Assembly: GCA_938075675.1 (NCBI GenBank)
Contig: CALJHE010000003.1
Span: 51,738 to 115,737, forward strand
Direction: 5' to 3'
DNA from: Candidatus Poseidoniaceae archaeon
GTDB lineage: Archaea > Thermoplasmatota > Poseidoniia > Poseidoniales > Poseidoniaceae
Length of the DNA stretch: 64,000 nucleotides
This document shows positions 1-64,000 of this stretch, piece by piece. How positions within the stretch are numbered: the first letter of the stretch is position 1; each line of letters begins with the position of its first letter. The notes under the pieces were generated by a model. That model did not search any database, was not told the DNA's origin, and was given only the letters and a program-made list of their open reading frames with translations. The translations under genes were made by a program, and so were the position numbers.

Positions 1-1561
1 TTAGTGAACCCGCAACAACTGCAGGGCCACGAAGAAACATCAGCGTTCCATGATACCATGTTCGTACAGGGTTCATATTCAGAAGTTGACATTGTTCGGT
101 ATATTTGGGGTCAAGAGTTCCATATGCAGGCAGCATGACTCGGACCACGAACGGCACTGTGAGGAGAACATGCGGGTAAACTGGAAGGAAGAACCAATTG
201 AACATTTGAGGGTACCATCGCAAGCCCCCAAGAAGAACACCTAAGCCGACCATCAATGCCGAAATGGCAAGAGGCAACATACAAAAAAGGTCCAGGCAGC
301 GTGAAGATTTCTTCCAACCTTGTGTGTCAAGTTTGTGAATGGTGGATGCCAATATCCAACCGAGTGGAAGCGCTATGAGGAGTGTAGCGAAGGCGTAGAT
401 GACAGAATTAAGCATAGCCTCGTTTACTCCCATGGTCGAGAGGTCTCCCGCCCACGCCTTCTTCCAACCTTGCAACGTCCATTCCGTTTGAACAGCCCCT
501 TCTGAGATTGTTCGGATTTGAAAAGATGATGTGAGCGTCGATAAAAATGGTAATGCTGTGAATACGATACTGAGCCCTAAAATGAACTTTGCTTTGTAAG
601 TAGGCGGCCCGTGATGTTCACGGACGCCTTGTTCACTAAGCAACGACAATCGGCGAGTGTAGCGCTTTTGTAACGAACCGGTGATCGCCAAAGTCAGCAA
701 CAGGATGAAAAATTGGATCAGTGCTACAGAGTATATCAGTTCACTTGAATCTACACGGTATCCTGCAATTCCTGCCGACGAACCTGCCTCTGCCATGAGT
801 GACTCGAGGGTATTGTTATTCGGTGTGAGCCATTTGACAAGTGCAAACGATGTGAAAGAAAAAAGAAAGCTTAACGCTCCAGCACACAAGACCGCTGGGC
901 CAAGAACCGGTACCCAAAGTGTTCGAAGACGCTTCATCTTGCTTTTCCCAGAAGGCAATACAGAGAGTTGTTCTTCCCATGCTGGGTCGAGAGTAGAGAG
1001 CGTTGGTTCGATAAAACGTATCATGAGTGACAGGTTAAACCATGCATGTGCGAGAATAAGGGCAAAAAAATGTCCCGGATGGTTCCATCCCGAGAGTTCA
1101 GCAAACGTCCCAACAATACCGGTTTCAAGTCGTAAATCTATTCCAATTTTTGAGAGCAAACCCCCGTCTCGGATGAGGCTTAAGAAGCCCATTGCGGCAA
1201 CAATTGCAGGTGTCACAAACGGAACGGCGAGAAAGGCGCGAACGATTCGAACTCTCCTCCATCGGTAACGGCTCAAACACCACGCAACCGGTAGTCCAAT
1301 GACGATTGTGAGCAAGGCAGATGCAAGCGCCTCAAAGAGAGTAAACTGGAGTGCTTCGGTAGCGCCATTGGCTGAATGAAATCGAAGTATGGCGTCTAAA
1401 GCGTCCCATTTCGTGACTTGATTCAGTCGGACAATGGCATAGATAAACGGAATTGTTGCTCCTAAAATGAAGAGGGTGACAACAACTGAACGCAGACCTC
1501 TCTCGCCGGGTACTACCATCGTCTTTGAAGACACATCGAAACCCCGATCACTGCGTGGCAT
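1..1561 (-). CDS. ABC transporter permease, two-domain (ThiP/FbpB-like), partial (C-terminus beyond window start)
   Basis: My own translation of the minus strand from ATG at 1561-1559 gives an uninterrupted reading frame to position 1 (about 520 codons). It has multiple TM helices and the two-lobed architecture typical of thiamine/Fe3+ ABC permeases. It sits 8 nt downstream of the substrate-binding protein gene. It is absent from the ORF track because no stop codon lies in the window. Confidence 0.6.
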   Translation of the reverse strand, partial: MPRSDRGFDVSSKTMVVPGERGLRSVVVTLFILGATIPFIYAIVRLNQVTKWDALDAILRFHSANGATEALQFTLFEALASALLTIVIGLPVAWCLSRYRWRRVRIVRAFLAVPFVTPAIVAAMGFLSLIRDGGLLSKIGIDLRLETGIVGTFAELSGWNHPGHFFALILAHAWFNLSLMIRFIEPTLSTLDPAWEEQLSVLPSGKSKMKRLRTLWVPVLGPAVLCAGALSFLFSFTSFALVKWLTPNNNTLESLMAEAGSSAGIAGYRVDSSELIYSVALIQFFILLLTLAITGSLQKRYTRRLSLLSEQGVREHHGPPTYKAKFILGLSIVFTALPFLSTLTSSFQIRTISEGAVQTEWTLQGWKKAWAGDLSTMGVNEAMLNSVIYAFATLLIALPLGWILASTIHKLDTQGWKKSSRCLDLFCMLPLAISALMVGLGVLLGGLRWYPQMFNWFFLPVYPHVLLTVPFVVRVMLPAYGTLDPKYTEQCQLLNMNPVRTWYHGTLMFLRGPAVVAGSL

Positions 1562-2681
1562 CTTGCCAATCAATCAACCATTGTTCCATGTTTTGCTCGA
1601 TGATTTCATCGGTAATTGAGGAGGCAGTATTTATTGTGTCTGAATGGTAACGGTAGCCGTTGGTTTCGGGCAGGTCACTACCCTCGATAACCGAGTACAT
1701 TGAATTGTATTCTGGCATGTTGACATTGACCTCTGGTGAAGTAAGGTATTCAATGAACTGTCTCGCAGCATCAATTTCAGCAGCGCCATGTATGACGCCA
1801 GTATATTCGACTTGATGGAACGACGACTTTGGTAGCGTGAGAGACGTCGAGTGTGTATAATTCTCGGCAAAATAGGCTTCAACACCAGGTGAATGGCAAT
1901 AGGACACCGTCATGTATGCTCCACCGATGTATCCTTCGGTGTATTCTCCGTAGCCACCCGTGTAGTAAGTTGTGTAAGATTCAGTCCATCCCGAAGTAAA
2001 GATTGCCCCATTGTCTGCGATGGCTTTCCACCATGTGGACATGTTGCCACGTTCTGAATTTGCTTCATCGGTGAAGTAATCGTATGTGGCCACTAAGAAC
2101 GCTCTACCTGGGGACGAAGTAATTGGCGATGGGAATGCTAACTTCCCGTTCCATTCTGGCTCTGTCAAATTCCAAAGGCTTGTAGGTACGCTCATGTTTG
2201 ATGTTTGCAATGCATCCTCGTCATAATTGAGGCATACATCTCCTTCATCGAACGGTAAAGCCAAGTCTCCGTCATAGAACTCTCGTGAAGATTGCGTCAG
2301 GTTTTCCGGTGTGATGTTATGCTCAATAAGTAAACAATTCTTGAGTGCCGTAGGGAGGTAGGTATTGTCTAAACCCAACATCAGGTCTGCCTGAGGTGCC
2401 ATTTGTGTCAGCATCATTTGGTCAAGGATTCCTCCGGCATCATCAGTTCGAATAATTTCGACTTGGATGCCAGTTTGATTGATGAACTGTTCAATGAGTT
2501 CATTCGAATATCCTTGGAATATATCGTAGGTTAGTATTTTCAATGTGCCATCTGAATCTCGTACTTGAACAGTTGATTCACACGCATTTTCATTTTCGAC
2601 ATTGGCAAGTTGTTCTGCCGTAAGGCAACCGCTGAGTGAAGCACACAGCAACATGCAGAGGACTGAGAGAATTGATTTCAT
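1548..2681 (-). CDS. ABC transporter substrate-binding lipoprotein (thiamine/Fe3+ binding family)
   Basis: ORF track 1548..2687 starts with GTG. An in-frame ATG at 2681 gives MKSILSVLCMLLCASLSGC, a signal peptide with a lipobox Cys. The periplasmic binding-protein fold is of the TbpA/FbpA type. It is adjacent to the permease and the ThiR-like regulator. Confidence 0.6.
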   Translation of the reverse strand: MKSILSVLCMLLCASLSGCLTAEQLANVENENACESTVQVRDSDGTLKILTYDIFQGYSNELIEQFINQTGIQVEIIRTDDAGGILDQMMLTQMAPQADLMLGLDNTYLPTALKNCLLIEHNITPENLTQSSREFYDGDLALPFDEGDVCLNYDEDALQTSNMSVPTSLWNLTEPEWNGKLAFPSPITSSPGRAFLVATYDYFTDEANSERGNMSTWWKAIADNGAIFTSGWTESYTTYYTGGYGEYTEGYIGGAYMTVSYCHSPGVEAYFAENYTHSTSLTLPKSSFHQVEYTGVIHGAAEIDAARQFIEYLTSPEVNVNMPEYNSMYSVIEGSDLPETNGYRYHSDTINTASSITDEIIEQNMEQWLIDWQDATQ

Positions 2682-2683
2682 GA

Positions 2684-3544
2684 TCACACAGCCTTGAGTA
2701 GTGCAGTAAGTTGGTGCGTTCTGTCAACCAATTCCAGAGGGTTGTGTGCCACGATGTAAAGCGTTGGCTCCCACCCAAAGTCACCCTCGTCGAGTAAAAC
2801 ATCAAACCGATTTGTTCCGCTTGTGATTTCGGCTTTTGGAGTCAGTGCGAATGCGTATCCTAGTTGTTCACATGCTTTGCGTACCTTATCCGTATCGACC
2901 GCTTGGTTTTTTATCGGTGGCCTAATATTCAATACCGAGGTTTTACTTTGTTCTCTTTGATGAATGTCAAGCAACAAGTTAGCGAGATGTTTCGATGCAC
3001 CAAAACTTGGGGTTTCATGATGGCGCAATACCCCGTCGACCATGGTGATGCGACCGGCGAAGGCAGCGACATCATTGGTTGAGGTCGCTCCAACGTTACA
3101 GGAAGCGATATTGAGCCCAACGGCAGGAATTGCTTGTTCAATACGACGTGCATCAAGTCTTCCAGCAGCCCACTCAAGCCGTCGAAGCAAAGCTCGTTGC
3201 TCCTGACCAGCATCCAAATCCAATCCTGTAAGCGTTTTGTCGTAGCGAAGTGTATTGTTTCCATTGAGTTGGAATTCAACAATGAGCCGTTGACGAAGCA
3301 CAGTACAACCCGGCCCTAAAGTGGATAATGCTTGCGATAACTCGTTCCCCCATCCATCGATGGTGGCTTCATCTGCACTTGCATTGAGTCGAATCGGAGG
3401 TTTCTGCATTTGACGTGATATCGTGCTCTGAGTCGAACCAAGAACTTCTGCGATTTCCGTCTGAGACCATCCCTTGGTCCGAAGATCTTTGGCCACATGT
3501 TGTTGCAATCTACCAATCCACTTGTCTCCCACTTGCCCGAGCAT
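2684..3544 (-). CDS. HTH + ThiN-domain transcriptional regulator (ThiR-like archaeal thiamine regulator)
   Basis: N-terminal HTH (GWSQTEIAEVLGSTQSTISRQ). ThiN-like motifs are present: IPAVGLNIAS, FGASKHLA, DFGWEPTLYIVAHNPLELVDR. The stop codon abuts the ABC substrate-binding protein gene (TGAtcATG). Confidence 0.55.
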   Translation of the reverse strand: MLGQVGDKWIGRLQQHVAKDLRTKGWSQTEIAEVLGSTQSTISRQMQKPPIRLNASADEATIDGWGNELSQALSTLGPGCTVLRQRLIVEFQLNGNNTLRYDKTLTGLDLDAGQEQRALLRRLEWAAGRLDARRIEQAIPAVGLNIASCNVGATSTNDVAAFAGRITMVDGVLRHHETPSFGASKHLANLLLDIHQREQSKTSVLNIRPPIKNQAVDTDKVRKACEQLGYAFALTPKAEITSGTNRFDVLLDEGDFGWEPTLYIVAHNPLELVDRTHQLTALLKAV

Positions 3545-3906
3545 GATGTCTGCTGTTCAAACATCTTATTCAATGTTGCTCAATAAATATGCGTTATGCA
3601 TGTATGATATTGGCATTTGTATGTACTTTCACGGCTGTTGAAACAAATCTTCGTCTTCTTTTCCTCTTCGAAGTTGTTTTTTTGGTATCTTTCCCGAGCC
3701 ATTGCTACTTCGTCGAGAATTTCTCTTCAAAATGAAAGATATATCCGTTTTATGACGCTCTATGGTCCGTTAAACATTTTGCATATATTTTCATTCATAT
3801 CCCATATTGGCTTTTATGACGAACTCGTACGTATGGTATTTTGCCCAATCCATATCTTTTGTTGAAGAACACTAAGAACCCCCCCCTGTTCGTAGTACTG
3901 ATACAG
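3545..3906. promoter_or_regulatory. AT-rich divergent promoter region (ThiR-like operon on minus strand / decarboxylase on plus strand) containing two direct CTGTTSAAACA copies
   Basis: About 360 bp, non-coding and AT-rich. CTGTTCAAACA at 3553-3563 and CTGTTGAAACA at 3635-3645. Confidence 0.35.
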
Positions 3907-5319
3907 ATGGAGTTGGAATCATTCATCGGGGCAATTGCCGACCGAATCATAGAATATCTCAATGCTTCTGATGAGCCAGGTAAGGTGTCAAATCCCGTTC
4001 CTCACACCTCTCTTGCAAAGACGAGTGACCTCAAATTGCCGCTCGAGGGTAACGGTACGGACGCAGTTTTGGACGATATTGATGCATACCTTTTGTCCTG
4101 TGTAAAGACCAACCGTCCGGAGTTTATGAATCCACTTTGGGGTGGAATTAACACCGCTGCACTCGCTGGCGAAATCATTTCTACACTTACGAACACCTCG
4201 ATGTACACCTACGAACTTGCACCACTTGCAACACTCATCGAGCAGACGCTTGTTCACCGCATGGGAGAACTGGTAGGATTCCTTGATGGCGCTGGTACGC
4301 TGACGACCGGTGGTTCAAACGGAAACATGCTTGGAATGCTTTGTGCCCGGCAAGTGATGGTGCCAACATCGACTCAAACCGGAATTGACGGCCGCTCACT
4401 TGTTGCATATGTTTCCAGTGAGGCTCATTATTCAGTTCTCATGGCCGCAAATGTGATTGGAATCGGACATCAAAACGTCATCAAAGTCGCCTGCGATTCC
4501 AACGGTTGTATGAAACCCGAAGCACTCCAAGACGAAATCAATCGGACCCGGCGTGAAGGACGGACACCTTTCTGCGTGATTTCAACTGCAGGAACAACCG
4601 TCCGCGGTGCTTTCGACCCGATTCGTCAAATTGGTGACGTTGCACATTCGGAGGGCATTTGGCACCACGTTGATGCAGCATGGGGCGGTTGCTCACAATT
4701 TTCAGCACAGCACAGTTCTCTCATGGATGGCGTTGAATTCGCTGACAGCGTATGTTGGGATGCTCACAAGATGATGGGGATTCCTCTCATCTGCAGTGCA
4801 TTTCTGGTCAAGGATTCTGAAGTGCTAGCCCGGGTATGCGCCCATGGTAATGTTGCCCATTACCTGTTTCACGAGGAGTCTCGAAACATTGACGCAGGAA
4901 GATATTCTCTGCAGTGCGGTCGACGCAACGATGCTCTCAAACTTTGGTTGGCATGGAGAGAGTGCGGTGATGCCGGTTGGGCTGCTCAAGTTGAACGATA
5001 CATGGAACTTGCATCTCACCTCGAGTCGCTGGTATTGGCCCACCCCCATCTTGAAATGATGTCAACACGGATGTGGACAAACGTGTGTTTCCGGCTCAAT
5101 CCAGATGGATTCGACGGTGATCTCAATGAACTTAATTCTGAGGTCCGTAAACGGGTAATGCATAACGGCAATTTCATGGTTAGCCGTTCGAACATCGGTG
5201 AAGATGTCATTTTCCGTGCCGTCATAGCAAACCCGAAGATTAGCAGTGAGTCTTTAGAACGTCTTGTGGAAGAAATCTCATTGTTGAATGAAGAAGTCGT
5301 ACGGGGCTTGCCGAGCTAA
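3907..5319 (+). CDS. PLP-dependent group II amino-acid decarboxylase (GAD/CSAD/DABA-decarboxylase-like)
   Basis: Motifs HVDAAWGG and SVCWDAHK (PLP lysine). ORF track start 3841 is TTG. The first in-frame ATG (MELESF...) is at 3907. Confidence 0.7.
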   Translation: MELESFIGAIADRIIEYLNASDEPGKVSNPVPHTSLAKTSDLKLPLEGNGTDAVLDDIDAYLLSCVKTNRPEFMNPLWGGINTAALAGEIISTLTNTSMYTYELAPLATLIEQTLVHRMGELVGFLDGAGTLTTGGSNGNMLGMLCARQVMVPTSTQTGIDGRSLVAYVSSEAHYSVLMAANVIGIGHQNVIKVACDSNGCMKPEALQDEINRTRREGRTPFCVISTAGTTVRGAFDPIRQIGDVAHSEGIWHHVDAAWGGCSQFSAQHSSLMDGVEFADSVCWDAHKMMGIPLICSAFLVKDSEVLARVCAHGNVAHYLFHEESRNIDAGRYSLQCGRRNDALKLWLAWRECGDAGWAAQVERYMELASHLESLVLAHPHLEMMSTRMWTNVCFRLNPDGFDGDLNELNSEVRKRVMHNGNFMVSRSNIGEDVIFRAVIANPKISSESLERLVEEISLLNEEVVRGLPS

Positions 5320-5367
5320 AGACTGCTTAACTGTAAACGACATTTTTTGAACCAAGTGCTGAGATGT

Positions 5368-7020
5368 ATGGCTATGGAGGAGATTCCGCAGGCCACATTG
5401 TGGCAACGCTTCTATGACAGCGTTGGTTTTTTCATTGTGGCTTTCTTTGGAGGGCTGTTTTTATCGGTCATAGAGCCAGTATTGCTGTCTCTCACTGGAT
5501 CGGATGTGAGCGATGCAATCTGGCCATATGCATATCGAACGCTCCAATGGACTATGTTTCTTCGGGGAAACCTCTTCCTCTTCACACTCGGTAGCAGTTT
5601 GCTCATGTTTGTCACATTTCTTGTTCTTCAACGGCATGTGAAGAGCCGTGAAAACCCCCGATGGGCAAACGGAATTGGTTTGTGCCTGCTCGGACTTCTC
5701 AGCGGCTTCATCGTTCTGTTTTTTGCCCTTGATGTGTTTTACCTGCGAGGAGCATTCCTTCTTTTGCCTACATCATATGGTTTCCTTTTGTTTGCATTGT
5801 TGCTTATGGTTGGCGGTATCCCGCATATTCCTCGCGATTCATCGAAGGCTCGATTGAGTAAACATGTCGTACACATAGCTGGTGTCTTCTTTGCTGCGTG
5901 GTTGGTCATGCCCGGTATACCTGCATTGATCGGCATGGCTCCTTCACCTCCAGCCGCTCCAACGCTTGGTTACGGTGCTGAACCAGGGCCGTTTGAAACT
6001 TCGATGTCCATTCACCCCTATACGATGCCAGATGCGGTCGCAGAAATTCAAGATTCAAGCGAGGCAGACATCGACTTCTCAATTTATTTGACCTTGCCTA
6101 CACTCCCCGACGATATCGTTCTGGATTCAGTGCCGCTCGCCATACTGACCCACGGTTGGGGTTACCCAACCTACGAAGAATACACAGATTGGATTGCTCA
6201 CCTCTCTGCCAAAGGTATGGCTGTTGCCTTCATACAATATCCATCTGACATCAGTCCTGTCATCCCCGACGGTTTCGAAGCAACGGACATCGAGGGTGCA
6301 TCGAACTGGCCACATCACGCTTATCGTGCGCTTGCATTCACTGCTGCTTTTGATGAAATTGAGCGGGTTGCGTTTGGAGCGAACCGCTCTGCAGTGGTCA
6401 ATCAAGTTCTTGGCAACCATTCCATTGACCCATCGCATCTATGGATCGGCGGGCACAGTCTCGGAGGGGCTTATGTGTTTTTGAGTTTGTATGAATCCCT
6501 CGAACGCAATTGGGGGAACGAGACGCTCTTCCTCGATTTTGAATCCGCATGGACGCGTCCAAGTCATCCCGAATTGCAACCCAACATGTCAAGATTACCG
6601 GACTCGACCATGATTCATTTTGCTCAGGGCATTGACGACATGTCTGTCGATTCATGCTACAGCGTCCATCATCAAGCCGTCTTCTCTATGCTTCCTCAAG
6701 AGCATGTATTGTTCATTGAACTACAGAGTGACTTGTACGGTTTCCCGCGTCTGGTTGGTACACACTACCTCCCAACCAATTCCGTTCACGACACGCTGGC
6801 CGATTGGGGTATCTATCGTCGCATCGATGCACAGGCAGATTGGGTTGTTGCTCGAAGCCGTGGTGATGTGTTCACTGAGTCATGGGCCTACGAGCATCTT
6901 TTGAATACTCCAGTTCTCACCGATATGGGTAAATGGTCTGATGGGCAGGATGTCTTGCCATTACTGATTCATCATGAAGCACTCACGATGAATGAAAAGT
7001 TTGCCCATTGTAGGACTTGA
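5368..7020 (+). CDS. membrane-anchored alpha/beta-fold hydrolase (putative esterase/lipase)
   Basis: About 190 aa of N-terminal TM helices, then a hydrolase domain with a GHSLGG nucleophile elbow. Track start 5347 is TTG. In-frame ATGs lie at 5368 and 5374. Confidence 0.5.
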   Translation: MAMEEIPQATLWQRFYDSVGFFIVAFFGGLFLSVIEPVLLSLTGSDVSDAIWPYAYRTLQWTMFLRGNLFLFTLGSSLLMFVTFLVLQRHVKSRENPRWANGIGLCLLGLLSGFIVLFFALDVFYLRGAFLLLPTSYGFLLFALLLMVGGIPHIPRDSSKARLSKHVVHIAGVFFAAWLVMPGIPALIGMAPSPPAAPTLGYGAEPGPFETSMSIHPYTMPDAVAEIQDSSEADIDFSIYLTLPTLPDDIVLDSVPLAILTHGWGYPTYEEYTDWIAHLSAKGMAVAFIQYPSDISPVIPDGFEATDIEGASNWPHHAYRALAFTAAFDEIERVAFGANRSAVVNQVLGNHSIDPSHLWIGGHSLGGAYVFLSLYESLERNWGNETLFLDFESAWTRPSHPELQPNMSRLPDSTMIHFAQGIDDMSVDSCYSVHHQAVFSMLPQEHVLFIELQSDLYGFPRLVGTHYLPTNSVHDTLADWGIYRRIDAQADWVVARSRGDVFTESWAYEHLLNTPVLTDMGKWSDGQDVLPLLIHHEALTMNEKFAHCRT

Positions 7021-7073
7021 ATTCCATGTTCCCCCTTGCTTGAGTTTAAGGAGCGGCTTTCATTGCGCAATTC

Positions 7074-8192
7074 ATGAGCGATACAGCACCGGTTCGAACC
7101 GCGCTTTTCGATGAACACGTTGCCCTTGACGCAAATCTAGTTGACTTTCATGGATTTGAATTACCAATTTGGTATACGAGTATCAAGGAAGAGCACATTG
7201 CAACTCGGGAAACTGCAGGTCTATTCGATGTATCTCACATGGGTTCGTTTCGATTCAGTGGCGAGAATGTCAAAGTGTGGATGGAATCATTGGCGACTCA
7301 ACGCGTGACGTCTATTCAAGCACCTCGTTGCGCATACACGCATTTCCTCGATGAAAACGGCCATCTCATCGATGACATGATCTTTGCAGTCGTCTCTGAA
7401 ACTGAACTCCTCGGTGTGCCGAACGCATCCATGATTGGTGTCATGTGGGATTGGTTCACCTCCCACTTGCCGAAAGATGGTTCGATTGTATTGGAAGACT
7501 TATCCGATGAAATGTCCATTATGGCTCTCCAGGGCCCAAGTGCCAAGGAGCAACTCTGCCAAGTGTTGGGTGATTCCAATCATGTTGGTCGATTCAAATG
7601 GCAACGTCTTGGAGAGAACCCGCTCGGCGTTGAAGGTTGGATTCAGGGGACTGGGTACACCGGTGAAGCAGGCTATGAAATATTTGTTCCGAACAACCAA
7701 GCTCCACTCCTTTGGCGACACCTCATTGCAGCAGGTTCGGTACCTGTTGGCTTAGGTGCTCGCGATACACTTCGGCTTGAGAAAGGATTCTTGCTTTCAG
7801 GTGTCGATTTCTGCTGGCCTCCACTGTCTGAGGTTGAAGATGCCTCTTTCCTCACTCGCGATTCATGGGAAACTCATGTGCCGTTTGGTTTAGATTTGGA
7901 GCATGAGTTCGTTGGAAAACATCGCGTCACTGGTCACGATGAAGGTGATGCACGGTGGTGGGGCATTCGATATCTCGAAAAGGGCCCGTTGCCTCGACCC
8001 GGTAAAGAAGTGACAACCCTCGATGGAGATTCACTTGGGACACTTTCATCCGGTGCTCCGGCTCCAAGTCTTGACAACGTCGGAATCGGAATCGGATACC
8101 TTCATTCTGTTCACGAAGGTGACGAGGTTTTGATAGTTGCCAGCCCAAGAAAATCAGTGAAGGCAGTCGTTGTTCGACCACCTTTCGTTTGA
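7074..8192 (+). CDS. gcvT: glycine cleavage system T protein (aminomethyltransferase)
   Basis: FDVSHMGSFRFSGEN signature, about 370 aa, directly followed by the gcvP subunits. Confidence 0.85.
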   Translation: MSDTAPVRTALFDEHVALDANLVDFHGFELPIWYTSIKEEHIATRETAGLFDVSHMGSFRFSGENVKVWMESLATQRVTSIQAPRCAYTHFLDENGHLIDDMIFAVVSETELLGVPNASMIGVMWDWFTSHLPKDGSIVLEDLSDEMSIMALQGPSAKEQLCQVLGDSNHVGRFKWQRLGENPLGVEGWIQGTGYTGEAGYEIFVPNNQAPLLWRHLIAAGSVPVGLGARDTLRLEKGFLLSGVDFCWPPLSEVEDASFLTRDSWETHVPFGLDLEHEFVGKHRVTGHDEGDARWWGIRYLEKGPLPRPGKEVTTLDGDSLGTLSSGAPAPSLDNVGIGIGYLHSVHEGDEVLIVASPRKSVKAVVVRPPFV

Positions 8193-8365
8193 ATTTCAAC
8201 ACAGCGAGCAAGCGTTGGTAACCACCATTGCTATGCTCGCCATGGTTGGACGAAGTAACGCCAGAACATGAGGTATTCGGCGAAGTAGAACCATCGTTCC
8301 GAAGAGCGATTATTAAGGGCGTCTCGCGCTTGGTTTAAGTTACACCCGAAGGAGAGAGTGATGAT

Positions 8366-9742
8366 ATGGTCGACCAATTACCGAACTTGGGGCGAGAAGC
8401 CGAAATGCTTGCAGCAATGGGCATGACTTCCATCGAGGAGTTGTTCGCAGATATTCCATCTGAAGTTCGTATGAAAGACGACCTTCCTCTACCGCCACCA
8501 CAATCCGAAGAAGAGATTCTCTCTGACGCACGCAGATTGCTGGGCTCAAATGTGGCACTCGGTGAACGGGTCTCGTTTTTGGGTGCTGGGTTGTACCGCA
8601 ATTATGTCCCAGCTTCCGTGTTTCAATTGGTGACACGTGGTGAGTTTCTCACTGCTTACACGCCTTACCAGCCTGAAGTCAGCCAGGGGATGCTACAGGC
8701 TATGTGGGAGTTTCAAACGCTCATCTCTGAATTGGTCGGTTTGCCTATTGCGAACCTTTCACTCTACGATGGTTCAACCGCTGCGGCTGAGGCATTGACC
8801 TGCAGTGTCCGAGTACATACTCGTAAAGCAACTCAAAAGGATACCGTCTATGTCTCAGAATTGACACCACCCGACCGACTCTCAGTGATGCAAAATTACT
8901 GCCAAGGGGCGGAGATAAAAATCAAATTACTCCGACACAATGACGACGGAACGCTGGACATGGACTCAGTATCCGATGCTGTCGGCTCATGCGGGGTCTA
9001 TGTTGAGCAACCAAACCCACTGGGTCTTCTCGACGGAGGAGTGACTCAACTCAAGGAAATCCTCGGTGAACATACCGCTCTTATCGTTGCAGTTCAGCCT
9101 GTTTCACTCGGTTTGGTGGAAGCCCCAGGACATTATGGCGCTGACATTGTCGTTGGTGAAGGGCAACCATTGGGCAGCCCAATCACTGGCGGCGGGCCAA
9201 TTTACGGAATATTCGCTTGCTCCAAGCCCTATCTGCGGTTAATGCCAGGGCGGATTGTCGGTCGAAGCATCGACGTTGATGGGAAAACTGCTTACTGCCT
9301 CACTCTTTCGACTCGCGAGCAACACATCCGACGTCACAGGGCAACTTCGAACATTTGTACCAACGAAACGCTGATTGCACTCATGGGTGCAATGCACATG
9401 GCGCTTCTCGGACCAGAAGGACTCCACGACCTTGCAGTACGAAACATGACTGCATGCATCATGGGTAAACAAAAACTGTCAACCATCGATGGCGTTCGCA
9501 TGCCTCACTCCAGTGGCGACCATTTCAATGAATTCGCAATTGAGTTGCCAGGTGATACAAAAGATTGCTTGGAGTATCTCGATTCAGTGGGCATCGTCGG
9601 CGGTTTCAATCTCTCATCATGGTATCCTGAACGGACAAATTGGATGCTCGTTACGTTCACAGACCAGACTCAGGCCAATCACATCGACCTCTTGGTTCGG
9701 CATCTTCGTGAATGGATTTCAACATTGGAGGTGGCTGCATGA
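8366..9742 (+). CDS. gcvPA: glycine dehydrogenase (decarboxylating) subunit 1
   Basis: About 458 aa, PLP-dependent P-protein N-terminal half. Its stop overlaps the start of the next gene (ATGA). Confidence 0.85.
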   Translation: MVDQLPNLGREAEMLAAMGMTSIEELFADIPSEVRMKDDLPLPPPQSEEEILSDARRLLGSNVALGERVSFLGAGLYRNYVPASVFQLVTRGEFLTAYTPYQPEVSQGMLQAMWEFQTLISELVGLPIANLSLYDGSTAAAEALTCSVRVHTRKATQKDTVYVSELTPPDRLSVMQNYCQGAEIKIKLLRHNDDGTLDMDSVSDAVGSCGVYVEQPNPLGLLDGGVTQLKEILGEHTALIVAVQPVSLGLVEAPGHYGADIVVGEGQPLGSPITGGGPIYGIFACSKPYLRLMPGRIVGRSIDVDGKTAYCLTLSTREQHIRRHRATSNICTNETLIALMGAMHMALLGPEGLHDLAVRNMTACIMGKQKLSTIDGVRMPHSSGDHFNEFAIELPGDTKDCLEYLDSVGIVGGFNLSSWYPERTNWMLVTFTDQTQANHIDLLVRHLREWISTLEVAA

Positions 9743-11238
9743 GTCATTTGTTTGAACACAACGGCGCCAAAGGACAAGGTTATTCACAGCCAGCACCAGT
9801 ATTACCCGCCTCTGAAATAACGCTCCCATCCGGATTGATTAGGAAAGCACTTCCTCGATGGCCTCGACTTTCGGAACCTGAAATGGTCCGGCATTACACT
9901 TGGCTCTCGAAGAGGAACTTCGGAATCGACACAGGATTCTATCCCCTCGGATCTTGTACCATGAAACACAATCCGCGTGTCAATGAAGTCATTGCCCAGA
10001 TTCCTGGAATCGCAGACATTCACCCTCATCAACCCGAGCATCATCTTCAGGGATTATTGTCGATCTTCCATGAGATGCAATACATGCTTGAGGTCTGTGC
10101 AGGAATGGATCAAGTGACACTTCAGCCTGTTGCTGGCGCACAAGGTGAATTTACCGCAGTTCGATGCATACAGGAATACTTCCGACTGCGTGGGGAAGTT
10201 CAGCGTACCAAAGTGATTGTACCAGACTCAGCCCACGGGACCAACCCTGCCAGTGCAGCAATGTGTGGATTTGAAATTGTCGAAATTCCAAGCCGTACTG
10301 ACGGAAGAATCGATTTGGACGCTCTTCGTGCAGTCGCAGACGATACAATCGCTGTCATGATGATTACCAACCCAAACACCCTTGGATTGTTTGAAGAAGA
10401 CATTTTGGAAGCCTCATCAATCGTTCACGGCGTAGGAGGTCAAATGTACTATGACGGCGCTAATTTCAATGCGATTCTTGGCATTACATCTCCTGGCTTA
10501 ATGGGCTTCGATGCTGTTCACTTCAATCTACACAAGACCTTCAGCCAACCTCACGGCGGTGGCGGGCCAGGTTCCGGTCCGATCGGAGTCAAGGAGCACC
10601 TTGCCCAGTTCCTTCCCGGTCCGTTGGTTGGAAAGCGCGCTGCAGCCGGTGATGAATTGGATGCGGCAGTTGATGAGAACTGGTACCATTGGTATCAACC
10701 AACGCACAGCATTGGGAAAGTGCAGCAATGGCATGGCAATGCGGGTGCAATCATCCGGTGCTGGGCGTACTACCGACGCTATGGCCGTGGACTTCGTACA
10801 ATGTCTGAACATGCTGTTCTCAACGCTAATTATCTGCGTCATGCGATTCACAAGGCAACCAAAGAAGCCGGTGTTGACTCACTTGTTGTTGACGGTGCAG
10901 AAGCAAAGGTCGCCAAACACGAGTTCACCCTTTCACTCGCACCTGCGAAGGAAGCACATGGCATCTCTGCTATGGATGTAGCAAAAGGACTTCTCGACAT
11001 GGGTTACATGGCACCTACTGTATACTTCCCGTTGGTCGTTCCAGAGTGTATGATGGTCGAACCTACCGAAACTGAAAGCAAAGATACACTCGACACTTTC
11101 GCAACCCACTTCGCAGAAGTTTTGCAAGTCGATGCTGAAACTCTTCATGCTGCACCGGTCACAACGCCTGTTCGCCGTGTCGACGAAGTGTATGCTGCTC
11201 GCAATCTCTGCTTACGACATCCATACGATGAAGAGTAA
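9739..11238 (+). CDS. gcvPB: glycine dehydrogenase (decarboxylating) subunit 2
   Basis: P-protein C-terminal half. ATG at 9739 (MSHLFEH...) overlaps the gcvPA stop in ATGA and is preferred over the track start at 9712. Confidence 0.85.
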   Translation: MSHLFEHNGAKGQGYSQPAPVLPASEITLPSGLIRKALPRWPRLSEPEMVRHYTWLSKRNFGIDTGFYPLGSCTMKHNPRVNEVIAQIPGIADIHPHQPEHHLQGLLSIFHEMQYMLEVCAGMDQVTLQPVAGAQGEFTAVRCIQEYFRLRGEVQRTKVIVPDSAHGTNPASAAMCGFEIVEIPSRTDGRIDLDALRAVADDTIAVMMITNPNTLGLFEEDILEASSIVHGVGGQMYYDGANFNAILGITSPGLMGFDAVHFNLHKTFSQPHGGGGPGSGPIGVKEHLAQFLPGPLVGKRAAAGDELDAAVDENWYHWYQPTHSIGKVQQWHGNAGAIIRCWAYYRRYGRGLRTMSEHAVLNANYLRHAIHKATKEAGVDSLVVDGAEAKVAKHEFTLSLAPAKEAHGISAMDVAKGLLDMGYMAPTVYFPLVVPECMMVEPTETESKDTLDTFATHFAEVLQVDAETLHAAPVTTPVRRVDEVYAARNLCLRHPYDEE

Positions 11239-11273
11239 GAAATGCGTATATAGCGAACCGGAGTAGCAGCGGC

Positions 11274-11942
11274 ATGGATGTCCGTAAAATGCGCACATTT
11301 GGTTGGACCCGAGTTGAGTTGACCCGTCGACCTTCTCGTGTTCTTTACCCGATGGCTTGGGGCATGCTACCTCTTGGGTTTGCCTTTATGATGTGGTTGT
11401 TTGGCTCTTCGCCGGAATACATCCCCTGGTTTGGGGCAGCAAGCATGCTACTGATGCTCGTTGGAGGATTAGCCGGTGTGTCAAGCCGGTTTGGTACACT
11501 CAATGCCTCCAAAGTTGGTGTAGGGCTGGTATCCATCTGTTTCGGTGTCATGGTATGGGCGTTGGTGGCACAAGAAACGGTCTCAGTAGTTTTTGGCCTC
11601 GGATATTCTGCCGCCTCAACCTATGTCTTGGTGAAGGCTCTCGACTTCATATTCAGGGATGCCGGGTATGTTTTCGAAAGAGAATGGGATGCGAAGCAGA
11701 ATATTCCTCGTGGCGCACTTCACGGCTGGGACATCAAGACGACTCGTTTTTCTCAAACATGCATGGCCTTGAAACGCTTCAACGGTAATTCATTTGTACA
11801 GATCTACGGTGTTGTACGTGACGGTACTTCTTACCTGCGATTTGACCTTCTCGGGTGTGAGTCGAAATTGGAGTTTAAAGCGATGAATTTCGGTGTTGAA
11901 TGGCCCGATTTTCAGGCGATTGGTCATTCCCAAGAGGAATGA
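11274..11942 (+). CDS. hypothetical polytopic membrane protein
   Basis: ATG start, 4-5 predicted TM helices. A T8 run follows the stop. Confidence 0.4.
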   Translation: MDVRKMRTFGWTRVELTRRPSRVLYPMAWGMLPLGFAFMMWLFGSSPEYIPWFGAASMLLMLVGGLAGVSSRFGTLNASKVGVGLVSICFGVMVWALVAQETVSVVFGLGYSAASTYVLVKALDFIFRDAGYVFEREWDAKQNIPRGALHGWDIKTTRFSQTCMALKRFNGNSFVQIYGVVRDGTSYLRFDLLGCESKLEFKAMNFGVEWPDFQAIGHSQEE

Positions 11943-11950
11943 TTTCCGAC

Positions 11951-11960
11951 TTTTTTTTCT
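11951..11960 (+). terminator. T8 tract after the membrane-protein gene (archaeal-type oligo-T terminator candidate)
   Basis: TTTTTTTTCT about 9 nt downstream of the stop at 11942. A similar T6 tract lies at 5343-5348 after the decarboxylase gene. Confidence 0.3.
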
Positions 11961-12008
11961 TCATTTTCAAGAGGCATCTTGATGAACCACCCGCGCAGGG
12001 ACAGACAC

Positions 12009-12488
12009 ATGGATGTAACAATTCTACTCGGGTCCTCATCGGACATGCCAGTTGCTGAAAAATGTACAAAAATTCTCGAACACTTCAACGTCAGTTATCA
12101 ATTGCGAGTTGCAAGCGCTCACCGCTCTCCACAATTCGTTGAACAAATTATCCATGATGCTGAGAATGACGGCTGCCAACTTTTCATTGCAATGGCAGGC
12201 CTTGCTGCTGCCCTCCCTGGGGCAGTGGCAGCACTGACTACAAAGCCAGTTATTGGGGTTCCATGCGGTGGGCGAGTTCCATTTGATTCGCTCCTCTCTA
12301 TTGTCCAATTGCCTCCTGGCGTCCCAGCAGCAACCGTTGGAGTTGACCGTGGTGACAACGCAGGCTACCTTGCCACACAAATTCTAGCACTTAAGAACCC
12401 AGAATATGCAGCAGCTCTCAAACAAAACAAGCTCGACCAAGTTGAGCGAGTAAAGGCCCAAGACCGTGAGGTCAATGGGGGAGTTTGA
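12009..12488 (+). CDS. purE: N5-carboxyaminoimidazole ribonucleotide mutase (AIR carboxylase catalytic subunit)
   Basis: VTILLGSSSD...ASAHR motifs. Track start 11979 is TTG. ATG at 12009 matches the usual PurE N-terminus. Confidence 0.8.
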   Translation: MDVTILLGSSSDMPVAEKCTKILEHFNVSYQLRVASAHRSPQFVEQIIHDAENDGCQLFIAMAGLAAALPGAVAALTTKPVIGVPCGGRVPFDSLLSIVQLPPGVPAATVGVDRGDNAGYLATQILALKNPEYAAALKQNKLDQVERVKAQDREVNGGV

Positions 12489-12489
12489 G

Positions 12490-13440
12490 ATGTTTGATTC
12501 CAATGAATTCATACAAGAATCCATTGAATCACTCAAATCCACAATCGATGATGTTGCTATTATTGCTTGTTCCGGCGGCGTTGATTCGACCGTAGCAGCA
12601 GTCATTGCCAATCAAGCAGTCGGCGATTTGTTGCACTGCGTTTATGTTGACACAGGTTTCATGCGCAAAGGTGAAACAGAAGAGATTGAAGAACTTCTCG
12701 CTGCTCAAGGGATTCAAAACCTCGTTACCGTCAAGGCAGCAGACCGTTATTTTGAGGCGCTCAAGGGCGTTACTGAACCGGAGCAAAAGCGAAAGGTCAT
12801 CGGCGAACTTTTCATTCGCATTTTTGAGGATGAACAGAAAAAGTGTGGGGCGAAGTACCTTGTTCAAGGAACAATTGCACCAGATTGGATTGAATCCGGC
12901 GGTGGTGTTCGTGACACCATCAAATCCCACCACAACGTCGGTGGGCTACCAAAGGACATGACACTCACAGTGGTCGAACCTCTACGCGATTTGTACAAGG
13001 ACGAAGTCCGTGAATTAGCACGAACTCTTGAGATCAATGTGGCTGAACGTCAGCCTTTCCCCGGCCCAGGACTAGCGGTACGAACGCTTGGTGATCTGAC
13101 TCCCGAGCGTGTTGCTGTTGTCCGTGAAGCGTGTGCTATTGTCGAAGAAGAGTTCGAACGAGCAGCAGAAGCTGGAGAGATGGAGATTCCATGGCAGTAC
13201 TTTGCCGCCCTTCTACCCGTCCGAAGTGTCGGTGTCCATGGTGATGTCCGTGCATACGGAGAAACGATTGTGGTTCGTGCAGTTCAATCAATGGACGGAA
13301 TGTCCGCTCGATACTCGGAAATACCACACCACATCTTGCAAAAAATCAGTACCCGTATTACCAATACGGTCAAGGGCGCTGTTAACCGAGTTGTCTATGA
13401 CATCACTCACAAGCCACCTGGCACCATTGAGTGGGAATGA
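12490..13440 (+). CDS. guaA: GMP synthase subunit B (ATP pyrophosphatase), archaeal two-subunit type
   Basis: PP-loop SGGVDSTV, C-terminal PPGTIEWE. ATG at 12490 immediately follows the purE stop (TGAgATG). Track start 12466 is GTG. Confidence 0.8.
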   Translation: MFDSNEFIQESIESLKSTIDDVAIIACSGGVDSTVAAVIANQAVGDLLHCVYVDTGFMRKGETEEIEELLAAQGIQNLVTVKAADRYFEALKGVTEPEQKRKVIGELFIRIFEDEQKKCGAKYLVQGTIAPDWIESGGGVRDTIKSHHNVGGLPKDMTLTVVEPLRDLYKDEVRELARTLEINVAERQPFPGPGLAVRTLGDLTPERVAVVREACAIVEEEFERAAEAGEMEIPWQYFAALLPVRSVGVHGDVRAYGETIVVRAVQSMDGMSARYSEIPHHILQKISTRITNTVKGAVNRVVYDITHKPPGTIEWE

Positions 13441-13461
13441 CATTCTAGATGTGTGAAATTA

Positions 13462-13534
13462 CGCCGATTGAGGGGTTCGAACCCTCGACCTTGGGATTAA
13501 CAGTCCCACGCTCCACCAGCTAAGCTAAATCGGC
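13462..13534 (-). tRNA. tRNA-Asn (anticodon GTT), CCA not encoded
   Basis: Cloverleaf folded by hand. Acceptor GCCGATT/AATCGGC, D-stem GCTT/GAGC, anticodon stem TGGGA/TCCCA with loop CTGTTAA, T-arm GAGGG-TTCGAAC-CCCTC, discriminator G. Confidence 0.85.
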
Positions 13535-13569
13535 ATCGTTGGCGAACCGCCTCCCCTTTATGACGGCTT

Positions 13570-14904
13570 CTATTGTTCAGACTCGACAACGGTCCTGATG
13601 AGCCGTGAGAACGGCTCTCCCCTTTGGTTGCTGATACGAAGTGCATTGGTCAGTTTACTGCGGTGCTCAGAGCTTAATGGCTCTTCATGGTGGACGACCA
13701 TCCATGTTTCTCCCGCAGAAATTTCCGTGTTCTTAACTGAATGAAGAACAAAGCCTACAGTGTGCATTATCTCGTCATCCATCGAAAATCTCCCCGCTCC
13801 GAGTTCACGAGCAACCTCTGCCAAGGCCATGGCATCAATTGAATCGACATATCCAGTATGAGTGGATGTTAACTCGGTTCGTAGACTCGATTGCGGTAAG
13901 ACGCTTTGCGGGTCAACTGCCAATTGTTGAGCGACGGAACTGCTCGTGCCTTGCTGGATGCACATAGCGACAAAGACCTCCAATGCCTGTCCTCCGTCGA
14001 GGACTTGACCGATCATTCGCATCCCGTCTTCGAGCGTTGCAGCTTTGCCAGTGAGATTCAGTAATTGGCCACCTTGGAGCATCACGAGTTCACGTGTATC
14101 CTTTGAGCCTTGACCTTGAAGTACGAGTATGCTACCTGTGACCTCGAGAGCGTTTCCAATGTGCGTTCCAATGGGTTCGTTCATGTCGGTGACTTGTGCA
14201 ATCGTTTTGATGCCAAGACCGTTTGCAGTGCGGACCATTGATTCTGCAAGTTGGACAGCATCGTGCTCCGTTTTCATGAAAGCTGCTCGACCGCATTTGA
14301 CATCAAGGACCAATGCATTCAGTCCTTCTGCTGCTTTCTTTGAAACGATTGAAGCAGTGATGAGTGGGATACTGTCAACGGTATCCGTCACATCTCGAAT
14401 GGCATAGAGCAGTCCATCTGCTGGAGCGATCGAGTCGTTCTGGGCGGCGATGCAGCATCCAATTTCCTTGACTGCGATAGACATGGCATCAGGTGAAAGG
14501 TTGCAGTTGAAACCGGGAATAGATTCGAGTTTATCGATTGTTCCTCCTGTATGCCCAAGCCCTCTTCCAGCAAGCATCGGGATGCGTACTCCACATGCCG
14601 CAAGAGCTGGAGCAAGAATGAGTGACATCTTGTCGCCAACTCCACCCGTACTGTGTTTGTCGCAAATATTTGCGTCGCCTTTCCAAGATAAAACAGCCCC
14701 TGAATTCATCATGCCGGCAGTGAGGGCAGTCGTTTCCTCTACTGAAATGCCATTGGAATGAACACACTTCAGCCACTCTTCGATGAGCGTGACAGAAATA
14801 GAGCGTTGAGCGACGCCTTCAATGAACTCACCCAAGTCCTCAAGTGACATTTTTTCCCCTTCACGGACAGCATCGCACATTCGGTGAACGAGAGTCTTGC
14901 TCAT
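13570..14904 (-). CDS. thymidine / pyrimidine-nucleoside phosphorylase (DeoA family)
   Basis: DKHSTGGVGDK and GRGLGHTGGTIDKLESIPG motifs. Track start 14913 is GTG. In-frame ATG (MSKTLVH) at 14904. Confidence 0.75.
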   Translation of the reverse strand: MSKTLVHRMCDAVREGEKMSLEDLGEFIEGVAQRSISVTLIEEWLKCVHSNGISVEETTALTAGMMNSGAVLSWKGDANICDKHSTGGVGDKMSLILAPALAACGVRIPMLAGRGLGHTGGTIDKLESIPGFNCNLSPDAMSIAVKEIGCCIAAQNDSIAPADGLLYAIRDVTDTVDSIPLITASIVSKKAAEGLNALVLDVKCGRAAFMKTEHDAVQLAESMVRTANGLGIKTIAQVTDMNEPIGTHIGNALEVTGSILVLQGQGSKDTRELVMLQGGQLLNLTGKAATLEDGMRMIGQVLDGGQALEVFVAMCIQQGTSSSVAQQLAVDPQSVLPQSSLRTELTSTHTGYVDSIDAMALAEVARELGAGRFSMDDEIMHTVGFVLHSVKNTEISAGETWMVVHHEEPLSSEHRSKLTNALRISNQRGEPFSRLIRTVVESEQ

Positions 14905-14909
14905 GGCGT

Positions 14910-15863
14910 TCACTTCTCTTTTGCTAGACCGATTTCTACGAGACGTTGGTGGAGATAATCACCAGCAGTAATGGATTGGTAGTTGACTTTTCCACCGGTC
15001 ATTTCAACGAATTCTTGGCGGGGAGTCAGGTCAATTTCATTCCGTGGATGAACAAACATTGGCATTGAGAAACGTCGCTCGTTTGAGTTTTCAGGATTTA
15101 CCACGCGATGGGTTGTTGACTTGAACAATCCATTGGTCAAGTTTTGAAGCATGTCTCCAGAGTCAACAATGATGTGACTCGCATCACCTTCAACTTGAAT
15201 CCAACTTCCATCATGGTCCATGACTTCAAGACCATCTGCGGTAGCAGTTACCAGCAATGTGATGAAATTGATGTCTTCATGGGCTGCAGAACGAACTGCG
15301 CCTTTGGGTACATCGTTGCCAAGTGGCGGATAGTGGATGATGCGCATGATTGTGTTGCCATCTTCTGCCATCGATCCCAGCCAGTCCATCGGTTTGTCAA
15401 GATAGAGGCTGCAGGATTGAAGTAAGTTTTGAGACAATTGTTCCATCTGTACGTACAGTCCGTCGATAACAGGTTTGAACCCAGATACATGTCGGTCTGG
15501 CCACACATTTGGAACATAGGTCGGAGTTTTGCCACTGGTAGGGTGGCTGCGACCGGTTTGCCAGAATTCTTTGAGGTCTGGTGCTGGATTGTTCTTTGCG
15601 TGTTCAACACCGAAAGCAGTGTAGCCTCTTTGATGAGCGATTTGAGGTTGCAGGTATGAGTGCTTCACTTCGTCACTAAGGGCGAAGAATTCGTCGCCTA
15701 GGCGATAGGACTCCTCAACGGCTTCCAAGGGGATGCCATGGTTCTTCAAGGCAAAGAATCCGATGTCTTTTAGAGAGTCTCCAACTGCTTGGATGAACTT
15801 GAGTTTACGGTTTTCATCTTGACTGAGGAAGTCTGCGTAGTCGACTACGGGGATACTACGCAT
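14910..15863 (-). CDS. 2-oxoglutarate/Fe(II)-dependent oxygenase (isopenicillin-N-synthase-like family)
   Basis: HxD...H facial triad (AHEDINFITLL ... TTHRVVNP), about 317 aa. Coordinates are from the ORF track. Confidence 0.65.
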   Translation of the reverse strand: MRSIPVVDYADFLSQDENRKLKFIQAVGDSLKDIGFFALKNHGIPLEAVEESYRLGDEFFALSDEVKHSYLQPQIAHQRGYTAFGVEHAKNNPAPDLKEFWQTGRSHPTSGKTPTYVPNVWPDRHVSGFKPVIDGLYVQMEQLSQNLLQSCSLYLDKPMDWLGSMAEDGNTIMRIIHYPPLGNDVPKGAVRSAAHEDINFITLLVTATADGLEVMDHDGSWIQVEGDASHIIVDSGDMLQNLTNGLFKSTTHRVVNPENSNERRFSMPMFVHPRNEIDLTPRQEFVEMTGGKVNYQSITAGDYLHQRLVEIGLAKEK

Positions 15864-15872
15864 CCATTCACC

Positions 15873-16658
15873 TCAGTTCATGTTGGAGCGAACCTTGCTA
15901 AGGAGGCGCAGCATTTCAACGTAAATCCAGATGACGGTGACCAGTAGTCCGAAGGCACCCCACCATTCACCAACTTTAGGCGTACGCTGTTTTATTCCAT
16001 TTTCAATGAAATTGAAATCCAACACGAGATTCAATGCCGCAACAACAAGTATGAACAACGTCAATCCGATTCCAATTGGCCCGGAAGTATGTAAGAACGG
16101 AACTTGGATGGAGCCTGGGATCAGGTACAGTATGATGGATATTGCATAAAGAATCATGATTCCGAGGGTGAGGCTGATCACAACACGCTGGAACATCGGT
16201 GTCGCTTTGATGATTCGACTTGCATACAATCCATACATCCCAGCAACGATGCTGAGTGTTCCGATTCCTGCTTGGAAAACGATACCTTCGTACATGCTTT
16301 CAAAAAAGAGCGAAATCCCTCCAATGAATGCGCCTTCGAAAACTGCGTAGGTCATCATGAGCGGAACGGGATTTTTAGGGCGTATCAGGAAAAGTGCAAG
16401 CATAATGGCAATACCTCCAAACATGCCGCCCATCATTGCAGTGAAAGCAATGCCGATATCGATTGTAAGAGCTGTGTAAAGGACCATTGCAGCAACGAAG
16501 AGTGTAGTTCCAAAAAGAATACCAATCTTCTGCATCACACCTTCGTAGGTCATTGATTGATGCCCTTCTATGCTGTTCCAAAAATTGTTTGACAGGACTG
16601 GATTACTTGATGTGTATGCCATAGTTATCGAGCATACCACGGAGTGGTCCTTTGTCAA
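15873..16658 (-). CDS. Bax-inhibitor-1/YccA family membrane protein
   Basis: About 230-260 aa with 7 predicted TM helices and a C-terminal IWIYVEMLRLL segment typical of the BI-1/YccA family. 11 nt downstream of the nuclease gene. Confidence 0.5.
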   Translation of the reverse strand: MTKDHSVVCSITMAYTSSNPVLSNNFWNSIEGHQSMTYEGVMQKIGILFGTTLFVAAMVLYTALTIDIGIAFTAMMGGMFGGIAIMLALFLIRPKNPVPLMMTYAVFEGAFIGGISLFFESMYEGIVFQAGIGTLSIVAGMYGLYASRIIKATPMFQRVVISLTLGIMILYAISIILYLIPGSIQVPFLHTSGPIGIGLTLFILVVAALNLVLDFNFIENGIKQRTPKVGEWWGAFGLLVTVIWIYVEMLRLLSKVRSNMN

Positions 16659-16669
16659 ACTTGCGTCAA

Positions 16670-19600
16670 TTATGAGTTCTCATCGACTTGTTGCTGATAA
16701 TATGCGGCAAGTTCGTCCATCGGCCATCCTTGGTCAAGATATGTTTGAATGGTTTCCTCGGACCAGCCGGGGCACCGTGCCAAATCGGCAGGTGAAATAC
16801 GTCCTGGTGAATCGGGTGTTCCACTGCCATCCAAGACTGGCATCTCCCAGTTATCAGAGTCCATTTCACCATTGGCCAATGCCTCAAGGTTTTGGCTTTC
16901 AATCGTAATGAGATCTTTTACCTCTTCTCCTTCGGATTCGATGTTACGTAGTATCAAGTAAGCGCCTGCAGCAAGTACGATGCCACCCAGCATGACCAAT
17001 GCCATGAGCGTGGCTCCAAAGTCAGTACCTGAATCAGCACTTGGTGTTGCTATCGAGTTGCGTTGTTCAGTGGAACATCCATCATCACTCACTGGGACAT
17101 TCGATGGAGTGTCAGGACACGTGTCATCTCGATTGATTACACCATCACCATCGTCATCAAGCAGGTCGTTGTCAATGACTGAGTCATTGTCATCTGGGAT
17201 GACGCCGGCTAGGTCGCAACCGAGTGCCTCTGATTCATTCACGCCGTCTCCATCAGCATCGGCAAGCAGCAGTGCATCTCTGGGTGAAATATCGTCGACT
17301 GATGGGTCCAAAGCAGTTGCTTGAGCCCAGGTGACTTCGATCAAATCTGGAATACAATCTCCGTCAGTGTCGGCATTGGTTGCATGGCTTCCATACACAT
17401 ACTCGACGTTGTTTGTTAGTCCGTCTCCATCAGCGTCATGTTCTCCTTCGAGGATGTTGAAATTTGGTAGGGTACGTATTGTACGGTTGAGACCATTGGC
17501 GACTTCCCAGTAGTCTGGGAGTCCATCGTTGTCTGTATCGGTAACGTTATCGGTTCGAATCCAATCACGATACCATCCTGCCATGAACGGGGCAGTTACT
17601 TCTGTACTGCTCAGAATGAGCCCCATCTCGCGATTGCGTGTTGGAGCAGAATCTCCCCAGTTGATGGAGGAAATAAGCACATGCTCTCCGTCCACGATCA
17701 TACCCTTGTTGTGAAGTTTGGAAACATCATCGTCTTCGCTCATGACAATAGCACTGACATCGTAACCGAGTGAAGAGTTCCATTCTTCGTTGAATGTGTC
17801 AACGACTTCTTGGATGTCTTTGTCGAGGTATGCTCCATTAAGGATGAGTCGAATACGGACATCCTGCTTTGCAGCATCTTCCAGAGCACTGACAATTGGG
17901 TTGTCACCCCATCCCCAGCTCCACTCAACATCGAGATATTGCAGAGAGAGAAGGATTTCTTCATCAGCTTGTTGAATCATCCATACGATGCCATCAACAC
18001 AAGTGTCTGGGCAAGTAATCAATCGGCCACTCACATCTGTTGTGATGGAGTCTGCGGCAGTTCCGTTCACGAGTGGCTTTAGAGCATCCAAAGACCATCC
18101 ATTTGGGGCAGAATTGGCGCTCACTTGCGTGATGTAGGTGCGGCTGAGTGATTCATCGTACGATATTTGTTCTAAAACTTGCAGAGCAAGGTCCGTGTTT
18201 TCAATAAGAACGCCCCACTCGGAGTTTCCTCTGTCATCAGGGGCCGGTTGGGACGAACTCTTCCAATTTCCAGAACTCATCCAAACGCTGGTGTTGTCTC
18301 GAACGGCCACCTTGCTGTGAATGTAGGTGTATGGCTCATCGCTTTGTCCTCCAAACCATAGGGTTGTGATTCCTGCTGTAGCCAAAAGTCCAGCAACGCC
18401 GAGTTGGTTGTTCTTGTCGTAGTTGTTCCACCAATACTCGGCAGTGTTGAGGACAACGGTGACATCAACACCGCGGTTGTGTGCTTCAATCAAAGCTTGC
18501 ACAAGGTTCGGTTGTTCAATTTGGTAAAGGTGGACATGGAGAGTTTCAGACGCACCATCAATCCAGTTCAACAAATCGATGAGTCCTTCTTGAGGTCCGA
18601 TCAGAGGTGTAACTGTGCTGATACCACTGAATTCTGTTGGGCCGCAGAACGTGCTCGCACCTAGCCGTCCCCATCGGTGTTGCCAATCCACGGCAAGGTC
18701 CGTGTCTGGTAGGTTGCCACATCCATCGCCGCGGTGGTAGACCAGAAGCGATATGCTGGAAACAGGTTCGACCAAACTAATGCCGCTCCATCCTGCGATG
18801 TCGACTGGGCCGTTTCCGTAAACGAACGTATCTGCTAGCATTCCCGAGGGGGTCAGAATGTTCACTGCAGCACCAGAATCTGGGAGTGTGAACCCACTCG
18901 GGCTGAGTGCTTCATCAAATTCAATTCCCATGCCATCTTCATAGACTGAGAGTCCACTCACGTCTGCTACGAGAAGAATTGAACTGGCTGCTGCAATACT
19001 CACATCACCGATTTGATAGTTTGTGGCTTCATTCGCAGAGTTCACCATGGTGAGCGTCCATCCATTCATGTATGCAAGACTGTCTCCAATATTGCTAATT
19101 TCAATAAATTCTGTGTTCGCTGAAATGTCGGTTGAACCTTCGGGCATGAAGCGGCTGAATACAATGTCGTCTGCTTCTGCAAAGAGGCTTGGGTCTGGTT
19201 CTGCAGCGCCGGGGGTAGGCCAAAGAAGGGTTTGCCAACCGGACATATCATCGCTCGGACCCACTGTTTGACAGTCACTAACAATACTCCATTGTGCCAT
19301 ATCGACAACAAGGCCATCAGGATTCGAGAGTGAGAATTGGTCGGACAGGCCTGAAAGAACATCGTCATCCATGAGAAGCACTGCACGTTCTTGTGGAGCG
19401 AGTACCATGCTGCTCTGATTCCACATGGAGGTGCTACGTAAGAACCGTCGGTCTTCGCTTGCGGTATCAATTCTCCAACGGCTAATGTTCAGGTCTTCTG
19501 TGCCGTTGTTCATCACTTCAATCCAATCTTCAACTGGAGTGATGGAATCATCGTTACAGTAAGCGAGTGCTTCAGTGAGCACCAAGTCATTTGAACCGGA

Positions 19601-21562
19601 GTATTCTGCCCACATTGGATTCACTTCGCCTGGAGTTGCCCATGCGGATTGTATCCAGTGGGAGTCAACAGCTGCCGCAGTACCTGATGGTCCAGCGCCA
19701 GCATGCGTACTGTTTGGAGCGATGAGTGATTCTCCTTCGACGGTTGATGTCCATGAGATTGAATCAACCATGGCGCCGTTCCCGTCAATCATAACGATCG
19801 AATCAGGTGTGGTATGCTTGAGGTAGAAACTGGTAGTTCCGTTGAGGGCGATAAGTGCAACTTCACCTGGTTGAATGATGGATGTCGATTGCAAGGGCAT
19901 GTTGAATTGATGCAATGTTAGAGAACGGCCAGCTGCTTGGAATTTCCATCCGCCAACATCAAGAGCAGAACTTCCGTTGTTGTAGATCTCAATCCATTCC
20001 CCAAGAGGCCATTGCTGTGAGTCACTTCCAACTGCGTCAGGGAACACTTCTGTGAATACAGCAGCACCTGTTGATGGTGTTTGACCTGGATCCGGATGGC
20101 CTGGAGTCATCCATGTCGAAGGGACCCAAGGGTCGGACTCGATATCGTCTTGTACAAGAGAAATGTTTTGGCCGTAGTTGGTTGCATACCACGCAGAATC
20201 GACCACAGTGCCAGAGGCGTCACGAAGCATGAGTTGGTTGTAATAATCCCAAAGTTCAGTGTCTCCAGAGAACTGGACAAGCCTTCGCTCATCTGCATCA
20301 ATGGACGTTGAGCCTTGGGTTTGGTTAAACACCAATGTTCCGGGGTCAAGAATGGTCACATTCCCCATTCCGTCGATAATGGACCACCCATTGAGATCAA
20401 TTGTAGTCGAACCTGTGTTCAACAGTTCAATCCATTCACCTTCAGGGAAAGCAGAACCATCGGAACTGCTGTTTGAAAGAATCTCTGCAAATTCGATTGG
20501 AGATGGTGTGTTCGCTATCACGTCGAAGTGGAGTGGATTAGCCGCATTTGGCGTTGGATATGCAGCATAAATCCAATGCTGTGAAGACGGTGAGTCGACC
20601 AGCGAGAAACCAGCTTCAGTGTCGGTCCAAGAAATATGCTGAGCTCGACTTCCGTTCGGCCAGAAGAGTGTTAGCGATTCAACACCGTTGTTGAGTACAC
20701 CAGAGTTGCCTGAACCGTTTACCGCAATCATTCGTGTTTCACCAGGGAGAATAACGTTCTCAGAAAGGGTCTCAGAGAATCCTACAAGGTGTACGGAATC
20801 GAAATCAAGTTTGTTACCCGCAGCATCTTCAATCGACCATCCGTTCAGGTCCATGGTGTTGATTCCTGTGTTGAGAATTTCGATCCATTCACCGCCAGGC
20901 CAGATGGCATTGTCTTCAGAAGGCCATGGGTTTGACATGACCTCGTTCATTACAAGGTCCGACGGAATAACTGTTGGACCAGGTGTTGTGCCGCCGCCGC
21001 TGTTGATTGCGCCGGGGCTCGGGCCACCGGTTGGAATCCAGTCTGCAGTAGGTGTGGCGTTATCTTCTTCGTAACTGACACCGGATGCTGCGCTGGTCCA
21101 TGTTGCTTGATCCAGTTGTACACCTCCGTCAGTGTAGAGGCTTACGATGTCATCGGAGTTAGCAAGATAGAAGTTCGTCAGTCCGTTTCGAGCGACAACC
21201 ATGTATTCATCAGGTTCAATCTCCCATGTTGATGAGTTTGCAGCATCGTAACCAACGATGCTTGCCGAATTGAAGTACAATGTTTTCGAAGCCTTGTTGC
21301 TGAGATACCAATCGAGGACATCAACCGTCGATGTTCCCGAATTGTGGATTTCCATCCATTCCCCACCTGGCCATGTGGCATCATCCGCACCGTTTGGGTT
21401 TGGAAGTGCTTCGTTGAGACAGATGTCGCCGCTGCAGGCCAGCGAACGAGCTGAGGTGAAGTCAATGGATTCGGTATCGTTTAGGGTTGATACACTCATC
21501 GAAAGTGTGGTCGAAAGTACCATCAATAGAGCGAGGCCGAAGGAGCGGAGTACAAGGTTCAT
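16670..21562 (-). CDS. secreted, tail-anchored multi-LTD phospholipase-D-superfamily (dual HKD) enzyme, putative extracellular nuclease
   Basis: Signal peptide. Six lamin-tail-domain repeats (GEWIEI.N.G...DL.GW pattern, about nt 19000-21400). Two HxKxxxxD(x6)SSxNW motifs: HSKVAVRD at about 18311-18319 and HNKGMIVD at about 17691-17714. Four or five DxDxDGxxD Ca-binding repeats. TM helix, then a roughly 108-aa cytoplasmic tail. Confidence 0.7.
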   Translation of the reverse strand: MNLVLRSFGLALLMVLSTTLSMSVSTLNDTESIDFTSARSLACSGDICLNEALPNPNGADDATWPGGEWMEIHNSGTSTVDVLDWYLSNKASKTLYFNSASIVGYDAANSSTWEIEPDEYMVVARNGLTNFYLANSDDIVSLYTDGGVQLDQATWTSAASGVSYEEDNATPTADWIPTGGPSPGAINSGGGTTPGPTVIPSDLVMNEVMSNPWPSEDNAIWPGGEWIEILNTGINTMDLNGWSIEDAAGNKLDFDSVHLVGFSETLSENVILPGETRMIAVNGSGNSGVLNNGVESLTLFWPNGSRAQHISWTDTEAGFSLVDSPSSQHWIYAAYPTPNAANPLHFDVIANTPSPIEFAEILSNSSSDGSAFPEGEWIELLNTGSTTIDLNGWSIIDGMGNVTILDPGTLVFNQTQGSTSIDADERRLVQFSGDTELWDYYNQLMLRDASGTVVDSAWYATNYGQNISLVQDDIESDPWVPSTWMTPGHPDPGQTPSTGAAVFTEVFPDAVGSDSQQWPLGEWIEIYNNGSSALDVGGWKFQAAGRSLTLHQFNMPLQSTSIIQPGEVALIALNGTTSFYLKHTTPDSIVMIDGNGAMVDSISWTSTVEGESLIAPNSTHAGAGPSGTAAAVDSHWIQSAWATPGEVNPMWAEYSGSNDLVLTEALAYCNDDSITPVEDWIEVMNNGTEDLNISRWRIDTASEDRRFLRSTSMWNQSSMVLAPQERAVLLMDDDVLSGLSDQFSLSNPDGLVVDMAQWSIVSDCQTVGPSDDMSGWQTLLWPTPGAAEPDPSLFAEADDIVFSRFMPEGSTDISANTEFIEISNIGDSLAYMNGWTLTMVNSANEATNYQIGDVSIAAASSILLVADVSGLSVYEDGMGIEFDEALSPSGFTLPDSGAAVNILTPSGMLADTFVYGNGPVDIAGWSGISLVEPVSSISLLVYHRGDGCGNLPDTDLAVDWQHRWGRLGASTFCGPTEFSGISTVTPLIGPQEGLIDLLNWIDGASETLHVHLYQIEQPNLVQALIEAHNRGVDVTVVLNTAEYWWNNYDKNNQLGVAGLLATAGITTLWFGGQSDEPYTYIHSKVAVRDNTSVWMSSGNWKSSSQPAPDDRGNSEWGVLIENTDLALQVLEQISYDESLSRTYITQVSANSAPNGWSLDALKPLVNGTAADSITTDVSGRLITCPDTCVDGIVWMIQQADEEILLSLQYLDVEWSWGWGDNPIVSALEDAAKQDVRIRLILNGAYLDKDIQEVVDTFNEEWNSSLGYDVSAIVMSEDDDVSKLHNKGMIVDGEHVLISSINWGDSAPTRNREMGLILSSTEVTAPFMAGWYRDWIRTDNVTDTDNDGLPDYWEVANGLNRTIRTLPNFNILEGEHDADGDGLTNNVEYVYGSHATNADTDGDCIPDLIEVTWAQATALDPSVDDISPRDALLLADADGDGVNESEALGCDLAGVIPDDNDSVIDNDLLDDDGDGVINRDDTCPDTPSNVPVSDDGCSTEQRNSIATPSADSGTDFGATLMALVMLGGIVLAAGAYLILRNIESEGEEVKDLITIESQNLEALANGEMDSDNWEMPVLDGSGTPDSPGRISPADLARCPGWSEETIQTYLDQGWPMDELAAYYQQQVDENS

Positions 21563-21642
21563 GGTGCCACCAACAAACTGTGGGCTGAGTCTAAGGGCAT
21601 ATCACTTTCCCCTAAACAGTCACGAGGTGGGGATTGCAAGGC

Positions 21643-23154
21643 TCAAAGGAAACCGGCGTTATCCACTAGATTCTCGAACAGTAGATAGGTGATTGGAACA
21701 AGAATGACGCCCATTGCGTGGCTGCGGCGAATGCCAAGCCGTGGTGGGAGAAGCCCCAGCATTGTTCCGACGATTAGTACGGCTAGACCAATAAATCCTG
21801 TGCTCACAAACACCAAGGCGGCAACAAATATGATGACGCTCATGATCATCTGCTGCAGAGGGATGGCTGCGTGAAGTCGGAGCATACCTTTGCCGACGTA
21901 TCGCATGATTGGCATTGCCATGAGTCCAGCAGCTAATGTAATTGCAAGCAATCGAATGAAATCCGCTGTTGGTTCAAGGTTGCTCCAAGTATCGACAGGA
22001 TACATGGCCTTGAGTGCTAAAGTTGCCCCTGAGCGTGAACGGCCTATGATGTAGAGGAAACCGAGAACACACACGGTGACAGCAGTGTTTACCGCAGATA
22101 AAATGGCGATGATTTCCAAGTCTTGTTTGGTTTGCGGCCCTTCCACTCCTTCATCGGACTCCGCCTTGGCGATTTCCAGGAGTTCGTCATCTGAGAGTTC
22201 AGTCAATCGGCGAGTTTCCCAATCCATTCCAAATCCTTGCTTACCTTGGAGTTTGGCAGCCACATTCCGCCCACCCATGACCAGAACGGTTGCCTGAGAT
22301 GCCGTCATTCCAGGCAAAACGCCCATGGATGCACCGGCAACTCCAGACCAGAAGCACGGAACTAAAAGAGGCTTAGCGGGAGGTAAATCCCAGTTCTCCT
22401 TTTGAGGTGGCAAGTGCGATGTAGTCGCATAGATGTCAAGCAGGTTAGCAATTCCAAACAATCCTGCGAGGCTCGGTAGTAGAAGACTTGCACCTGGCAT
22501 ATCGATTGGAGAGCGTCCAGGCAGTGCATGCGGGCCAATGATGGTCCAGCCAAACAGTCCAGTCAACAAGAAAAATGCTGTTGCTGAGAAGAATCCTGCC
22601 AGTCTTGAATCATCGCCAAATCGCTTTCCAGTTGCGGTTTGAAGCCATTTTGGCCAGTCGAGACGAGTCGTTTCAGTCATCAAAAGTAGTGTTGAAATAA
22701 TGAGGAGGATGAAAGGCAGGAAGGTTCGGAGTTGGGAATACCACCCGAGTTCAGGACCAAATGCAATTCGAGCAAGAACAATCAATGGTAGGGAGAGGAA
22801 CAGGCCAAGTTGAGAACCGCGAGCAGACCAAGCGACTCCACGTGCTGCATTACCCGAAAGAAGCATACGGTGGCCCGGAAGTAAGGATAAAGCTTGATCG
22901 GCATCGGGCGCTCCCATAAGCGCTGAAGGAATATAATTCAAGAATGTGTGAACCGTACCTGTCGATACAATGATTCCAGCAACTGCTGAAAGCGGGATTC
23001 CAAGGCTCAGCAGCCCCGGTGCCAAGGCAAGTAGGATGAGTGCGACATTGTTGACGTGGAAACCGGGGATGATTCCGGTAAGTGTCCCCATTGCCACGCC
23101 CCCAAACAGAGCAGCGAGCATCCAACTCAGTTCGTAGATGTAGGCGTCAAGCAT
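21643..23154 (-). CDS. TctA/DUF112-like polytopic membrane permease
   Basis: About 500 aa, 10 or more TM helices. The N-terminal region (IPGFHVNNVALILLALAPG ... LMGAPDADQALSLLPGHRMLLSGNAARG) loosely matches the TctA family. Assignment is tentative. Confidence 0.4.
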   Translation of the reverse strand: MLDAYIYELSWMLAALFGGVAMGTLTGIIPGFHVNNVALILLALAPGLLSLGIPLSAVAGIIVSTGTVHTFLNYIPSALMGAPDADQALSLLPGHRMLLSGNAARGVAWSARGSQLGLFLSLPLIVLARIAFGPELGWYSQLRTFLPFILLIISTLLLMTETTRLDWPKWLQTATGKRFGDDSRLAGFFSATAFFLLTGLFGWTIIGPHALPGRSPIDMPGASLLLPSLAGLFGIANLLDIYATTSHLPPQKENWDLPPAKPLLVPCFWSGVAGASMGVLPGMTASQATVLVMGGRNVAAKLQGKQGFGMDWETRRLTELSDDELLEIAKAESDEGVEGPQTKQDLEIIAILSAVNTAVTVCVLGFLYIIGRSRSGATLALKAMYPVDTWSNLEPTADFIRLLAITLAAGLMAMPIMRYVGKGMLRLHAAIPLQQMIMSVIIFVAALVFVSTGFIGLAVLIVGTMLGLLPPRLGIRRSHAMGVILVPITYLLFENLVDNAGFL

Positions 23155-23166
23155 GAACCGTCCTCC

Positions 23167-24966
23167 TTAGTTACCGCTGTTTGGACCCGTGCCGTTTTCC
23201 ACTTCCTCGCGGTCAGTGATTCCGTCACCGTCCGTATCTTCGGTGTTGGAATTGAAGCCTGCCGCCTCTTCGTAACTGTCAGCAAGGCGGTCGCCATCGT
23301 CGTCTTGCGCATCCGCTTCATCGAGGGAATAAACGATGGATAACTGTGATGGGTGTTCAATTTGGCGCAGTCGACCCTTCCATGTGAGAGATTGGTTTTC
23401 ATGTATCGAGTCGGTTCCTATAGCATTGAGTTGAACATTGAGTTTGATCGATTGGTCAGACCCCGGGCGTTCGAGATACCATCCGTCGTCTTTGAGAGCG
23501 GCTTTGCCATCAATCAGTACAAACTGGTTTTTGGAATAGCCCCATTGTGTTGCACCATCGTCCCAAAGGAGCGTCGATGGTGGTGGTGGAGTACCTGTCA
23601 AATTGTACGAATTGACCATCAATCGAATTCGCATGTCCTCGTCGTCCCAAGCTACTGTGACATCGGCAATGACGCCTTGACCGGATTCGATCCAATCCGT
23701 ACGTGGTCCTGGGAAGGTCATAGCAATCGTTGTTTGGCCAAAGGTGTAGGTTTGACTGTCAACGAAGTAACCCTCGGTATCCAGAGGTTCGAATGCGTAT
23801 TTCATGTAGGTGTTGATGGTATAGTGCATGTATGGGTTTTCAAGCATTGAGGCAGGGTCAGCAGACAGCATTGCCTGCATTGACATTGCAGACATTGGAT
23901 TGACGAGGTTTTGGCCCATGCCTTGGTTTGCATCGATGCACCATGTGCTTCTGTCATCGCTCCACATGAGTCGACCTTCCGCATCAAAGACTGAGTTGTT
24001 GTAACCTCCATCAGCAGCGTTCTCCATGTCTTCTGGTGTTGGGATGACGCAGATGGTGTTGCCACTCGGTCCTACAAGGTCCCATACTCCATTCTCGATG
24101 TGCAAAGTTCCTGCGAGGATGACTTTGCTACCAGACTGGTAACTCCAAGTGGCTTCAGTTGCCCAGTCGAGACGATTGACTGGCGGAACATGACTGCCGT
24201 CGATGAGAATATCTGGTCCTTGGGTGTGAAGAGCCCAACGAAGGCTGGTTTCTTGGTAGGATAGGATTCCACTGACCTCAATCTTGGAATCGGATTCAAT
24301 CCACTTTCCTGTTGCGGATTGGATAAGCAGTTGCAATTGATGAGCAGCATTCCCTGGATGGTCTGTAATGTATGCCGATGTGTAGACTGCGTCAGGACTT
24401 ACAGATTCACTAATAAACCCGTTCACAGTAACAATCTTACCGACATAGTCGGATGGAGATACAGCGATATCGGAAAGGGAAACTCGCTCAAGGGTTGGCA
24501 AATCTTGCGGCTCCCAATACAGAGCCCCAGACCCTGTAGCCTGCATGTAAAACCGGCCATTATAGTCGACCACATCACCCATCGCGGTGACATTCGTGCC
24601 TATGGGGGGAATTGTACCGGTTGAATACCAGCGAACTTGAATGACTCCAGTCTCATCCTCAATGACCAAATCCACACGGTCTTCACCGCTGCCGTATCGG
24701 TCTTCAATCCATGAAATAACTTTACCTTCAACCAAAACCACTTCGTTCGTGTATTGCACGAGGTCTTCAATTTCGACGACCTGTGGTTCCCGAACCATCG
24801 CATACCAATTGAGGGTGGCAACCAAAAACAGCGACAGCGCAAACATGACCCATAATTTCTGACCCCGGGTAGCCGGGTTGTCATCGGTAATCTTGAGCAT
24901 AATGTCCTTGAGAGCATCCGCCATATTTGCCCACACTAGCGCTCCGTGCTTAGGCATTGTCATCAC
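23167..24966 (-). CDS. membrane-anchored extracellular protein with OB-fold-like domains and C-terminal Ca-binding repeats
   Basis: Single N-terminal TM helix. Two segments with an OB-fold-like strand pattern (VVLVEGKVISWIEDR...; VGKIVTVNGFISESV...). C-terminus DDDGDRLADSYE...DTDGDGITDREE. 12 nt upstream of the permease gene. Confidence 0.4.
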   Translation of the reverse strand: MMTMPKHGALVWANMADALKDIMLKITDDNPATRGQKLWVMFALSLFLVATLNWYAMVREPQVVEIEDLVQYTNEVVLVEGKVISWIEDRYGSGEDRVDLVIEDETGVIQVRWYSTGTIPPIGTNVTAMGDVVDYNGRFYMQATGSGALYWEPQDLPTLERVSLSDIAVSPSDYVGKIVTVNGFISESVSPDAVYTSAYITDHPGNAAHQLQLLIQSATGKWIESDSKIEVSGILSYQETSLRWALHTQGPDILIDGSHVPPVNRLDWATEATWSYQSGSKVILAGTLHIENGVWDLVGPSGNTICVIPTPEDMENAADGGYNNSVFDAEGRLMWSDDRSTWCIDANQGMGQNLVNPMSAMSMQAMLSADPASMLENPYMHYTINTYMKYAFEPLDTEGYFVDSQTYTFGQTTIAMTFPGPRTDWIESGQGVIADVTVAWDDEDMRIRLMVNSYNLTGTPPPPSTLLWDDGATQWGYSKNQFVLIDGKAALKDDGWYLERPGSDQSIKLNVQLNAIGTDSIHENQSLTWKGRLRQIEHPSQLSIVYSLDEADAQDDDGDRLADSYEEAAGFNSNTEDTDGDGITDREEVENGTGPNSGN

Positions 24967-25022
24967 TCATTCTTAACAAAAAACCTCCAATATGGAGTTC
25001 TGAAGCATGCGGGCTCTTTTTA

Positions 25023-26351
25023 ATGGAAAAGCAGACCGGTCTTATGGGGATGGCCATGCGTGACCGGGTGATTCGAGATGAAATCCACAAGGATATTTTC
25101 GTCCCAGCAGCCCATGCAAAAATTATCGACACACGTGAATTCCAACGATTGCGTTCCATCCAACAACTTTCGACCTGCGAATATGTTTTTCCTGCAGCGA
25201 ACCACAATCGGTTTTCCCACTCTTTAGGCGCATACCATCTTGCTCGGGCACTTGTGGATTCTCTCAATGACGTTCAACCCGGTCTCGTATCGACTGATGA
25301 TGCTGAATTGATTCAACTTGCTGCTTTACTTCACGACATTGGCCATCCGCCCTTTTCTCATCTCCTTGAATCACCAGAAGTTTTTGCGACCTACCATTCT
25401 CATGAGCATTGGGGGCGTGTTTTACTTGAATCGACAGACACAGAAGTTGGTATGGCTTTGCTCGAAGCGCTTGGCCGGACTCGGCGTGACCGCCTCTTCG
25501 CTCTACTTGACGGTGCAAGTGAACATGAAGGCATTCCGATCCCGCCTTTCATGAAAGAAATCGTTTCGAGCCAACTTGATGTCGACCGTATGGATTACAT
25601 GGTTCGTGACCAAGCAAATACGGGTGCCCAAATCGGAGGTTTTGATATTGCGCGGGTCATACGTGCTTTGCGAGTGAGTGATGACGGTCATTTCTATGTC
25701 AAATCGTGGGGTCTTCCGGCGATAGAGGCTTATCTGGTTACGAGATACCACATGTACCATCAGGTGTATTTCCACAAGGTCAACATGCTGACACAAAATT
25801 ATCTTGTGCGAATGTTGTCGCGTGCTCGAGCACTTGCACACGATGGCGTGTTATCACTTTCACCTTCTCTTGAGAATATGCTCCTCAATTCAAACTTGGA
25901 CGCGAAGGGTTATGCTGCTCTCAACGACGCACATGTCCGGGTCGCTTTGCCAGACTGGGCTGAACACGATGATTCCATTTTGTCCCATTATGCGATGCGC
26001 CTGCTCTCTCGTCGAGATTTCCACAAGTCTCTACGAATAGAAGGCCTGAGTACTGAAATGGTCTCCGTCGTTTTGCCACGATTGGAGGCACTTGTTGCGG
26101 AAGCGGGATACGATCCAAATATTGATGTCATAACAGCTCGCATCTCCAAGCGTGGTTACATGCCGTATGAACAAGGAATTCTTCTTGAAGACGGAAGAGA
26201 TGCTGCAGACCATTCCCCCCTCGTTCGTTCACTCACCCAACCCAATGAGCGAGCGCTGATTTTCGTCCCCGATGCGATTCGTGATGAACTTGAATTGAGT
26301 GTCCGTGAGTGGGTCAAACCTTCACAATCCTCGCTCGCCCAGTTTGAATGA
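25023..26351 (+). CDS. HD-domain phosphohydrolase, dGTPase/dNTP-triphosphohydrolase-like
   Basis: HNRFSHSLGAYHLARAL ... LLHDIGHPPFSH metal-binding motifs. ATG at 25023 avoids overlap with the divergent minus-strand gene. Confidence 0.7.
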   Translation: MEKQTGLMGMAMRDRVIRDEIHKDIFVPAAHAKIIDTREFQRLRSIQQLSTCEYVFPAANHNRFSHSLGAYHLARALVDSLNDVQPGLVSTDDAELIQLAALLHDIGHPPFSHLLESPEVFATYHSHEHWGRVLLESTDTEVGMALLEALGRTRRDRLFALLDGASEHEGIPIPPFMKEIVSSQLDVDRMDYMVRDQANTGAQIGGFDIARVIRALRVSDDGHFYVKSWGLPAIEAYLVTRYHMYHQVYFHKVNMLTQNYLVRMLSRARALAHDGVLSLSPSLENMLLNSNLDAKGYAALNDAHVRVALPDWAEHDDSILSHYAMRLLSRRDFHKSLRIEGLSTEMVSVVLPRLEALVAEAGYDPNIDVITARISKRGYMPYEQGILLEDGRDAADHSPLVRSLTQPNERALIFVPDAIRDELELSVREWVKPSQSSLAQFE

Positions 26352-26393
26352 TGTAGGGTTAAGTTCATGTCTTGTGCTCTTTCCCTCGACGCA

Positions 26394-26467
26394 GGGGCCC
26401 GTAGCTTAGTTGGTTGGAGCACCCGGCTCATAACCGGGGGGTCAGGGGTTCAAGTCCCTTCGGGCCC
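26394..26467 (+). tRNA. tRNA-Met/Ile2 (anticodon CAT), elongator-type (G1:C72), CCA not encoded
   Basis: Hand-folded. Acceptor GGGCCCG/CGGGCCC, D-arm GCTT...GAGC, anticodon stem CCCGG/CCGGG with loop CTCATAA, T-arm AGGGG-TTCAAGT-CCCTT, discriminator A. Confidence 0.85.
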
Positions 26468-26553
26468 ACTTTTTAATCCCCGTCCGTTGGCTATTTTCTG
26501 AGCCATCACGGCGCAACGGTTATGAGGGTCTCATTACTGGGGTTGTTTGACAG

Positions 26554-27495
26554 GTGGTCTATATGTTGAAGCGTGCTCTGTTCCTTCTCGCCCTTTACCT
26601 ATGCTCGGTTATGATTGTTGCAGTTCCTGCTTCAGCTCAAGCACCGACCGCTGCAATTTCTCTTTCCTGCGCTCCAATTTCAATTAACATCGAAGTTAAG
26701 CCTGGTTCGACGTACAACGGTTTCACCACCTGTACCGCTAGCAATCCTACAACTTGGCAAGAGAAAATCAGCATTCTTGTAACCAGTGACGGATTAGCGA
26801 CTGCCGCTCCTGGTGACATGTACATCGGCGCAGGTGCAGAAGTCGATTTCCAGATTTCAGTTCGTGCTACACCTTACATGGTTATGCAAAGCCGAACACT
26901 CTCAGTCTCTGCTACGGTGCAAGAAATTAACAGTCTACCACCGCCAAACGTTGCATCGTCACAGAACAACATGATTGTCAACATCATGCAGTATTCTTTG
27001 GTTCAGGTTGAAGCAGTCGAACCTTTCGTACAGTTGATGCCGAAGAAAGACAAGAACTTCGAATTCAAAGTTTACAATCTCGGTAATCAAATAGATTTCA
27101 TGAAGGTAGGAATTACAGAATCAAGCCGTGAGAACCTCGAAGAAGCAGGGTTCACGATCAACTTGCCAGCAGTGAAGGTTCAGATTGACGCAATCCCAAC
27201 AGCAACGAAGGTTCGAGTTATGGCCCGTACCCCTAAGACGCAAGGTTGGAGTGACGCATACCACGTTCTCGACTTTTACGCTGAATCTGAATTCGCTTGT
27301 AACAACGGTGGATGTATCCGAGAATCTCAAATGATTACTGTGTATGTCCGTGGTGTCTATCTCCCCGGTTTCGAAATCGTTCCGGCAATCTCGATGATTG
27401 CACTGGCAGCAGCAGTTGCTGGCCGGCGTTTCGTTGAAGAGCGTGAAGAAGACGAAGAAAACGTCGTCTGGTACGAGTCAGCCCCCGGCCTGTGA
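26554..27495 (+). CDS. hypothetical secreted protein, C-terminal TM anchor with short acidic tail
   Basis: Signal peptide (…VAVPASAQA). C-terminus AISMIALAAAVAGRRFVEEREEDEE. GTG start in track, with an in-frame ATG at 26563. Confidence 0.45.
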   Translation: MVYMLKRALFLLALYLCSVMIVAVPASAQAPTAAISLSCAPISINIEVKPGSTYNGFTTCTASNPTTWQEKISILVTSDGLATAAPGDMYIGAGAEVDFQISVRATPYMVMQSRTLSVSATVQEINSLPPPNVASSQNNMIVNIMQYSLVQVEAVEPFVQLMPKKDKNFEFKVYNLGNQIDFMKVGITESSRENLEEAGFTINLPAVKVQIDAIPTATKVRVMARTPKTQGWSDAYHVLDFYAESEFACNNGGCIRESQMITVYVRGVYLPGFEIVPAISMIALAAAVAGRRFVEEREEDEENVVWYESAPGL

Positions 27496-27511
27496 CGGCT
27501 CGTGAACAAAC

Positions 27512-27531
27512 CTTCGACAATCCTGTCGAAG
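27512..27531 (+). terminator. hairpin CTTCGACA-ATCC-TGTCGAAG immediately after the stop of the 26554..27495 gene
   Basis: Perfect 8-bp inverted repeat with a 4-nt loop, 17 nt after the stop codon. Confidence 0.3.
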
Positions 27532-27595
27532 CATGAACTTGTAGGGGTCGCTTTGATAATCCCCACCGTTTAACGACCTCATAACAGGGATTGCT

Positions 27596-28858
27596 ATGAG
27601 TGGATTACTTGACAAAGCCAACGCATCGAAAACCGAATCGGAACCAACCCAAGTGACTGTTGTTGCTGAAAAGGTGACTATCGTTTCTCAGCAACCTGCT
27701 GCACAAATTTCATCCTCAGTAAGTTCCCAAGGTCCAGACACTCCACTTCGACTTACCATTGCAGGTTGGATCACGATTTTTATTGGAGGCATTTTTGCTT
27801 TACAAGGCGGCGGAATGGGCATTCTTGTCGTACTTGCTGTTTTGGTTGTAGGGACTGGACTTCTTGTTCAGTCTGAACGAATGGCCGACCGTGAAATGAA
27901 TACCATCAAACTCGGAATCTCGATTTTCATCGCAGTCCTCGTTGCTGCAGGCCCGTATGCTGCTTTTTACCTCGTGCCTGCCGATACATCGCTGGCACTG
28001 ACCGAAATCAATGTGAGTGAAGAATCGGATGAACTTACATTTTACGTCCGTGGTTCTTTTGACTCAGCATCAGCAACCATTACGCTTGATGGAGAATCGT
28101 TGTGGTCGGACACTTTGCAGTTGAACAATGACCGAGCCAAATTCAAAGCGCCCCTCGCAGCATTCTTTTCCGGCAATGCTCAAGATTATCGCCTTGCATC
28201 AATGAATGAATACATCATCGAAGTCTCTTCGAACGACGGTCAATCGAAAACAGCTGAAATCACACCAGCACTTCTCAACCGTGAGGTTCTAAATTCAGGC
28301 GCTCGTATTTCAGAAGTTCTTCGTACTCAAACCTCTGGCAGTGGAAGTCAAGCAACGACCACTACCACGGTTGAGGGTGTCATTGTGGAATCCATTATGG
28401 GTCTCTTTGCACCGGGTGAAAGCCCCCAAGACAATGGAGAACATTCGATGACCAATCTTGCACTGACGCCGGTTGCGTCTGATTACACCGTTCAACTTCG
28501 AGTCAAGAAAGGCAGCACGACAGAATACAGTTCTCCGATGATTGAAGTGAACGGTTTTGATGCAACGTGGACCAGTTCAGTGGATGGCGCCAAAAGCGGT
28601 AAAACAAACGGCTGGCTTGGCCTTCCTGGGACTGCAATGGACAACTGGGCAGGCGGTAGCGGTGCTACAGAATTCCTCGACAAGGACTCATTTTACGATG
28701 AGGCAGGTTGCTATACTTTTGAAATCGTCATCACCAACGAATTCTACGCAGGCATGACTGATGTCGACTCAGATGCAACTGGAATTACTGTCAGCAGTAA
28801 CTCCTGGCAACTCAACTTTGACGGCGAAAATGAGCAACGAACGATGGAAGTTTGCTGA
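27596..28858 (+). CDS. hypothetical membrane protein with extracellular C-terminal domain
   Basis: About 60 aa cytoplasmic N-terminus, 3 TM helices, then a Ser/Thr-rich extracellular domain. Confidence 0.45.
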   Translation: MSGLLDKANASKTESEPTQVTVVAEKVTIVSQQPAAQISSSVSSQGPDTPLRLTIAGWITIFIGGIFALQGGGMGILVVLAVLVVGTGLLVQSERMADREMNTIKLGISIFIAVLVAAGPYAAFYLVPADTSLALTEINVSEESDELTFYVRGSFDSASATITLDGESLWSDTLQLNNDRAKFKAPLAAFFSGNAQDYRLASMNEYIIEVSSNDGQSKTAEITPALLNREVLNSGARISEVLRTQTSGSGSQATTTTTVEGVIVESIMGLFAPGESPQDNGEHSMTNLALTPVASDYTVQLRVKKGSTTEYSSPMIEVNGFDATWTSSVDGAKSGKTNGWLGLPGTAMDNWAGGSGATEFLDKDSFYDEAGCYTFEIVITNEFYAGMTDVDSDATGITVSSNSWQLNFDGENEQRTMEVC

Positions 28859-28934
28859 ACAACTCGACTCTTAAGCGAACGGTTACTTACATCCAAAGGA
28901 AGTTTGCTGAAGTCGTAATGGACGAACGGCAGGC

Positions 28935-30653
28935 CTAGTCCTCTTGCTTTGCAGAATCATCTTCCTCAGTTTCAGTGTCTTTCGCTTCTTCCGCCTCTTC
29001 AGTACCGGTTTCCTCAGGTATTGGCTCTGCTACATCACCGTAGTTCGAGTCTTTGGATGTCGCACGCAGTGATAGCATTGCACTGGCTCCGATGATAATC
29101 AACGCTAGTATGCCATAGACAACGAGTGGTTGGTCTTCAGTCTCGTCGCCAATGTACCATCCGACTTCTTGTGAATTGGCGCCTTGAGTGTTCGTGATGT
29201 CCTCGGAAATCGATCTGAGTATATTCGGAATTAATGTTCTGCAATTCAGAACTTGCGGTCCATCTGTATTTGTCCTCCAAGATACTGCAAGGTTCTTTTC
29301 TTCACCAGGTGCAAGTGAAGTGGTCAGCGTTGTCGTATCGGCTAAGTCATCCCCCACGTAGCACCATATGTTCACGGTCGCTGCGGAGTCGCCAGTATTT
29401 CGAACAACTACCTTGGCTCCAATCCATTTGTTCGTATCAGCGGTAGTATCTTCTGTATCGATTGAAACAACTTCGATGTATGGGAGTGGTATGTTGACGA
29501 CTGCATAAGGGGATTTGGGAGCGGATGTGATAATCGAAAAATCGCCCCACCCGGAAGAAAGTGTCAATGTGATTTCCGCATCTTCGGAGTGGTATTCTCC
29601 GTTTTGGTCTACCCATTCGACAATTCTTCTCCATTCACTACCACCAATGTCAATTTGGCCGTTCGCATCGGTAACATCATCTCGGATTGATGCACCGTAA
29701 CCAATACCCGTTTGGTGAACGGTGGCGTTTGGAGAATTTGTTTGAATGATCCGTTGCGAGAGCAGACGAATCCACGCATCTGTGGTGCCTCCTGTCCCTT
29801 GCGAGTTGGTGTAGGAGATTTCCGCATGGTCATGAACGATGATGTCTTCATCGGTACGGCTGCCTTGAATGAAACTGGAATTTACAGAAAGGCTTGAACC
29901 GTTTTCAACATGAATCGGGGCGCTTCCAATCAAATCACTCGATTCGATTTCACATACACCGGCACACAAGATATCAGCGCCAAATATGGCACTGTTCTCC
30001 ATATGCATGGTTCCAAATACCGTCATTGAAAACGAAGCCTCGCTCCAAGTTAGGCTTCCATTGGTTTGATTGATTTCATGAGCGGCGAGTATTGGCATTT
30101 CACCGCTGCCAGTATGAAGTGCTTGAAGAGATGTAATCTGAATCGGGAATACATGATAGATGTAAAAATCAACAACAATGTCTGTGCCATCGAGGGGCAC
30201 TTCAATGGATACAGTGTCTTGGCCTGCGGCATCCACTGTTTGGTCTCCAACGGTGATGTTCATCATTGCGGAAGTCGAGACGGTTTCTTCGAAGTTGAAT
30301 TGAATCGTCCCAGTCTCAGCAAGATCGCCAAAGTTTAGATGAAACTGACTGTTGTTGGTGAGTGATAATGCCGAATTGATATCTTCTCCAGTTAGTGAAC
30401 CGTTTAGAATGAGTTGTCCACCATCTTCGACCGTTATTGCATTGTTGGGACCAACAGTCATGTCGGCGTCGATGGTTAATGTTGCGCCATTTTTCACCAG
30501 AACATTTCCGATCATCGCTTGTGATTCCGACCAAGTTTCGTCAGCGTCAATGATTACATCATTACCGTCACTGGGCGGAGCTGCATTTACATTCACCATG
30601 CCAGCGAAGGAAGTGAAAATCAAGAGTATCATCAGTGTCAAAGCAGTTCGCAT
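28935..30653 (-). CDS. hypothetical secreted surface protein, C-terminal TM anchor with acidic tail
   Basis: Signal peptide from the in-frame ATG at 30653 (MRTALTLMILLIF...). The track start 30722 would overlap carS. C-terminal TM helix plus a Glu/Asp-rich tail. Confidence 0.45.
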   Translation of the reverse strand: MRTALTLMILLIFTSFAGMVNVNAAPPSDGNDVIIDADETWSESQAMIGNVLVKNGATLTIDADMTVGPNNAITVEDGGQLILNGSLTGEDINSALSLTNNSQFHLNFGDLAETGTIQFNFEETVSTSAMMNITVGDQTVDAAGQDTVSIEVPLDGTDIVVDFYIYHVFPIQITSLQALHTGSGEMPILAAHEINQTNGSLTWSEASFSMTVFGTMHMENSAIFGADILCAGVCEIESSDLIGSAPIHVENGSSLSVNSSFIQGSRTDEDIIVHDHAEISYTNSQGTGGTTDAWIRLLSQRIIQTNSPNATVHQTGIGYGASIRDDVTDANGQIDIGGSEWRRIVEWVDQNGEYHSEDAEITLTLSSGWGDFSIITSAPKSPYAVVNIPLPYIEVVSIDTEDTTADTNKWIGAKVVVRNTGDSAATVNIWCYVGDDLADTTTLTTSLAPGEEKNLAVSWRTNTDGPQVLNCRTLIPNILRSISEDITNTQGANSQEVGWYIGDETEDQPLVVYGILALIIIGASAMLSLRATSKDSNYGDVAEPIPEETGTEEAEEAKDTETEEDDSAKQED

Positions 30654-30696
30654 GATAACACTCACACTGTGGTGTTTTATAGGCTTCTCTCCGGAA

Positions 30697-31362
30697 TCAA
30701 TAGGGCACATCTTTCCATCCAATTTTGTAACCTAGAAGGTTGAATGAACGATGAAGTATAGGTGTAATGGCGACCAAGGCCACCATTGGGAGTAAGAGTT
30801 CTGAGTCGGCAAGTATGGACGTGCCGAGGAATAATTGGCCCGCTAAGAACACCATTATCGCAAAAGGAAGAGTGTCCAAAAGAGGTGCCTTCGAAGAGAT
30901 GTCACCTTCTCGCTTAAGTCCGCGACGGCGTTTGACAAATGAACCGCTGCTGTCTCCGACTAGGCAGAAGAATCCGAGGAACGTCCCGAGAATGAACGCA
31001 GTCATATGGTCGCCTCCGAGACTGAACCATGTTCCTTCAGCACCTTGCAATGGGTGGGTGAAAATACCATTTTCTCCGATAGCGGCTCCTGAGGCGGGAA
31101 TGTCACCCATAAGCGAGACAATGAGGACGCTGAGCAGGCCGGAAGTGAGCGAGCCTCCAATCAATCCATTCCATGTTTTTCCATCGCCAAGAATACGGTT
31201 TCCGTCGCTAAGTGTGCGGCCACCATCGATAGGCCAAGGCCCATATCCCGTTTTTGGCAACCACTTGCCCCACAGCATGGCAAAGGTGTTAGCGAGGAAT
31301 CCTGGCATATACAACCAGAGCGTTAGGATACAGAGTTCTAAAAATTGCATGAAGCTCACCAA
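30697..31362 (-). CDS. carS: CDP-archaeol synthase
   Basis: Strong family motifs: PIDGGRTLSDGNRILGDGKTWNG, GDSSGSFVKRRRG, PLLDTLPF, C-terminal YKIGWKDVPY. Confidence 0.8.
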   Translation of the reverse strand: MVSFMQFLELCILTLWLYMPGFLANTFAMLWGKWLPKTGYGPWPIDGGRTLSDGNRILGDGKTWNGLIGGSLTSGLLSVLIVSLMGDIPASGAAIGENGIFTHPLQGAEGTWFSLGGDHMTAFILGTFLGFFCLVGDSSGSFVKRRRGLKREGDISSKAPLLDTLPFAIMVFLAGQLFLGTSILADSELLLPMVALVAITPILHRSFNLLGYKIGWKDVPY

Positions 31363-31492
31363 GGCTTGGACCTTTACATGTCACGCTTGGTGGGCGGTCT
31401 TTGAAGCATCCCCTTTGTTCGAGTGATTTTGCGTCAAATGTCCAAACCTCTCTCACGATGAGATTATGTGATGGCAAGGGTGGAGTACAAAC

Positions 31493-32767
31493 ATGGCTGG
31501 GAAGGTTGTACTTGTTGTCGGCGGTGGTGGGAGAGAACACGCACTTTGCATGGGTCTTTCACAATCTCGCCATGTGTCGCAGTTGCATTGTACACCCGGC
31601 AATGCAGGGACTGCATCTCTCGGAACAAACCATTCGGTTTCTGCATCCGACATCACAGGTTTACTTCGTCTCGCTCAAGAGTTATCTGCGGACCTTGTCG
31701 TTGCAGGACCGGAAGCACCGTTGTGCGCAGGACTGGCTGACGAACTTTCAGTACATGGAATTCCTTGTTTTGGACCTGTTAAGGCTCTTGCCCATCTTGA
31801 GGGTTCGAAACTTCACGCGAAAGAGGTCATGCGTGCAGCAAATGTTCCGACTGCGGCCTTTCACGTACTGGAGCACGGAAGTGATATCGACGCTGCTTTG
31901 AGTGATTTTTCTGGACAACCATGGGTCGTTAAGCGAGATGTGTTGGCTGGCGGCAAAGGAGTTGTTGTTACCGAAGACCGTGCTGAGGCATTGTCCTTCA
32001 TCCAATCTTCAATTGAAACCGATGGAAGGGTTTTGCTGGAAGAATTCCTTCCGGGTGAGGAGGCGAGTATGTTGGTCGTCATGGATGGATCTGGTTTCGT
32101 CTGTCTCCCTGCCAGTCAAGACCACAAAAGAGCATACGATGGGGACAAAGGGCCAAATACGGGTGGAATGGGTGCGTACTGTCCCGCACCAGTTGTCACA
32201 AATGAGATACGTGATTTGACCGTTCAAACCATCATTGAACCGATGCATGCTTACCTGTGTGCTGCGGAGCAACCCTATCGTGGTGTGCTTTACGTTGGCC
32301 TCATGATTCCAGAATCCGGACGTCCAAATGTGGTCGAATTCAATGTCCGATTTGGTGACCCCGAATGCCAAATCACACTGCCCCTCATCGAGTCTGACTT
32401 GTTCGAATTGCTGAATGCAGCAGCCACAGACGACCTCTCGAAACTTGAGGTTAAGTTTAGTACTCTTCATGCTGCAACGGTGGTATTGGCTGCTGAAGGG
32501 TATCCAAGTTCTCCAGTCAAGGGTCGCACTGTTCGAGGTGCTGAATCCGGGCCAATTTCATCTCCAAACGGCAAGGCATGGGTCAGTCATGCAGGAACTG
32601 CTCGAGGCTTGAACGGTGAATTAATTTCAACCGGTGGGCGAGTACTTGCATGCAGTGCCACCGGTCCGACGCTCAAAGTTGCAGTGGAGATGGCATATTC
32701 TCTTCTTGATACTATTGAACTTGAAGGGTCTCACTACAGAACAGACATCGGTTTCCGTGCTTTGTGA
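31493..32767 (+). CDS. purD: phosphoribosylamine--glycine ligase
   Basis: N-terminus KVVLVVGGGGREHAL, ATP-grasp core, about 424 aa. Confidence 0.85.
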   Translation: MAGKVVLVVGGGGREHALCMGLSQSRHVSQLHCTPGNAGTASLGTNHSVSASDITGLLRLAQELSADLVVAGPEAPLCAGLADELSVHGIPCFGPVKALAHLEGSKLHAKEVMRAANVPTAAFHVLEHGSDIDAALSDFSGQPWVVKRDVLAGGKGVVVTEDRAEALSFIQSSIETDGRVLLEEFLPGEEASMLVVMDGSGFVCLPASQDHKRAYDGDKGPNTGGMGAYCPAPVVTNEIRDLTVQTIIEPMHAYLCAAEQPYRGVLYVGLMIPESGRPNVVEFNVRFGDPECQITLPLIESDLFELLNAAATDDLSKLEVKFSTLHAATVVLAAEGYPSSPVKGRTVRGAESGPISSPNGKAWVSHAGTARGLNGELISTGGRVLACSATGPTLKVAVEMAYSLLDTIELEGSHYRTDIGFRAL

Positions 32768-32941
32768 GTCGTTTTGGCACTTACTTTTTACCGTTTAAAT
32801 CGACATCCGAAACAGCGCTCAATGTGATGCAGCAAGGCATTCATCTGTTGTCCTTTCAGCGGAGTCATTAAAAGAGGCTCTAAAGTGGCGAAGACGCTTC
32901 AGCCTTGCTGCTGTCGCGCAAACACCTTTGAGGGAAAAAAT

Positions 32942-35900
32942 ATGGAACAAATAACTGGCACAAAAAGCACTGCGCCAGCGGCACCGTTGGGATGGCTTAT
33001 CGCCCCCCTAGCAGTTCTGCTCGCACTCGCAGCTATCAAGCTCGTCGGCATTGACTTCGAGCTTACCGCAGATAACTTGGCACCGATGTTGATCGTCGGC
33101 GCCGCAGGCATCCTGGGTCTGGTCCCGTCGATGCTTGACCAATCCAAATCCGCATCAGTTTCCAAGGCCACTCTTTCCCTCTCCACTTTGGCCGTGGCGC
33201 TTATCGGTGCTCAGGCAATTTACATGCTTGACCATGGAGCATTCTCTGGTCTCCTGTTTGCTTTCGTTACGTTTGGCGTTCATTTCATGAGCAGCCGTGG
33301 CCGACACGAACTTGCGACCATCATCGTATTCATCGCTATGGGTGTAAACGTTGGAATGTTCATCGCATCTGATGCACTCACCACGCTACCTGAGATTTAC
33401 AATCTGGCAGCAGAGGGTGAACAACAAAGTTTGGTTTCAACATTCAACTTGAAAAACCAGGCTGTAGGCTACCTCTTCTTCTCACACCTTACAGTTTTTA
33501 CTCTCGTCGGTGTGTTGGTTGCAACCCTCGCCCGGGGTGTAATTACTCCTGTTGGTGAAGCCGGTTGGTTCAGTTTCTTGAACAACGATACGAGTTCAAA
33601 GTTCAACAAGAACAACCTTCCTCTACAAATTGCATTGACCGTTTGGGCTTTGGCTCACATCGGCAGTCTTTGGCACTTTGAGACTGTTAGCATTGCTGAC
33701 AAACTCGGAATTACTTCAGCAGCAGATTACCACGGCATCGTTGGCTATTGGCAAGCGTTCTTCACTGGAATTGTGGCAATTGTTGTTGCAGGTATGTACT
33801 CAGAACGATGGCACACTCGTGCCATGACCCTCGGTTCTCTATGGGTGCTCTACGTTGTTTCGTCTTGGTACGATGCAGGAATGTTTTCGATGGATCTCCT
33901 CGAAGGCAACTGGGGCAGTTTGATTTGGCTCGGACTTACCTTCTTCATCGGCGTCGGTATTTACTCAATTTCAACCCACGAAAAGTGGGGTGGCTGGGTT
34001 AACCGTGACGATCACGAATACTCCGGCGCTCGTAAGTTCTGGAATCAACACTGGTCCAGTGTACTGATTGGTCTCGCATTCTTCTTTGGTTTAGTCATCC
34101 GAACACAATGGTATGTTGTACCATCAATGAACGCTTTCGGAACCGGAAACTGGGACATGACCGGGGGTTCTGACCCTTGGTACATGAAGCGTGTCGTCGA
34201 TTACATTCTAGCAAACAACGCACACCTTATTTTCGATGCAGACCGCTCCTATCCAATAGGTGGGATCAACCCTCGACCTCCGATTTTCACTTGGTCTGTT
34301 GCAGTTGTTGCAACGCTTCTTGAACCGTTCTTTAGCAACGGTGATGCAGTTTGGTGGGCTATACTCTCCCTTCCTGCAATTTACGGTGCTCTCACCATTC
34401 TACCGGTGGCTTACATCGCACGTGAACACATCAACGAAAAGGCTGCAGTTGTCGCTGCTTGGCTGATTGCTTTCATGCCGGCTCACGTGAGTCACACGAC
34501 ATGGGCACTTGCTGACCACGACGCTTTCATCATGCTCTTCATCACACTCGGATTCATGTTCTGGCTTCGAGCGGTGAAGTATGCAGGTAGCGAGCGATTG
34601 TTGCGCTCCTCATCCCCATCGGCTTTGTCATTCATAAACGCATTTACCGCCGTCACGCAAGAACGCCGTGCCGCACTATCAGCCGCAGTTCTTGCCGGTG
34701 TGAGTTTCGGTATCGTTTCGCTTGGGTGGAAAGGTTTCGTCGTCGGTCCGTCAATTATCTTCCTGGCATACGCTGCTCAGGTCGCACTCAACATGTTCCG
34801 CCGCCGAGATTCAACGACACTCAACGTCTTGTTCCTCACCATGCTTGCTGTGAACTTCTTGATGGCCCTTCCTTTCTATGGTCACCCTCAAATCGACCTC
34901 ATGCTTGATGGAACTGGCCTTCAACCGTTCTTGTTTATCGTGATCTTTACGCTAGCAATCAGTTTCGTTACCACTGGATTCCGTGACAAGCCATGGTTGC
35001 TTGTCCTCGGTGTTCTTGCTGGAACTGGAACAATTTTCTTCATTGTATTGTGGCTCCTCAAAGAAGCGAACCTCTCCAATGCTTGGGATGTCCTTTTCAC
35101 CGGCAGTGGCTATTTCACGAAGACCAAGATTTTCGGAACTGTTGCTGAAGCAAATGCCCCAAACCGTGGACAGTTGTTTGCACAATTCGGACCGATTACC
35201 TTTGTCCTTTCACTTGTTATGGGTATTCTCTGCATTTGGTCGGCTCTACGTGATCGAAAGCAAACAAAGCTCGTATTTGGCGTCTGGATTCTCGCTGCCT
35301 CGTTCATGGCTTGGACTGCAGCACGTTTCATGTTCAATGCAACACCTGCAATTGCAGTTCTCGGCGCTTGGGGAATTGTTTCCCTTTGGAAGTGGGCAAA
35401 CTGGGAAGGCATGGTTAAAACATGGAAGAAGATGGGAATTCGTTCTCCAGAAGACCGTATCCGTGGTGCACGCAAGGCCCTTTGGCGCACTCCTTCCTTC
35501 TCTGCAATCATGCTCGTCATGATTATGTTGTTTGGACAACAGTTCACCTATGGTCTTGATGCTGCTATCCCTTCCAGCAACAATGCAGAAGACGATATTG
35601 ATGAAACAATTTACAACCTCATCCCTGATGTATTCCGCTGGGAAATCGGCGGTTTTTCGTTACTTGACGACAGTACTTACGACGGAAACTGGTATCTCGG
35701 TTCTTTCGGTTCTGGATTTAATGACAACGGCTGGAACTCGGCATATGAGTGGCTTGCTGAACAGGATCAAGACATGAAATATTCTGAGCGCCCTGCCTTC
35801 GTCTCTTGGTGGGACTATGGTTTCCAAGCCCTCGATACTGGTGAGCATCCGTCTGTATCCGATAACTTCCAAACAGGAATTCCTGCTACCGGTAACATGT

Positions 35901-38900
35901 TACTTGCTCGAAGCCAAGAAGACCTCGTATCGATGTTTATTTGGCAACTCGGTCAAGGCGACTTGACTTACAATGTGGCGAACACAGGGAACTCAGAGTT
36001 TACAAACGGTTACCAGAGCATCGTCGGGTCATACCTCACCGCCGAGCAAATGAAAATCTTCAACGAAATTTCGACCAGTGTCGATACCGATGAAAGAGTT
36101 TCATTTGCAAAGTTAAACAGCTACGAAGTCTATCGCACGAACGACGATACAGTCTTGGCGAGAGGATACCATCATACCGACGGAGTGTTTGATGACTCTA
36201 CACAGTACTGGAGAGTTTACGATGAAGGGGAACGCCTCCTTTGTACCGATTCGCTTTCCACTACATGTGTTGATGGTGACTGGTCTTCAGAAGCAGAAGC
36301 GGAAAACACCTTCTCGAACAATATTCGTACTGGAAATGACAACATCAATCGGGTCACTCACTACATTATCGGAGACTATTGGTACACCGCTGACCTCATC
36401 GAGGAATATGGATCTGTATCCACAAACCTCCACCGGTCAAACACAAGATTGGCACTCACCGTTCAACTCCTCTCCAACAGCCTCGACTCAGGAGATATCA
36501 TTGACATGTATGACGATCTCATCAACATGGAAGGCTATTACACCGTACAAGATTACGACGGTGCACCAGGCGAAACAGTTGACCGTGACCACGAAATCCG
36601 CTACTATGCTATCGATAACCGGTTGTACCCTCGTGCGGGACGTTACACTGCCGACATGAACTACAACCAAGGTCAACCCATGGGAATCTTTGGCGCACCG
36701 ACGATTCTTAGCGGCCAAGATGTTTCCACTTACATGGATGAAGTCTACGAAACCATCCGTGGCGAATTCCCAGACGAAATGACCCGTGCTGAAGTTGACG
36801 AAGCGATTACCCAAGATTTCCTTAACCAACAATCTGGTGCAGATATCGATCCGCTGCAAGTCCAAGACGTCCGTGTCGACCACAATTCTGCGTTCTTCGA
36901 CACCATGCTCGCACGAGCATATGTTGGATACGGTGCATCAACGCTAGGCGTAGATGCTGGCTCATCCAACCCTCAACCTGCTCAGCATTTCGGTCAATCC
37001 GGTAGCCCCGGAAGCATTTTGAGTCAAGGACTGCCTTTGCCAGGTGCAATGACCAACCACTTCGTTATCTCGAACTGGTACTCACCTGAAGCAAACTCTT
37101 CGGTTACCGCAGAAGAGCAAACAGTAGGTATCTCCTCAACCAACACATTGGTTAAGATTCTCAAGTACTACTCCGGTGCAGAAATATCCGGTCAAGTCAC
37201 CATGTCTGATAATGGACAGCCATTGCCTGGTGTTCGCTTGCTTATTGAGCGAGACGCATTCTCCGGTGAAGGTGCAGAAGATTTGGACCCAGATACATAC
37301 TGGGTCCCAATTGGCTTTACAGATGCTGATGAAAACGGCCAATGGTCGTTCGATGCACCTGCTGGTCGAATCCGTGTCAGCGTATACGCTGGCGACTTCG
37401 ACCCAACTGTTGCGCAAGACAACATCCGCTCTGGTGCATTCTCGCAAGGTCTTGGGGACATCCTAACAGAAACCAACGACGATCGAACCATCAACGACAT
37501 TACGGCCATCCTCGGCGAAGTTGCGAACATGAGTTGGCTCGGTGAAAACCAACACAACATCACTGCTGAGCAAGCAGACAGCAACGCTCCAGTCGGTGCC
37601 GATTTCGACATCGCAGTTGAAAGCAGCGGTATCTCTGGAGAAGTGACATGGAGTGGCCATGAATCATTCGACGGCGATGCACTGGTGAGTACAGAGTTCA
37701 TTCTGCGCAACATTTGGTCATTGACCGACAATTACACACTGACGACCACCAACGGCTCTTTCACTTCATCCGACAGCAGAATCCTGCAGGGCTCTGGAGA
37801 AGCAACCTTTGTCGAAAACGGTACATTTGAAAGCGATGGTGTCGCCTTTGCAGACGACTTTACTGGAACCTTTACCCGTTCCATCGGCGATAAGCGAGTT
37901 TACACCAGTAACGGTACATGGGACGGTAAAGGAACACTTCTTGCTTCATGGATCGCTGAAGAGAATGTCTTGGATTGCTTGGATAACGAAACAGCACCTA
38001 TGCCTGAAAATTCCACAGTATGTATTCAGGACAGCACAACTTCACCGGTCACATACTTGTTGGATGGCGCTGTTGAAGCAAACGGTCGTTTGACTTCCGA
38101 TGGCATCTCGACTCTGGTTACAGAACACGTTGGTGATTCGTTTGAAGCAACAGGTTCTTTCGAAGGCACTGGTACTCTCAACGGCACAGGCTTATTCATT
38201 GGTGTTGGATCTTTCAGCGGTGAAATGGTTCAGCCTGGTTCATTCTACCTCACCGGTCTTTTACCTGGTGTTTACAACATGATTGCTCAACTTGACAACG
38301 GCAAAGAAGTTCTCCTTCCAGACCCAGTCAATGTTGGCATTTCTCCATCGTATGACCTTGCCATGACAATGCCTGGCTCCATCTTTGAAGATACACTGCA
38401 AGATTTCTATGAAGAAAAGCTTGTCAATGAAGTCATTGAATGGGTTGATACAGACCTCGGAATGGATTCATTGGTCGAAATACACACCGATGAGGATGGA
38501 AACTTCTCGTATGGTCCTATCGCATCTGGAGAATACTTCTACCGCGTTGACATCGACAACGATGGCTGGTATGAACTAAACGAAACGATTTATGCACGTG
38601 GTGAATCTGAAAACTTCACACTCGCTATGGATGTACCTGAGATGTACGACATCTCTCTACAGTTGACATCACCAGTTGACCCACAAACGCAAACTCCGTA
38701 TGCGGATGTGGCTCAAAGAGTCGTCACATTTACCAATTCAGACCCACTGTTCGGTCCCCTCAATGCAACTTCTGATGAAACCGGGATGGTTTACATCGAA
38801 CTGCCAATGGGTGCGTACACAATATCTGACGAATCTGGCGATGACTACATTCTGTTCGATTATGTTGAACTCAACAATGAAGACGTCACCATGAGCAGTG

Positions 38901-41900
38901 CCTATGCAATTGCAACCTACGTCAATGGTAGTATTCGTGCTCCTGACGGCGGTTTGTTCTCCGCTGAATACACCTATGCTGACTGGGCTGCTCAAGAGGC
39001 AGTTTACAAGTTTGAACAAAGCCAACCAGCATCAGGTCTTGAAGTCAATTTCGTTGCCAACGACCTCGCCTTTTCAACAACCGTTGAAACGGATGGAAAT
39101 TTCAGCATGCGCCTGCCAAGTGGAAACACCTTCCACATGACAACACTTAGCCTTGTTTCCCAGATGTCTTCTGGTCAACTTGTGGTTTTGAGCGGAGATG
39201 CAGAGATGGATATCGGACTCATGTACCTCGAGCCGACCGTCGCAACGATGGGTCTTGTCTACCTCTACGACAACACTTCGCTCTGGGATGGACTCGCACC
39301 AGGATATGCTGCACAAGAAGTCGTGGCAACTGATTCAACCGGACTTGAGTGGAGAACAACCATTGACGACCAAGGTGGCTTTGCATTCGACCTCCAACCA
39401 GGCGACTGGGATTTCACAGTTGATGAAGAACTGCTCAATTCGACGACTGTAACGGACTACGCAATCCTCGATAACGAAGGAATTGCTCCGAACTCTGTTG
39501 AATTGTTTGTCAGTCCGGAACCGTTGACTATTGAACTCAATATCTTCATGGACTCTGGAGGAGATGGTATCTTCGCAAACGGAACTGCTGTGACTCCAGC
39601 GTTCTCGTTGATTCCACTCAATAACCACGGACAACAGTACAACTTTACTTCGAATGACTACACTGCAGCTGGGAACATTTCCGTTGTCTTAGAGCCGGGA
39701 CTGTACAGTATCGATTTCAACGAAACCGCAGCCGACGATGAGAACGCAACGGATTACAACCTACTCGGCGATTCAACCTTTGAGACAATGATTGTTGGAA
39801 TTGAAGCATATGAAGACGCTGTTTCGTTTGCTCTACGCAATGAATACCTTGTAACCGGACAACTTTCAAACTCGTCCGGTGACGGTGTCGAAAAGCAATT
39901 CTTGCTCCGAAACGATGCTGACGACTTGTGGCACAACATCGCATCTGACGTGAATGGAAGTTTTGCCTCCTACGTCCCTGCGGGCGATTGGGTGGCTATT
40001 GTCGCACCGTTCTCTGCGTCCAATGAATCCATGGAAACCTACCGTGAGGCGTTCACAGTCAGCGAAGACTCTTCTTTGCGTACTGGATTGAACTTTACTT
40101 CCATCGAAGTGGTCACATTGAACTTCCAAGTACAGGAATTGAACACCGACTCGAACATGAGCGATGTCCGTATCACGCTTGTGAGTCATGACGGATTTGG
40201 AAACATTACGCTTTCGAAGTCGGACCAATTTGGTAATGTTAGCGAAACCATCATGCCCGGTACTTGGAGCATGTTCCTGAATCAAACAGAACCTCAGCGC
40301 CAATGGAGTCTCGACACATTCGATGCTCCTTTCTCCACTGACAACGCTGTTGATGGTGTTCTCGAACTTGGCATTGTTTCACCTGAACTCATGGTTGAAA
40401 TCGGCGGTAAAGTCTTCTGGGACCTTAACGACGACGATCTTCCTGGTGGTACAGAGGGTATTGCCAACACCACGGTAAGTATTACTGGCTTGAACAACAC
40501 TGAGATTGATACCAATGTCACAACCGATGAATTCGGTGTTTGGTCATTGCTTGTACCGATTCAAGACGAGTACCAAGTTTCAGTTTCGAAGGAAGGATTC
40601 AGTACTGAAGTCTACAATGTGTCGAATACCAGTGCTTACCCCGTCTATGCAGTCCCTGAATCATATGATATCGAGATGACAGCAGGAAACGTTACTGTTT
40701 CTGGGAACGTCACTGACATCAATGACGCTGAGCGACTGAATGGCTCGATCGTTACATTGTACCCGAGTACTGGTATGGTCGGAGAGACAATTGTTGTTGA
40801 ATCTCAATTTAATAACGATGAACTCACTTGGTCTGCAGTCATTTCACCTGGTGAATGGATTGTTGTTGTTACCGAAGCAAACCCTGGCGAAAACGGCGGT
40901 GGAGTTGCAATTGGTCTTCTTGACGCTAGCATCTCCGAAGGCGCAACTCTTGACCTCGAAATGTCACTTGGTGGTTGGCTCGACCTTTCCACCTCTTGGA
41001 CCGACATCAAACTCGATGAATATCACGCTGGTTCATCCAGTAATGGCTCGATTTACATGAACGAGACTGCAGTTGTGACCATGACCATCGGTGACGACTT
41101 GGAATGGGACTTGCCGGTTGGAGAGGATGGGACAATCAGCGTCCTCATGCCAGCATCTGAGATTGAGATGGACTCTTCTTTCACCACGATTCAGCATGAC
41201 TTGCAACTTGAGATGGAATACATCGGCGGTGCAGTAACACTCGTCGCTGAAGGTCGCTCACCAGTTTCTTTGTCGTACACACGAAGCATCAACTCTGATA
41301 CCTCGATTAGTATGGTTGAAGGAAGTGTAACTGGTGCAACCGTTGATTCTGAGCTGGCATTTACTGCGATTGAAGAAGGAGAGGGATACCAGCAGATTGA
41401 ATTCGAACTTCAGTTGAATTACGAAGGAACGGAAACTGTTCAAGTCTTCGATGTCCTTGGACAAATTCTTGTTGCTCCTGATGAAGCTGACTGGACGATT
41501 GAGTTCAAGAACGGTTCGAGCTATGAGGATTCATACGAAGTCTCCCTTGGAATCGGAAACAGTACCGACGATACAACTGTTCAGTCCTCGGCAACAGTTG
41601 GTGTCCGAATCACTGTAGCCAATCAATCATCGGCTTGGCATCTTGAAGACCCTCACACACTGAAGGTTCGTATGCTAACTGATAGCACTCCATCAAGTGA
41701 AATCTCAGTTACCGTTCAAGTGCCTCAAATCTACGGATTGGAAACTTCTGAAGAAGACGAATCCGTCGGTATTGGTGCAGGCGGAAGCAGTATGTTTGGG
41801 TTTGTACTTGAGAACACTGGCAACGGTGACGACTCTTACACCATTGAACTCTCAGATAATATCCCGGAAGGCTGGGAAGTAACTCCGATGAGTTCGGTGA

Positions 41901-42508
41901 TCACCATCGCTAAGGGCGACACACGCTCGCAGATGTTCACTGCATTCGCTCCAGATGATTTTGATTCTGGTTCAAAGGTTGTAACTGTCACCGTAACGAG
42001 TGAAAACGGCATCAATACCACTTCATTCGATGTGGAAATTGTCAAGGCCAGTATTGTACTCAAGGATGTCGACCAAGGAACAATCCAAGAAATGTCAAAC
42101 ATATACGCGAATCGAGCTGGTAAACTGATTATTCCAATCGAGAACATTGGCAAATTGGGCAGTGACGATATTGTAGTTTCTGCTAGCATACAAGGCGGTC
42201 GAACCCTAGGTGCTCAAACCGTTTCGATCGCTCCAGAGGGAATGACAAACGTCACATTCGACATGGAGGCTTCCGATGCATCTGGCCTAGTACGATTCGA
42301 TGTACGTGTTGAAATCGTTGGCGAAGACAGTGAATTTACCGACAGTGCTGTTCAAGAGTTTGATTTCAGTATCGAGTATGCGATTGATGAGTCGAATGAA
42401 GATTCCAATTCCGACTGGTTTACCTTTGTCATCGTACTTCTCGGTGCCTTGGTGCTCTACGGAGGTGTTCGCATCTCCCGACGCAGTAACAAGGGCTCAC
42501 GGTTCTGA
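32942..42508 (+). CDS. aglB: giant oligosaccharyltransferase fusion: N-terminal polytopic domain + AglB/STT3 catalytic core + ~2200-aa extracellular beta-rich extension + C-terminal TM anchor
   Basis: WWDYG motif at nt 35807-35821 (aa about 975). STT3 first-loop motif FDADRSYPIGG at about 34232. Many TM helices between aa 20-880. Long Thr/Ser/Asn-rich extracellular region follows. The final 30 aa are a TM helix plus RISRRSNKGSRF. ATG at 32942 is preferred over the non-ATG track start at 32885. Confidence 0.75.
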   Translation: MEQITGTKSTAPAAPLGWLIAPLAVLLALAAIKLVGIDFELTADNLAPMLIVGAAGILGLVPSMLDQSKSASVSKATLSLSTLAVALIGAQAIYMLDHGAFSGLLFAFVTFGVHFMSSRGRHELATIIVFIAMGVNVGMFIASDALTTLPEIYNLAAEGEQQSLVSTFNLKNQAVGYLFFSHLTVFTLVGVLVATLARGVITPVGEAGWFSFLNNDTSSKFNKNNLPLQIALTVWALAHIGSLWHFETVSIADKLGITSAADYHGIVGYWQAFFTGIVAIVVAGMYSERWHTRAMTLGSLWVLYVVSSWYDAGMFSMDLLEGNWGSLIWLGLTFFIGVGIYSISTHEKWGGWVNRDDHEYSGARKFWNQHWSSVLIGLAFFFGLVIRTQWYVVPSMNAFGTGNWDMTGGSDPWYMKRVVDYILANNAHLIFDADRSYPIGGINPRPPIFTWSVAVVATLLEPFFSNGDAVWWAILSLPAIYGALTILPVAYIAREHINEKAAVVAAWLIAFMPAHVSHTTWALADHDAFIMLFITLGFMFWLRAVKYAGSERLLRSSSPSALSFINAFTAVTQERRAALSAAVLAGVSFGIVSLGWKGFVVGPSIIFLAYAAQVALNMFRRRDSTTLNVLFLTMLAVNFLMALPFYGHPQIDLMLDGTGLQPFLFIVIFTLAISFVTTGFRDKPWLLVLGVLAGTGTIFFIVLWLLKEANLSNAWDVLFTGSGYFTKTKIFGTVAEANAPNRGQLFAQFGPITFVLSLVMGILCIWSALRDRKQTKLVFGVWILAASFMAWTAARFMFNATPAIAVLGAWGIVSLWKWANWEGMVKTWKKMGIRSPEDRIRGARKALWRTPSFSAIMLVMIMLFGQQFTYGLDAAIPSSNNAEDDIDETIYNLIPDVFRWEIGGFSLLDDSTYDGNWYLGSFGSGFNDNGWNSAYEWLAEQDQDMKYSERPAFVSWWDYGFQALDTGEHPSVSDNFQTGIPATGNMLLARSQEDLVSMFIWQLGQGDLTYNVANTGNSEFTNGYQSIVGSYLTAEQMKIFNEISTSVDTDERVSFAKLNSYEVYRTNDDTVLARGYHHTDGVFDDSTQYWRVYDEGERLLCTDSLSTTCVDGDWSSEAEAENTFSNNIRTGNDNINRVTHYIIGDYWYTADLIEEYGSVSTNLHRSNTRLALTVQLLSNSLDSGDIIDMYDDLINMEGYYTVQDYDGAPGETVDRDHEIRYYAIDNRLYPRAGRYTADMNYNQGQPMGIFGAPTILSGQDVSTYMDEVYETIRGEFPDEMTRAEVDEAITQDFLNQQSGADIDPLQVQDVRVDHNSAFFDTMLARAYVGYGASTLGVDAGSSNPQPAQHFGQSGSPGSILSQGLPLPGAMTNHFVISNWYSPEANSSVTAEEQTVGISSTNTLVKILKYYSGAEISGQVTMSDNGQPLPGVRLLIERDAFSGEGAEDLDPDTYWVPIGFTDADENGQWSFDAPAGRIRVSVYAGDFDPTVAQDNIRSGAFSQGLGDILTETNDDRTINDITAILGEVANMSWLGENQHNITAEQADSNAPVGADFDIAVESSGISGEVTWSGHESFDGDALVSTEFILRNIWSLTDNYTLTTTNGSFTSSDSRILQGSGEATFVENGTFESDGVAFADDFTGTFTRSIGDKRVYTSNGTWDGKGTLLASWIAEENVLDCLDNETAPMPENSTVCIQDSTTSPVTYLLDGAVEANGRLTSDGISTLVTEHVGDSFEATGSFEGTGTLNGTGLFIGVGSFSGEMVQPGSFYLTGLLPGVYNMIAQLDNGKEVLLPDPVNVGISPSYDLAMTMPGSIFEDTLQDFYEEKLVNEVIEWVDTDLGMDSLVEIHTDEDGNFSYGPIASGEYFYRVDIDNDGWYELNETIYARGESENFTLAMDVPEMYDISLQLTSPVDPQTQTPYADVAQRVVTFTNSDPLFGPLNATSDETGMVYIELPMGAYTISDESGDDYILFDYVELNNEDVTMSSAYAIATYVNGSIRAPDGGLFSAEYTYADWAAQEAVYKFEQSQPASGLEVNFVANDLAFSTTVETDGNFSMRLPSGNTFHMTTLSLVSQMSSGQLVVLSGDAEMDIGLMYLEPTVATMGLVYLYDNTSLWDGLAPGYAAQEVVATDSTGLEWRTTIDDQGGFAFDLQPGDWDFTVDEELLNSTTVTDYAILDNEGIAPNSVELFVSPEPLTIELNIFMDSGGDGIFANGTAVTPAFSLIPLNNHGQQYNFTSNDYTAAGNISVVLEPGLYSIDFNETAADDENATDYNLLGDSTFETMIVGIEAYEDAVSFALRNEYLVTGQLSNSSGDGVEKQFLLRNDADDLWHNIASDVNGSFASYVPAGDWVAIVAPFSASNESMETYREAFTVSEDSSLRTGLNFTSIEVVTLNFQVQELNTDSNMSDVRITLVSHDGFGNITLSKSDQFGNVSETIMPGTWSMFLNQTEPQRQWSLDTFDAPFSTDNAVDGVLELGIVSPELMVEIGGKVFWDLNDDDLPGGTEGIANTTVSITGLNNTEIDTNVTTDEFGVWSLLVPIQDEYQVSVSKEGFSTEVYNVSNTSAYPVYAVPESYDIEMTAGNVTVSGNVTDINDAERLNGSIVTLYPSTGMVGETIVVESQFNNDELTWSAVISPGEWIVVVTEANPGENGGGVAIGLLDASISEGATLDLEMSLGGWLDLSTSWTDIKLDEYHAGSSSNGSIYMNETAVVTMTIGDDLEWDLPVGEDGTISVLMPASEIEMDSSFTTIQHDLQLEMEYIGGAVTLVAEGRSPVSLSYTRSINSDTSISMVEGSVTGATVDSELAFTAIEEGEGYQQIEFELQLNYEGTETVQVFDVLGQILVAPDEADWTIEFKNGSSYEDSYEVSLGIGNSTDDTTVQSSATVGVRITVANQSSAWHLEDPHTLKVRMLTDSTPSSEISVTVQVPQIYGLETSEEDESVGIGAGGSSMFGFVLENTGNGDDSYTIELSDNIPEGWEVTPMSSVITIAKGDTRSQMFTAFAPDDFDSGSKVVTVTVTSENGINTTSFDVEIVKASIVLKDVDQGTIQEMSNIYANRAGKLIIPIENIGKLGSDDIVVSASIQGGRTLGAQTVSIAPEGMTNVTFDMEASDASGLVRFDVRVEIVGEDSEFTDSAVQEFDFSIEYAIDESNEDSNSDWFTFVIVLLGALVLYGGVRISRRSNKGSRF

Positions 42509-42565
42509 TTTCAGACAACCCATTATATCCAGAGTTCCGAGTGAACCTGCATAGGGGGGGTAGCA

Positions 42566-43798
42566 ATGGAAGGGCTTGACAATGTGGAACTGCTTCCTGA
42601 GCCTGAGGATTCACGTATACTTTCTGTTGTAGATCCCGCTGTTGTAGGATTCCAAGACCAGTGGCGGTCAGAAGTTACTGGCTGGGCTCCAATGCAGGCT
42701 GTGCCAGTACCCCGCATACGCCGGCGTAAGATGCTCGTAACCAACGGCGTCGCCTTCTCTGTTCTTGTCATTCTGCTGCTGTATGTTTGGAATTCTGGAC
42801 TGCTCTTCCTTGAGATTCCTCCTCCAAAATCGGAATGGGCTGTCGAACAGTCTCAATTTTCGGATTTATCTGATATTGGCTTGTCCGGTGAAGGCGTTCG
42901 AGTCTGTATGGTTGACACTGGAATAGATCTCAGTAATCCGGCATTTTCGAATCTGCAGGTTACATTCAAGGACATGATCGGTACTTCTACCTCACCGGTA
43001 GACTACGGGTATGTTGCCCACGGGACGTTGATGGCAGGGATTCTTGTTTCGAATGATCATCAGCTCGGTGTAGCGCCGAACGTTGACCTTGCGATGGTAG
43101 CGGCTCTTGGCTCTGATGAGGATGACATGAACAGCGGTTCTGAAGACACAGTTGCCCGCTCAATTCGCTGGTGTCAAGATGAATATCAAGCACACATCAT
43201 ATCACTCTCCTTAGGTGGGGAGCAGAATGTTGAGATGCATACCGAGGGAAGCAGTGTCTCTGCTGTCCGAAGAGCAGTTGACTCGGGAATTTTCGTCGTT
43301 GCCGCTGCAGGTAACGATGGCGGTGGAAGCGATGACGGTTTGGTATCTGTTCCCGGTAATGTCCCTCGAGTCATTACCGTAGGCGCCTCTACCGAGTCTC
43401 AGAGTGTTTGGGCAAACTCTTCATCTGGGTCACAATCCTTGGTGAACGGTGAACAGCGGCAACACCCTCACATGAAACCAGAAGTAATTGCTCCTGGCGA
43501 GAATATAATCAGCACTGGTATCGGCGACACTTGGTTTTCCAGCAGTGGGACATCAGATTCAACGGTGTTTGTCACTGGTGCGCTGTCGCTTCTACTCGAG
43601 GCGTTCCCCGAATACAAGGCGACATCAGAATCAGACGGATCATGTATAGATGCAGTGAAGAACGCACTCATGGAATCAGCTTTGAAATACGACAATACTA
43701 CAACACACGATGACCGATGGGGATACGGTCAATTACAGGCTTTGGACTGGTATTCTTACCTTGATAATCAATCACCTGTGTGTTCGTTTTCCGATTAA
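42566..43798 (+). CDS. membrane-anchored subtilisin-like serine peptidase (S8)
   Basis: Catalytic triad motifs VCMVDTGID (Asp), HGTLMAG (His), GTSDSTVFVTGALSLL (Ser). N-terminal TM helix. 57 nt downstream of the AglB fusion stop. Confidence 0.75.
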   Translation: MEGLDNVELLPEPEDSRILSVVDPAVVGFQDQWRSEVTGWAPMQAVPVPRIRRRKMLVTNGVAFSVLVILLLYVWNSGLLFLEIPPPKSEWAVEQSQFSDLSDIGLSGEGVRVCMVDTGIDLSNPAFSNLQVTFKDMIGTSTSPVDYGYVAHGTLMAGILVSNDHQLGVAPNVDLAMVAALGSDEDDMNSGSEDTVARSIRWCQDEYQAHIISLSLGGEQNVEMHTEGSSVSAVRRAVDSGIFVVAAAGNDGGGSDDGLVSVPGNVPRVITVGASTESQSVWANSSSGSQSLVNGEQRQHPHMKPEVIAPGENIISTGIGDTWFSSSGTSDSTVFVTGALSLLLEAFPEYKATSESDGSCIDAVKNALMESALKYDNTTTHDDRWGYGQLQALDWYSYLDNQSPVCSFSD

Positions 43799-43971
43799 AG
43801 GCTGTGCTAAGTTGAATTTTCTGCACACTATCTCTCGGATATTTTGATACTTTAAATCATATATGATATTTATGAACTTAAAAGTTTGATATTCTTTATC
43901 AATATTGATACTCTTAAACTGACGATTGAGGCGCAGTATTATATTCTTGGTGGCTATGGAGAGTAGCAGAG
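43799..43971. promoter_or_regulatory. AT-rich upstream region of the beta-helix surface-protein gene with three TTGATAYTYTT direct repeats
   Basis: Repeats at about 43843-43853, 43885-43897 and 43904-43915. Confidence 0.4.
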
Positions 43972-46900
43972 GTGTCTATTTTGAAGAACACAACATCACA
44001 CAAGAGCATATCGCTGGTCGCACTCCTTTTGCTTTCAACGCTAACAGGGCTTATTGCTATACCAACTGCATCTGCAGTGAATGAAACCAAGTCTGGAATC
44101 ATTACCGGAACTGAAACTTGGACAGGGACCATGAACCTTAACGGCGACGTTGTTGTTGCTGAAGGCGCTAAGCTTGTTGTCAACGCCGGGACAGTGATCA
44201 ATATCCCATACGGTTACTACATCGACGTCGAAGGTGCAATCTGTATCGGTGACAGTGCTTGTGGTGCGAGTTCTGGCTCATCAGGCAATCAAGCTCGGTT
44301 CATATGGTCGACTCCTACCGATTATACCATCCAAGGCCGATGCTACTCCAACAGCACAAGCAATCCAAACTACAACAGCGATACTGCTTGCGGATCAGGC
44401 ATGATTATTCGCTCAACGATTGACCAGGCGATTACTTCGCTGAAGTATGCACATTTTGAAAACGCATACGGTCATCCTTTCGAAACCAACCAAGTGAGTG
44501 GTATGCAATACGGTGCCTTGGTTTTCGATGGTTCTACAACCTCTGCACAGGGTCTGTCGTTTGACAACATCAATACTTCGAACGTTATGGCTATCGACCT
44601 TGCTGCGCCGAGTATCTCTGATTCCACCTTCACTCTAGGTGTCGATGGAAACGGATACGATGCAGCAGCAGTTCGTGCTTACGGTGCTGGTGCAGGTATT
44701 TTGGCTACAATGGAAGTCTCGAACTCTGTTTTTACAGGAGATACTGCTGCAGAATGTGGCAACGATGGTCGTAGCCTAATTTACGTCGAAAGTTCGTACG
44801 TAGATTTCTCTAATCTTGAAATCAAGGATAACTCCTATGGATTCTTCATGAAAGAAAGTTCGGGCTCGATTACTGACTCGGATGTTAACGTGAAGTGCAG
44901 TGGAATTGACACGAACTCTCACAAAGTCACGGGCACAATCAACCACACCCTTGTCATCAACGATAACACCATTACAACCGCAGATGGTTCTGGAATTACT
45001 GCCTATGACGGTGCGATTGTCGTTGCAGAGCGCAACATTATCTCCGGTGCAGCGTCTGGATCAGGCTTTGGTATCCGCTCCTCAACAGTTACCGCAAACA
45101 ACAACGTCATCGGCCCAATTGGTGGCTGGAACGGATTGTGGATTTACGGAACATCCGATGTTGTTGCGGAGAACAATACCATTCAGGACACAGCCAAAGA
45201 AGCTGTTCTCATTGGTGAATACCACTATCTCGACCAAGGATGGAATGTCCCAACACCAACAGCAGCCCGTCTTTACCTCGCCAACAACCAAATTTCAAAC
45301 AACACGGGTATCTGTAACTCTCAAATGTACGGTGGAGACTTCCAATGCCCTGCAATACACATGTTCATGTCTTCTGCAACCCTGTACGATAACACAGTCA
45401 CGAACAACGGTGGCGACGGAATGAGAATCAAAGCGAGCATCGTCAATGCTCAACGAAACACCATTGAAGTCTCTGGGTTTGCAGCCAACATTTCACTGTT
45501 CGATGATAACTACGGTAACAAGTACGGCTCAATTGCTTACTTCTCTGAGAACACATACACGAATGCGACACAGGTCTACAACATTACCGAATCCCGTGTT
45601 ACTGTACAGTCTGAATTCATCCCAGATGCGGGCGGTAACGAAATATATCCTGTGCAAATGAGTTGGCTTGGCCCTGAATGTCCATATGTTCTCGATGAGT
45701 GTTTGCAAGTTCCTCCAACTTCAATCATGCCTCCAGCCTTCATGCCTTTGGCTCTGGAAGTTGTCGAAAACTCCACAGTGTTCTCGTACGCAAACCTTCA
45801 GAACTTCGATTCCTCCAAGATTCACGTTCAGAACCAAAACTCCGCCTGGGGTAGCCAAGTTCGTGAAGGGGAACTTGTTCGATACCAAGTCAAGGCACAA
45901 AACAGCAACGTCGTTGACGCAACTGTAATCATCCGAGATGCTTCTGGATTGCCGCTTTACACACTCACCACAGATGCGTTTGGTTTCACGCCAGAAGTTT
46001 CACTCCCATCCGACTTCCTCCTCGACCGTAACTGGAATCACAATGTTGGAGAAACAAATGTCCAGATTCCCGGAGTCCTCGATTCCGAAGGCAATCCAGT
46101 CTTCATTGACGAAAATTCCTGCGCCGATGGATACGATAATGACGGAGATACCAAGGTCGACTCCGAGGATGGAGATTGTACAGGTGGCCGAGAGTTACCT
46201 TTCTACACCGTAGAAGCGTACAAATTTGGAAAGGGTCAGAAGGATTTCAATTTCGTTCTGAGTGGAGCCATCGACGATGTCATTAACCTCGTGAACTTGA
46301 AACCAAGCGTCACTGTGACTCAAAACGATGGATATTCATTCGCTACGACTGCCACTCTAACTGGAGGCGCATGGGATGGAATTTCGGGACCATATGCGCT
46401 CGACCAAATCGCATATGACAGCCAATTCGGTGTCGTTAAGCGTGTGGAGATTCAACCCCCTGGCTCTACCGATTGGTACAACGCCGTGGACACCTCGGGT
46501 GCGAACGGAATGGTTACGAAGTCGACGCATCCGTTCAAAACATGGTCGTTTGAATGGGATTTGTCAGCACATCCAGAGGGTGAGGGAGACGTCACCTTCC
46601 GCGTCCGTTCATATGACGGGTTGGACTACTCGCCTGTAGAAGTACGAAAGTACAAACTGAATCTCGTGGCTCCGACAACTCTTGTGAATTCGCCGGCTGA
46701 TGGTTCATCGCATACCAACGGCAAAGTGACATTCACCGGTACTTCCAGTGATCCGTATTCGGGTACATGGGGCAGCGATATCAAATCCATTTGGTTCGAC
46801 ATCAATGGTCCAAACGGTTACACTGCAAACTTCGATGTATCGGGTTCGACTGCATGGGCATACGACTGGATTTTCCAAGAATTGCAAACAGGGCAGTATG

Positions 46901-48369
46901 ATTTCCGCATCTGGGCATCTGACAGTGATTTCTGCAACACGAAATCCAGCTGGGCTGATTGTGAACACGAAACTCGAACCATCAACATCAATACCGATAA
47001 CGCAATTCCTTTCGTTCAACTTAGTGAACCACTGAACTCTGACATTCTTCGAGCCAGTGACACTCAACTTATCCAGGGTGTCGCATTGGATAACGATGGG
47101 CTGGTGACTCGTGTCGAGATTTCAATCTTTGACCTAGCAAGCGGTACCACTGTAAACAACGGTCCGAATCCTGTGACAAACTTTGCTCCGAACGGTGCAT
47201 GGTACACAACTTGGGACACATCCGACCTTATCCATGACCAACAATATGAACTGGTCATCAAAGCATGGGACGGAAAGGACTTTTCGAATGAGGAGCGAAT
47301 CCGTATCACAATCGACAATCCAAGTGACGCAAACAATCTCGTTCCTGAATTCAACTCAACGGGTTGGTCGAGTACCATCACTCTGTTCTGTGACTCAAAC
47401 CCGACCAAACTCGACCGTTGCAACGGTGGAATCAGCGTCGACTTGATGGATTACTTTTCGGATCCTGATGGTGTCGAAGATGGTAAAACCGATGGGTTGA
47501 ACTTCGACATCTTTGACGATCCGACCAACTTGGATGATGATTTCTACGGTGATTACCTTACACTTTCCGATAAGGGAGTTGTCAGTTATAACCCCGCATT
47601 CGTCACTGGTCTCTCCAACGATGTTTCCGAATGGTCTCTCGTAGGGCTTATGTTTGTTGCTCGTGACGCATACGATTCAGTTGCCTACTCCTACAAGGTC
47701 AACGTCGTAGTCGTCGAAGTCTCATTCAGTGTCGTTCGTGACAACTCTGGACCTCTTGGGCCTGACTCTCCTGCATATTTCAGCGGCCAAGGTTTGCCGA
47801 ACAGTCTGGTTGAGGCTCGTTTCGACAGTCTCAAGGGCGTTCGTATTAACCAAACCCGCGTCAATGCAGATGCAACATGGACAATGGAAATTTCAAGCAG
47901 TCAACTTTCGGGCATGGAAGGGACAAGCAACATTATCTTCGAGATGGATGACCAAGTCTATTCAGTCCCTGGCGAGAACACAAACGCTCTCTTCCAACTC
48001 AGTGTTGGTGATGGTTCGGAATCCAATTCGAACGTTTGGATGATTGTCGGTGCTGTATTCGGAATCATTGTACTGTTAGGTGCTGGTATGTTCTTCTTCC
48101 AAGTCGAGTATGATGACATGGATGAACTTACTGAAATGGCACAAGCTGAACAAGAGGCTGCAACAGCAGACCCTTACGCATGGGCTAAGGCTCGACAAGA
48201 GCCAGTGGGCATTCCTGCTGCCGCCGTTGCAACGACTCCGGTCGCTGCTCAAACTGTGGCTGCTGCTGTTCAACCTGCAGCCCCACAGGCATCTCAACAT
48301 CCAGGATGGATTTGGGACTCGGAGTCCAACAACTGGGTTCCTGATCCAAACTACACTCCCGACCAGTGA
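43972..48369 (+). CDS. secreted right-handed beta-helix (PbH1-repeat) surface protein, tail-anchored
   Basis: Signal peptide. Parallel beta-helix repeats (NNTIQDTAKEAVLIGE, NNQISNNTGIC, DNTVTNNGGDGMRI; about 44700-45450). Downstream Ig-like regions. TM helix VWMIVGAVFGIIVLLGAGMFFF. About 100-aa Ala/Pro-rich cytoplasmic tail. Confidence 0.6.
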   Translation: MSILKNTTSHKSISLVALLLLSTLTGLIAIPTASAVNETKSGIITGTETWTGTMNLNGDVVVAEGAKLVVNAGTVINIPYGYYIDVEGAICIGDSACGASSGSSGNQARFIWSTPTDYTIQGRCYSNSTSNPNYNSDTACGSGMIIRSTIDQAITSLKYAHFENAYGHPFETNQVSGMQYGALVFDGSTTSAQGLSFDNINTSNVMAIDLAAPSISDSTFTLGVDGNGYDAAAVRAYGAGAGILATMEVSNSVFTGDTAAECGNDGRSLIYVESSYVDFSNLEIKDNSYGFFMKESSGSITDSDVNVKCSGIDTNSHKVTGTINHTLVINDNTITTADGSGITAYDGAIVVAERNIISGAASGSGFGIRSSTVTANNNVIGPIGGWNGLWIYGTSDVVAENNTIQDTAKEAVLIGEYHYLDQGWNVPTPTAARLYLANNQISNNTGICNSQMYGGDFQCPAIHMFMSSATLYDNTVTNNGGDGMRIKASIVNAQRNTIEVSGFAANISLFDDNYGNKYGSIAYFSENTYTNATQVYNITESRVTVQSEFIPDAGGNEIYPVQMSWLGPECPYVLDECLQVPPTSIMPPAFMPLALEVVENSTVFSYANLQNFDSSKIHVQNQNSAWGSQVREGELVRYQVKAQNSNVVDATVIIRDASGLPLYTLTTDAFGFTPEVSLPSDFLLDRNWNHNVGETNVQIPGVLDSEGNPVFIDENSCADGYDNDGDTKVDSEDGDCTGGRELPFYTVEAYKFGKGQKDFNFVLSGAIDDVINLVNLKPSVTVTQNDGYSFATTATLTGGAWDGISGPYALDQIAYDSQFGVVKRVEIQPPGSTDWYNAVDTSGANGMVTKSTHPFKTWSFEWDLSAHPEGEGDVTFRVRSYDGLDYSPVEVRKYKLNLVAPTTLVNSPADGSSHTNGKVTFTGTSSDPYSGTWGSDIKSIWFDINGPNGYTANFDVSGSTAWAYDWIFQELQTGQYDFRIWASDSDFCNTKSSWADCEHETRTININTDNAIPFVQLSEPLNSDILRASDTQLIQGVALDNDGLVTRVEISIFDLASGTTVNNGPNPVTNFAPNGAWYTTWDTSDLIHDQQYELVIKAWDGKDFSNEERIRITIDNPSDANNLVPEFNSTGWSSTITLFCDSNPTKLDRCNGGISVDLMDYFSDPDGVEDGKTDGLNFDIFDDPTNLDDDFYGDYLTLSDKGVVSYNPAFVTGLSNDVSEWSLVGLMFVARDAYDSVAYSYKVNVVVVEVSFSVVRDNSGPLGPDSPAYFSGQGLPNSLVEARFDSLKGVRINQTRVNADATWTMEISSSQLSGMEGTSNIIFEMDDQVYSVPGENTNALFQLSVGDGSESNSNVWMIVGAVFGIIVLLGAGMFFFQVEYDDMDELTEMAQAEQEAATADPYAWAKARQEPVGIPAAAVATTPVAAQTVAAAVQPAAPQASQHPGWIWDSESNNWVPDPNYTPDQ

Positions 48370-48428
48370 AGCATCTTCTGCTCACAGGAGCGGAAGTGTT
48401 GAAGAGTAGAAAAACGCGAGGTGAGAAT

Positions 48429-50954
48429 ATGTCTGTTCAACCAAAGCCAGGTGTGCAAGAAAGAATACTTCTGCACCTTCTTGATTATTCAGATTTTAAG
48501 AACAGTGTCGAAGTTCCTTTTGCTCTCTCCCAAATGGGGATTGCTAACGCAGTAGCGATTGCTCGATCGAACGTGCCTCGGGCAATTGCTGGACTCAAAG
48601 ACCAAGGTTTGCTTATCGAACGCCAAGCACACGTCACCGGCGTTTCTCGTAAGCGTAAAGCGTACTTTCTCACAGACCCAGGCATGAATGTCTCAGAAGA
48701 CACCTGGGAAAGGCTTCGTCATTTCCAACTTCGCAGTATAATGGACGATGGAGCGATTATCAATTCCACTCTTGGGGAAATCAACGACCATCTGGAATTT
48801 TCTATGCGGCCGGTGGACATTATTCGTTACATGGATGACAACTGCGTTTTGGATACTCGGATTCTCTCAGCAGACTTGGTGGAGCGTGACTTATCCAAAC
48901 ATGTGGAAAAGCAGTTGGTGACCGCGCTTGGAGATTTACCTCGATTACGGCACTTTTACGGTAGGGAAAAAGAACTCGACAATATGGCGAATTTGATTGA
49001 CGCCCGAGCTACAACACTGCTTATCCCGGGTATTGCAGGTATTGGAAAAACGACAATCGCTTCCAAGTTGATTGAGCGGTTTATGCATCGCCGGAATCTG
49101 TTGTATCACAGATGCCAGGATTGGGAAGGTTCTCGCTCGTTCTTCGAGTCGATTGCGGATTGGTTGGCTAACATAGGTGACTCAACCTTTGCAGATTACC
49201 TTGCTGCCACACCGGTACCACAACCTGCTGACGCTGCACGTCTCTTGGTTGACTCACTCGAGGGGACTCCAAGCTTGATTGTCATCGATGATTTCCACAA
49301 AGTTGCAGACACAACCCTCCACCAGACTTTCCAAGCCATGTCATTGGCTCTGCTTGGTAGTGAAGAGGAAATTGGTCTCGTGATATTCTCCCGTTCGTTC
49401 AAGCCCGTTGTCCCAACGAAGGATGCTGAAGGGCGTATTGCGAGTTTGGTTTTACCTCTCGATGGTCTTGATTCAGATGCTGGCCGTCAATTACTCACGA
49501 GTTTTGATAACCTGGGTGATGAGCAATGGCTTCACATTCACGGCTTATCGCGTGGCCATCCACTCGTTCTTGAGTTGATTAATCGGGGCGCTTCTGCAGG
49601 CGCTTTCCACGAAACCTTGGAAAATTACGTCACCGTGGAAATCTTCTCAAAGTTGAGCGCAGAGCAGAAACGAGTTTTGTCTGCTCTGGCAATTTATCGA
49701 GAACCAGTGATTCTGTCTGCACTTGCAGAACAAGGACTTGACACCGACGAACTTGATTCTCTTGTTGAACAAGGATTAGCCCGTCAGGGTGATGTTGATT
49801 TTTACGATGTTCACGATTTAATACGAGAGTTCTTGGTTCGTAGTCTCGATGAAAGTACTAAACAAGAATTCCATGCGAAGTGCTGCAACTGGTATGAAAA
49901 GCAGACTTCTGCACCTGCAATTTTGATTGAGCACATTTACCACCTCATCCGTTCCGGAAAGGGAGAAGAGGCGGCGGTTCTCATTGCAGAGCAAGGCCGT
50001 AATTTGATTGCGCAAGGTCACATGGAACTTCTTGGTTTGATGGAAGGCTTGACTATGGAAGACCTTGATAATCCTATACGCATGCGTGTACGTCAATTAC
50101 ACGGTGAATTGTTGGTTCTTCTTGGGCGGTTTTCAGAAGCAGAGACCGTTTTTGTATCCATCTCTCAACTGGACCCTCAATCGAAAGCGGTTCGGTTGAA
50201 TGCTGAAGTTCACTCCGCTCTCGCTGATCTTGCGCTCAAGCAGGGTGATGCAGACAAAGCACTTGCCATGCACCGGGAAGCATTGGAGAAGTTCATTGAA
50301 TGTGGAGATGCAAAAGGAGCAGCCCGATCATACAGCAACATGGGATACCTACTGCGCCGTAAAAATGATGTCTCGAAGGCTCTTGAAGCGTATGGGGAAG
50401 TTGAGAAAATCCTCAGTGAATCAGATGGAGTCGAACTGATCGGAACCCAACTGACCCTTGCTCGTGCTTTCCTTGAATTGAATGAGATTGACCGAGCACG
50501 AGACCATGCGCTCCAAGCCTTTGAAGTTTCAGACGATGGAAGTGATGTACTGCTTCATGCACGTGCACAAGCCGTACTTGGTCGATACTACGCAAAGGTT
50601 GGTGATGCAGATGTTGCTTCACACCACTACACTACGGCCCTGGAGACGATGAGCGTTGCAGGAGATTTGCTTTCACTGGTGGAAATTACTATTCTTCTTG
50701 GAGAAGTCCTACAAGATGCAGGGCGAGCAGAAGATGCGATGGAGCACTATCGTGAGGCCCTTGTTATTGCCGAGGCTAACGATCTGCGTATGCAAATTGG
50801 AGAACTACTTTCCCGTCTTGGTGGTGTTGCCCCTGATAAGCGTCGAAGAATGGAATATTTGCAAAGAGCCCTTGCGGTATTCCGCGAACTTGGTGCAAAG
50901 TCAAGGATGCGTGATGTCCAAGCCCAAGTCCATGCAGCAGTCATGGGTCGCTGA
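48429..50954 (+). CDS. STAND NTPase regulator: N-terminal winged HTH + NB-ARC-type ATPase + C-terminal TPR repeats
   Basis: wHTH (ERILLHLLDY...VPRAIAGLKDQGLL). Walker A GIAGIGKTT at about 49027-49055. Walker B LIVIDDFH. GHPLVLEL (GxP) motif. At least 8 TPR-like repeats. ATG at 48429 avoids overlap with the upstream gene. Confidence 0.6.
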   Translation: MSVQPKPGVQERILLHLLDYSDFKNSVEVPFALSQMGIANAVAIARSNVPRAIAGLKDQGLLIERQAHVTGVSRKRKAYFLTDPGMNVSEDTWERLRHFQLRSIMDDGAIINSTLGEINDHLEFSMRPVDIIRYMDDNCVLDTRILSADLVERDLSKHVEKQLVTALGDLPRLRHFYGREKELDNMANLIDARATTLLIPGIAGIGKTTIASKLIERFMHRRNLLYHRCQDWEGSRSFFESIADWLANIGDSTFADYLAATPVPQPADAARLLVDSLEGTPSLIVIDDFHKVADTTLHQTFQAMSLALLGSEEEIGLVIFSRSFKPVVPTKDAEGRIASLVLPLDGLDSDAGRQLLTSFDNLGDEQWLHIHGLSRGHPLVLELINRGASAGAFHETLENYVTVEIFSKLSAEQKRVLSALAIYREPVILSALAEQGLDTDELDSLVEQGLARQGDVDFYDVHDLIREFLVRSLDESTKQEFHAKCCNWYEKQTSAPAILIEHIYHLIRSGKGEEAAVLIAEQGRNLIAQGHMELLGLMEGLTMEDLDNPIRMRVRQLHGELLVLLGRFSEAETVFVSISQLDPQSKAVRLNAEVHSALADLALKQGDADKALAMHREALEKFIECGDAKGAARSYSNMGYLLRRKNDVSKALEAYGEVEKILSESDGVELIGTQLTLARAFLELNEIDRARDHALQAFEVSDDGSDVLLHARAQAVLGRYYAKVGDADVASHHYTTALETMSVAGDLLSLVEITILLGEVLQDAGRAEDAMEHYREALVIAEANDLRMQIGELLSRLGGVAPDKRRRMEYLQRALAVFRELGAKSRMRDVQAQVHAAVMGR

Positions 50955-50955
50955 A

Positions 50956-51432
50956 TTATTCGTACGATTGCGGTCGGTCGTACTGCAATGATGTGACGCC
51001 GTCTGAGTGAACAACCCAAACCGAAGTTACTCCCGCCAATACGATGGTTCCTTCGTGGGATCCCGCACCTGTTCCTGATAGGGACACACTGGTGTCAAGT
51101 GTCCCTCCGTCGTGAATCAGTTCAATCGAGGTGTCGGTGAGTTGCAAAGTAATTCTTGCTTCATCCGCCTCGGTTAATCTCCATGTTACCTTTTCGGCGT
51201 ACTCGACTGCACCCATGCGGCTTGCTTCGTCAGCCCGTTCGACTGCCGCTGCCAAATCATCAAGATTTGATTGAATTGCATTTTCGTTCCACCGTTCTCG
51301 GGTTGCAGTTTCTATTTGGTATGCCCAAATACTGAATGTTGTAAGCAACAGCACTCCGAGTAGGAACGTGAATATGTAGCCAAGTTCAGTTGCTGCAGCA
51401 TGCTCATCTCTGCGAAGTTGATTTCTGTTCAT
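50956..51432 (-). CDS. small protein with archaeal class-III (pilin-like) N-terminus
   Basis: ATG at 51432 overlaps the stop of the upstream gene (ATGA). N-terminus MNRNQLRRDEHAAATELGYIFTFLLGVLLL. Confidence 0.45.
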   Translation of the reverse strand: MNRNQLRRDEHAAATELGYIFTFLLGVLLLTTFSIWAYQIETATRERWNENAIQSNLDDLAAAVERADEASRMGAVEYAEKVTWRLTEADEARITLQLTDTSIELIHDGGTLDTSVSLSGTGAGSHEGTIVLAGVTSVWVVHSDGVTSLQYDRPQSYE

Positions 51433-53639
51433 GAGACCGCCTCCGTCATATGAGCATTGAGTGCCGCCATTTGAAGCGTAAATTGTATTGGTTCTCCATT
51501 GGTGTGCCAAACGGCTTCTGATGTGCCATACGAGGGGTCGGGAACCCATCCGACATAATCGGTGAGTAAGTCGATACGTCCTGGATAAATGGTCCAGTCT
51601 TCACTTGCTTCAAGACCGTCTGCAGATGATTCTGCAATGGCTACTCCGTACGGTTTCGACCAACCCCTTCTGACCTCGTAGGCTGTGGCTGAGGCCAAAG
51701 ATGAACGGTCAACAAGTTCAATGTCGAGATTCATTTTTCCTGCACCACTTACGCTGTCTGCAGTCGGGTGAAGCGATGGAATCGTAGCGGCAAATCGTGG
51801 CCCAGGTCCTCCACGGTCCGACGGTGAAACGACAATGTAGGGTTCAAATTCCGGATGGTTCGTGACTACAGCACCACCTGCATAGGCCACTTCCATCCCA
51901 ACGATTGAGGATTGGAACTCATAACTTAGTCTGGAAAGGTGGAAACCCCATACTGTCCCGAGTGTGGCATGACTTGATGCTCCGTTTTCGCCAATCAGAC
52001 TAATCTGCATACTTGCAGGGTGTGTTCCAGCCCTCCATGCATTCTGAAGGTCAACTTGGCTTCTTCCGCTCATTGATTGCCAAGGGAGTGCAGAACTGAT
52101 CCATCCACTTGCTTGAACATTAATCGGTAAGCAACGTTGGGCACCATCATGCATAGCTTGGAGTAAACCTTCTTGGCCTCGAATAGAATATACGCGCAAT
52201 GAATCCCCGTCGCTCACATTGATTTGGGTTATGCCTTGTTCGAGTTCAACCGTTTTGTGATTCACATTCTCGAGGAATGTGCCGTTTGCAACGGTGCTAC
52301 CGGTCATGTTCCATTCTGTGTAGTATCCAGCATGGGTCATGTGGAGTCTATGAACTCCTGATTGACTGTTGTGGAATGTGTGTAATTGTCCAGAAAGTGC
52401 TCCGGTATCATCTGCTGGTTCGACTTGCAGTCCTGAGCCGCTTGAATTCTTTCTCCATGTGACGAAGATGTCGCCGTTTGCATCTAGCATTGGCGCTCCA
52501 TCGATATCGGCAGGAGGCCATGGGAAGGATGTACTTTGGTTTGCTGCAACTGAGAGCCCACCGCCTCTCCACGTGACTGTCACGCTGTCAGTGCTGGGGT
52601 TGGAGAACACGAGTTCTCCCTCGAGTGAAGGGCTGATGAAGGAGTGGCCGAGATATTGACCATCGGTACTGGGTAACGCCATCTGGCCAGTCGTCGAGTT
52701 CGTGTTGGTTTGCAGAATCAGTCTTGATGGTGAACTGGTCGAGATGTGGACCACTTCTGGCGAGGATGTGCTCAATTGGTGATTGAAGTCAACTCCTACT
52801 CGGTTTTGGTTGGATGGTAAGGCATAGAATGTGTTCGTAGTATCGTTTTGAATCGTAATTTGGTTTGCTGTTTCACTGAGAATCTGGATTTGATTCTCAC
52901 CGGCAGGTAGAGGAATCGACCATGAGCTTCCTGTCGAATCGACAGGGTTTGGGTCGTTGGATTGCATCACTGTCGTCCCTCCACTGCCGACCGAGAGAAG
53001 TAGGTGCAATTGGTGAGAGGAGTGAATGGTTGTTTCACCAAGTTCACTCATGTCCAGAACACGCATGCCATCGACCATCAATTTCAGTTCCGACAATGTT
53101 TCGCTGCCATCCATGACTTCCACATCGATCGGTCCGAGCGGAAGGGCAAGCCCTGGAGATGCTGTAAGAAGGACCTCATCGACCCACTCGGGGATTGTGA
53201 ACATGTACGGGTTCGCAGGACCGAGTCTCAAGTCATCGATACAAACTGCTGTATTCATCGATTCAGGGTGACGTATTCGTAGTTCATCGTCGTAGTCAAG
53301 TGCGCCTTGGACACGGAACGAGGTGTCGTCGGCCCAAGTCGCCGAATACCACATACTGCTCTGCATCATGTTCCAGTTGAGCGTTCCGTCAACCGGTATC
53401 AGGCTAATCTCTGTAGAGTCGCCAGGCATTCCTGTTTCACTCAATGCAGCAGTTTGGTGTGCCAGCAGAGTCATTTGAGCCGACATGTCGTGACGTTCTA
53501 TCGAGCCTTCGAGCTCTTCGATAACAGGTATCATGGATACCATCATCATGGCGATAATCGACAGTACGCCACCGAACAGGAGTACCGTTGCGACGGCTGC
53601 TGACACCGCACTTTCATCTCGCTGGAGCATGGATTTCAT
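51429..53639 (-). CDS. large (736 aa) protein with archaeal class-III (pilin-like) N-terminus
   Basis: N-terminus MKSMLQRDESAVSAAVATVLLFGGVLSII. Start overlaps the upstream stop in ATGA. Remainder is an extracellular beta-rich domain. Confidence 0.5.
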   Translation of the reverse strand: MKSMLQRDESAVSAAVATVLLFGGVLSIIAMMMVSMIPVIEELEGSIERHDMSAQMTLLAHQTAALSETGMPGDSTEISLIPVDGTLNWNMMQSSMWYSATWADDTSFRVQGALDYDDELRIRHPESMNTAVCIDDLRLGPANPYMFTIPEWVDEVLLTASPGLALPLGPIDVEVMDGSETLSELKLMVDGMRVLDMSELGETTIHSSHQLHLLLSVGSGGTTVMQSNDPNPVDSTGSSWSIPLPAGENQIQILSETANQITIQNDTTNTFYALPSNQNRVGVDFNHQLSTSSPEVVHISTSSPSRLILQTNTNSTTGQMALPSTDGQYLGHSFISPSLEGELVFSNPSTDSVTVTWRGGGLSVAANQSTSFPWPPADIDGAPMLDANGDIFVTWRKNSSGSGLQVEPADDTGALSGQLHTFHNSQSGVHRLHMTHAGYYTEWNMTGSTVANGTFLENVNHKTVELEQGITQINVSDGDSLRVYSIRGQEGLLQAMHDGAQRCLPINVQASGWISSALPWQSMSGRSQVDLQNAWRAGTHPASMQISLIGENGASSHATLGTVWGFHLSRLSYEFQSSIVGMEVAYAGGAVVTNHPEFEPYIVVSPSDRGGPGPRFAATIPSLHPTADSVSGAGKMNLDIELVDRSSLASATAYEVRRGWSKPYGVAIAESSADGLEASEDWTIYPGRIDLLTDYVGWVPDPSYGTSEAVWHTNGEPIQFTLQMAALNAHMTEAVS

Positions 53640-54721
53640 CGTGAAACCTCCACACGCTTAACATCGACTTCGAGAATAAGTTGATTTTCTTGCGATTCGA
53701 CAGTGAATCCATCGGCACCACTTGCTCGAAGATACGGTGCGTATCCAGTAAATGTGTCCAGTGTTCCGGACGCCCTGTTCAGCGTATGTTCTTCCAGCAT
53801 CTTGTCGTGGTATTGCGGTGTGATGACATCATTAAGCGCATTTTCAACAGTGAATTGGAGGTGGTATGCATTGCCAGTAAACAGCGTCATAGGACCAAGC
53901 GAAACCATGTTCATGCCGATTTTTTCCCCTGAGCCTATTGAGCCGTTAATGATGACATCTGTGAGAACAATCGACAAACGCAACTCACCAGTAACCAGCG
54001 TGTCGAGTTCGATGTTGGGGAATTGGGATACCTTCCAAGGTTCATTCGGGAATCTTTCAGCTCGAGCGTCATTCACCAAAGCAATTTCATGTTCCCCTAG
54101 TCCGAGTGAGGTTGAAATTTGAATGCCGGATACGATGTACGAAACGCTCGTGTGCAGAGCACGTTCGTCAGCGTCGAACACAGTGACAGTCATCCAGTGG
54201 TCTTGAGAGGACTGATGTTCGATCACAACTTCATTGAATGAACCACTGAATGCATGGGATTCGATACCCAGTGGGCTTTCGATTGATACGCTTCGAGCAG
54301 TTTCATTGATGGCTGTAATGCCAATTGCTGAGTTGTTGATGTTACGAACAGTAATTCGCTCATCTGGAGTTAAATCTGCAGCAATCGTCCAAGTTTCAAC
54401 TTTGATGACCGGTTGAACCATTGTCGACTTGAGTGCCAATGTATGTCGGATGCCTGTGCCTTCTGGTGCGCTTCCAGCCACATCGATTCTGTCTTCAAAA
54501 CGGTCAGCAATTCCGTTCGCACTGTTCCAGTTTGTGTTGTCTTCGAAATCAGAAATGTAGGGGCTGAGGAAAATCCACACCCCTCCCATGATTGTGACGA
54601 CCATAGCCAGCATCATCACGACCCCGAGAACCTCGCTGACAGCCCTTTGGTCTCGGCGAAGAGACGGGCGAAGTACAGAGGGGTGGTGTGCGTTCACAGA
54701 CAGCACAACCTTTGGTATCAT
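53636..54721 (-). CDS. protein with archaeal type IV pilin-like N-terminal domain (DUF1628-like)
   Basis: N-terminus ...LRRDQRAVSEVLGVVMMLAMVVTIMGGVW closely matches the archaeal pilin consensus (RAVSEVIGVILMVAITVIL). 361 aa. Confidence 0.55.
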   Translation of the reverse strand: MIPKVVLSVNAHHPSVLRPSLRRDQRAVSEVLGVVMMLAMVVTIMGGVWIFLSPYISDFEDNTNWNSANGIADRFEDRIDVAGSAPEGTGIRHTLALKSTMVQPVIKVETWTIAADLTPDERITVRNINNSAIGITAINETARSVSIESPLGIESHAFSGSFNEVVIEHQSSQDHWMTVTVFDADERALHTSVSYIVSGIQISTSLGLGEHEIALVNDARAERFPNEPWKVSQFPNIELDTLVTGELRLSIVLTDVIINGSIGSGEKIGMNMVSLGPMTLFTGNAYHLQFTVENALNDVITPQYHDKMLEEHTLNRASGTLDTFTGYAPYLRASGADGFTVESQENQLILEVDVKRVEVSR

Positions 54722-54738
54722 TTAGCCATTGACCTTGA

Positions 54739-54758
54739 CACCCCCCCGTAGGGGGGTG
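54739..54758. promoter_or_regulatory. G/C-rich hairpin CACCCCCC-CGTA-GGGGGGTG between the MBL hydrolase gene and the pilin-like operon
   Basis: Perfect 8-bp inverted repeat with a 4-nt loop, read directly from the sequence. Confidence 0.4.
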
Positions 54759-54768
54759 ATTTGGATGA

Positions 54769-55680
54769 TTAGTGCTTCTTCGGCTGGATGTCCGATGCGT
54801 TGGGTTGTTCCTCCGTTCGGCCGATATAGTGGGAGTTTTCGGGGCCATCTTGGAGTGATATTGTGATGTCCCCACTAAACACTTCGTCGATGTGATACAA
54901 AACTGTGGATTCAGCTAAGTGTGGTTGATTGTTCTTTTCTGAAAGGTGAGTCAAGGAAATACTGCGTGTGGCCGGTGTACAAACTTGTGCCAAGAATTGG
55001 CCGGTTTGGTCGTTGGATAAGTGACCTCCTCGTCCACTGATGCGGTCTTTCAGCGAGAACGGATACGGTCCGTTCATCAAACGGTTGTGGTCGTAGTTTG
55101 CTTCAATTGCTATGTGCTCACATCCTCGAACATGAGTGATTAATTCATCCGTCCAAGAACCCAAATCTGTGATGACTGCTGCCCTTTGTCCGTTGTGGCT
55201 GGCAACAAAGGCGACATTATCTGCTCCCGAATGAGGTACTGGCACAGGTAGGATCGAAAGGTCGTCACTGACTTGAATCAAATCCAGCGAGTCAAAATAA
55301 TGTGTTAATTCTGTTTGTAGGCCCAACTCTTCTGCGGTTCGATGGTTTGCTTGAACTTTCATCTTCCAACGTTTTTGGGCGACCAGTGCGCCACCACCAT
55401 GGTCTCCGTGATGGTGACTAACGAAGATGTAATCAATTTCAGTTGGATGGATGTTGAGTCGAGCAAGTCGTTTCTCTAATTGTGCTCCACTGAATCCTTG
55501 ATCGATGAGAACTTTCGCCTGTTCGGTCTCAAGCAAAGTAGCGTTTCCGCGACTGCCTGTTCCGAGGTGGGTCAGTACCATTGTCATCTCAATCGTGTCT
55601 ACTGGTCGCGAGAGGCCTTTGAAGACACCGCCTTTTCCGTTTGAATTGTCGCCCTTTCCGGTGTATCTCACTTCTTCCAT
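54769..55680 (-). CDS. MBL-fold metallo-hydrolase
   Basis: HHHGDH metal-binding motif. A likely true start is the internal ATG at about 55587 (MTMVLTHLGTGS). A G/C-rich hairpin separates it from the downstream pilin-like gene. Confidence 0.6.
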   Translation of the reverse strand: MEEVRYTGKGDNSNGKGGVFKGLSRPVDTIEMTMVLTHLGTGSRGNATLLETEQAKVLIDQGFSGAQLEKRLARLNIHPTEIDYIFVSHHHGDHGGGALVAQKRWKMKVQANHRTAEELGLQTELTHYFDSLDLIQVSDDLSILPVPVPHSGADNVAFVASHNGQRAAVITDLGSWTDELITHVRGCEHIAIEANYDHNRLMNGPYPFSLKDRISGRGGHLSNDQTGQFLAQVCTPATRSISLTHLSEKNNQPHLAESTVLYHIDEVFSGDITISLQDGPENSHYIGRTEEQPNASDIQPKKH

Positions 55681-55820
55681 GGGGCGGATTAGGGTGTTTA
55701 TTCGAGTTCATTTCAGGGTCGATTATTTCGGCTCTGTCCGAACATCGCTCCATCATCCTCATAAGTGTCTTGAGAAGCATGTTAACTTGCGAAGCGTATG
55801 CTTTGTAGGCTGGTCTCCAA

Positions 55821-58800
55821 ATGCGACGAAGTATAACCACTCTTCTAACAACCCTTGCTGTTGTGGCAAGTTTGCTTTTCATGTCCCAATTTCCGGCTGT
55901 TTCATCGGTGTCGAATCTTCACCCAGATACGACGGATGGTTCTAAACCGCCGACGACGGACACCGATGGGGATAAAATTCCAGATGTTCACGAAAACCTA
56001 TTCTCAGAATGGATGAATTGGACCGCAGTGGACGGACGTGCGGTCGTTATAGAAGGCATGGACAGCAATGACGCATCGGACGCTTTGATTGATTCGGATA
56101 TGGATGGGTTGAATGCGACAGAGGAATATTGCTGGCCATATCCTGCCAACTGTACAGCCCCAGGTTTCCCACGTGGATTAACAGGTACAGTGGACGATGA
56201 AGGTGAACGTTCGTATCTTGACCCCCGTATTGCAGACACCGATGGTGATGGGATGCCAGATGGTTATGAAGCCTACATGTGTGAACGTGTTGGCGGATAC
56301 AATGTCTTCTCGTTCAAGTACGAATGCAATACATTTGATCCACTCAATGCTTCTGATTTGTATGATGATCCGGACGAGGACGGTTTTGATGTTAATCGGG
56401 ACGGAGTTTTATCCACGACGGAACGATTTTCCTCACCGGAAGAATACATTTACGGTGCTCCAGATAACCATACGAATGAGCTCGACGGCCTTTGGTGCTC
56501 TGCAACATTACCCGAAGGTTCTGTGTTTGAAAATTGGCCGTTCATCCCGACTGGTGCAAACGCTACATTCCAAAACATTCTCTCAGCATGCACCGAGAAT
56601 GCTACTATGGTTATCGACGAAGATATCTGGCTTGGGACCGACCCACTACTTGCTGACTCTGACCGCTATCATTGGGATGGATATTCCATTCGCCGTTTAT
56701 TCCCGTCATTTGGTGACGGTATTCCCGACGGCTGGGAAGTCCACTTTGGCCTCGAGCCATTGAACAGAACCAACGCTTTACTTGACCCAGACAACGATGG
56801 ATGGGATGCAAACCGTGACGGTGGCGTATCTCCGGATGTTAGCCGCACCCTCACTGCCCTTGCTCTCGGTGAATCACTTTCGACACTTGAGGAGTATTAT
56901 GTCCATGATGACAATGGCAATTCAGTTCTTCCAGGCATGAAAACAGCCCTTCTCGGGACTCAAGATGACAGCGTTGAATATGTGCCGCTGAGTTTTAATT
57001 CGCCATCAGATGAGATGAGTCTCATCCATTATGATTTACGCGACATGGATGCAGACAGTACAACGGTCTATGCAACAACGCGCTACGGTTTGACCGTCTT
57101 TGATTACGACGAGATGTTAAGCTCTGACCATTGGATGCCAGAAGGCATTGAATTGCATTCGTCCTTGCTACTTGCTCAAGATGGCCAAAACTTCGCTTTA
57201 GCCATCGCCTCCAGTGCTGGCCTTGCTGTGGCGCCTCTACAAGCAGACGGAGACTTGGGCCCATTGAATACGTGGTCTTGGTCTCTTTCCGAGGAACTTT
57301 TTGCGCTCACAGTACTCGCCATTGACGGTCAAAACACTCACGTTCTTGGTTTGGGTGATGCCGGTGAAGGTTCGGTATTCGAGATTTCATCTTCTGCTGA
57401 AATTGCAGACCAATTTGCGATTTCTCCCGATTTAGAAACTGCGCTGCGACAATCAAACGCTTCAGTTACGCATTTAGCTCACGGCCCTGCAGGTGGAGGT
57501 GCAAACATGCTCTTTGTCGGTACTGACCGTGGATTACTGTCCGGTGAGACAACCACTGCCCGTGATGAGTTCGAAGCCAACTGGAGGTTTTTCTATACCC
57601 CGGAAACGACACCATTCCCTACTGCAATCGATGAGCTGCGTTCGCTTTCGCTTGGCATGGTTGCGAACCCTGCTGAAGTTCGAACCATGATTCTCGATGG
57701 TCCGAATGCTGCAAATGCACAGGTCCTATGGTTCGGGACACCATCAGGTGTTCACATGCTGAACTTGGTGGATAACTCAATCTCCCATAGTGGTCTATTG
57801 GAACACCCTGGTGTTGAAGGACGATATGTTCGCGAGTACAACAACATCCACTCACTGCACACAACCGGTGACGAAGTGTTGGTTGGCTCAGTCAAAGGAA
57901 TGTGGGCAATCTCCGGTGATTATTCTGCAGTCTATGGATTCCAAGAGCAAGAAACCATCTACGGTGAAATAGTGACCATTCAATCGTTGCTCATCGACGG
58001 GAACACCACCGTATTGACCGGTTCATCCCCTGGGCAATATGCTAATCTTGAACTCATCAACCCGGGTGCAAATGACTCCGATAACGATGGAATGCCTGAC
58101 GGCTGGGAAGTCGCAAACGGTTTAGATCCAACCGATCCTTGGGATTCACTGTTCGATGCGGACAGCGACGGCCTCGACCTCGATCAAGCAGACGATGGAT
58201 TCCTTGAGAGACTGTGGACGAACCTTGACGAATACAGATTTGTATCTAACTCCCTGAACGGGTATAATTCAACAAATCCGAAGGTCGGCGACACCGATGG
58301 TGATGGCTTAGGTGATGGAAGCGAATATTTCGGTTTCTTCTATGAGACCTCTAACCTGTGGTGTCACTATACTGTCCAAATGGAATACGTCTGTGGTGAT
58401 GCGGCGGGATTGGCAGCAAACGATACCTATCTTGCCTTGTCAAGCAGCGATCGAGGTACCGACCCGACAAACTTCGATAGTGATGGCGACGGAATGCCTG
58501 ATGGATGGGAAATTGAACATCGCAGGTGGATTGGTTCTTCGTTCAACGGAGGCAACAATTGGACACTTGACCCGAACCGTGCAGATGATGCAAATTGGGA
58601 TGCTGATCGAGATGGACTCGCAAACTTGTGTGAGTACCAATGGTCTGTAGTCCGCAATGCTGCAGTTGATGGACTGTTGTTCGAATCACATGGCGAGTCT
58701 GTCAATTCAAGCATGGAATGGTTTGATGCAGATCCAAACAACATCGATTCTGACGGAGATTCATTGCCAGATGGTTGGGAATCAGGGGGCTCGTGCACAT

Positions 58801-61574
58801 GGGATCCTTCTCGGCAAGGTGTCAATCCACTCAATGCATCGGACATCTTTGAAAACCCTGATGGCGATGGATACGATATCAATCACAACGGTATTCTTGA
58901 GGAGAATGAGGCATTTGTCAACTACCTCGAATTCCATGTTCGTTCGGACTTGTTCAATGCAAATCAAACCCTTGCTGGAGTCCCTCTTCCTGATGGATTC
59001 AGCACGGACTTGTTTACCAATATCAGCCTTAACGGCGCTCCAGAGGCAACGTTCGGCGAGCGTGCTTCTGGTTCGGTCACGGCTCTTCAATCAAGAACAA
59101 GTGTAGGTTCATCAGACCCATTGAATGCGGATTCTGATGCCGACGGAATGCCGGATGGGTGGGAAATCTGGTTTGCACGATGGAACATTTTGGACGATGC
59201 CTGGACATTGAATCCGCTTGATTCTTCTGACCGCTGGCAAGATGCCGATGACGACGGGATGGCAAATTGGGAAGAATACAATGCGATTGCCCCTGAGTAT
59301 TCTGAGACTGATCCGGATCGCTCTGCACCTCAATGGTTCGTTACGACCGTTGGTTCGGCATTTGCACTACAGCAGTGGCCTGGAAACAGCGTTGAATACT
59401 CTTTTGGCTCGTTCATTGAATCGGACCAAATCAATATCTCTGGTTGGACATCCGATCCAAATAATGTTGATACAGACGGGGACGGTATGATCGATGGAAT
59501 TGAACAATTGTTCACTTCGTGGAATCTGTCTGCAGGGCGCTGGACTCTGAATCCGTTGGTTGCTGGTGATGGCTTGTTCGACGGTGATGGTGACGGACTT
59601 ACCGACAGCCAAGAATTTGCTGTTGCGACAGAAAACCCCGAGAATGGGGTGGAACATCCATCTGACGCTCCACTGCTCCACTTAGACGGTGATGTACAAC
59701 AGCCTACCGAGAAAGCCCAGCGTGTATTCAATATTCTGATTACCAAAGAAACTCGTGGCAAGAGATTGCTGGCAGATTTTAATGACTGGCAAGCCGGAGT
59801 GCCTCCGAACGCAATTTTATCGACGCTCTTAGGCATGTCAGATCCGACAAATCCGGATACTGATGATGATGGCATGTATGATGGCTTCGAATACTGGTTC
59901 ACTGAATGGGATTTAGAGGAGAATCGTTGGAGCATGAATCCACTCATTGACAGCGACGTTAATCTCGATTCTGATGGCGATAGTTTCGACTGCGATGGTG
60001 ACGGTAACATCTCAATGGACGAGCGATTCTCGAATTTACGTGAATGGGAATCAAGAACCTATGGCAAGTATAGCGAGCGCTTCTCAGTACCACCTGCTGC
60101 AGGTCTCATCGACTTTGGCGAAGATGCGATTCAAGCTTATATGGAGGAACTTGGTTTTACTTCAGCACAGGCACAACAAGCGTTGTATGTTGACTTTGCA
60201 TCGAAGAGTCAAGAAAGTTCAGACAGAATGCTTATGATTAACGAATTCAATGAAGAGAACTTCAACCGAACTTTACTCGGAGTTGCTGACCCGACCGATA
60301 CTGATTCTGACTCTGATGGTATCGATGACGGTTGGGAATATTGCTATGCACTGTATGGAATGGATGACCCGACCACAATCAACCACTGGGCTTCCAATCC
60401 ACTCAATCCTTGGGATGTAAACTACGATGGTGACCATGATGGATGGTACGACCGCTCAGCGTTTGATCAACCTGCTGAACAGGGAACGTGGCTTGAACGT
60501 ACTTTTACACCAAGTACGTCCATCGTACAGTCGGGTGTCGGCGACTTGCCGTTCACCAATTGGATGGAATGGGATAACCAAACACGCCCCGACTTGAACG
60601 ATTCTGATGGTGATAGTGTCTCGTATACAACAGTGGTTTCAAACGGACAAGTTGTTTCACACGAGCAAGATTTCAATCTTTCAGATGGTCGTGAAGTATT
60701 CAAGTATGGAATAAATCCAAGCGATAACGATTCCGATGGTGACATGATTCCAGACTGGTATGAATATGCGAAGGCTTGGAATGAAGATAATGATAACTAC
60801 AGTACATTCATGCAAATTCGAGTGGTATGGATTGATGCTGCTACTGGCGGAGCATGTACAACAGATACGAATTCATGTCTTCCACTCTCACAACAGGGAG
60901 CAGAGGGTGTCTTATCTCGTCCAGAGTTGTCGTTTACATGGTTTACCATGAATCCTGCAGACCCGCTTGATGCAAACTTTGATCCTGACCAAGACGGTAA
61001 TTGGGACTGTTCTGGTGCAGGTTGTGTTTACGAACCTTACACCAACTTCCAGGAATTTTTTGCAATCACGACACCTGACCTTTCTTCACCGAATGCAGTG
61101 CGCCTTAGTGGCCTTATCTACGACGGGGAAATTGTTCTGGAATGGTGGCAACTACGGGCTGCTTTGCTGAAATTGGATGAGACCGGTTCAAGCGCAGAAA
61201 ATTACCTTAAGATGGACAAATCGTTCGGAAATGATATTCGGTTTGCATATGTGGTCGATGACAAGGATACGAACTTCCTTCTTTTGGATTCGAGTAATGA
61301 TGAAGTATTGCTTGCAGGAAATCTTACTGATGCTTGGGAAATTTACTATGTTGGCTCTCCAAATACCGCCCCAGTGCGTTCCGTTGGCGAGCATGAATTC
61401 GGATGGTATCTCTTGGATTATGATAACGACCACATTGCTGAAGGAACGGATCCAACCAATTGGGATTCGGATGGCGATTGGATGGTTGACTGGTTTGAAG
61501 TTCATGATGACGAAGAAGACGGCATCCGTGGAGACTCATCTCCGATTCGTTATGATTCACGCCAAACCGGATGA
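55821..61574 (+). CDS. giant secreted Ca-binding repeat protein (thrombospondin-type-3-like DxDxDGxxDxxE repeats, >20 copies) with central beta-propeller-like region
   Basis: Signal peptide. Repeats include DTDGDGMPDGYE, DSDGDGMPDGWE, DSDADGMPDGWE, DTDGDGMIDGIE, DTDDDGMYDGFE and DSDSDGIDDGWE. No C-terminal TM helix. Confidence 0.6.
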   Translation: MRRSITTLLTTLAVVASLLFMSQFPAVSSVSNLHPDTTDGSKPPTTDTDGDKIPDVHENLFSEWMNWTAVDGRAVVIEGMDSNDASDALIDSDMDGLNATEEYCWPYPANCTAPGFPRGLTGTVDDEGERSYLDPRIADTDGDGMPDGYEAYMCERVGGYNVFSFKYECNTFDPLNASDLYDDPDEDGFDVNRDGVLSTTERFSSPEEYIYGAPDNHTNELDGLWCSATLPEGSVFENWPFIPTGANATFQNILSACTENATMVIDEDIWLGTDPLLADSDRYHWDGYSIRRLFPSFGDGIPDGWEVHFGLEPLNRTNALLDPDNDGWDANRDGGVSPDVSRTLTALALGESLSTLEEYYVHDDNGNSVLPGMKTALLGTQDDSVEYVPLSFNSPSDEMSLIHYDLRDMDADSTTVYATTRYGLTVFDYDEMLSSDHWMPEGIELHSSLLLAQDGQNFALAIASSAGLAVAPLQADGDLGPLNTWSWSLSEELFALTVLAIDGQNTHVLGLGDAGEGSVFEISSSAEIADQFAISPDLETALRQSNASVTHLAHGPAGGGANMLFVGTDRGLLSGETTTARDEFEANWRFFYTPETTPFPTAIDELRSLSLGMVANPAEVRTMILDGPNAANAQVLWFGTPSGVHMLNLVDNSISHSGLLEHPGVEGRYVREYNNIHSLHTTGDEVLVGSVKGMWAISGDYSAVYGFQEQETIYGEIVTIQSLLIDGNTTVLTGSSPGQYANLELINPGANDSDNDGMPDGWEVANGLDPTDPWDSLFDADSDGLDLDQADDGFLERLWTNLDEYRFVSNSLNGYNSTNPKVGDTDGDGLGDGSEYFGFFYETSNLWCHYTVQMEYVCGDAAGLAANDTYLALSSSDRGTDPTNFDSDGDGMPDGWEIEHRRWIGSSFNGGNNWTLDPNRADDANWDADRDGLANLCEYQWSVVRNAAVDGLLFESHGESVNSSMEWFDADPNNIDSDGDSLPDGWESGGSCTWDPSRQGVNPLNASDIFENPDGDGYDINHNGILEENEAFVNYLEFHVRSDLFNANQTLAGVPLPDGFSTDLFTNISLNGAPEATFGERASGSVTALQSRTSVGSSDPLNADSDADGMPDGWEIWFARWNILDDAWTLNPLDSSDRWQDADDDGMANWEEYNAIAPEYSETDPDRSAPQWFVTTVGSAFALQQWPGNSVEYSFGSFIESDQINISGWTSDPNNVDTDGDGMIDGIEQLFTSWNLSAGRWTLNPLVAGDGLFDGDGDGLTDSQEFAVATENPENGVEHPSDAPLLHLDGDVQQPTEKAQRVFNILITKETRGKRLLADFNDWQAGVPPNAILSTLLGMSDPTNPDTDDDGMYDGFEYWFTEWDLEENRWSMNPLIDSDVNLDSDGDSFDCDGDGNISMDERFSNLREWESRTYGKYSERFSVPPAAGLIDFGEDAIQAYMEELGFTSAQAQQALYVDFASKSQESSDRMLMINEFNEENFNRTLLGVADPTDTDSDSDGIDDGWEYCYALYGMDDPTTINHWASNPLNPWDVNYDGDHDGWYDRSAFDQPAEQGTWLERTFTPSTSIVQSGVGDLPFTNWMEWDNQTRPDLNDSDGDSVSYTTVVSNGQVVSHEQDFNLSDGREVFKYGINPSDNDSDGDMIPDWYEYAKAWNEDNDNYSTFMQIRVVWIDAATGGACTTDTNSCLPLSQQGAEGVLSRPELSFTWFTMNPADPLDANFDPDQDGNWDCSGAGCVYEPYTNFQEFFAITTPDLSSPNAVRLSGLIYDGEIVLEWWQLRAALLKLDETGSSAENYLKMDKSFGNDIRFAYVVDDKDTNFLLLDSSNDEVLLAGNLTDAWEIYYVGSPNTAPVRSVGEHEFGWYLLDYDNDHIAEGTDPTNWDSDGDWMVDWFEVHDDEEDGIRGDSSPIRYDSRQTG

Positions 61575-61640
61575 ACGAAGTCTCACCCGTAGGGGTATAA
61601 TTCAAAGGCCATAGCGCCTGTGGTTGCACGGGGAGCAGAT

Positions 61641-64000
61641 ATGCAAAACGAAATTTCCAGTGGGCGCGGCATTATGTTCGTACTTTTTTTCATCATGGTC
61701 CTGTCTCCAATGGGCCCTTTGGCGGAAGTTTTCGTTGGTTCAGCAGATGCTGCAGGTGTATCTCGCCACGTCTATGAGTTCAGTGACGGTTCGACAGAAC
61801 ACGTTGCATTGTATCAAGGTGCGAATCCTGATATTGGGGCTGAAATCTCTTTGCCCAAAGGGGCACTCGTCACTGAAGTTTCAATGACACTTTCTGGAGC
61901 GTCTGCGACAGGATGGAGCCAATCAGTTACCGATGACCGTGATGAATGGTTTGCTGGTAGCGCCTCTTCAACCGACTCGCGAAGCGGCGATTTGAGCCTT
62001 GAGTTGGCAAACAGTTCTTCGAACTTCTTCGCACACGGATACGATGAAACTACAAATCCAACTTCTGATGCATGGCTGGACAACGGCTCATATGCTGTTC
62101 GGCAACCTCACACCTCCAACTCGACAGAAAGCAGATTTTCTCAGCAAGTCCTCAAGTCCTCGAATGCAATGATGAAACAAAGTCAGGGTGCAGTACTCAA
62201 GCATCACGACTGGTTGTTCATGTCAACTTGGAGTTCCTCAACGTTCCAAAACATTGTTCACAGACTCTATCCTAACAATGCTACGAAAGAATCGGTCATT
62301 ACATTGGACCAAGCCCAATGCACTCTTCCAAATCTACACTCATCCTCATACTATGCAAACTATGGATTCCGAGATTGGACGATTACCGATGATGAGCGTA
62401 TGTTTGCCATATTGTCAGGATACAAATACCACTATTCATCTTCAGCACCGACGCAGTACCATCGCGTTTTAGAAATGGATATCTCAAGGGATGATGTTTG
62501 GACCTGTATAGACTCTTATGATGTGTCTCCGCAGTATTCTGACTATACTGCAATTGCATACGATCGCACGACGGAAGATGTTTGGATTGTACACAACGCA
62601 CAGCGAAGGATTGTTCCTTACACATTCGGTGAAACTCCTGATGGGACATACACTCGTGGAGATGACATGTATTCGTATTCATCCACATCTGGTAGCTCTT
62701 GGGAGTGTGGCAAGACTGGACAACAAGTTCGCGGGTTGGAAGTGAACGAAACGACGTTCTTCATGCGTTGTCAAAAAGGCTCAACGAGCCAAGACAAGGA
62801 CCAACTGGAAGCATGGACCATCTCTGGATCCTCAACTTCTCTGGTTCCTCAGTCCGGAACACGCCTCCTTTCAGCACTCGGTTATGGATTGCAATTTGAT
62901 GGTTCACGGTTTGTCACAATTGATTGTGGCTACTCGACCTGGTCGTCCTCGACGCTTTACTATCGTGAATATGGCACTGGATGGCAATTCAAGACCACGC
63001 CTGCGCCTGGCACTACCACTTGGCTTGGTCCGATGATGAAATCCAGTGAACCAGTACTTGCTGCAAACATGCAGACCTACTGGTCGGCAGCATCGATTGG
63101 TGACCGTGTTGATTACTGGATTTCTGCCGATAACGGCACGCATTGGGAACCAGTAACATCCAATTCGACGATTCACTTTGATTATCCCGGTACGGAATTG
63201 ATTTGGAAAGCACAACTCATTGGTTCAACAGCAGTTTCATGGTGGGTTGATGTCGAATCTGCCACAGAATATGCCACCTCTGGCAGTTGGACTTCACCGC
63301 CACAGGTCACGGGTACCAAGGTCGGTAAGGTTCGCCCCAACTGGCAAGCAGATGTTCCAGCAGGGACTTCTGTTCTTGTACAAGTTTCAAACGATAACGG
63401 TTCATCTTGGTTGCCTGCCCTTAACAATCAAGAAGTCAGTTTCCCATCTACCGAAGCAGGCGATACCATTCGCTACGCAATCAGTATGACCTCATCCGAC
63501 GCTTCCCTGACTCCGCTCATTGATTCAGTAACGATGGAGTACGAAGAGGGCTATCCCGATCGACCCAAGATTGATATCGGCAACGACCTTATTTGGGATT
63601 GGGAATCGGTTCTCTTCCTCAACGAATCATCCGTTATTGCCAGTGATATGTCCATCGTTAATGCTGAAGTCAAGTCGCAACCTACACTTGTTCAGGCGTT
63701 TAATTCATTTATTCCTCAGAACGGTGACGGTGATGTCACCATTCCGATAGCCATTAAGGCAGCAACACCAGGACGTGTGAAAATCTCCAATATTGATGTT
63801 ACATACAAGTTACAGACGAGGGCGGTAGATGCCTCACTCGAAGGTGGAATGATTTCCCCAGATGGAGTTTTCAGAAATTTGCATGTTCGGGTTGCGCCCG
63901 GGGATGATGTCGACCGTGTGACAAGTGCACTTGTGGCACTTGACAATTCATACGGTGAAAACCCTGAATTTGAATGGGAACGTGGTGACACATGTTCAGT
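61641..64000 (+). CDS. secreted hypothetical surface protein, partial (continues beyond window end)
   Basis: I translated this frame myself from ATG 61641 (MQNEISSGRGIMFVLFFIMVLSPMG...). There is no stop codon through position 64000. It is not in the ORF track because it is unterminated. A TATA-like GTATAATT lies about 35 nt upstream. Confidence 0.5.
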   Translation, partial: MQNEISSGRGIMFVLFFIMVLSPMGPLAEVFVGSADAAGVSRHVYEFSDGSTEHVALYQGANPDIGAEISLPKGALVTEVSMTLSGASATGWSQSVTDDRDEWFAGSASSTDSRSGDLSLELANSSSNFFAHGYDETTNPTSDAWLDNGSYAVRQPHTSNSTESRFSQQVLKSSNAMMKQSQGAVLKHHDWLFMSTWSSSTFQNIVHRLYPNNATKESVITLDQAQCTLPNLHSSSYYANYGFRDWTITDDERMFAILSGYKYHYSSSAPTQYHRVLEMDISRDDVWTCIDSYDVSPQYSDYTAIAYDRTTEDVWIVHNAQRRIVPYTFGETPDGTYTRGDDMYSYSSTSGSSWECGKTGQQVRGLEVNETTFFMRCQKGSTSQDKDQLEAWTISGSSTSLVPQSGTRLLSALGYGLQFDGSRFVTIDCGYSTWSSSTLYYREYGTGWQFKTTPAPGTTTWLGPMMKSSEPVLAANMQTYWSAASIGDRVDYWISADNGTHWEPVTSNSTIHFDYPGTELIWKAQLIGSTAVSWWVDVESATEYATSGSWTSPPQVTGTKVGKVRPNWQADVPAGTSVLVQVSNDNGSSWLPALNNQEVSFPSTEAGDTIRYAISMTSSDASLTPLIDSVTMEYEEGYPDRPKIDIGNDLIWDWESVLFLNESSVIASDMSIVNAEVKSQPTLVQAFNSFIPQNGDGDVTIPIAIKAATPGRVKISNIDVTYKLQTRAVDASLEGGMISPDGVFRNLHVRVAPGDDVDRVTSALVALDNSYGENPEFEWERGDTCS

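Follow-up and report, generated by a model that had tools for sequence, protein, structure and literature searches.

Innate immunity and cell death are the settings in which STAND NTPases are most familiar, and the branch that acts in transcription has been understood mainly through the bacterial regulators MalT, GutR and AfsR. MalT, which activates the maltose regulon of Escherichia coli, carries a STAND NOD, an arm and a TPR-like sensor with a LuxR-type HTH at its C-terminus, and it forms an inducer- and ATP-dependent multimer on repeated asymmetric boxes upstream of promoters. AfsR and the other large SARPs of Streptomyces are transcriptional activators that act on direct repeats, and GutR of Bacillus subtilis, with an N-terminal HTH, an NTPase and C-terminal TPRs, is an activator dependent on both ligand and ATP. 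For the PH0952 clade of archaea there is a crystal structure but, to our knowledge, no known function, inducer, operator, target or regulon, so that comparison with it informs architecture and switch mechanism rather than biology. The structure is that of PH0952 from Pyrococcus horikoshii (PDB 6MFV; Lisa et al., NAR 2019). This protein is a predicted transcription factor whose N-terminal DNA-binding domain resembles ArsR; it is ADP-bound and doubly autoinhibited in its resting form, and its clade is sister to that of APAF1 (PMC6468293). GutR has also been cited as a STAND transcriptional regulator (PMC13581612).

The STAND protein described here is a universally conserved member of the PH0952 clade in the Marine Group II (MGII) archaea, and its gene lies in a 64-kb window (the whole stretch of DNA that was analysed) from a member of the Poseidoniaceae. 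MGII archaea are uncultured and dominate the archaeal plankton of the surface ocean, where the Poseidoniaceae are the most abundant planktonic archaea. Their niche partitioning is thought to be driven by particle attachment and by cell-surface proteins (PMC6461757). The STAND gene is fixed beside a block of glycosylation, protease and surface-protein genes, with a well-defined, conserved promoter element nearby, and it thus offers a concrete case in which to test how the MGII cell surface is regulated. The features of the locus are collected in Table 1.

Table 1. Features of the STAND locus in window coordinates, with the evidence for each
Feature	Position	Strand	Details and basis
Upstream conserved block	32885..43798	+	Giant 3207-aa protein with STT3 domain, 32885-42508; S8 subtilase, 42566-43798; ORFs, Pfam
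Four same-strand TGATAY boxes	43845..43911	+	Boxes at 43845, 43864, 43887 and 43906; spacing 19/23/19; consensus wTGATAYTnTwA; orthologous-promoter alignment
BRE/TATA-like element of the surface-gene promoter	43933..43943	+	GCAGTATTATA; in 64/67 distinct MGIIa promoters, at constant spacing
1465-aa surface protein gene	43972..48369	+	Upstream of STAND gene; Pfam beta-helix, Big_7
841-aa wHTH-NOD-arm-TPR STAND protein gene	48429..50954	+	ORF; orthologue lengths; SD-like site; stop TGA 50952-50954
N-terminal wHTH, aa 1-96	48429..48716	+	H1 9-18, H2 35-42, recognition helix H3 46-58, wing strands 62-69 and 76-81, H4 83-96
Small alpha/beta linker module, aa 97-170	48717..48938	+	AF2 model: beta-hairpin 100-114, short helices, low-confidence tether 159-168
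STAND NOD (NBD-HD-WHD), ~aa 171-480	48939..49868	+	Pfam AAA_16 176-302, phmmer to 6MFV, motifs; sub-domain borders approximate
Arm-like helical region, ~aa 481-560	49869..50108	+	PH0952 alignment reaching aa 520; borders approximate
TPR sensor array, ~aa 561-841	50109..50951	+	Pfam TPR_12, TPR_2, TPR_MalT, TPR_1 and others; conservation profile

Two starts are possible for the STAND open reading frame, GTG at 48366 and ATG at 48429, and the latter is likely to be used, because the orthologues are all 840–841 aa in length and because an SD-like GAGGTGA (48418–48424) lies 4 nt upstream of it. The initial annotation had described this reading frame as encoding a winged helix, a set of nucleotide-binding motifs and a long TPR array, and each of these was recovered. 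The NOD carries FYGRE (aa 176–180), the Walker A sequence GIAGIGKTT (aa 201–209; window 49029–49055), the hhhhDD Walker B sequence LIVIDDFH (aa 283–290; 49275–49298), a sensor-1 Arg (aa 322), the GxP motif GHPLVLEL (aa 376–383; 49554–49577) and an MHD-like VHDLIREF (aa 461–468, with VHD at 461–463). Every element expected of a STAND NOD is therefore present, namely the P-loop, the hhhhDD Walker B, the sensor-1 Arg, the GxP of the HD and the His of the WHD. Family members with an overall identity of 24–31% still show 95–100% conservation at Walker A, Walker B, the sensor-1 Arg, the GxP motif and the MHD-like His. The sensor-1 Arg and the MHD-like motif are additions to the initial annotation. 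In the TPR array, TPR_12 matched with an E value of 3e-21 and TPR_MalT over aa 588–701, with further TPR matches extending to about aa 830. The C-terminal 140 aa of the array are highly conserved, and variation is greatest in the arm-like region, which has the lowest conservation among orthologues (mean 0.61).

When the protein was compared by phmmer with PDB sequences, 6MFV (PH0952) was matched over query aa 170–520 with an E value of 1e-25 and was the sole NOD match up to E = 1, there being no APAF1, NLR or MalT chain among the matches listed. By this measure PH0952 appears to be a nearer relative than the members of any other STAND clade, and on sequence grounds the NTPase domain is best named a PH0952-clade STAND NOD. 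Two labels in the initial annotation have accordingly been replaced. For "NB-ARC", the Pfam model PF00931 scored 14.8 bits, below its threshold of 23.5 (E 0.017). For "SARP/AfsR-like", the match to the AfsR model was confined to the TPR region and reached 38.5 of the 1430 bits required; neither an OmpR-type wHTH (Trans_reg_C) nor a BTAD domain was found by profile search. The NCBIfam MalT model (NF003420) likewise stayed short of its cutoff (50.1 against 537 bits), and no GerE/LuxR domain was matched, the HTH being N-terminal.

PH0952 and the MGII protein share their domain order, with an N-terminal ArsR/MarR-like wHTH followed by the NOD, an arm that is here a putative one, predicted from the PH0952 alignment reaching aa 520, and a TPR sensor, recognised here by Pfam. 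They also have FxGR, P-loop, hhhhDD, GHPL and VHD in common in that alignment. The similarity is nevertheless distant, with the phmmer match limited to the NOD-arm region, and the MGII protein differs in having a longer TPR array (about 280 aa) and a conserved alpha/beta linker of 70 aa between wHTH and NOD. This linker yielded no fold match of its own, and across the family it is conserved as a pattern only. The resemblances to the bacterial regulators are of a more general kind. MalT has the NOD, the arm and a TPR-like sensor, reflected here in the TPR_MalT match, but its HTH is of the LuxR type and lies at the opposite end of the protein, and AfsR and the large SARPs share an N-terminal DNA-binding domain, a STAND NTPase and TPRs, with the OmpR-type wHTH and BTAD on their side alone. 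GutR has the same HTH-NTPase-TPR order, but is bacterial and has an HTH of another type. The GxP and MHD-like motifs are common to the APAF1/NB-ARC (AP-ATPase) clade as well, although the sensor here is a TPR array and not WD40 or LRR, and the effector a wHTH and not CARD, TIR or CC.

Profile matches to the N-terminal domain were consistent within the family, with HTH_Crp_2 recognised in 32 of 33 members, PadR in 24 and MarR_2 in 23, and among PDB profiles a SlyA-like MarR protein was matched (E 1.7e-4). A single-sequence AlphaFold model of aa 1–181 was unusable (pLDDT 35) and an alignment-based AF2 model was used instead, in which the N-terminal domain reached a pLDDT of 87. The top 50 Foldseek matches to this model were wHTH DNA-binding proteins throughout, nearly all of them regulators of the MarR, PadR or Fur type, and the resemblance to DNA-binding regulators covers HTH and wing alike. 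Hardly any variation occurs in the helix-turn-helix core, MGIIb has an almost identical recognition helix and a basic RKRK in the wing (aa 73–76) is kept family-wide. The profiles and the model confirm a MarR/ArsR/PadR-type winged helix, an effector of the ArsR/MarR-like kind. A nuclease or protease at this position, which the initial annotation had named as the outcome that would count against a DNA-binding regulator, was matched in neither profile nor structure searches. Its proposal of a STAND regulator that transduces signals and binds DNA through its HTH is well supported by the predicted fold, and we regard the protein as a PH0952-type archaeal STAND transcription factor whose regulatory role is well supported, while its target and inducer are inferred.

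Relatives of the protein are encoded in 352 species genomes, the best 80 of which share 70–99% identity, and the STAND gene is a core gene of the Poseidoniales. In every locus long enough to show it, the genes for the giant STT3 protein, the S8 peptidase, the 1465-aa surface protein and the STAND protein follow one another in this order, with the STAND gene the best-conserved gene of the block; the giant and S8 genes are syntenic in all loci reaching that far, in MGIIa and MGIIb alike, and in MGIIb the block is present at 47–56% identity. The surface protein, as read from its translation, has a signal-like N-terminal segment and a hydrophobic C-terminal anchor. Only 9–67 nt separate its gene from the STAND gene in 86 loci, and therefore the two are probably co-transcribed; in the window this gap of 59 nt holds no TATA-like element, and across orthologues it shows no conserved motif except the SD-like element. 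The placing of the STAND gene between surface-protein genes and pilin-like genes was confirmed by the annotation of the neighbours. The block with the surface-protein gene is kept in both MGIIa and MGIIb, whereas no pilin-like genes accompany the MGIIb orthologues, and these genes were therefore rejected as a conserved partner.

Upstream of the surface gene, two to four TGATAY boxes occur at fixed positions, with variable spacers, in all 67 distinct MGIIa promoters. The cluster is unique within the window, with three overlapping pairs against 0.26 expected, and the BRE/TATA-like GCAGTATTATA begins 27–28 nt beyond the first position of the last box and lies about 30–40 nt ahead of the start codon. 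The palindromes seen in the window around boxes 2 and 4 (ATCATATATGAT and TATCAATATTGATA) have no conserved counterpart in other species, and the boxes are therefore treated as direct repeats, an arrangement that is unusual for MarR-type dimers. They are candidates for an operator or an upstream activating site, which we link to the STAND protein by inference.

Taking fold and locus together, we lean towards a PH0952-type archaeal STAND transcription factor that most likely acts on its own surface-gene block. By homology with PH0952, MalT and APAF1, the resting protein would be an ADP-bound monomer in which the arm and the TPR sensor keep the NOD closed. An inducer at the TPR sensor would release the autoinhibition and ADP would be exchanged for ATP, whereupon the NOD would multimerise head to tail, and the multimer would gather several MarR/ArsR-like winged helices on DNA and alter transcription in one direction or the other. 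The most likely target would be its own cell-surface block, that is, the probably co-transcribed gene for the 1465-aa surface protein, in which case the loop would be autoregulatory, and the best candidate binding sites in MGIIa are the phased TGATAY boxes upstream of the TATA-like element of that gene.

The most serious alternative, which we consider possible but clearly less likely, is that the protein is a STAND transcription factor whose regulon lies elsewhere, its adjacency to the surface block being inherited gene order and the TGATAY boxes being bound by another factor. Gene order is kept over whole 22-kb loci in all species and not merely beside the STAND gene, so that synteny within the single order Poseidoniales is weak evidence for functional coupling. 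The giant-S8-surface-STAND arrangement has nevertheless outlasted the split between MGIIa and MGIIb, which the downstream pilin-like genes have not, and the short gap lacking a TATA-like element of its own argues for co-transcription with the surface gene. No TGATAY box was found in 221 kb of MGIIb loci, in the MGIIb gap between the S8 and surface genes or, in loci L172 and L173, upstream of the giant gene, despite the near-identical recognition helix. Thus the boxes may belong to another factor or the target may differ between the families; an operator is not confidently assignable, and co-occurrence fails to support the link between boxes and regulator. Of 35 independent family clusters, 14 have an ORF of at least 1000 aa within two genes of the STAND gene, whereas ORFs of this size make up 4.5% of distant ORFs, an enrichment seen in unrelated lineages (P ~1e-3), and several of these large neighbours are secreted or surface proteins; the other 21 clusters have no large neighbour. 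That every large neighbour is a surface protein was ruled out by a Pfam scan, which gave a mixed set including a PPDK-like enzyme (cytoplasmic) and WD40-repeat proteins. The suggestion in the initial annotation that the protein may control the neighbouring surface genes rests on circumstantial evidence, namely the invariant order in both Poseidoniales families, the short gap and the MGIIa boxes, and it is limited by the lack of both the boxes and the pilin-like genes in MGIIb.

Action on the surface block, our preferred reading, could be extended to the proposal that PH0952-type regulators are an archaeal family of ligand-gated ATP switches which activate genes for very large surface proteins, with the Poseidoniaceae member assembling on the TGATAY boxes to activate an operon that encodes both a major 1465-aa envelope protein and the regulator itself. 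In this full form we hold the proposal to be rather unlikely. Were a TGATAY-driven surface operon confirmed, the PH0952 STAND clade would gain its first regulon, its first operator and its first physiological role, and there would be a handle on surface switching in MGII, for example between free-living and particle-attached states.

The match of the N-terminal domain to DNA-binding regulators over HTH and wing, together with the conserved RKRK, makes it quite improbable that the protein is a TPR/NTPase scaffold or chaperone-like switch for the proteins of surface biogenesis (the STT3-type glycosyltransferase, the S8 protease and the surface protein), with the wHTH making protein contacts. TPR arrays do bind peptides, winged helices sometimes act as protein-interaction modules, as in the STAND WHD, and no operator could be tied to the STAND protein, but PH0952 and MalT, with the same architecture, are regarded as transcription factors (PMC6468293). 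It is very improbable that the protein is an antiviral (Avs-like) STAND sensor that detects a viral protein through its TPR domain, and the defence-system assignment was discarded, since, although defence systems also combine STAND with TPRs and weak PADLOC matches to the P-loop or TPR were obtained (PDC-S73, E 3e-4, and PDC-S27, E 5e-4, both in the P-loop region only), a wHTH occupies the effector position in place of a nuclease, protease, TIR or SIR2 domain, no defence genes lie nearby, and a core gene at a fixed locus, the best conserved of its neighbourhood with 70–99% identity across 80 species genomes, is the opposite of defence genes, which are patchy and variable in their occurrence.

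Elsewhere in the window, a hairpin upstream of a gene for a 1917-aa protein was considered as a structured RNA and rejected, since RNAalifold gave a 6-bp stem with one-sided changes and no compensatory pair. ATTAT[AG] elements, similar to GCAGTATTATA, are also present upstream of other genes of the window.

The STAND protein (841 aa) combines an N-terminal winged helix, an NTPase core, a probable arm and a long TPR array. Every motif named for it in the initial annotation (P-loop, hhhhDD Walker B and GHPLVLEL) was found, as was the TPR array, for which Pfam reports many TPR families including TPR_12 (E 3e-21) and TPR_MalT (aa 588–701), together with AAA_16 at aa 176–302 (E 7e-10). Aligned with 33 family members, whose identity is just 24–31%, the protein shows 95–100% conservation at the key NTPase residues. 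The labels attached to the protein fared worse: NB-ARC scores 14.8 bits, below the cutoff of 23.5, and the AfsR model behind the SARP/AfsR-like label matches only the TPR region (38.5 bits against a cutoff of 1430), while the MalT model gives 50 bits against 537. A search of PDB sequences found a single counterpart for the NTPase core, 6MFV of Pyrococcus horikoshii ('tetratricopeptide repeat sensor PH0952'), aligned over query aa 170–520 at E 1e-25; the STAND protein shares its domain order and motifs. The remaining matches are generic TPR proteins. Defence-system models (PADLOC) yielded nothing meaningful on the protein.

Features at the STAND locus (nucleotide positions are those of the window unless a homologue locus, L, is named) and residues of the STAND protein (aa)
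Feature	Position	Strand	Remarks
Giant ORF, 3207 aa	32885–42508	+	STT3 (oligosaccharyltransferase, AglB-like) domain
Four TGATAY boxes	43845, 43864, 43887, 43906		Same strand; from cross-species alignment
GCAGTATTATA	43933–43943		Conserved; 3' of the TGATAY boxes, as is an SD-like element
Three pilin-like genes	50956–54721	−	197 aa; 736 aa, DUF7289; 361 aa, DUF7289/Pilin_N
MBL-fold gene	54769–55680; L085:12362–13168; L088:7230–7910		Pfam similarity to Anti-Pycsar Apyc1
TGTCCGAACATCGCTCCATCATCCTCATAAGTG	55735–55767		Conserved block between MBL-fold and 1917-aa genes
GCGAAGCGTATGCTTTG	55789–55805		Short, hairpin-like; after TGTCCGAACATCGCTCCATCATCCTCATAAGTG
AACCATTC-N3-GAATGGTT	L172:3713–3826; L173:4826–4929		Region upstream of giant STT3 gene that contains the conserved perfect palindrome
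Walker A, GIAGIGKTT	aa 201–209
Walker B, LIVIDDFH	aa 283–290
Sensor-1 Arg	aa 322
GxP-type motif, GHPLVLEL	aa 376–383
MHD-like VHD	aa 461–463

This architecture and clade are already known, and public annotations already name homologues as MarR/MalT-like TPR proteins. Searched exhaustively, 1.84 billion representatives yielded 16,605 matches at E < 1e-3 and 513 at E < 1e-30; a single cluster at 50% identity contains all full-length orthologues. The tier below it, 24–31% identical, can be aligned from about residue 9 and therefore shares the STAND architecture; its named members are Thermoplasmata and other archaea, and JGI labels read 'TPR repeat protein/DNA-binding MarR family transcriptional regulator' or 'MalT'. 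Short homologues of about 520–550 aa form a subfamily of their own (L138–L167, 22 marine metagenome loci); they match query aa 7–415 and apparently consist of the winged helix and NOD without the long TPR array. Most of these loci that reach far enough carry an opposite-strand WD40-repeat protein of about 1140–1290 aa, one or two ORFs upstream.

The N-terminal domain was sub-threshold for HTH_Crp_2 in the STAND protein itself (aa 12–66), but the same Pfam model matched 32 of 33 family members (best E 3e-10), with PadR in 24, MarR_2 in 23 and TrmB in 17. A profile of aa 1–110 built from the 33 members matched MarR/SlyA, CprK/Crp-HTH and PadR entries in the PDB (best E 1.7e-4). An AlphaFold attempt on the single sequence reached only pLDDT 35, whereas the model based on a 29-sequence family alignment (pLDDT 87, pTM 0.78) shows H1, H2, H3, a beta-hairpin wing and H4. 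The winged helix is thereby confirmed, and no nuclease or protease fold, which would have spoken for an effector in place of a DNA-binding domain, appears there. It is predicted to be followed, at aa 97–170, by a small conserved alpha/beta module, which gave no separate match, and then a flexible tether. Across 80 distinct orthologues conservation is nearly complete in the helix-turn-helix and wing (aa 27–82), NBD and HD, and lowest in the arm and hinge (aa 481–590).

A new finding is that the STAND gene is a core, positionally fixed gene of the Poseidoniales. The ORF, ending at 50954 on the + strand, could start at GTG 48366 or ATG 48429; the latter is the likely start codon, since close homologues, named Candidatus Poseidoniaceae or Poseidoniales, are all 840–841 aa long and an SD-like GAGGTGA (48418–48424) lies 4 bases 5' of it. 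The 1465-aa surface gene stops at 48369, leaving a gap of 59 nt, and the convergent downstream gene ends at 50956, 1 base past the STAND stop codon. Pilin_N and DUF7289 genes, along with the names of these homologues, mark the window as archaeal. Relatives are encoded by 352 species-representative genomes; the best 80 of these are 70–99% identical, include the original MG-II genome CM001443.1 and, with one exception, carry archaeal MAG labels (Poseidoniaceae/Poseidoniales or less specific archaeal names). The locus L076 (NZEQ01000036.1), titled 'Verrucomicrobiales bacterium isolate ARS100', carries a complete archaeal nine-gene block (STAND identity 71%) and is probably a mis-binned contig.

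In MGIIa, the Poseidoniaceae side of the order, 84 loci were compared, and gene order is identical in all those of sufficient length. The + strand encodes the giant STT3-domain protein, an S8 peptidase, a surface protein of about 1450 aa and STAND, and these are followed convergently, on the − strand, by a protein of about 160–197 aa, a DUF7289 protein, a pilin-like protein and an MBL-fold protein and then, on the + strand, by a protein of about 1900 aa. Within the block STAND is conserved best, at 70–98% identity, with 50–96% for the surface protein and 36–92% for the giant. The location between surface-protein and pilin-like genes, remarked on initially, is thus general in MGIIa, and the surface-protein neighbourhood extends to MGIIb (Thalassarchaeaceae), a lineage recognised by one related protein named Candidatus Thalassarchaeum and one STAND homologue named Candidatus Thalassarchaeaceae.

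MGIIb orthologues are 47–56% identical, and their loci retain the giant, S8, surface and STAND genes together with the MBL-fold gene and a 1906-aa gene. The three pilin-like genes, present in all MGIIa loci, are missing beside STAND from every MGIIb locus examined and are rejected as its conserved partner; it is therefore the upstream co-directional block that fills this role, a distinction that is also new. For the MGIIb orthologue P0326 the public gene call begins at an internal Met and is 55 aa short (L085:9830–10000); the missing residues, part of the winged helix, are encoded in frame upstream, so that automated annotation misses the DNA-binding domain in MGIIb. The MBL-fold gene, whose Apyc1 similarity is of the cyclic-nucleotide phosphodiesterase type, directly adjoins STAND in MGIIb, where the two converge; in an unrelated archaeon it lies next to a family member of 28% identity and is divergent from it. 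In MGIIa the three pilin-like genes stand between the MBL-fold gene and STAND. The MBL-fold gene may be a second conserved partner.

Alignment of the S8-to-surface intergenic region (43799–43971) across species revealed a sharply defined, conserved promoter element, again new, within otherwise unconserved spacers. The TGATAY boxes are spaced 19/23/19, placing alternate boxes 42 bp apart, and no other such cluster occurs in the window, which has 3 overlapping pairs where 0.26 would be expected. Four phased boxes are present in 27 of 67 distinct MGIIa promoters, three in 8 and the proximal two in 32, at constant positions of about −128, −109, −86 and −67 relative to the start codon and with the consensus wTGATAYTnTwA; GCAGTRTTATA occurs in 64 of the 67, the last box beginning 27–28 nt ahead of it. 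For a MalT-like multimerising activator, direct repeats about two helical turns apart upstream of a TATA-like element are the expected layout of an upstream activating site.

In the STAND superfamily, arm and sensor keep the ADP-bound NOD closed; once an inducer binds the sensor, the NOD opens, exchanges ADP for ATP and multimerises head to tail, and the multimer activates the effector domains (PMC6468293). By homology, a ligand of the TPR sensor would multimerise the STAND protein and thereby cluster its winged helices on DNA. The target would be the promoter that drives the surface gene and STAND as one transcription unit and, this being its own unit, the result would be positive autoregulation. 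The surface-to-STAND gap is 9–67 nt in 86/86 loci, and 9–26 nt in about half; it holds no conserved element besides the SD-like sequence and no TATA-like box of the ATTAT[AG] type that precedes other window genes, and the simplest explanation would be a transcript shared with the surface gene.

The TGATAY boxes are a candidate operator, but it is rather unlikely that they are the operator of the STAND protein. Confidence is lowered because MGIIb lacks them despite an almost identical recognition helix: no box pair occurs in 221 kb of MGIIb loci, and the S8-to-surface gap there has its own TTAAAT-type element instead. L172 and L173, tentatively grouped with MGIIb as relatives of its locus L085, have no box pair upstream of the giant gene; the conserved palindrome found there, directly beside a TTATAAC TATA-like element, looks like a repressor-type operator unrelated to the boxes. 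The initial proposal is upheld in part: the fold supports an HTH regulator, and control of the neighbouring surface genes has circumstantial support from the gene order, the short gap and the conserved promoter element, which makes it testable, but is weakened by the MGIIb loci. Both the boxes and the pilin-like genes are MGIIa-specific and absent from the MGIIb loci examined, and the two may or may not be connected.

Across the wider family, association with surface proteins is recurrent but not a rule. Of five distant members examined directly, P0170 is flanked on both sides by giant proteins (CARDB, LTD, Peptidase_C11/M14, Big_7), P0130 and a 2733-aa alpha-2-macroglobulin/CARDB protein are divergently encoded, P0138 adjoins 1268-aa PKD and 1704-aa FG-GAP proteins, P0173 has an MBL gene next to it and a 1078-aa Big_13/beta-helix protein about 2 kb away, and P0131 is beside a ribosomal operon. 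In 85 further loci, forming 35 clusters at ≤45% identity, a large ORF (at least 1000 aa, or at least 600 aa if truncated) occurs within two ORFs in 14 clusters and immediately adjacent in 10, against 16 of 358 ORFs further away (binomial P ~9e-4 and 6e-4, respectively, in a crude test with home-made ORF calling and a background from the same loci). These neighbours include a Pilin_N+CARDB+VWA giant, a GH57 protein with an SLH-like module and an amidase/fn3/MAM protein, as well as a PPDK-like enzyme and WD40 proteins, so that not all are surface proteins.

Elsewhere in the locus, TGTCCGAACATCGCTCCATCATCCTCATAAGTG is very strongly conserved and recognisable in MGIIb too. For the region of GCGAAGCGTATGCTTTG, RNAalifold predicts a 6-bp stem in which changes are one-sided only and no pair is compensatory; together the two may represent either a divergent promoter or the promoter and 5' UTR belonging to the 1917-aa gene. 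Orthologues of the giant protein carry CarboxypepD_reg-like repeats and, with STT3 in the same ORF, it seems that a very large extracellular protein incorporates the N-glycosylation enzyme. The giant gene follows purD in both MGII families, just upstream of the S8 protease and the surface protein.

Follow-up and report, generated by a model that had tools for sequence, protein, structure and literature searches.

Pilin operons and the locus in Poseidoniales

Among the closest described counterparts of the locus reported here are the euryarchaeal clade 2 loci of the PilB3/PilB4 type, in which, as here, several class III signal-peptide proteins are encoded per operon (Makarova et al. 2016, PMC4858521). 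The pilin set of these loci often lies apart from the ATPase and TadC genes, and it contains a duplication-prone, length-variable, all-beta or Ig-like family, a kind also seen in our locus. Minor pilins of arCOG02911 are duplication-prone and span 250–550 aa (PMC4858521). In Haloferax volcanii the small major adhesion pilins PilA1-6 of the DUF1628 family, each of which can form a filament, have a conserved H-domain and are not co-located with pilB3-pilC3, while the pilB4-pilC4 operon encodes two 'relatively large' FlaFind-positive pilins; both arrangements recur in the present operon (PMC4371748).

Clustered pilin-like genes are also found in Methanococcus maripaludis, where assembly requires each of the five Epd pilins, the major pilin EpdE among them. 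EpdA, EpdB and EpdC are minor pilins, and epdE is situated at another locus. The bacterial GspI-J-K, FimU-PilVWX-PilY1 and Streptococcus sanguinis modular pilins are operon-encoded pilins of unequal size, produced in fixed ratio, the large member bearing a grafted non-pilin module; the roles proposed for such minor-pilin and pseudopilin complexes are filament priming or capping, along with adhesion. In the Sulfolobus bindosome (BasABC with BasEF), three pilin-like proteins are again encoded together, and class III signal peptides occur there on a surface structure that is not necessarily a long filament.

The window analysed here, a stretch of 64,000 nt from a Candidatus Poseidoniaceae archaeon of marine group II (MGII), contains a trio of genes, A, B and C, that belongs to this known archaeal kind of pilins and is not a new system. 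We estimate at roughly 55% the probability that the three products are accessory (minor) pilin-like proteins whose filament machinery is encoded elsewhere in the genome, the trio being, as part of the same explanation, the Poseidoniales version of a DUF7289/DUF7289/DUF7266 pilin set. The relevant features are as follows.

53636..54697 (to 54721 if the ATG start is used), minus strand: gene A, ORF for a pilin-like protein
51429..53639, minus strand: gene B, ORF for a 736-aa modular pilin-like protein
50956..51432, minus strand: gene C, ORF for a 158-aa small pilin-like protein
54715..54736, minus strand: conserved promoter-like element of 22 nt, AAGGTCAATGGCTAAATGATAC, interpreted as a BRE with a TATA box
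53646..53651, minus strand: Shine-Dalgarno GGAGGT of B, 6 nt 5' of the B ATG, within the 3' end of A
51440..51444, minus strand: Shine-Dalgarno GGAGG of C, 7 nt 5' of the C ATG; the B stop and C start form ATGA
54769..55587, minus strand: cytoplasmic MBL-fold hydrolase of ~272 aa (Pfam Lactamase_B_2 and Lactamase_B); ORF open to 55680
48366..50954, plus strand: STAND-type regulator (HTH, AAA_16 NTPase, TPR), convergent with C

The operon layout given in the preliminary description was reproduced: three minus-strand ORFs (54721..53636, 53639..51429 and 51432..50956), ATGA overlaps between consecutive genes (53639-53636 for A/B, 51432-51429 for B/C), and convergence of C, ending at 50956, with the STAND ORF, ending at 50954, their stop codons 1 nt apart. 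The overlaps and Shine-Dalgarno sites within A-B-C are kept across related loci, with a GGAGG-like core 6–7 nt upstream of the start of B in 77 of 84 loci and of C in 71 of 79. Pairwise dN/dS values of 0.00–0.07 in all regions of A, B and C, together with hundreds of homologues, establish that these are real genes.

The start of A, however, had probably been misplaced at ATG 54721, which yields the 361-aa protein described earlier. The equivalent ATG is out of frame with A in 14 related genomes and is followed by an in-frame stop in two, while all motif-bearing loci have an in-frame GTG or ATG 27–28 nt downstream of the T of a conserved TAAATG. Because of this constant spacing and the disrupted ATG frames, we place the start at GTG 54697, which gives a protein of 353 aa with a 19-aa leader; the T of TAAATG at 54724 is 27 nt upstream of it. 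Information content across 78 distinct sequences is 1.5–2.0 bits per position in 54715..54736 against ~0.3–0.4 bits in the flanks. Several other genes of the window are likewise preceded by A/T-rich boxes, at approximately -22 to -32 relative to their starts. To judge from its sequence, the 22-nt element would be a BRE/TATA-like promoter of A, and a leaderless or near-leaderless A-B-C transcript is predicted. Since this element separates A from the MBL gene, the latter is probably a separate transcription unit and not part of the operon. Its flanking position holds as described: the gene, whose orthologues are 271 aa long, is always directly upstream of A, and this position is kept in 84 loci.

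Class III N-termini

The N-termini of A, B and C align with one another and lead into a hydrophobic helix, as was noticed at the outset. When the 64-kb window is translated in all six frames, the motif L[RQ]RD[EQ]xA[VA][SA] appears exactly three times, each time at one of these N-termini, and it occurs in none of 200 codon-block shuffles. With the arrow marking the predicted cut, A reads ...RRDQRA↓VSEVLGVVMMLAMVVTIMGGVWIFL, B ...QRDESA↓VSAAVATVLLFGGVLSIIAMMMV and C ...RRDEHA↓AATELGYIFTFLLGVLLLTTF. The 19-aa leader of A, MNAHHPSVLRPSLRRDQRA, is predicted to end at RA↓VSEVLGV (mature start at codon 54640), the leader of B, MKSMLQRDESA, at SA↓VSAAVATV (codon 53606), and the leader of C, MNRNQLRRDEHA, at HA↓AATELGYIFTFLLGV (codon 51396). 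All three thus have what defines class III signal peptides, namely a short charged leader, G or A at -1 and a hydrophobic stretch of ~20 residues, and they are devoid of a Sec-type c-region.

For each protein, conservation was assessed over upwards of 100 homologues. Ala or Gly occupies position -1 in 341 of the 343 sequences (A 106/106, B 117/117, C 118/120). The leader is variable, with a mean majority fraction of 0.43–0.69, and the mature N-terminal helix is the best-conserved region (0.91–0.93; 16–18 of 26 positions invariant), with dN/dS of 0.000–0.010. A variable leader, a conserved A/G at -1 and a near-invariant helix together form the pattern that marks class III signal peptides of archaea. 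The mature N-terminus of C is invariant among homologues; residue -2 is not K/R/D/E in many of them, S or H being common, and this counts against the pilin reading. A Tat signal is unlikely for any of the leaders, because their RR is not conserved among homologues. The sequences thus support class III (type IV pilin-like) N-termini for A, B and C, with cleavage sites that are predicted.

The predicted sites are identical to those of Haloferax volcanii PilA1-6, (D/R)A↓VS; FlaFind reports RAVS and (E/D)AVS for these pilins, RA↓VS being the form found in PilA4-6 (PMC4371748). In contrast to those small major pilins, A and B are 2–5 times larger, have another H-domain sequence and are known from their genes alone. 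The Epd pilins are processed by EppA at KG↓Q sites with Gln at +1, whereas the trio has sites of the PibD/FlaK type, A↓V or A↓A; beyond the helix, the Epd proteins and the trio have no sequence similarity.

Could the three be ordinary surface proteins instead, whose uncleaved signal anchors tether their ectodomains and which may work with the beta-helix protein, S8 peptidase and AglB-fused giant protein encoded nearby? Leader cleavage is predicted only, fold searches returned no pilin match, and the trio is embedded in a gene block with 10 or more surface-protein genes that keep their order in every locus examined. Yet synteny reaches past this block, so that its gene order is no argument for functional coupling. 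Signal anchors, moreover, conserve hydrophobicity rather than sequence, whereas here the helices are near-invariant and the segment before the invariant A/G varies; a free leader followed by a near-invariant helix fits leader removal and specific helix packing. The N-termini also match the Pilin_N and DUF7289 models as well as the PilA cleavage sites, and we regard plain anchoring as improbable.

Families and architecture of the three proteins

Structure prediction, proposed in the preliminary description as a check, bore out the pilin architecture in A and, for B, gave a confident answer in the beta part only. The AlphaFold2 model of A (pLDDT 87.2) displays a long N-terminal alpha-helix of 63 residues (22-84 in ATG numbering) followed by beta-rich domains of the Ig-like beta-sandwich type at 90-360. 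The match of A to the DUF1628 consensus, claimed earlier, falls short of the Pfam cut-off: on Pilin_N (PF07790, DUF1628; gathering score 25.2 bits) A of the window scores 20.9 bits and a homologue (P0380) 24.0 bits, both below threshold, and an orthologue (P0382) passes with 28.2 bits. A Pfam scan found no Pilin_N match in B or C. On DUF7289 (PF23960) A scores 23.6 bits, under the gathering score of 27, and a precomputed match to this family is present in many A orthologues. When a profile made from Poseidoniales A sequences only was compared with 1.84 billion proteins, it matched the DUF7289 protein P0451 over ~250 positions (E=2e-8), which itself scores 39.1 bits on Pfam DUF7289, and it also reached P0458 (E=4e-6). 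The anchor positions ExW, NG(A/G) and P are common to A and these matches. In a PDB profile search A matched best to three archaeal pilin structures, 8gi2, 8fj5 and 9myg, with alignments confined to the 25 residues at the N-terminus. Only 110 clusters of the family were detected in the 1.84 billion proteins, with only two shown outside Poseidoniales, and compared with clade 2 pilins the A family is very divergent. By its sequence, A would accordingly be classed as related to DUF7289, though divergent.

B belongs to DUF7289 and carries a variable insert of tandem beta-sandwiches. Its score on PF23960 is 30.1 bits, above the gathering score, over residues 11-89 only. Conserved N-terminal (12-140) and C-terminal (517-736) parts enclose a middle of variable tandem beta-sandwiches at ~141-516, with dN/dS of 0.010, 0.034 and 0.068, respectively. 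The AlphaFold2 model is confident only at ~145-505, where it is all-beta, and the N-terminal helices are modelled at low confidence. The sequon N444-M-T is kept in 28 of 28 sequences, and C133 and C503 are invariant. Placement of both A and B in the DUF7289/Pilin_N neighbourhood is supported. The argument that A and B are far too large for major pilins proved weaker than first stated, given the known arCOG02911 minor pilins of 250–550 aa. The 736 aa of B exceed that range through the ~375-aa insert, arCOG02911 being a presumed counterpart of DUF7289.

C of the window has no Pfam match above threshold, DUF7266 (PF23928, gathering score 27.6 bits) included. This is the Pfam family matched by the most C homologues, 6 of 27, all below threshold (best E=0.008), and its sequence makes C at most weakly DUF7266-like.

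Neighbourhood and filament machinery

Where, then, might the machinery be? No match to T2SSE/FlaI, T2SSF/TadC/FlaJ or Peptidase_A24 was found among ORFs of at least 150 aa that lie complete within the 64 kb. The lack of ATPase and platform genes, originally noted within 10 kb, thus extends to the entire window and applies to the peptidase as well. Nor was a small pilin-like ORF found elsewhere in the window. In euryarchaea the genes for a pilin set and those for its ATPase/TadC module commonly occupy separate places (PMC4858521; PMC4371748), and since separate encoding is a documented pattern, the absence of machinery nearby is ordinary for archaeal pilins.

The trio occurs in 186 species genomes, all of Poseidoniales and always in the same gene block, and seems to be present across the whole order. 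In this block of at least 10 surface-protein genes, kept in order in all loci examined, the neighbours include genes for a beta-helix protein, an S8 peptidase and an AglB-fused giant protein; the STAND regulator, retained at the same position in 86 loci, is the best-conserved gene. The ORF running off the 3' end of the window encodes another secreted protein.

In Poseidoniales the trio is always detached from ATPase and TadC genes, unlike the sets of clade 2 loci, but in two related contig sets, L094 and L096, a colinear trio precedes both. It encodes an A-like protein of 392 aa, a DUF7289-like paralogue of 378 aa and a DUF7266 member of 171 aa (33.1 bits on that family in L094). Directly downstream of it come genes for a PilB3_N/T2SSE ATPase and two T2SSF proteins, then for two small pilin-like proteins and a surface protein of 911 aa. 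In a set of 169 ORFs, the best L094 matches of the A, B and C profiles are their positional equivalents, with E=6e-14 for A and, for B and C, E=0.014 and 0.021, where the evidence of homology is N-terminal similarity and gene order only. The link to machinery is thereby drawn from one distant lineage.

All MGIIa MAGs are reported to carry flaB/H/I/J together with extra flaJ, flaI and tadC genes (PMC6864105). Of the MGIIb genera, just half reportedly possess archaellum genes, which, the trio being seemingly order-wide, speaks against a ready assignment of its partner machinery. Archaellins require a prepilin peptidase, and the fla operons reported in all MGIIa therefore imply one there. The presence of these operons raises the question of whether the trio supplies the MGIIa archaellum with minor archaellins, or with stator or anchor parts of the FlaF/FlaG type. 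Some A homologues carry the JGI labels 'flagellin-like protein' or 'FlaG/FlaF family flagellin', and the N-terminus of A weakly matches TIGR02537 (E=0.009, 15.5 bits against a threshold of 20). Such a role is nonetheless very improbable: no archaellin or FlaF/FlaG family match extends beyond the common N-terminal helix, no fla genes are present in the window or adjoin the trio in ~90 related loci, the homologous trio of L094 adjoins not a fla operon but genes for TadC and an ATPase of the PilB3 type, and fla genes are missing from half of the MGIIb genera although the trio is apparently order-wide.

The unusual size of B leads to another alternative, a short stalk close to the membrane, akin to the Sulfolobus bindosome or to a type II secretion pseudopilus, in which the trio, cleaved by prepilin peptidase but decorating no long filament, holds the beta-sandwiches of B at the surface for peptide or glycan capture. 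B, with its CBM- or jelly-roll-like tandem domains, is far above the size of a filament subunit, the operon is devoid of a major pilin, as is the remainder of the window, and the trio is kept across an order of proteolytic, heterotrophic lifestyle; class III signal-peptide proteins that are not pilus subunits do exist in Sulfolobus (PMC4371748). The related L094 locus, on the other hand, is organised like a complete pilus locus and comprises an ATPase gene, two TadC genes and five genes for pilin-like proteins. Solute-binding-protein families of Pfam have no match to A, B or C, and no transporter gene is linked to the trio. The Bas genes differ in being linked to their own ATPase and membrane protein and in serving sugar-binding proteins, partners with no counterpart near the trio, and no homology of the trio to Bas proteins was detected. 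We consider such a stalk unlikely, though deserving of some attention.

Assembly and possible role of the trio

How might the accessory pilin-like proteins that we favour be made and assembled? Transcription would start from the dedicated BRE/TATA-like promoter ~27 nt upstream of the GTG of A, and one tricistronic mRNA would supply A, B and C in fixed proportion, with translation of B and C presumably proceeding through the GGAGG sites and stop/start overlaps visible in the sequence. Each precursor would be inserted in the membrane and cut after Ala/Gly by a peptidase of the PibD/FlaK type (A, RA↓VSE; B, SA↓VSA; C, HA↓AAT). The near-invariant mature helices could then pack with one another and into a type IV pilus-like filament whose major pilin would probably be a small PilA-like protein of the DUF1628 family. 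An ATPase of the PilB/FlaI type and a platform of the TadC/FlaJ type, both encoded at other places in the genome, would assemble this filament. One gene for a DUF1628 pilin-like protein ranks with the most highly transcribed genes of MG-II (PMC5069720). A, with its Ig-like domains, and the small C may form the pilin core, and B, through its variable ~375-aa tandem beta-sandwich module, would likely be the binding or adhesive subunit.

From the preliminary view of minor pilins or pilin-signal-dependent surface proteins, the class III N-termini, the family of A and B, the architecture of A and the lack of machinery nearby all stand; a part for the trio in filament assembly and adhesion is inferred, and a tip position would be conjectural. 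The bacterial tip complexes belong to another domain of life and depend on another peptidase, and the GspH-K, PilV/W/X and ComG families gave no sequence or fold match for the trio; the likeness is one of mechanism only.

A bolder and decidedly speculative extension, to which we give little weight, is that the trio forms the conserved core of a Poseidoniales-specific surface organelle, a type IV pilus-like fibre or short stalk whose ligand-binding end is the modular, 725-residue B. It would occur in all MGII lineages, also where the archaellum is missing. Wired through the very strongly conserved 22-nt element to the STAND/HTH regulator, and set in an order-wide envelope block that includes the AglB-fused giant, this organelle might be the basis of MGII attachment to particles and phytoplankton.

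Organisation of the operon and the start of its first gene

The three consecutive minus-strand reading frames at 50956-54721, which the preliminary description had taken for a translationally coupled operon, are present, and both of their junctions are ATGA overlaps (53639-53636 between A and B, 51432-51429 between B and C). The flanks are also as described: C converges on a gene for an HTH/AAA_16/TPR (STAND) protein, with stop codons 1 nt apart, and an MBL-fold hydrolase gene lies upstream of A. All three genes are real: they evolve under strong purifying selection (pairwise dN/dS 0.00-0.07) and have hundreds of homologues. Those homologues that carry a name are all assigned to Poseidoniales/Poseidoniaceae, so the source is a marine group IIa archaeon. 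A search of positions 48000-57000 for known RNA families found none.

Features of the operon and its borders
48366-50954, plus strand: STAND gene
50956-51432, minus strand: C, 158 aa
51429-53639, minus strand: B, 736 aa
53636-54697, minus strand: A, 353 aa from the predicted start
6-7 nt before the ATG of B and of C, minus strand: Shine-Dalgarno sequence GGAGG(T), kept in 77/84 loci for B and 71/79 for C
54736-54715, minus strand: 22-nt element AAGGTCAATGGCTAAATGATAC, almost invariant in 78 distinct sequences
54741-54756, minus strand: perfect GC hairpin CCCCCC-TAC-GGGGGG(G)
54769-55587, minus strand: MBL-fold hydrolase gene

In the 78 distinct sequences, the intergenic region 5' of A is not conserved outside the 22-nt element, and the ATG of the 361-aa reading of A lies inside it. 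In 14 genomes of several clades this ATG does not share the frame of A, and in two an in-frame stop follows it; every motif-bearing locus has an in-frame GTG or ATG of A 27-28 nt downstream of the T of TAAATG. The placement of the ATG, the frame breaks and the constant spacing lead us to read the element as a putative BRE/TATA promoter and the GTG at 54697 as the likely start of A, which would make the protein 353 aa long, 19 aa of them leader, and its mRNA leaderless or nearly so. The reading frame earlier assigned to A is real, but its length of 361 aa is probably wrong. A/T-rich boxes at about -22 to -32 from the start codon also precede several other genes of the window. Shine-Dalgarno sequences before B and C, together with a near-leaderless A, fit what is usual in archaea, where the first gene of an operon is leaderless and internal ones are preceded by Shine-Dalgarno sequences.

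Most database homologues of A are given as 361 aa, from the ATG inside the promoter-like TAAATG (54697-54721 region), and others as 326 aa only, from a start inside the hydrophobic helix. Both readings appear to be gene-calling errors, and the start proposed here corrects one that is widely propagated in databases, from 361 to 353 aa. The GC hairpin, which lies between the MBL stop codon and the promoter-like element and is kept, with a variable loop, in closer relatives only, could be a terminator of the MBL gene, a stabiliser, or functionless.

Class III-type N-termini and protein relationships

When the 64-kb window is translated in six frames, the motif L[RQ]RD[EQ]xA[VA][SA], said to be common to the three N-termini, matches exactly three times, at the N-termini of A, B and C; 200 codon-block shuffles gave no match. 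Over 100 homologues were compared for each protein: the sequence ahead of the predicted site varies (mean majority fraction 0.43 in A, 0.69 in B and 0.53 in C), residue -1 is Ala or Gly (106/106, 117/117 and 118/120 homologues, respectively), and the 26 residues after the site are the best-conserved part of the protein (0.91-0.93, with 16-18 positions invariant); dN/dS in the helix is 0.004, 0.010 and 0.000. A plain membrane anchor keeps its hydrophobicity and not its sequence, and in a Sec signal the hydrophobic core is shorter, with a cleavage region after it. As far as sequence conservation can tell, the three N-termini behave as had been proposed, like class III signal peptides. The site predicted in C, xA↓AATELGY, is less canonical at position -2 than those in A (RA↓VS) and B ((E/D/S)A↓VS), which are the same as the sites DAVS and RAVS that FlaFind predicts in Haloferax volcanii PilA1-6 (PMC4371748).

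Family links were found for A and B. The similarity of A to DUF1628 (Pilin_N), presented earlier as a match, exists, but its score is under threshold (20.9 vs 25.2 bits). Against Pfam DUF7289, A scores 23.6 bits, just under threshold, and B 30.1 bits (cut-off 27), over residues 11-89 only. C has no Pfam match; the family matched by most of its homologues is DUF7266 (6/27, every one below threshold). An exhaustive search of 1.84 billion proteins with the A-family profile returned only 110 clusters, and the matches shown to lie outside Poseidoniales are two, P0451 (E=2e-8, about 250 positions), a true DUF7289 protein, and P0458 (E=4e-6). Beyond the helix, an alignment reveals common ExW, NG(A/G) and Pro anchor positions. 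Among PDB sequences, the best matches of the A profile are archaeal pilins of the solved filaments 8gi2, 8fj5 and 9myg (E about 3e-3), over the N-terminal 25 residues only; sequence-profile searches of PDB with B and C found nothing.

Paralogy of the ectodomains was rejected: hhalign aligns only the N-terminal 34-44 columns, and the ectodomains have no detectable relationship. A is modelled as a long N-terminal helix followed by beta-sandwich domains. For B, structure prediction, as earlier suggested, was confident only at about residues 145-505, which form tandem beta-sandwiches, and the fold does not disclose a function, Foldseek/PDB TM-scores to jelly-roll, C1q and CBM-like proteins being at most 0.14 with no informative neighbour. 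The middle of B is its least conserved region, and the first 140 and last 220 residues are strongly conserved, as one would expect if a pilin-type core carried a grafted, exposed module. Positive selection on the middle was discarded: its dN/dS of 0.068 is the highest of the regions, yet strongly purifying.

Distribution and genomic neighbourhood

The trio is distributed across the order. A pattern scan in which a single genome stood for each species recovered B relatives from 186 genomes, and 80 of the 80 loci listed belong to Poseidoniales, the closed marine group II (MG-II) chromosome CM001443.1 among them. One contig titled 'Verrucomicrobiales bacterium' (NZEQ01000036.1) carries the complete Poseidoniales block at 57-74% identity, and is thus evidently mis-binned in a public MAG. 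Gene order is constant wherever the flank of a locus is long enough to show it, even where A is only about 30% identical: giant TSP3 gene (-), MBL (+), A, B and C (+), STAND (-), 1465-aa beta-helix protein (-), S8 peptidase (-) and STT3/AglB-fused giant (-). Synteny runs past this block, so gene order by itself carries no information on functional coupling with the STAND, beta-helix, S8 and AglB genes. A large secreted protein ORF at 61638-64000 (+), running off the 3' end of the window, is syntenic in 59 loci, past the nine-gene block.

Membership of the MBL gene in the operon, for instance as a ComEC-like nuclease, is unsupported. Its product in the window is cytoplasmic and generic, and since the promoter-like element lies between it and A, the gene is probably a separate transcription unit.

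Several neighbours have peculiarities of their own. The STAND gene is the best conserved of the block (about 63-98% identity vs 47-97% for A in species-genome loci); read from a GTG, it has a GTGA overlap with the stop of the upstream beta-helix gene, and it is a candidate regulator of the surface-gene block. The 3207-aa ORF at 32885-42508 (+) is a fusion of an STT3/AglB oligosaccharyltransferase domain (residues 418-688) with over 2500 aa of beta-sandwich (CarboxypepD_reg-like) sequence; in every Poseidoniales locus examined it is conserved next to the genes for the S8 peptidase, the beta-helix protein and STAND. The 1630-aa protein at 16670-21562 (-) combines six lamin-tail domains with a TSP3 repeat and two phospholipase-D-like domains, an unusual secreted nuclease- or phospholipase-like architecture.

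Assembly machinery and the role of the trio

What machinery could assemble these proteins? The lack of ATPase and platform genes, noted earlier for the surrounding 10 kb, extends to the whole window: ORFs of at least 150 aa that lie complete within it gave no Pfam match to T2SSE/FlaI, T2SSF/TadC/FlaJ or Peptidase_A24. Those scanned belong to metabolism (glycine cleavage, purine synthesis, CarS and others) or encode secreted proteins of very large size, and relaxed scans of the window for class III-like N-termini yielded no small major-pilin candidate.

A distant lineage offers a different arrangement. The A homologue P0458/P0535 sits in locus L094, where an A-like gene (392 aa), a DUF7289-like paralogue (378 aa) and a DUF7266 gene (171 aa, 33.1 bits) are followed by a PilB3_N/T2SSE ATPase, two T2SSF (TadC/PilC) genes, two more small pilin-like genes and a 911-aa surface protein; the related locus L096 is 80% identical. 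Profiles of A, B and C built from Poseidoniales only each find their best L094 match in the gene at the equivalent position (169-ORF set; E=6e-14 over about 210 columns for A, 0.014 for B and 0.021 for C), the B and C matches being weak and confined to the N-terminus. Local motifs are common to the two trios (DEFEDTNQYNS vs SDFEDNTNWNS; E(I/L)GYI(Y/F)). In this lineage a homologous trio thus adjoins PilB and TadC genes, which places DUF7289 and DUF7266, Pfam families of unknown function, directly beside them. In the search for more machinery-linked loci, the P0535 scan recovered one, the 80%-identical L096 with the L094 layout; tblastn of P0451 against plasmids and the P0451 scan found nothing. 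The layout of L094 matches the euryarchaeal 'clade 2' pilus loci of Makarova et al., whose pilin set and ATPase/TadC module are frequently unlinked and whose survey includes the duplication-prone, Ig-like minor-pilin family arCOG02911 of 250-550 aa (PMC4858521).

The PilB3-type ATPase of this lineage (L094 12906-15173; L096 12623-14848) is extended at its N-terminus by about 170 aa of low-complexity sequence rich in Lys and Gly. Directly upstream of the A-like gene there is again an MBL-fold gene (L094 8844-9629 (-); L096 8239-9096 (-)), on the opposite strand and from another subfamily (Lactamase_B_3; BLASTP E=0.01 to the window MBL), and its recurrence may be coincidence.

A, B and C are best read as accessory (minor) pilins of a type IV pilus-like structure. 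Alternatively, they might be surface proteins that stay anchored and uncleaved, build a short pseudopilus or bindosome-like complex, or serve as accessories of the archaellum; the conservation pattern and the L094 context make these three readings less likely. As minor pilins, A, B and C would be made in constant proportion from a single operon, cleaved by the prepilin peptidase of the cell and assembled by machinery whose genes lie in another part of the genome, with B as an exposed modular subunit, possibly adhesive; leader cleavage, incorporation into a filament, the position held there and adhesion are what we infer from these lines of evidence. The missing nearby ATPase and platform genes and the large protein sizes are within what is documented for Euryarchaeota, and the trio is a new order-specific case of archaeal pilin sets encoded apart from their machinery rather than a new kind of system.

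Published surveys of Poseidoniales report fla operons for all MGIIa and for roughly half of the MGIIb genera (PMC6461757), and additional flaJ, flaI and tadC genes in MGIIa MAGs (PMC6864105). In Red Sea mdRNA-Seq, one of the most highly transcribed genes of MG-II is a pilin-like gene of DUF1628/COG3430, GI 663535065, whose transcription start site ranks seventh in abundance among those of MG-II (PMC5069720); it could be either the missing major pilin or a homologue of A. In the literature searched, no paper describes the Poseidoniales trio or mentions DUF7289, Poseidoniales pilins or their prepilin peptidase.

Marine group II are the most abundant planktonic archaea of surface oceans, with none in culture to our knowledge, and until now archaella and thrombospondin-like proteins have been held responsible for their attachment to particles and algae. 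The order-wide, strongly constrained trio with its large modular member is a concrete candidate adhesion apparatus; metaproteomes can be searched for its exact predicted cleavage sites, and metatranscriptomes for its predicted promoter and start site.

Follow-up and report, generated by a model that had tools for sequence, protein, structure and literature searches.

What is the 1,917-amino-acid protein encoded toward the end of this 64,000-nucleotide stretch of Candidatus Poseidoniaceae DNA (the window), and does its gene belong to a variable or a conserved part of the genome? An earlier note, made from the letters of the sequence, had described a protein with more than 20 thrombospondin type 3 (TSP3)-like Ca-binding repeats in a variable cell-surface island. 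The analysis reported here leans, with slightly better than even confidence, toward a Sec-exported acidic extracellular protein in which Ca2+-loop arms surround a ligand-binding propeller and which is a conserved surface component of the MGII archaea.

Both the coordinates and the length given earlier for the open reading frame hold. The coding sequence (positions 55821 to 61574, plus strand) begins with ATG and has full-length orthologs. Its product is very acidic, with 18.5% D+E versus 4.2% K+R. The sole hydrophobic segment is at the N-terminus (aa 1-29, MRRSITTLLTTLAVVASLLFMSQFPAVSS; 55821 to 55907, plus strand) and is, by its hydrophobicity and conservation, a candidate Sec-type signal peptide or signal anchor. 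It is kept unusually well across the order, as MRR[SK]QT...MSQxPAxS. The opposite end is an acidic tail (...HDDEEDGIRGDSSPIRYDSRQTG; 61506 to 61571, plus strand) that is conserved and is a candidate docking peptide, and R-G-D/N is conserved close to the C-terminus. Neither a transmembrane (TM) segment nor a PGF-CTERM-like sorting signal was found there, whereas every other giant protein of the window has a C-terminal TM anchor.

N-x-S/T sequons number 28, compared with 17.9 ± 3.8 expected, and 16 of them are at least 70% conserved. Their density of 1.46 per 100 aa exceeds the 0-0.9 of cytoplasmic neighbours. Twelve of the 16 cysteines are conserved at 85% or more. The protein is probably N-glycosylated and disulfide-bonded, and three disulfide pairs are likely to sit in its N-terminal arm (aa 42-330).

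DxDxDG loops bind Ca2+ across many structural contexts. The strict D.D.DG motif occurs 19 times in the protein, compared with a mean of 0.31 and a maximum of 3 in composition-preserving shuffles; there are 29 [DN]x[DN]x[DN]G sites (1.15 in shuffles) and eight copies of the full consensus D.D.DG[MIL].DG.E (none in 1,000 shuffles). Among 34 aligned orthologs, the three acidic positions are fully conserved in 28 of 29 distinct DxDxD-type loop sites and 94-100% conserved in the remaining one. Seven of these loops precede a central region and 22 follow it. The N-terminal arm (55944 to 56810, plus strand) holds its seven conserved loops in approximately three two-loop modules and has EF-hand-like DxNxDGxI...E loops at aa 190 and aa 329. 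The C-terminal arm (aa 747-1895; 58059 to 61505, plus strand) carries its 22 mostly in ~55-aa two-loop modules with the pattern [ST]DPxN-DxDxDG[MIL]xDGxE-helix-WxxWTLNPL-...-DxDxDG...E[EY], and unique helical or beta inserts stand between them. In all, the protein has about 10-13 such modules (~10 complete and 3-4 partial).

A tandem TSP3 array is rejected: the loops are dispersed in two-loop modules split by unique inserts. The proposed count of more than 20 repeats is sustained by the ~29 conserved loops. The DxDxDG(M/I/L)xDGxE series once called dense and regular does exist, with eight consensus copies, but it is neither regular nor tandem. At the DNA level, motif copies are 60-87% alike over 38 nt and spaced 48-1,371 nt apart, and the gene contains no DNA tandem repeats. 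The eukaryotic TSP_3 model PF02412, suggested earlier as a check, gives no match to the protein even at E<=10. Pfam TSP3_bac reaches 23.1 bits, slightly short of the 25-bit cut-off that three orthologs (P0098, P0057 and P0081) exceed. For the C-terminal 1,177 residues the PDB offers no structural neighbour. AlphaFold2 (AF2) confidence is low over aa 1-360 and portions of the C-terminal arm, so the geometry of the two arms is tentative.

Between the arms, a seven-bladed beta-propeller of the Reg_prop/PorZ type is predicted with high confidence (aa ~365-740; 56913 to 58040, plus strand). The suspicion that a beta-propeller-like region is flanked by the repeats is borne out by an all-beta AF2 model with pLDDT above 90 and by Foldseek, which matches that model to seven-bladed propellers, BT4663 (4a2l) among them, at E of about 1e-9. 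A profile of the family also matches the PDB sequences of three independent hybrid two-component system (HTCS) sensor structures, 3v9f (E=5e-14), 4a2l (6e-11) and 3ott (1.5e-4). The window sequence alone reaches no Pfam propeller model, Reg_prop included; PorZ_N_b_propeller and Reg_prop are matched by some family members. The propeller shares homology with those through which Bacteroides hybrid two-component sensors detect glycans, and with those of PorZ. Glycan signals are the ligands of BT4663-type propellers. In the 34-ortholog alignment this is the least conserved portion of the protein, which fits a ligand-facing surface and equally well a mere spacer.

Full-length orthologs with 39-98% identity occur throughout the Poseidoniales (MGII archaea); coverage of 99-100% goes with identities of 43-97%. 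Their lengths are nearly constant (almost all 1,875-1,946 aa), and the 34-sequence alignment is nearly gapless. Database searches return 322 matches, the best 120 of which are near-full-length (1,727-2,039 aa). At least 413 loci in GTDB species representatives encode a relative; the best 80 of these are all from Poseidoniales, and even the most divergent orthologs, at 39% identity, carry that label. Proteins outside the family have nothing but the short TSP3 motif in common with it. The family is uncharacterised, and no experimental or expression data for any member were found in the literature searched. Values of dN/dS for the gene are 0.024-0.049, comparable to the 0.020 of a cytoplasmic STAND regulator, and it diverges about as fast as its cytoplasmic neighbours; the beta-helix and pilin-like genes change faster. 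Within this marine archaeal order, the gene belongs to the tightly conserved core.

The neighbourhood is conserved as well. A block in which the genes for an AglB giant, an S8 protease, a beta-helix giant, a STAND regulator, an MBL hydrolase and the 1,917-aa protein follow in this order is common to MGIIa and MGIIb, and wherever flanking DNA exists among the 80 best GTDB loci the neighbours keep this order at near-identical offsets. The AglB/STT3 giant (3,207 aa), the S8 subtilase and the beta-helix giant (1,465 aa) occupy 32885 to 48369 on the plus strand, with the same order in an MGIIb locus (L001). They are followed by a MalT-like regulator with HTH, STAND (AAA_16) and TPR regions (48366 to 50954, plus strand), also conserved in the block. 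In both Poseidoniales families, the divergently transcribed gene for the MBL-fold hydrolase (54769 to 55680, minus strand) is conserved right beside the giant gene.

Three further genes (197/158 aa, 736 aa and 361 aa; 50956 to 54721, minus strand) are found in Poseidoniaceae, and MGIIb lacks them at this locus. In the two large ones the N-terminus resembles that of archaeal type IV pilins (DUF7289 / Pilin_N). Their presence raises an alternative, which we consider improbable, that the giant is a Ca2+-dependent accessory adhesin, for example of the tip or shaft, in a fibre that resembles a type IV pilus and is assembled from the adjacent DUF7289 pilin-like proteins. Such a partnership would suit two large genes that encode class III signal-peptide-like N-termini ~1 kb upstream on the opposite strand and that are syntenic with the giant gene throughout Poseidoniaceae. 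However, MGIIb genomes have no pilin-like genes at the locus although they keep the giant gene and the other members of the block, the N-terminus of the giant is Sec-type rather than class III, and the block has no pilus ATPase or platform gene.

As noted earlier, the protein is set among other giant surface proteins, and a second large signal-peptide reading frame follows it. This frame (61641 to 64000, plus strand) is, as claimed, open to the window end; its 786 codons are the 5' part of a gene and start with a hydrophobic signal-like segment. In a 97%-identical relative (L006) the product is 1,848 aa, and the orthologs are type-I membrane proteins of ~1,800-1,850 aa with one C-terminal TM segment (~1681-1705), a ~140-aa tail and no Pfam domains. 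The gene is confined to Poseidoniaceae; MGIIb and one MGIIa subclade lack it.

Do these observations leave room for a strain-variable surface island at 26.5-64 kb, diversified under pressure from phage or grazers through repeat gain and loss? Surface giants do cluster here: the estimate that proteins of more than 1,400 aa take up over 24 kb is accurate (1630+3207+1465+1917 aa, or 24,657 nt). A tRNA-Met (26395-26469) lies close to the proposed island start, divergence is faster in the beta-helix and pilin-like genes than in those around them, and lineage presence and absence is seen for the downstream frame and the pilin-like genes. Presence differs between lineages, however, only for these. 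Synteny is fixed across 80 loci and both families, the near-gapless alignment and near-constant lengths show no repeat gain or loss, dN/dS is low, DNA tandem repeats are absent, GC content is flat (0.47-0.50 over 26-64 kb), and the housekeeping genes CarS and purD lie inside the proposed island. The earlier note had named conservation across strains as evidence against its island; orthologs prove to be full-length at near-constant length, and the island is contradicted already between species. We therefore regard it as very improbable.

Such very strong purifying selection across 1,917 codons is uncommon among adhesins that face viruses and grazers and may indicate a lattice or scaffold role. 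The protein could accordingly be the main S-layer-like lattice protein of Poseidoniales: it would make up an abundant, acidic and glycosylated coat, crosslinked by Ca2+, in which propeller and modules form lattice contacts without binding an external ligand. Order-wide occurrence, near-invariant length and very low dN/dS are expected of a protein with many self-contacts, and the signal peptide, enriched sequons, extreme acidity, C-terminal arm without a known fold and conserved block with the AglB oligosaccharyltransferase are all compatible with a coat; the literature searched contains no description of the MGII envelope. This reading is nevertheless unlikely. S-layer proteins usually diverge fast, Ca loops and a sensor-type propeller are not the repertoire of known examples, and the C-terminal TM anchor or PGF-CTERM-type signal of typical euryarchaeal S-layer glycoproteins, and of all neighbouring giants, is absent.

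We infer that the protein is best read as an essential, N-glycosylated surface protein that is stiffened by Ca2+ and whose propeller binds a ligand; it is predicted to bind Ca2+, to be glycosylated, to have its signal peptide cleaved and to be retained at the surface. The polypeptide would be exported unfolded, and its loops would take up Ca2+ from seawater (about 10 mM), so that the arms fold and stiffen outside the cell. The neighbouring AglB might glycosylate it, and the propeller could be the head that binds a glycan or other surface ligand. Because the protein lacks the C-terminal TM anchor of the other giants, retention may depend on the conserved N-terminal hydrophobic segment, on a C-terminal tail docked on an anchored partner, or on both. 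By this mechanism the protein would therefore serve the MGII cell surface as a conserved structural or adhesive element and not as a variable or decoy protein. 'Thrombospondin' genes have been found to be widespread in Poseidoniales, with adhesion proposed (Rinke et al. 2019, PMC6461757), and a TSP3/COMP-like region goes with Ca2+-dependent adhesion in Myxococcus CglD (bioRxiv 10.1101/2023.10.19.562135).

Several known systems share parts of this design. Archaeal S-layer glycoproteins such as Haloferax volcanii csg have a signal peptide, acidity, many sequons and a link to AglB in common with the protein, and likely a dependence on divalent cations. Unlike them, it has no C-terminal TM/PGF-CTERM anchor and no Ig-like/beta-sandwich array, and it resembles no solved S-layer protein in sequence or fold. 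TSP3_bac proteins (PF18884; Myxococcus xanthus CglD and MtsD) share the DxDxDG[MIL]xDGxE motif followed by G/LDP and are extracellular, Cys-containing and adhesion-associated, as the archaeal protein is presumed to be. However, canonical members have tandem 22-aa arrays scoring 80-390 bits in place of dispersed ~55-aa two-loop modules. The CglD and MtsD HMMs match the motif region weakly (41 and 21 bits; cut-offs 400 and 800), and the VWA/integrin-like domain and lipoprotein signal of such proteins are lacking.

The type 3 repeats of thrombospondin and COMP form a calcium 'wire': their loops are Asp-rich, of the DxDxDG type, and wrap around Ca2+, as predicted here. Thrombospondin and COMP too are secreted disulfide-bonded glycoproteins, a character also predicted for the archaeal protein, and R-G-D/N near the C-terminus is a further likeness. 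They differ in module organisation, in their C-terminal L-lectin domain and in the PF02412 signature. Bacteroides HTCS sensors combine a tandem propeller pair with a YYY domain, a TM segment and kinase or response-regulator output, whereas the archaeal protein has none of these additions and a single propeller, placed between Ca-loop arms. Sequence identity to the HTCS/PorZ propellers is only about 10-14%, yet the propellers of BT4663 (4a2l), 3v9f and 3ott and the N-terminal propeller of PorZ have the same seven blades and the same 'LW(F/I)GTxxGL' blade motifs.

The open reading frame at 55821-61574 (+) encodes, as the earlier note described, a protein of 1,917 aa, referred to here as the giant. 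It is a probable calcium-loop surface protein of an uncharacterised family. Its composition is extreme (D 12.1%, D+E 18.5%, K 0.9%). Strict D.D.DG motifs occur 19 times in the giant compared with 0.31 expected from shuffled sequences, [DN]x[DN]x[DN]G sites occur 29 times compared with 1.15, and the full consensus D.D.DG[MIL].DG.E proposed in that note is found in eight copies compared with none in shuffles. When loop conservation is scored in a 34-sequence alignment of the giant and 33 orthologs, 28 sites keep all three acidic positions (D1, D3 and D5) in 100% of the sequences, and one further site nearly does so. Of these 29 conserved sites, seven precede residue 360 and 22 follow residue 745. 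Loop position 9 or 12 is also acidic and conserved at most sites in the ortholog alignment, and the canonical 12-residue EF loop DxNxDGxIxxxE fits four sites (aa 190, 1019, 1390 and, partly, 329). Because the counts vastly exceed those from shuffles and the sites are conserved in orthologs, the proposed series of more than 20 calcium-type repeats is real and far beyond chance. Judged by sequence, the giant carries loops of the DxDxDG calcium-binding class, an EF-hand-like motif, and we infer that these acidic loops are putative Ca2+ binders.

The description of the series as regular does not hold. There are no tandem repeats in the DNA, and the motif stretches are 60-87% alike over 38 nt with spacings of 48-1,371 nt. 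The true repeat is a two-loop module of approximately 55 aa, defined by an HMM built from one unit (aa 1098-1157). Each module has the layout [ST]DPxN-DxDxDG[MIL]xDGxE, followed by a short helix, WxxW(T/S)LNPL and a second loop, DxDxDG...E[EY]. About ten full and three to four partial copies are recognized by the unit HMM, parted by unique inserts of about 50-90 aa. We rejected an interpretation of the loops as dockerin or RTX, as Pfam gives no matches to either and a beta-hairpin sits between the two loop-helix units of the module.

The label of thrombospondin-type-3-like repeats survives only in part. Pfam reports a single family for the giant, TSP3_bac (PF18884), with a borderline score (23.1 bits, E=6.6e-5, six stretches) relative to the gathering threshold of 25 bits. 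Three orthologs, P0098, P0057 and P0081, exceed this threshold with 28.0, 30.2 and 50.9 bits. The loop motif itself is borderline TSP3. The module that carries it is distinct, and the PF02412 TSP_3 model, which the note had recommended as a check, does not match the giant even at E<=10. Neither an HMM match to the eukaryotic thrombospondin type 3 repeat nor structural similarity to the calcium wire of thrombospondin and COMP was found for the giant. A search of PDB sequences with the full protein returns only chance matches to neocarzinostatin (E about 0.06).

Between the two loop-bearing arms lies a region for which a beta-propeller-like periodicity had been noted, and this impression proves accurate. 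An AlphaFold2 model computed with a 39-sequence alignment has pLDDT >90 over aa ~365-740, where it adopts an all-beta fold of seven blades, each of four strands, with a velcro strand at the N-terminus. In Foldseek, the domain matches seven-bladed propellers at E values of about 1e-8 to 1e-9, including the Bacteroides periplasmic sensor BT4663 and BtuG. A profile of 19 orthologous propellers matches three independent hybrid two-component sensor structures in the PDB (3v9f, 5e-14; 4a2l, 6e-11; 3ott, 1.5e-4). A Pfam scan of the window propeller alone finds no family. Some family members do reach the PorZ_N_b_propeller, Reg_prop and HVO_0234-like propeller models, although Reg_prop is reached weakly, by three of 19 members (best E=0.11), and does not match the window sequence. 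The Foldseek, profile and Pfam member matches therefore place the giant's sensor-like propeller in the Reg_prop/PorZ class. Characterised propellers of this class bind glycans. By analogy with BT4663 and PorZ, the propeller of the giant may do the same. In the 34-sequence alignment, the propeller is less conserved than the calcium-loop arms.

Several features of the giant concern its location. Its sole hydrophobic segment is N-terminal, and none is found after residue 30. There are 28 N-x-S/T sequons compared with 17.9+-3.8 expected, and 16 of these are at least 70% conserved. Their density (1.46 per 100 aa) can be compared with 0-0.9 in cytoplasmic neighbours. Among its 16 cysteines, 12 show conservation of 85% or more. 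Both termini are unusually conserved across the order, the N-terminus as MRR[SK]QT...MSQxPAxS and the C-terminus as ...DDExDGxRG[DN]S-SPIRYDxRxT. The acidic C-terminus of the window protein ends ...RGDSSPIRYDSRQTG. Neither a C-terminal transmembrane (TM) segment nor a PGF-CTERM/archaeosortase signal was found in the giant, whereas every other giant of the window (the LTD/PLD, AglB fusion, beta-helix and CARDB proteins, and the ortholog of the downstream ORF) has a C-terminal TM anchor and a cytoplasmic tail.

Within the C-terminal tail (61506-61571 +), R-G-[DN]-S is conserved, and its form in Poseidoniaceae is RGDS. This tetrapeptide is the classic integrin-binding sequence of eukaryotes and also occurs in thrombospondin T3 repeats. 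We know of no integrins in archaea, so this conserved motif is not taken as functional; its presence in the tail is probably coincidental.

A working model can be proposed for the giant. The protein would be exported by Sec, and its roughly 29 acidic loops would bind seawater Ca2+, such that both arms fold and stiffen outside the cell. AglB would glycosylate it and disulfides would lock it. The propeller would be the binding head, with a glycan as the most plausible ligand. Retention at the surface could be achieved through the conserved N-terminal segment, or through docking of the conserved C-terminal tail on an anchored partner.

Relatives of the giant are widespread within one archaeal order. 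There are 322 matches in the protein database, and the best 120 of these are near-full-length (mostly 99-100% coverage) and 40-97% identical, with nearly all lengths between 1,875 and 1,946 aa. Where the best 120 carry names, they are labelled Poseidoniaceae, Thalassarchaeaceae, Poseidoniales or MGII-era 'Euryarchaeota' (MGII is the Poseidoniales). The 34-sequence alignment is virtually gapless. In a set of one genome per GTDB species, at least 413 loci encode a relative, and the best 80 are all from Poseidoniales. The most divergent orthologs are 39% identical, 1,957 aa long and labelled Poseidoniales. When the C-terminal half was used for an exhaustive HMMER search of 1.8 billion cluster representatives, it retrieved only family members and fragments, followed by unrelated giants in which the short TSP3 motif is the sole shared element, for example, LamG/RCC1 or TIR proteins with canonical TSP3_bac arrays.

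The genomic context is equally constant. The giant gene closes a block consisting of an AglB/STT3 giant, an S8 subtilase, a beta-helix giant, a STAND protein and an MBL-fold hydrolase, and block order is identical in both families of the order, MGIIb (loci L001 and L002) and MGIIa (L003-L005). In both, the MBL-fold gene lies on the minus strand directly before the giant. Across 80 loci, the neighbours occur in the same order and at almost identical offsets wherever the flank is available, and only three minus-strand genes and the downstream ORF are lineage-specific near the giant. For four relatives, identity of the giant is 97, 83, 64 and 44%, compared with 98, 87, 74 and 54% for the STAND protein, 95, 89, 71 and 51% for the MBL hydrolase and 97, 79, 47 and 38% for the beta-helix protein. 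Thus, the giant tracks its cytoplasmic neighbours and exceeds the beta-helix and pilin-like genes. Its dN/dS (Nei-Gojobori) is 0.024 at dS 0.60 and 0.049 at dS 0.18, compared with 0.020 for STAND.

A lattice or scaffold function resembling that of an S-layer is the main rival to a surface protein with a binding head. Such a function would better explain the extreme purifying selection and invariant length of the giant, but is weakened by its lack of a membrane anchor. It seems to us improbable that the giant, together with the conserved AglB, protease and beta-helix genes of the block, makes up the principal MGII envelope scaffold as a Ca2+-crosslinked, glycosylated acidic coat. This coat would be built from the two-loop calcium module and a 1,170-residue region without structural relative. 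If it did exist, one of the most abundant, still uncultured archaeal groups of the surface ocean would have a cell wall or S-layer of a new type.

Whether its role is that of a surface protein with a putative binding head, as we prefer, or of a scaffold, the gene of the giant belongs at the between-species level to the conserved core and sits in an envelope-related block of fixed order. The earlier note had interpreted 26.5-64 kb as a variable cell-surface island. Its arithmetic is correct, since 24,657 nt of the window encode proteins longer than 1,400 aa. However, by the conservation measure that the note itself had named, the island is contradicted between species: synteny is fixed, dN/dS is low, length is almost constant, no change in repeat number is seen, identity is like that of cytoplasmic neighbours, and GC is flat (0.47-0.50 throughout). 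A tRNA-Met (CAT) at 26395-26469 (+) coincides with the exact start of the proposed island and is the sole mobility marker at its borders; a tRNA-Asn (GTT) is present at 13461-13535 (-). No integrase or composition shift is found beside either tRNA, and housekeeping genes for CDP-archaeol synthase (CarS) and purD follow.

The AglB/STT3 oligosaccharyltransferase (32885-42508 +) forms part of a 3,207-aa fusion protein. About 15 TM segments at the N-terminus are followed by a very large extracellular region, which includes CarboxypepD_reg-like domains, and a last TM lies at the C-terminus. The fusion is strongly enriched in sequons (49 versus 27+-4), and the same fusion (~3,171 aa) heads the block in MGIIb. 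The gene at 48366-50954 (+) encodes a HTH (Crp-like), STAND AAA_16 and TPR protein that resembles regulators of the MalT/AfsR type and is conserved within the block in both families. No other gene of the block has a dN/dS as low (0.013-0.020), and the protein is a candidate regulator of the cluster. Every Poseidoniaceae locus has the minus-strand trio at 50956-54721 (-), whereas MGIIb lacks it at this position. Two of its genes encode archaeal type IV pilin-like proteins of unusual size (361 and 736 aa), which belong to DUF7289 and have N-termini resembling class III signals ('RDQRAVSEV...' and 'RDESAVSAA...'); no pilus ATPase or platform gene is located near the trio. The third, a 197-aa ORF, shares 121 nt with the 736-aa gene; its relatives are called at 158 aa.

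DxDxDG/TSP3_bac loops also occur in small numbers in two further secreted proteins. A 1,630-aa protein (16670-21562 -) combines six lamin-tail domains and a PLD nuclease/phospholipase domain with four loops near aa 1342-1469, and a 599-aa CBM5/12-like protein (23167-24966 -) ends in a TSP3 unit.

The second ORF that had been reported as secreted and running off the window is open from 61641 to 64000 (+), spans 786 codons and has a hydrophobic, signal-like segment at its start. Its product shares 62% identity with a protein of 1,808 aa in locus L003 and corresponds to a 1,848-aa ORF in L006, the 97%-identical relative (13602-19148). In its orthologs, a signal peptide is combined with one C-terminal TM (~1681-1705) and a cytoplasmic tail of ~140 aa, so the ORF encodes a conserved type-I membrane giant that the end of the window cuts short. 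These orthologs have no match in Pfam or among PDB sequences. All 172 homologs found are apparently from Poseidoniaceae-type MAGs, and the gene is absent in MGIIb and in one Poseidoniaceae subclade; loci L032, L034, L046, L055 and L058 lack it. The ~1,850-aa protein carries two Asp-box-like motifs, SADNGTHW and SNDNG[ST]SW.

A similar Trp-rich 'PGW...W' motif ends the cytoplasmic tails of three type-I surface giants: the LTD/PLD protein at 16670-21562 (-) (CPGWSEETIQTYLDQGWPMDELAAYY), the beta-helix protein at 43972-48369 (+) (HPGWIWDSESNNWVPDPNY) and the downstream-ORF ortholog at L006:13602-19148 (LPEGWTLDQWNHFGWQYVE). This shared motif may be an intracellular docking signal. Downstream of the block, relatives encode a ~265-aa lipoprotein-like protein (L003:21738-22544 and L006:19647-20438) with a HEFGHLLG zinc-metalloprotease motif and a weak Peptidase_M10 match, and a conserved cytoplasmic protein of ~150 aa, whose gene in MGIIb comes immediately after that of the giant.

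In surface seawater, Poseidoniales rank among the most abundant archaea, and they are still uncultured. The generic label of a variable surface island can now be replaced by a specific, testable target, an extracellular protein of ~200 kDa whose length and architecture are almost unchanged across the whole order and whose gene sits in a fixed block with an N-glycosylation enzyme. The giant combines a sensor-type propeller with a large calcium-loop region that lacks a solved structural analogue. Given its conservation, it is a promising candidate as a marker of MGII cells or as an antigen for them. It could also be a receptor for viruses, and it offers a way into MGII envelope biology and the role of seawater Ca2+ therein.

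Public databases already list sequences of this type under the names 'hypothetical' or 'thrombospondin type 3 repeat-containing'. In 2019, Rinke et al. (PMC6461757) noted that 'thrombospondin' genes are widespread in Poseidoniales and suggested adhesion. The novelty therefore lies in characterisation of the protein, not in existence of the gene. The literature searched on the MGII S-layer, metaproteome, genomic islands and surface proteins yielded nothing specific to this family.

Among known systems, archaeal S-layer glycoproteins resemble the giant in having a signal peptide and N-glycosylation sequons, which correspond to its N-terminal hydrophobic segment and its enriched, often conserved sequons. 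They differ in carrying a C-terminal membrane anchor, which the giant lacks. Canonical TSP3_bac members have tandem arrays of 22-aa units that score 80-390 bits, whereas the loops of the giant are dispersed in modules of ~55 aa without any tandem array. The NCBIfam models for CglD (NF033765) and MtsD (NF047639) score 41 and 21.5 bits with the giant, far below their cut-offs of 400 and 800, and the matches are confined to motif regions. CglD also has a VWA domain, and Pfam detects none in the giant. The Ca2+-dependent TSP3/COMP-like region of this Myxococcus adhesin is the closest functional analogy to the giant (bioRxiv 10.1101/2023.10.19.562135).
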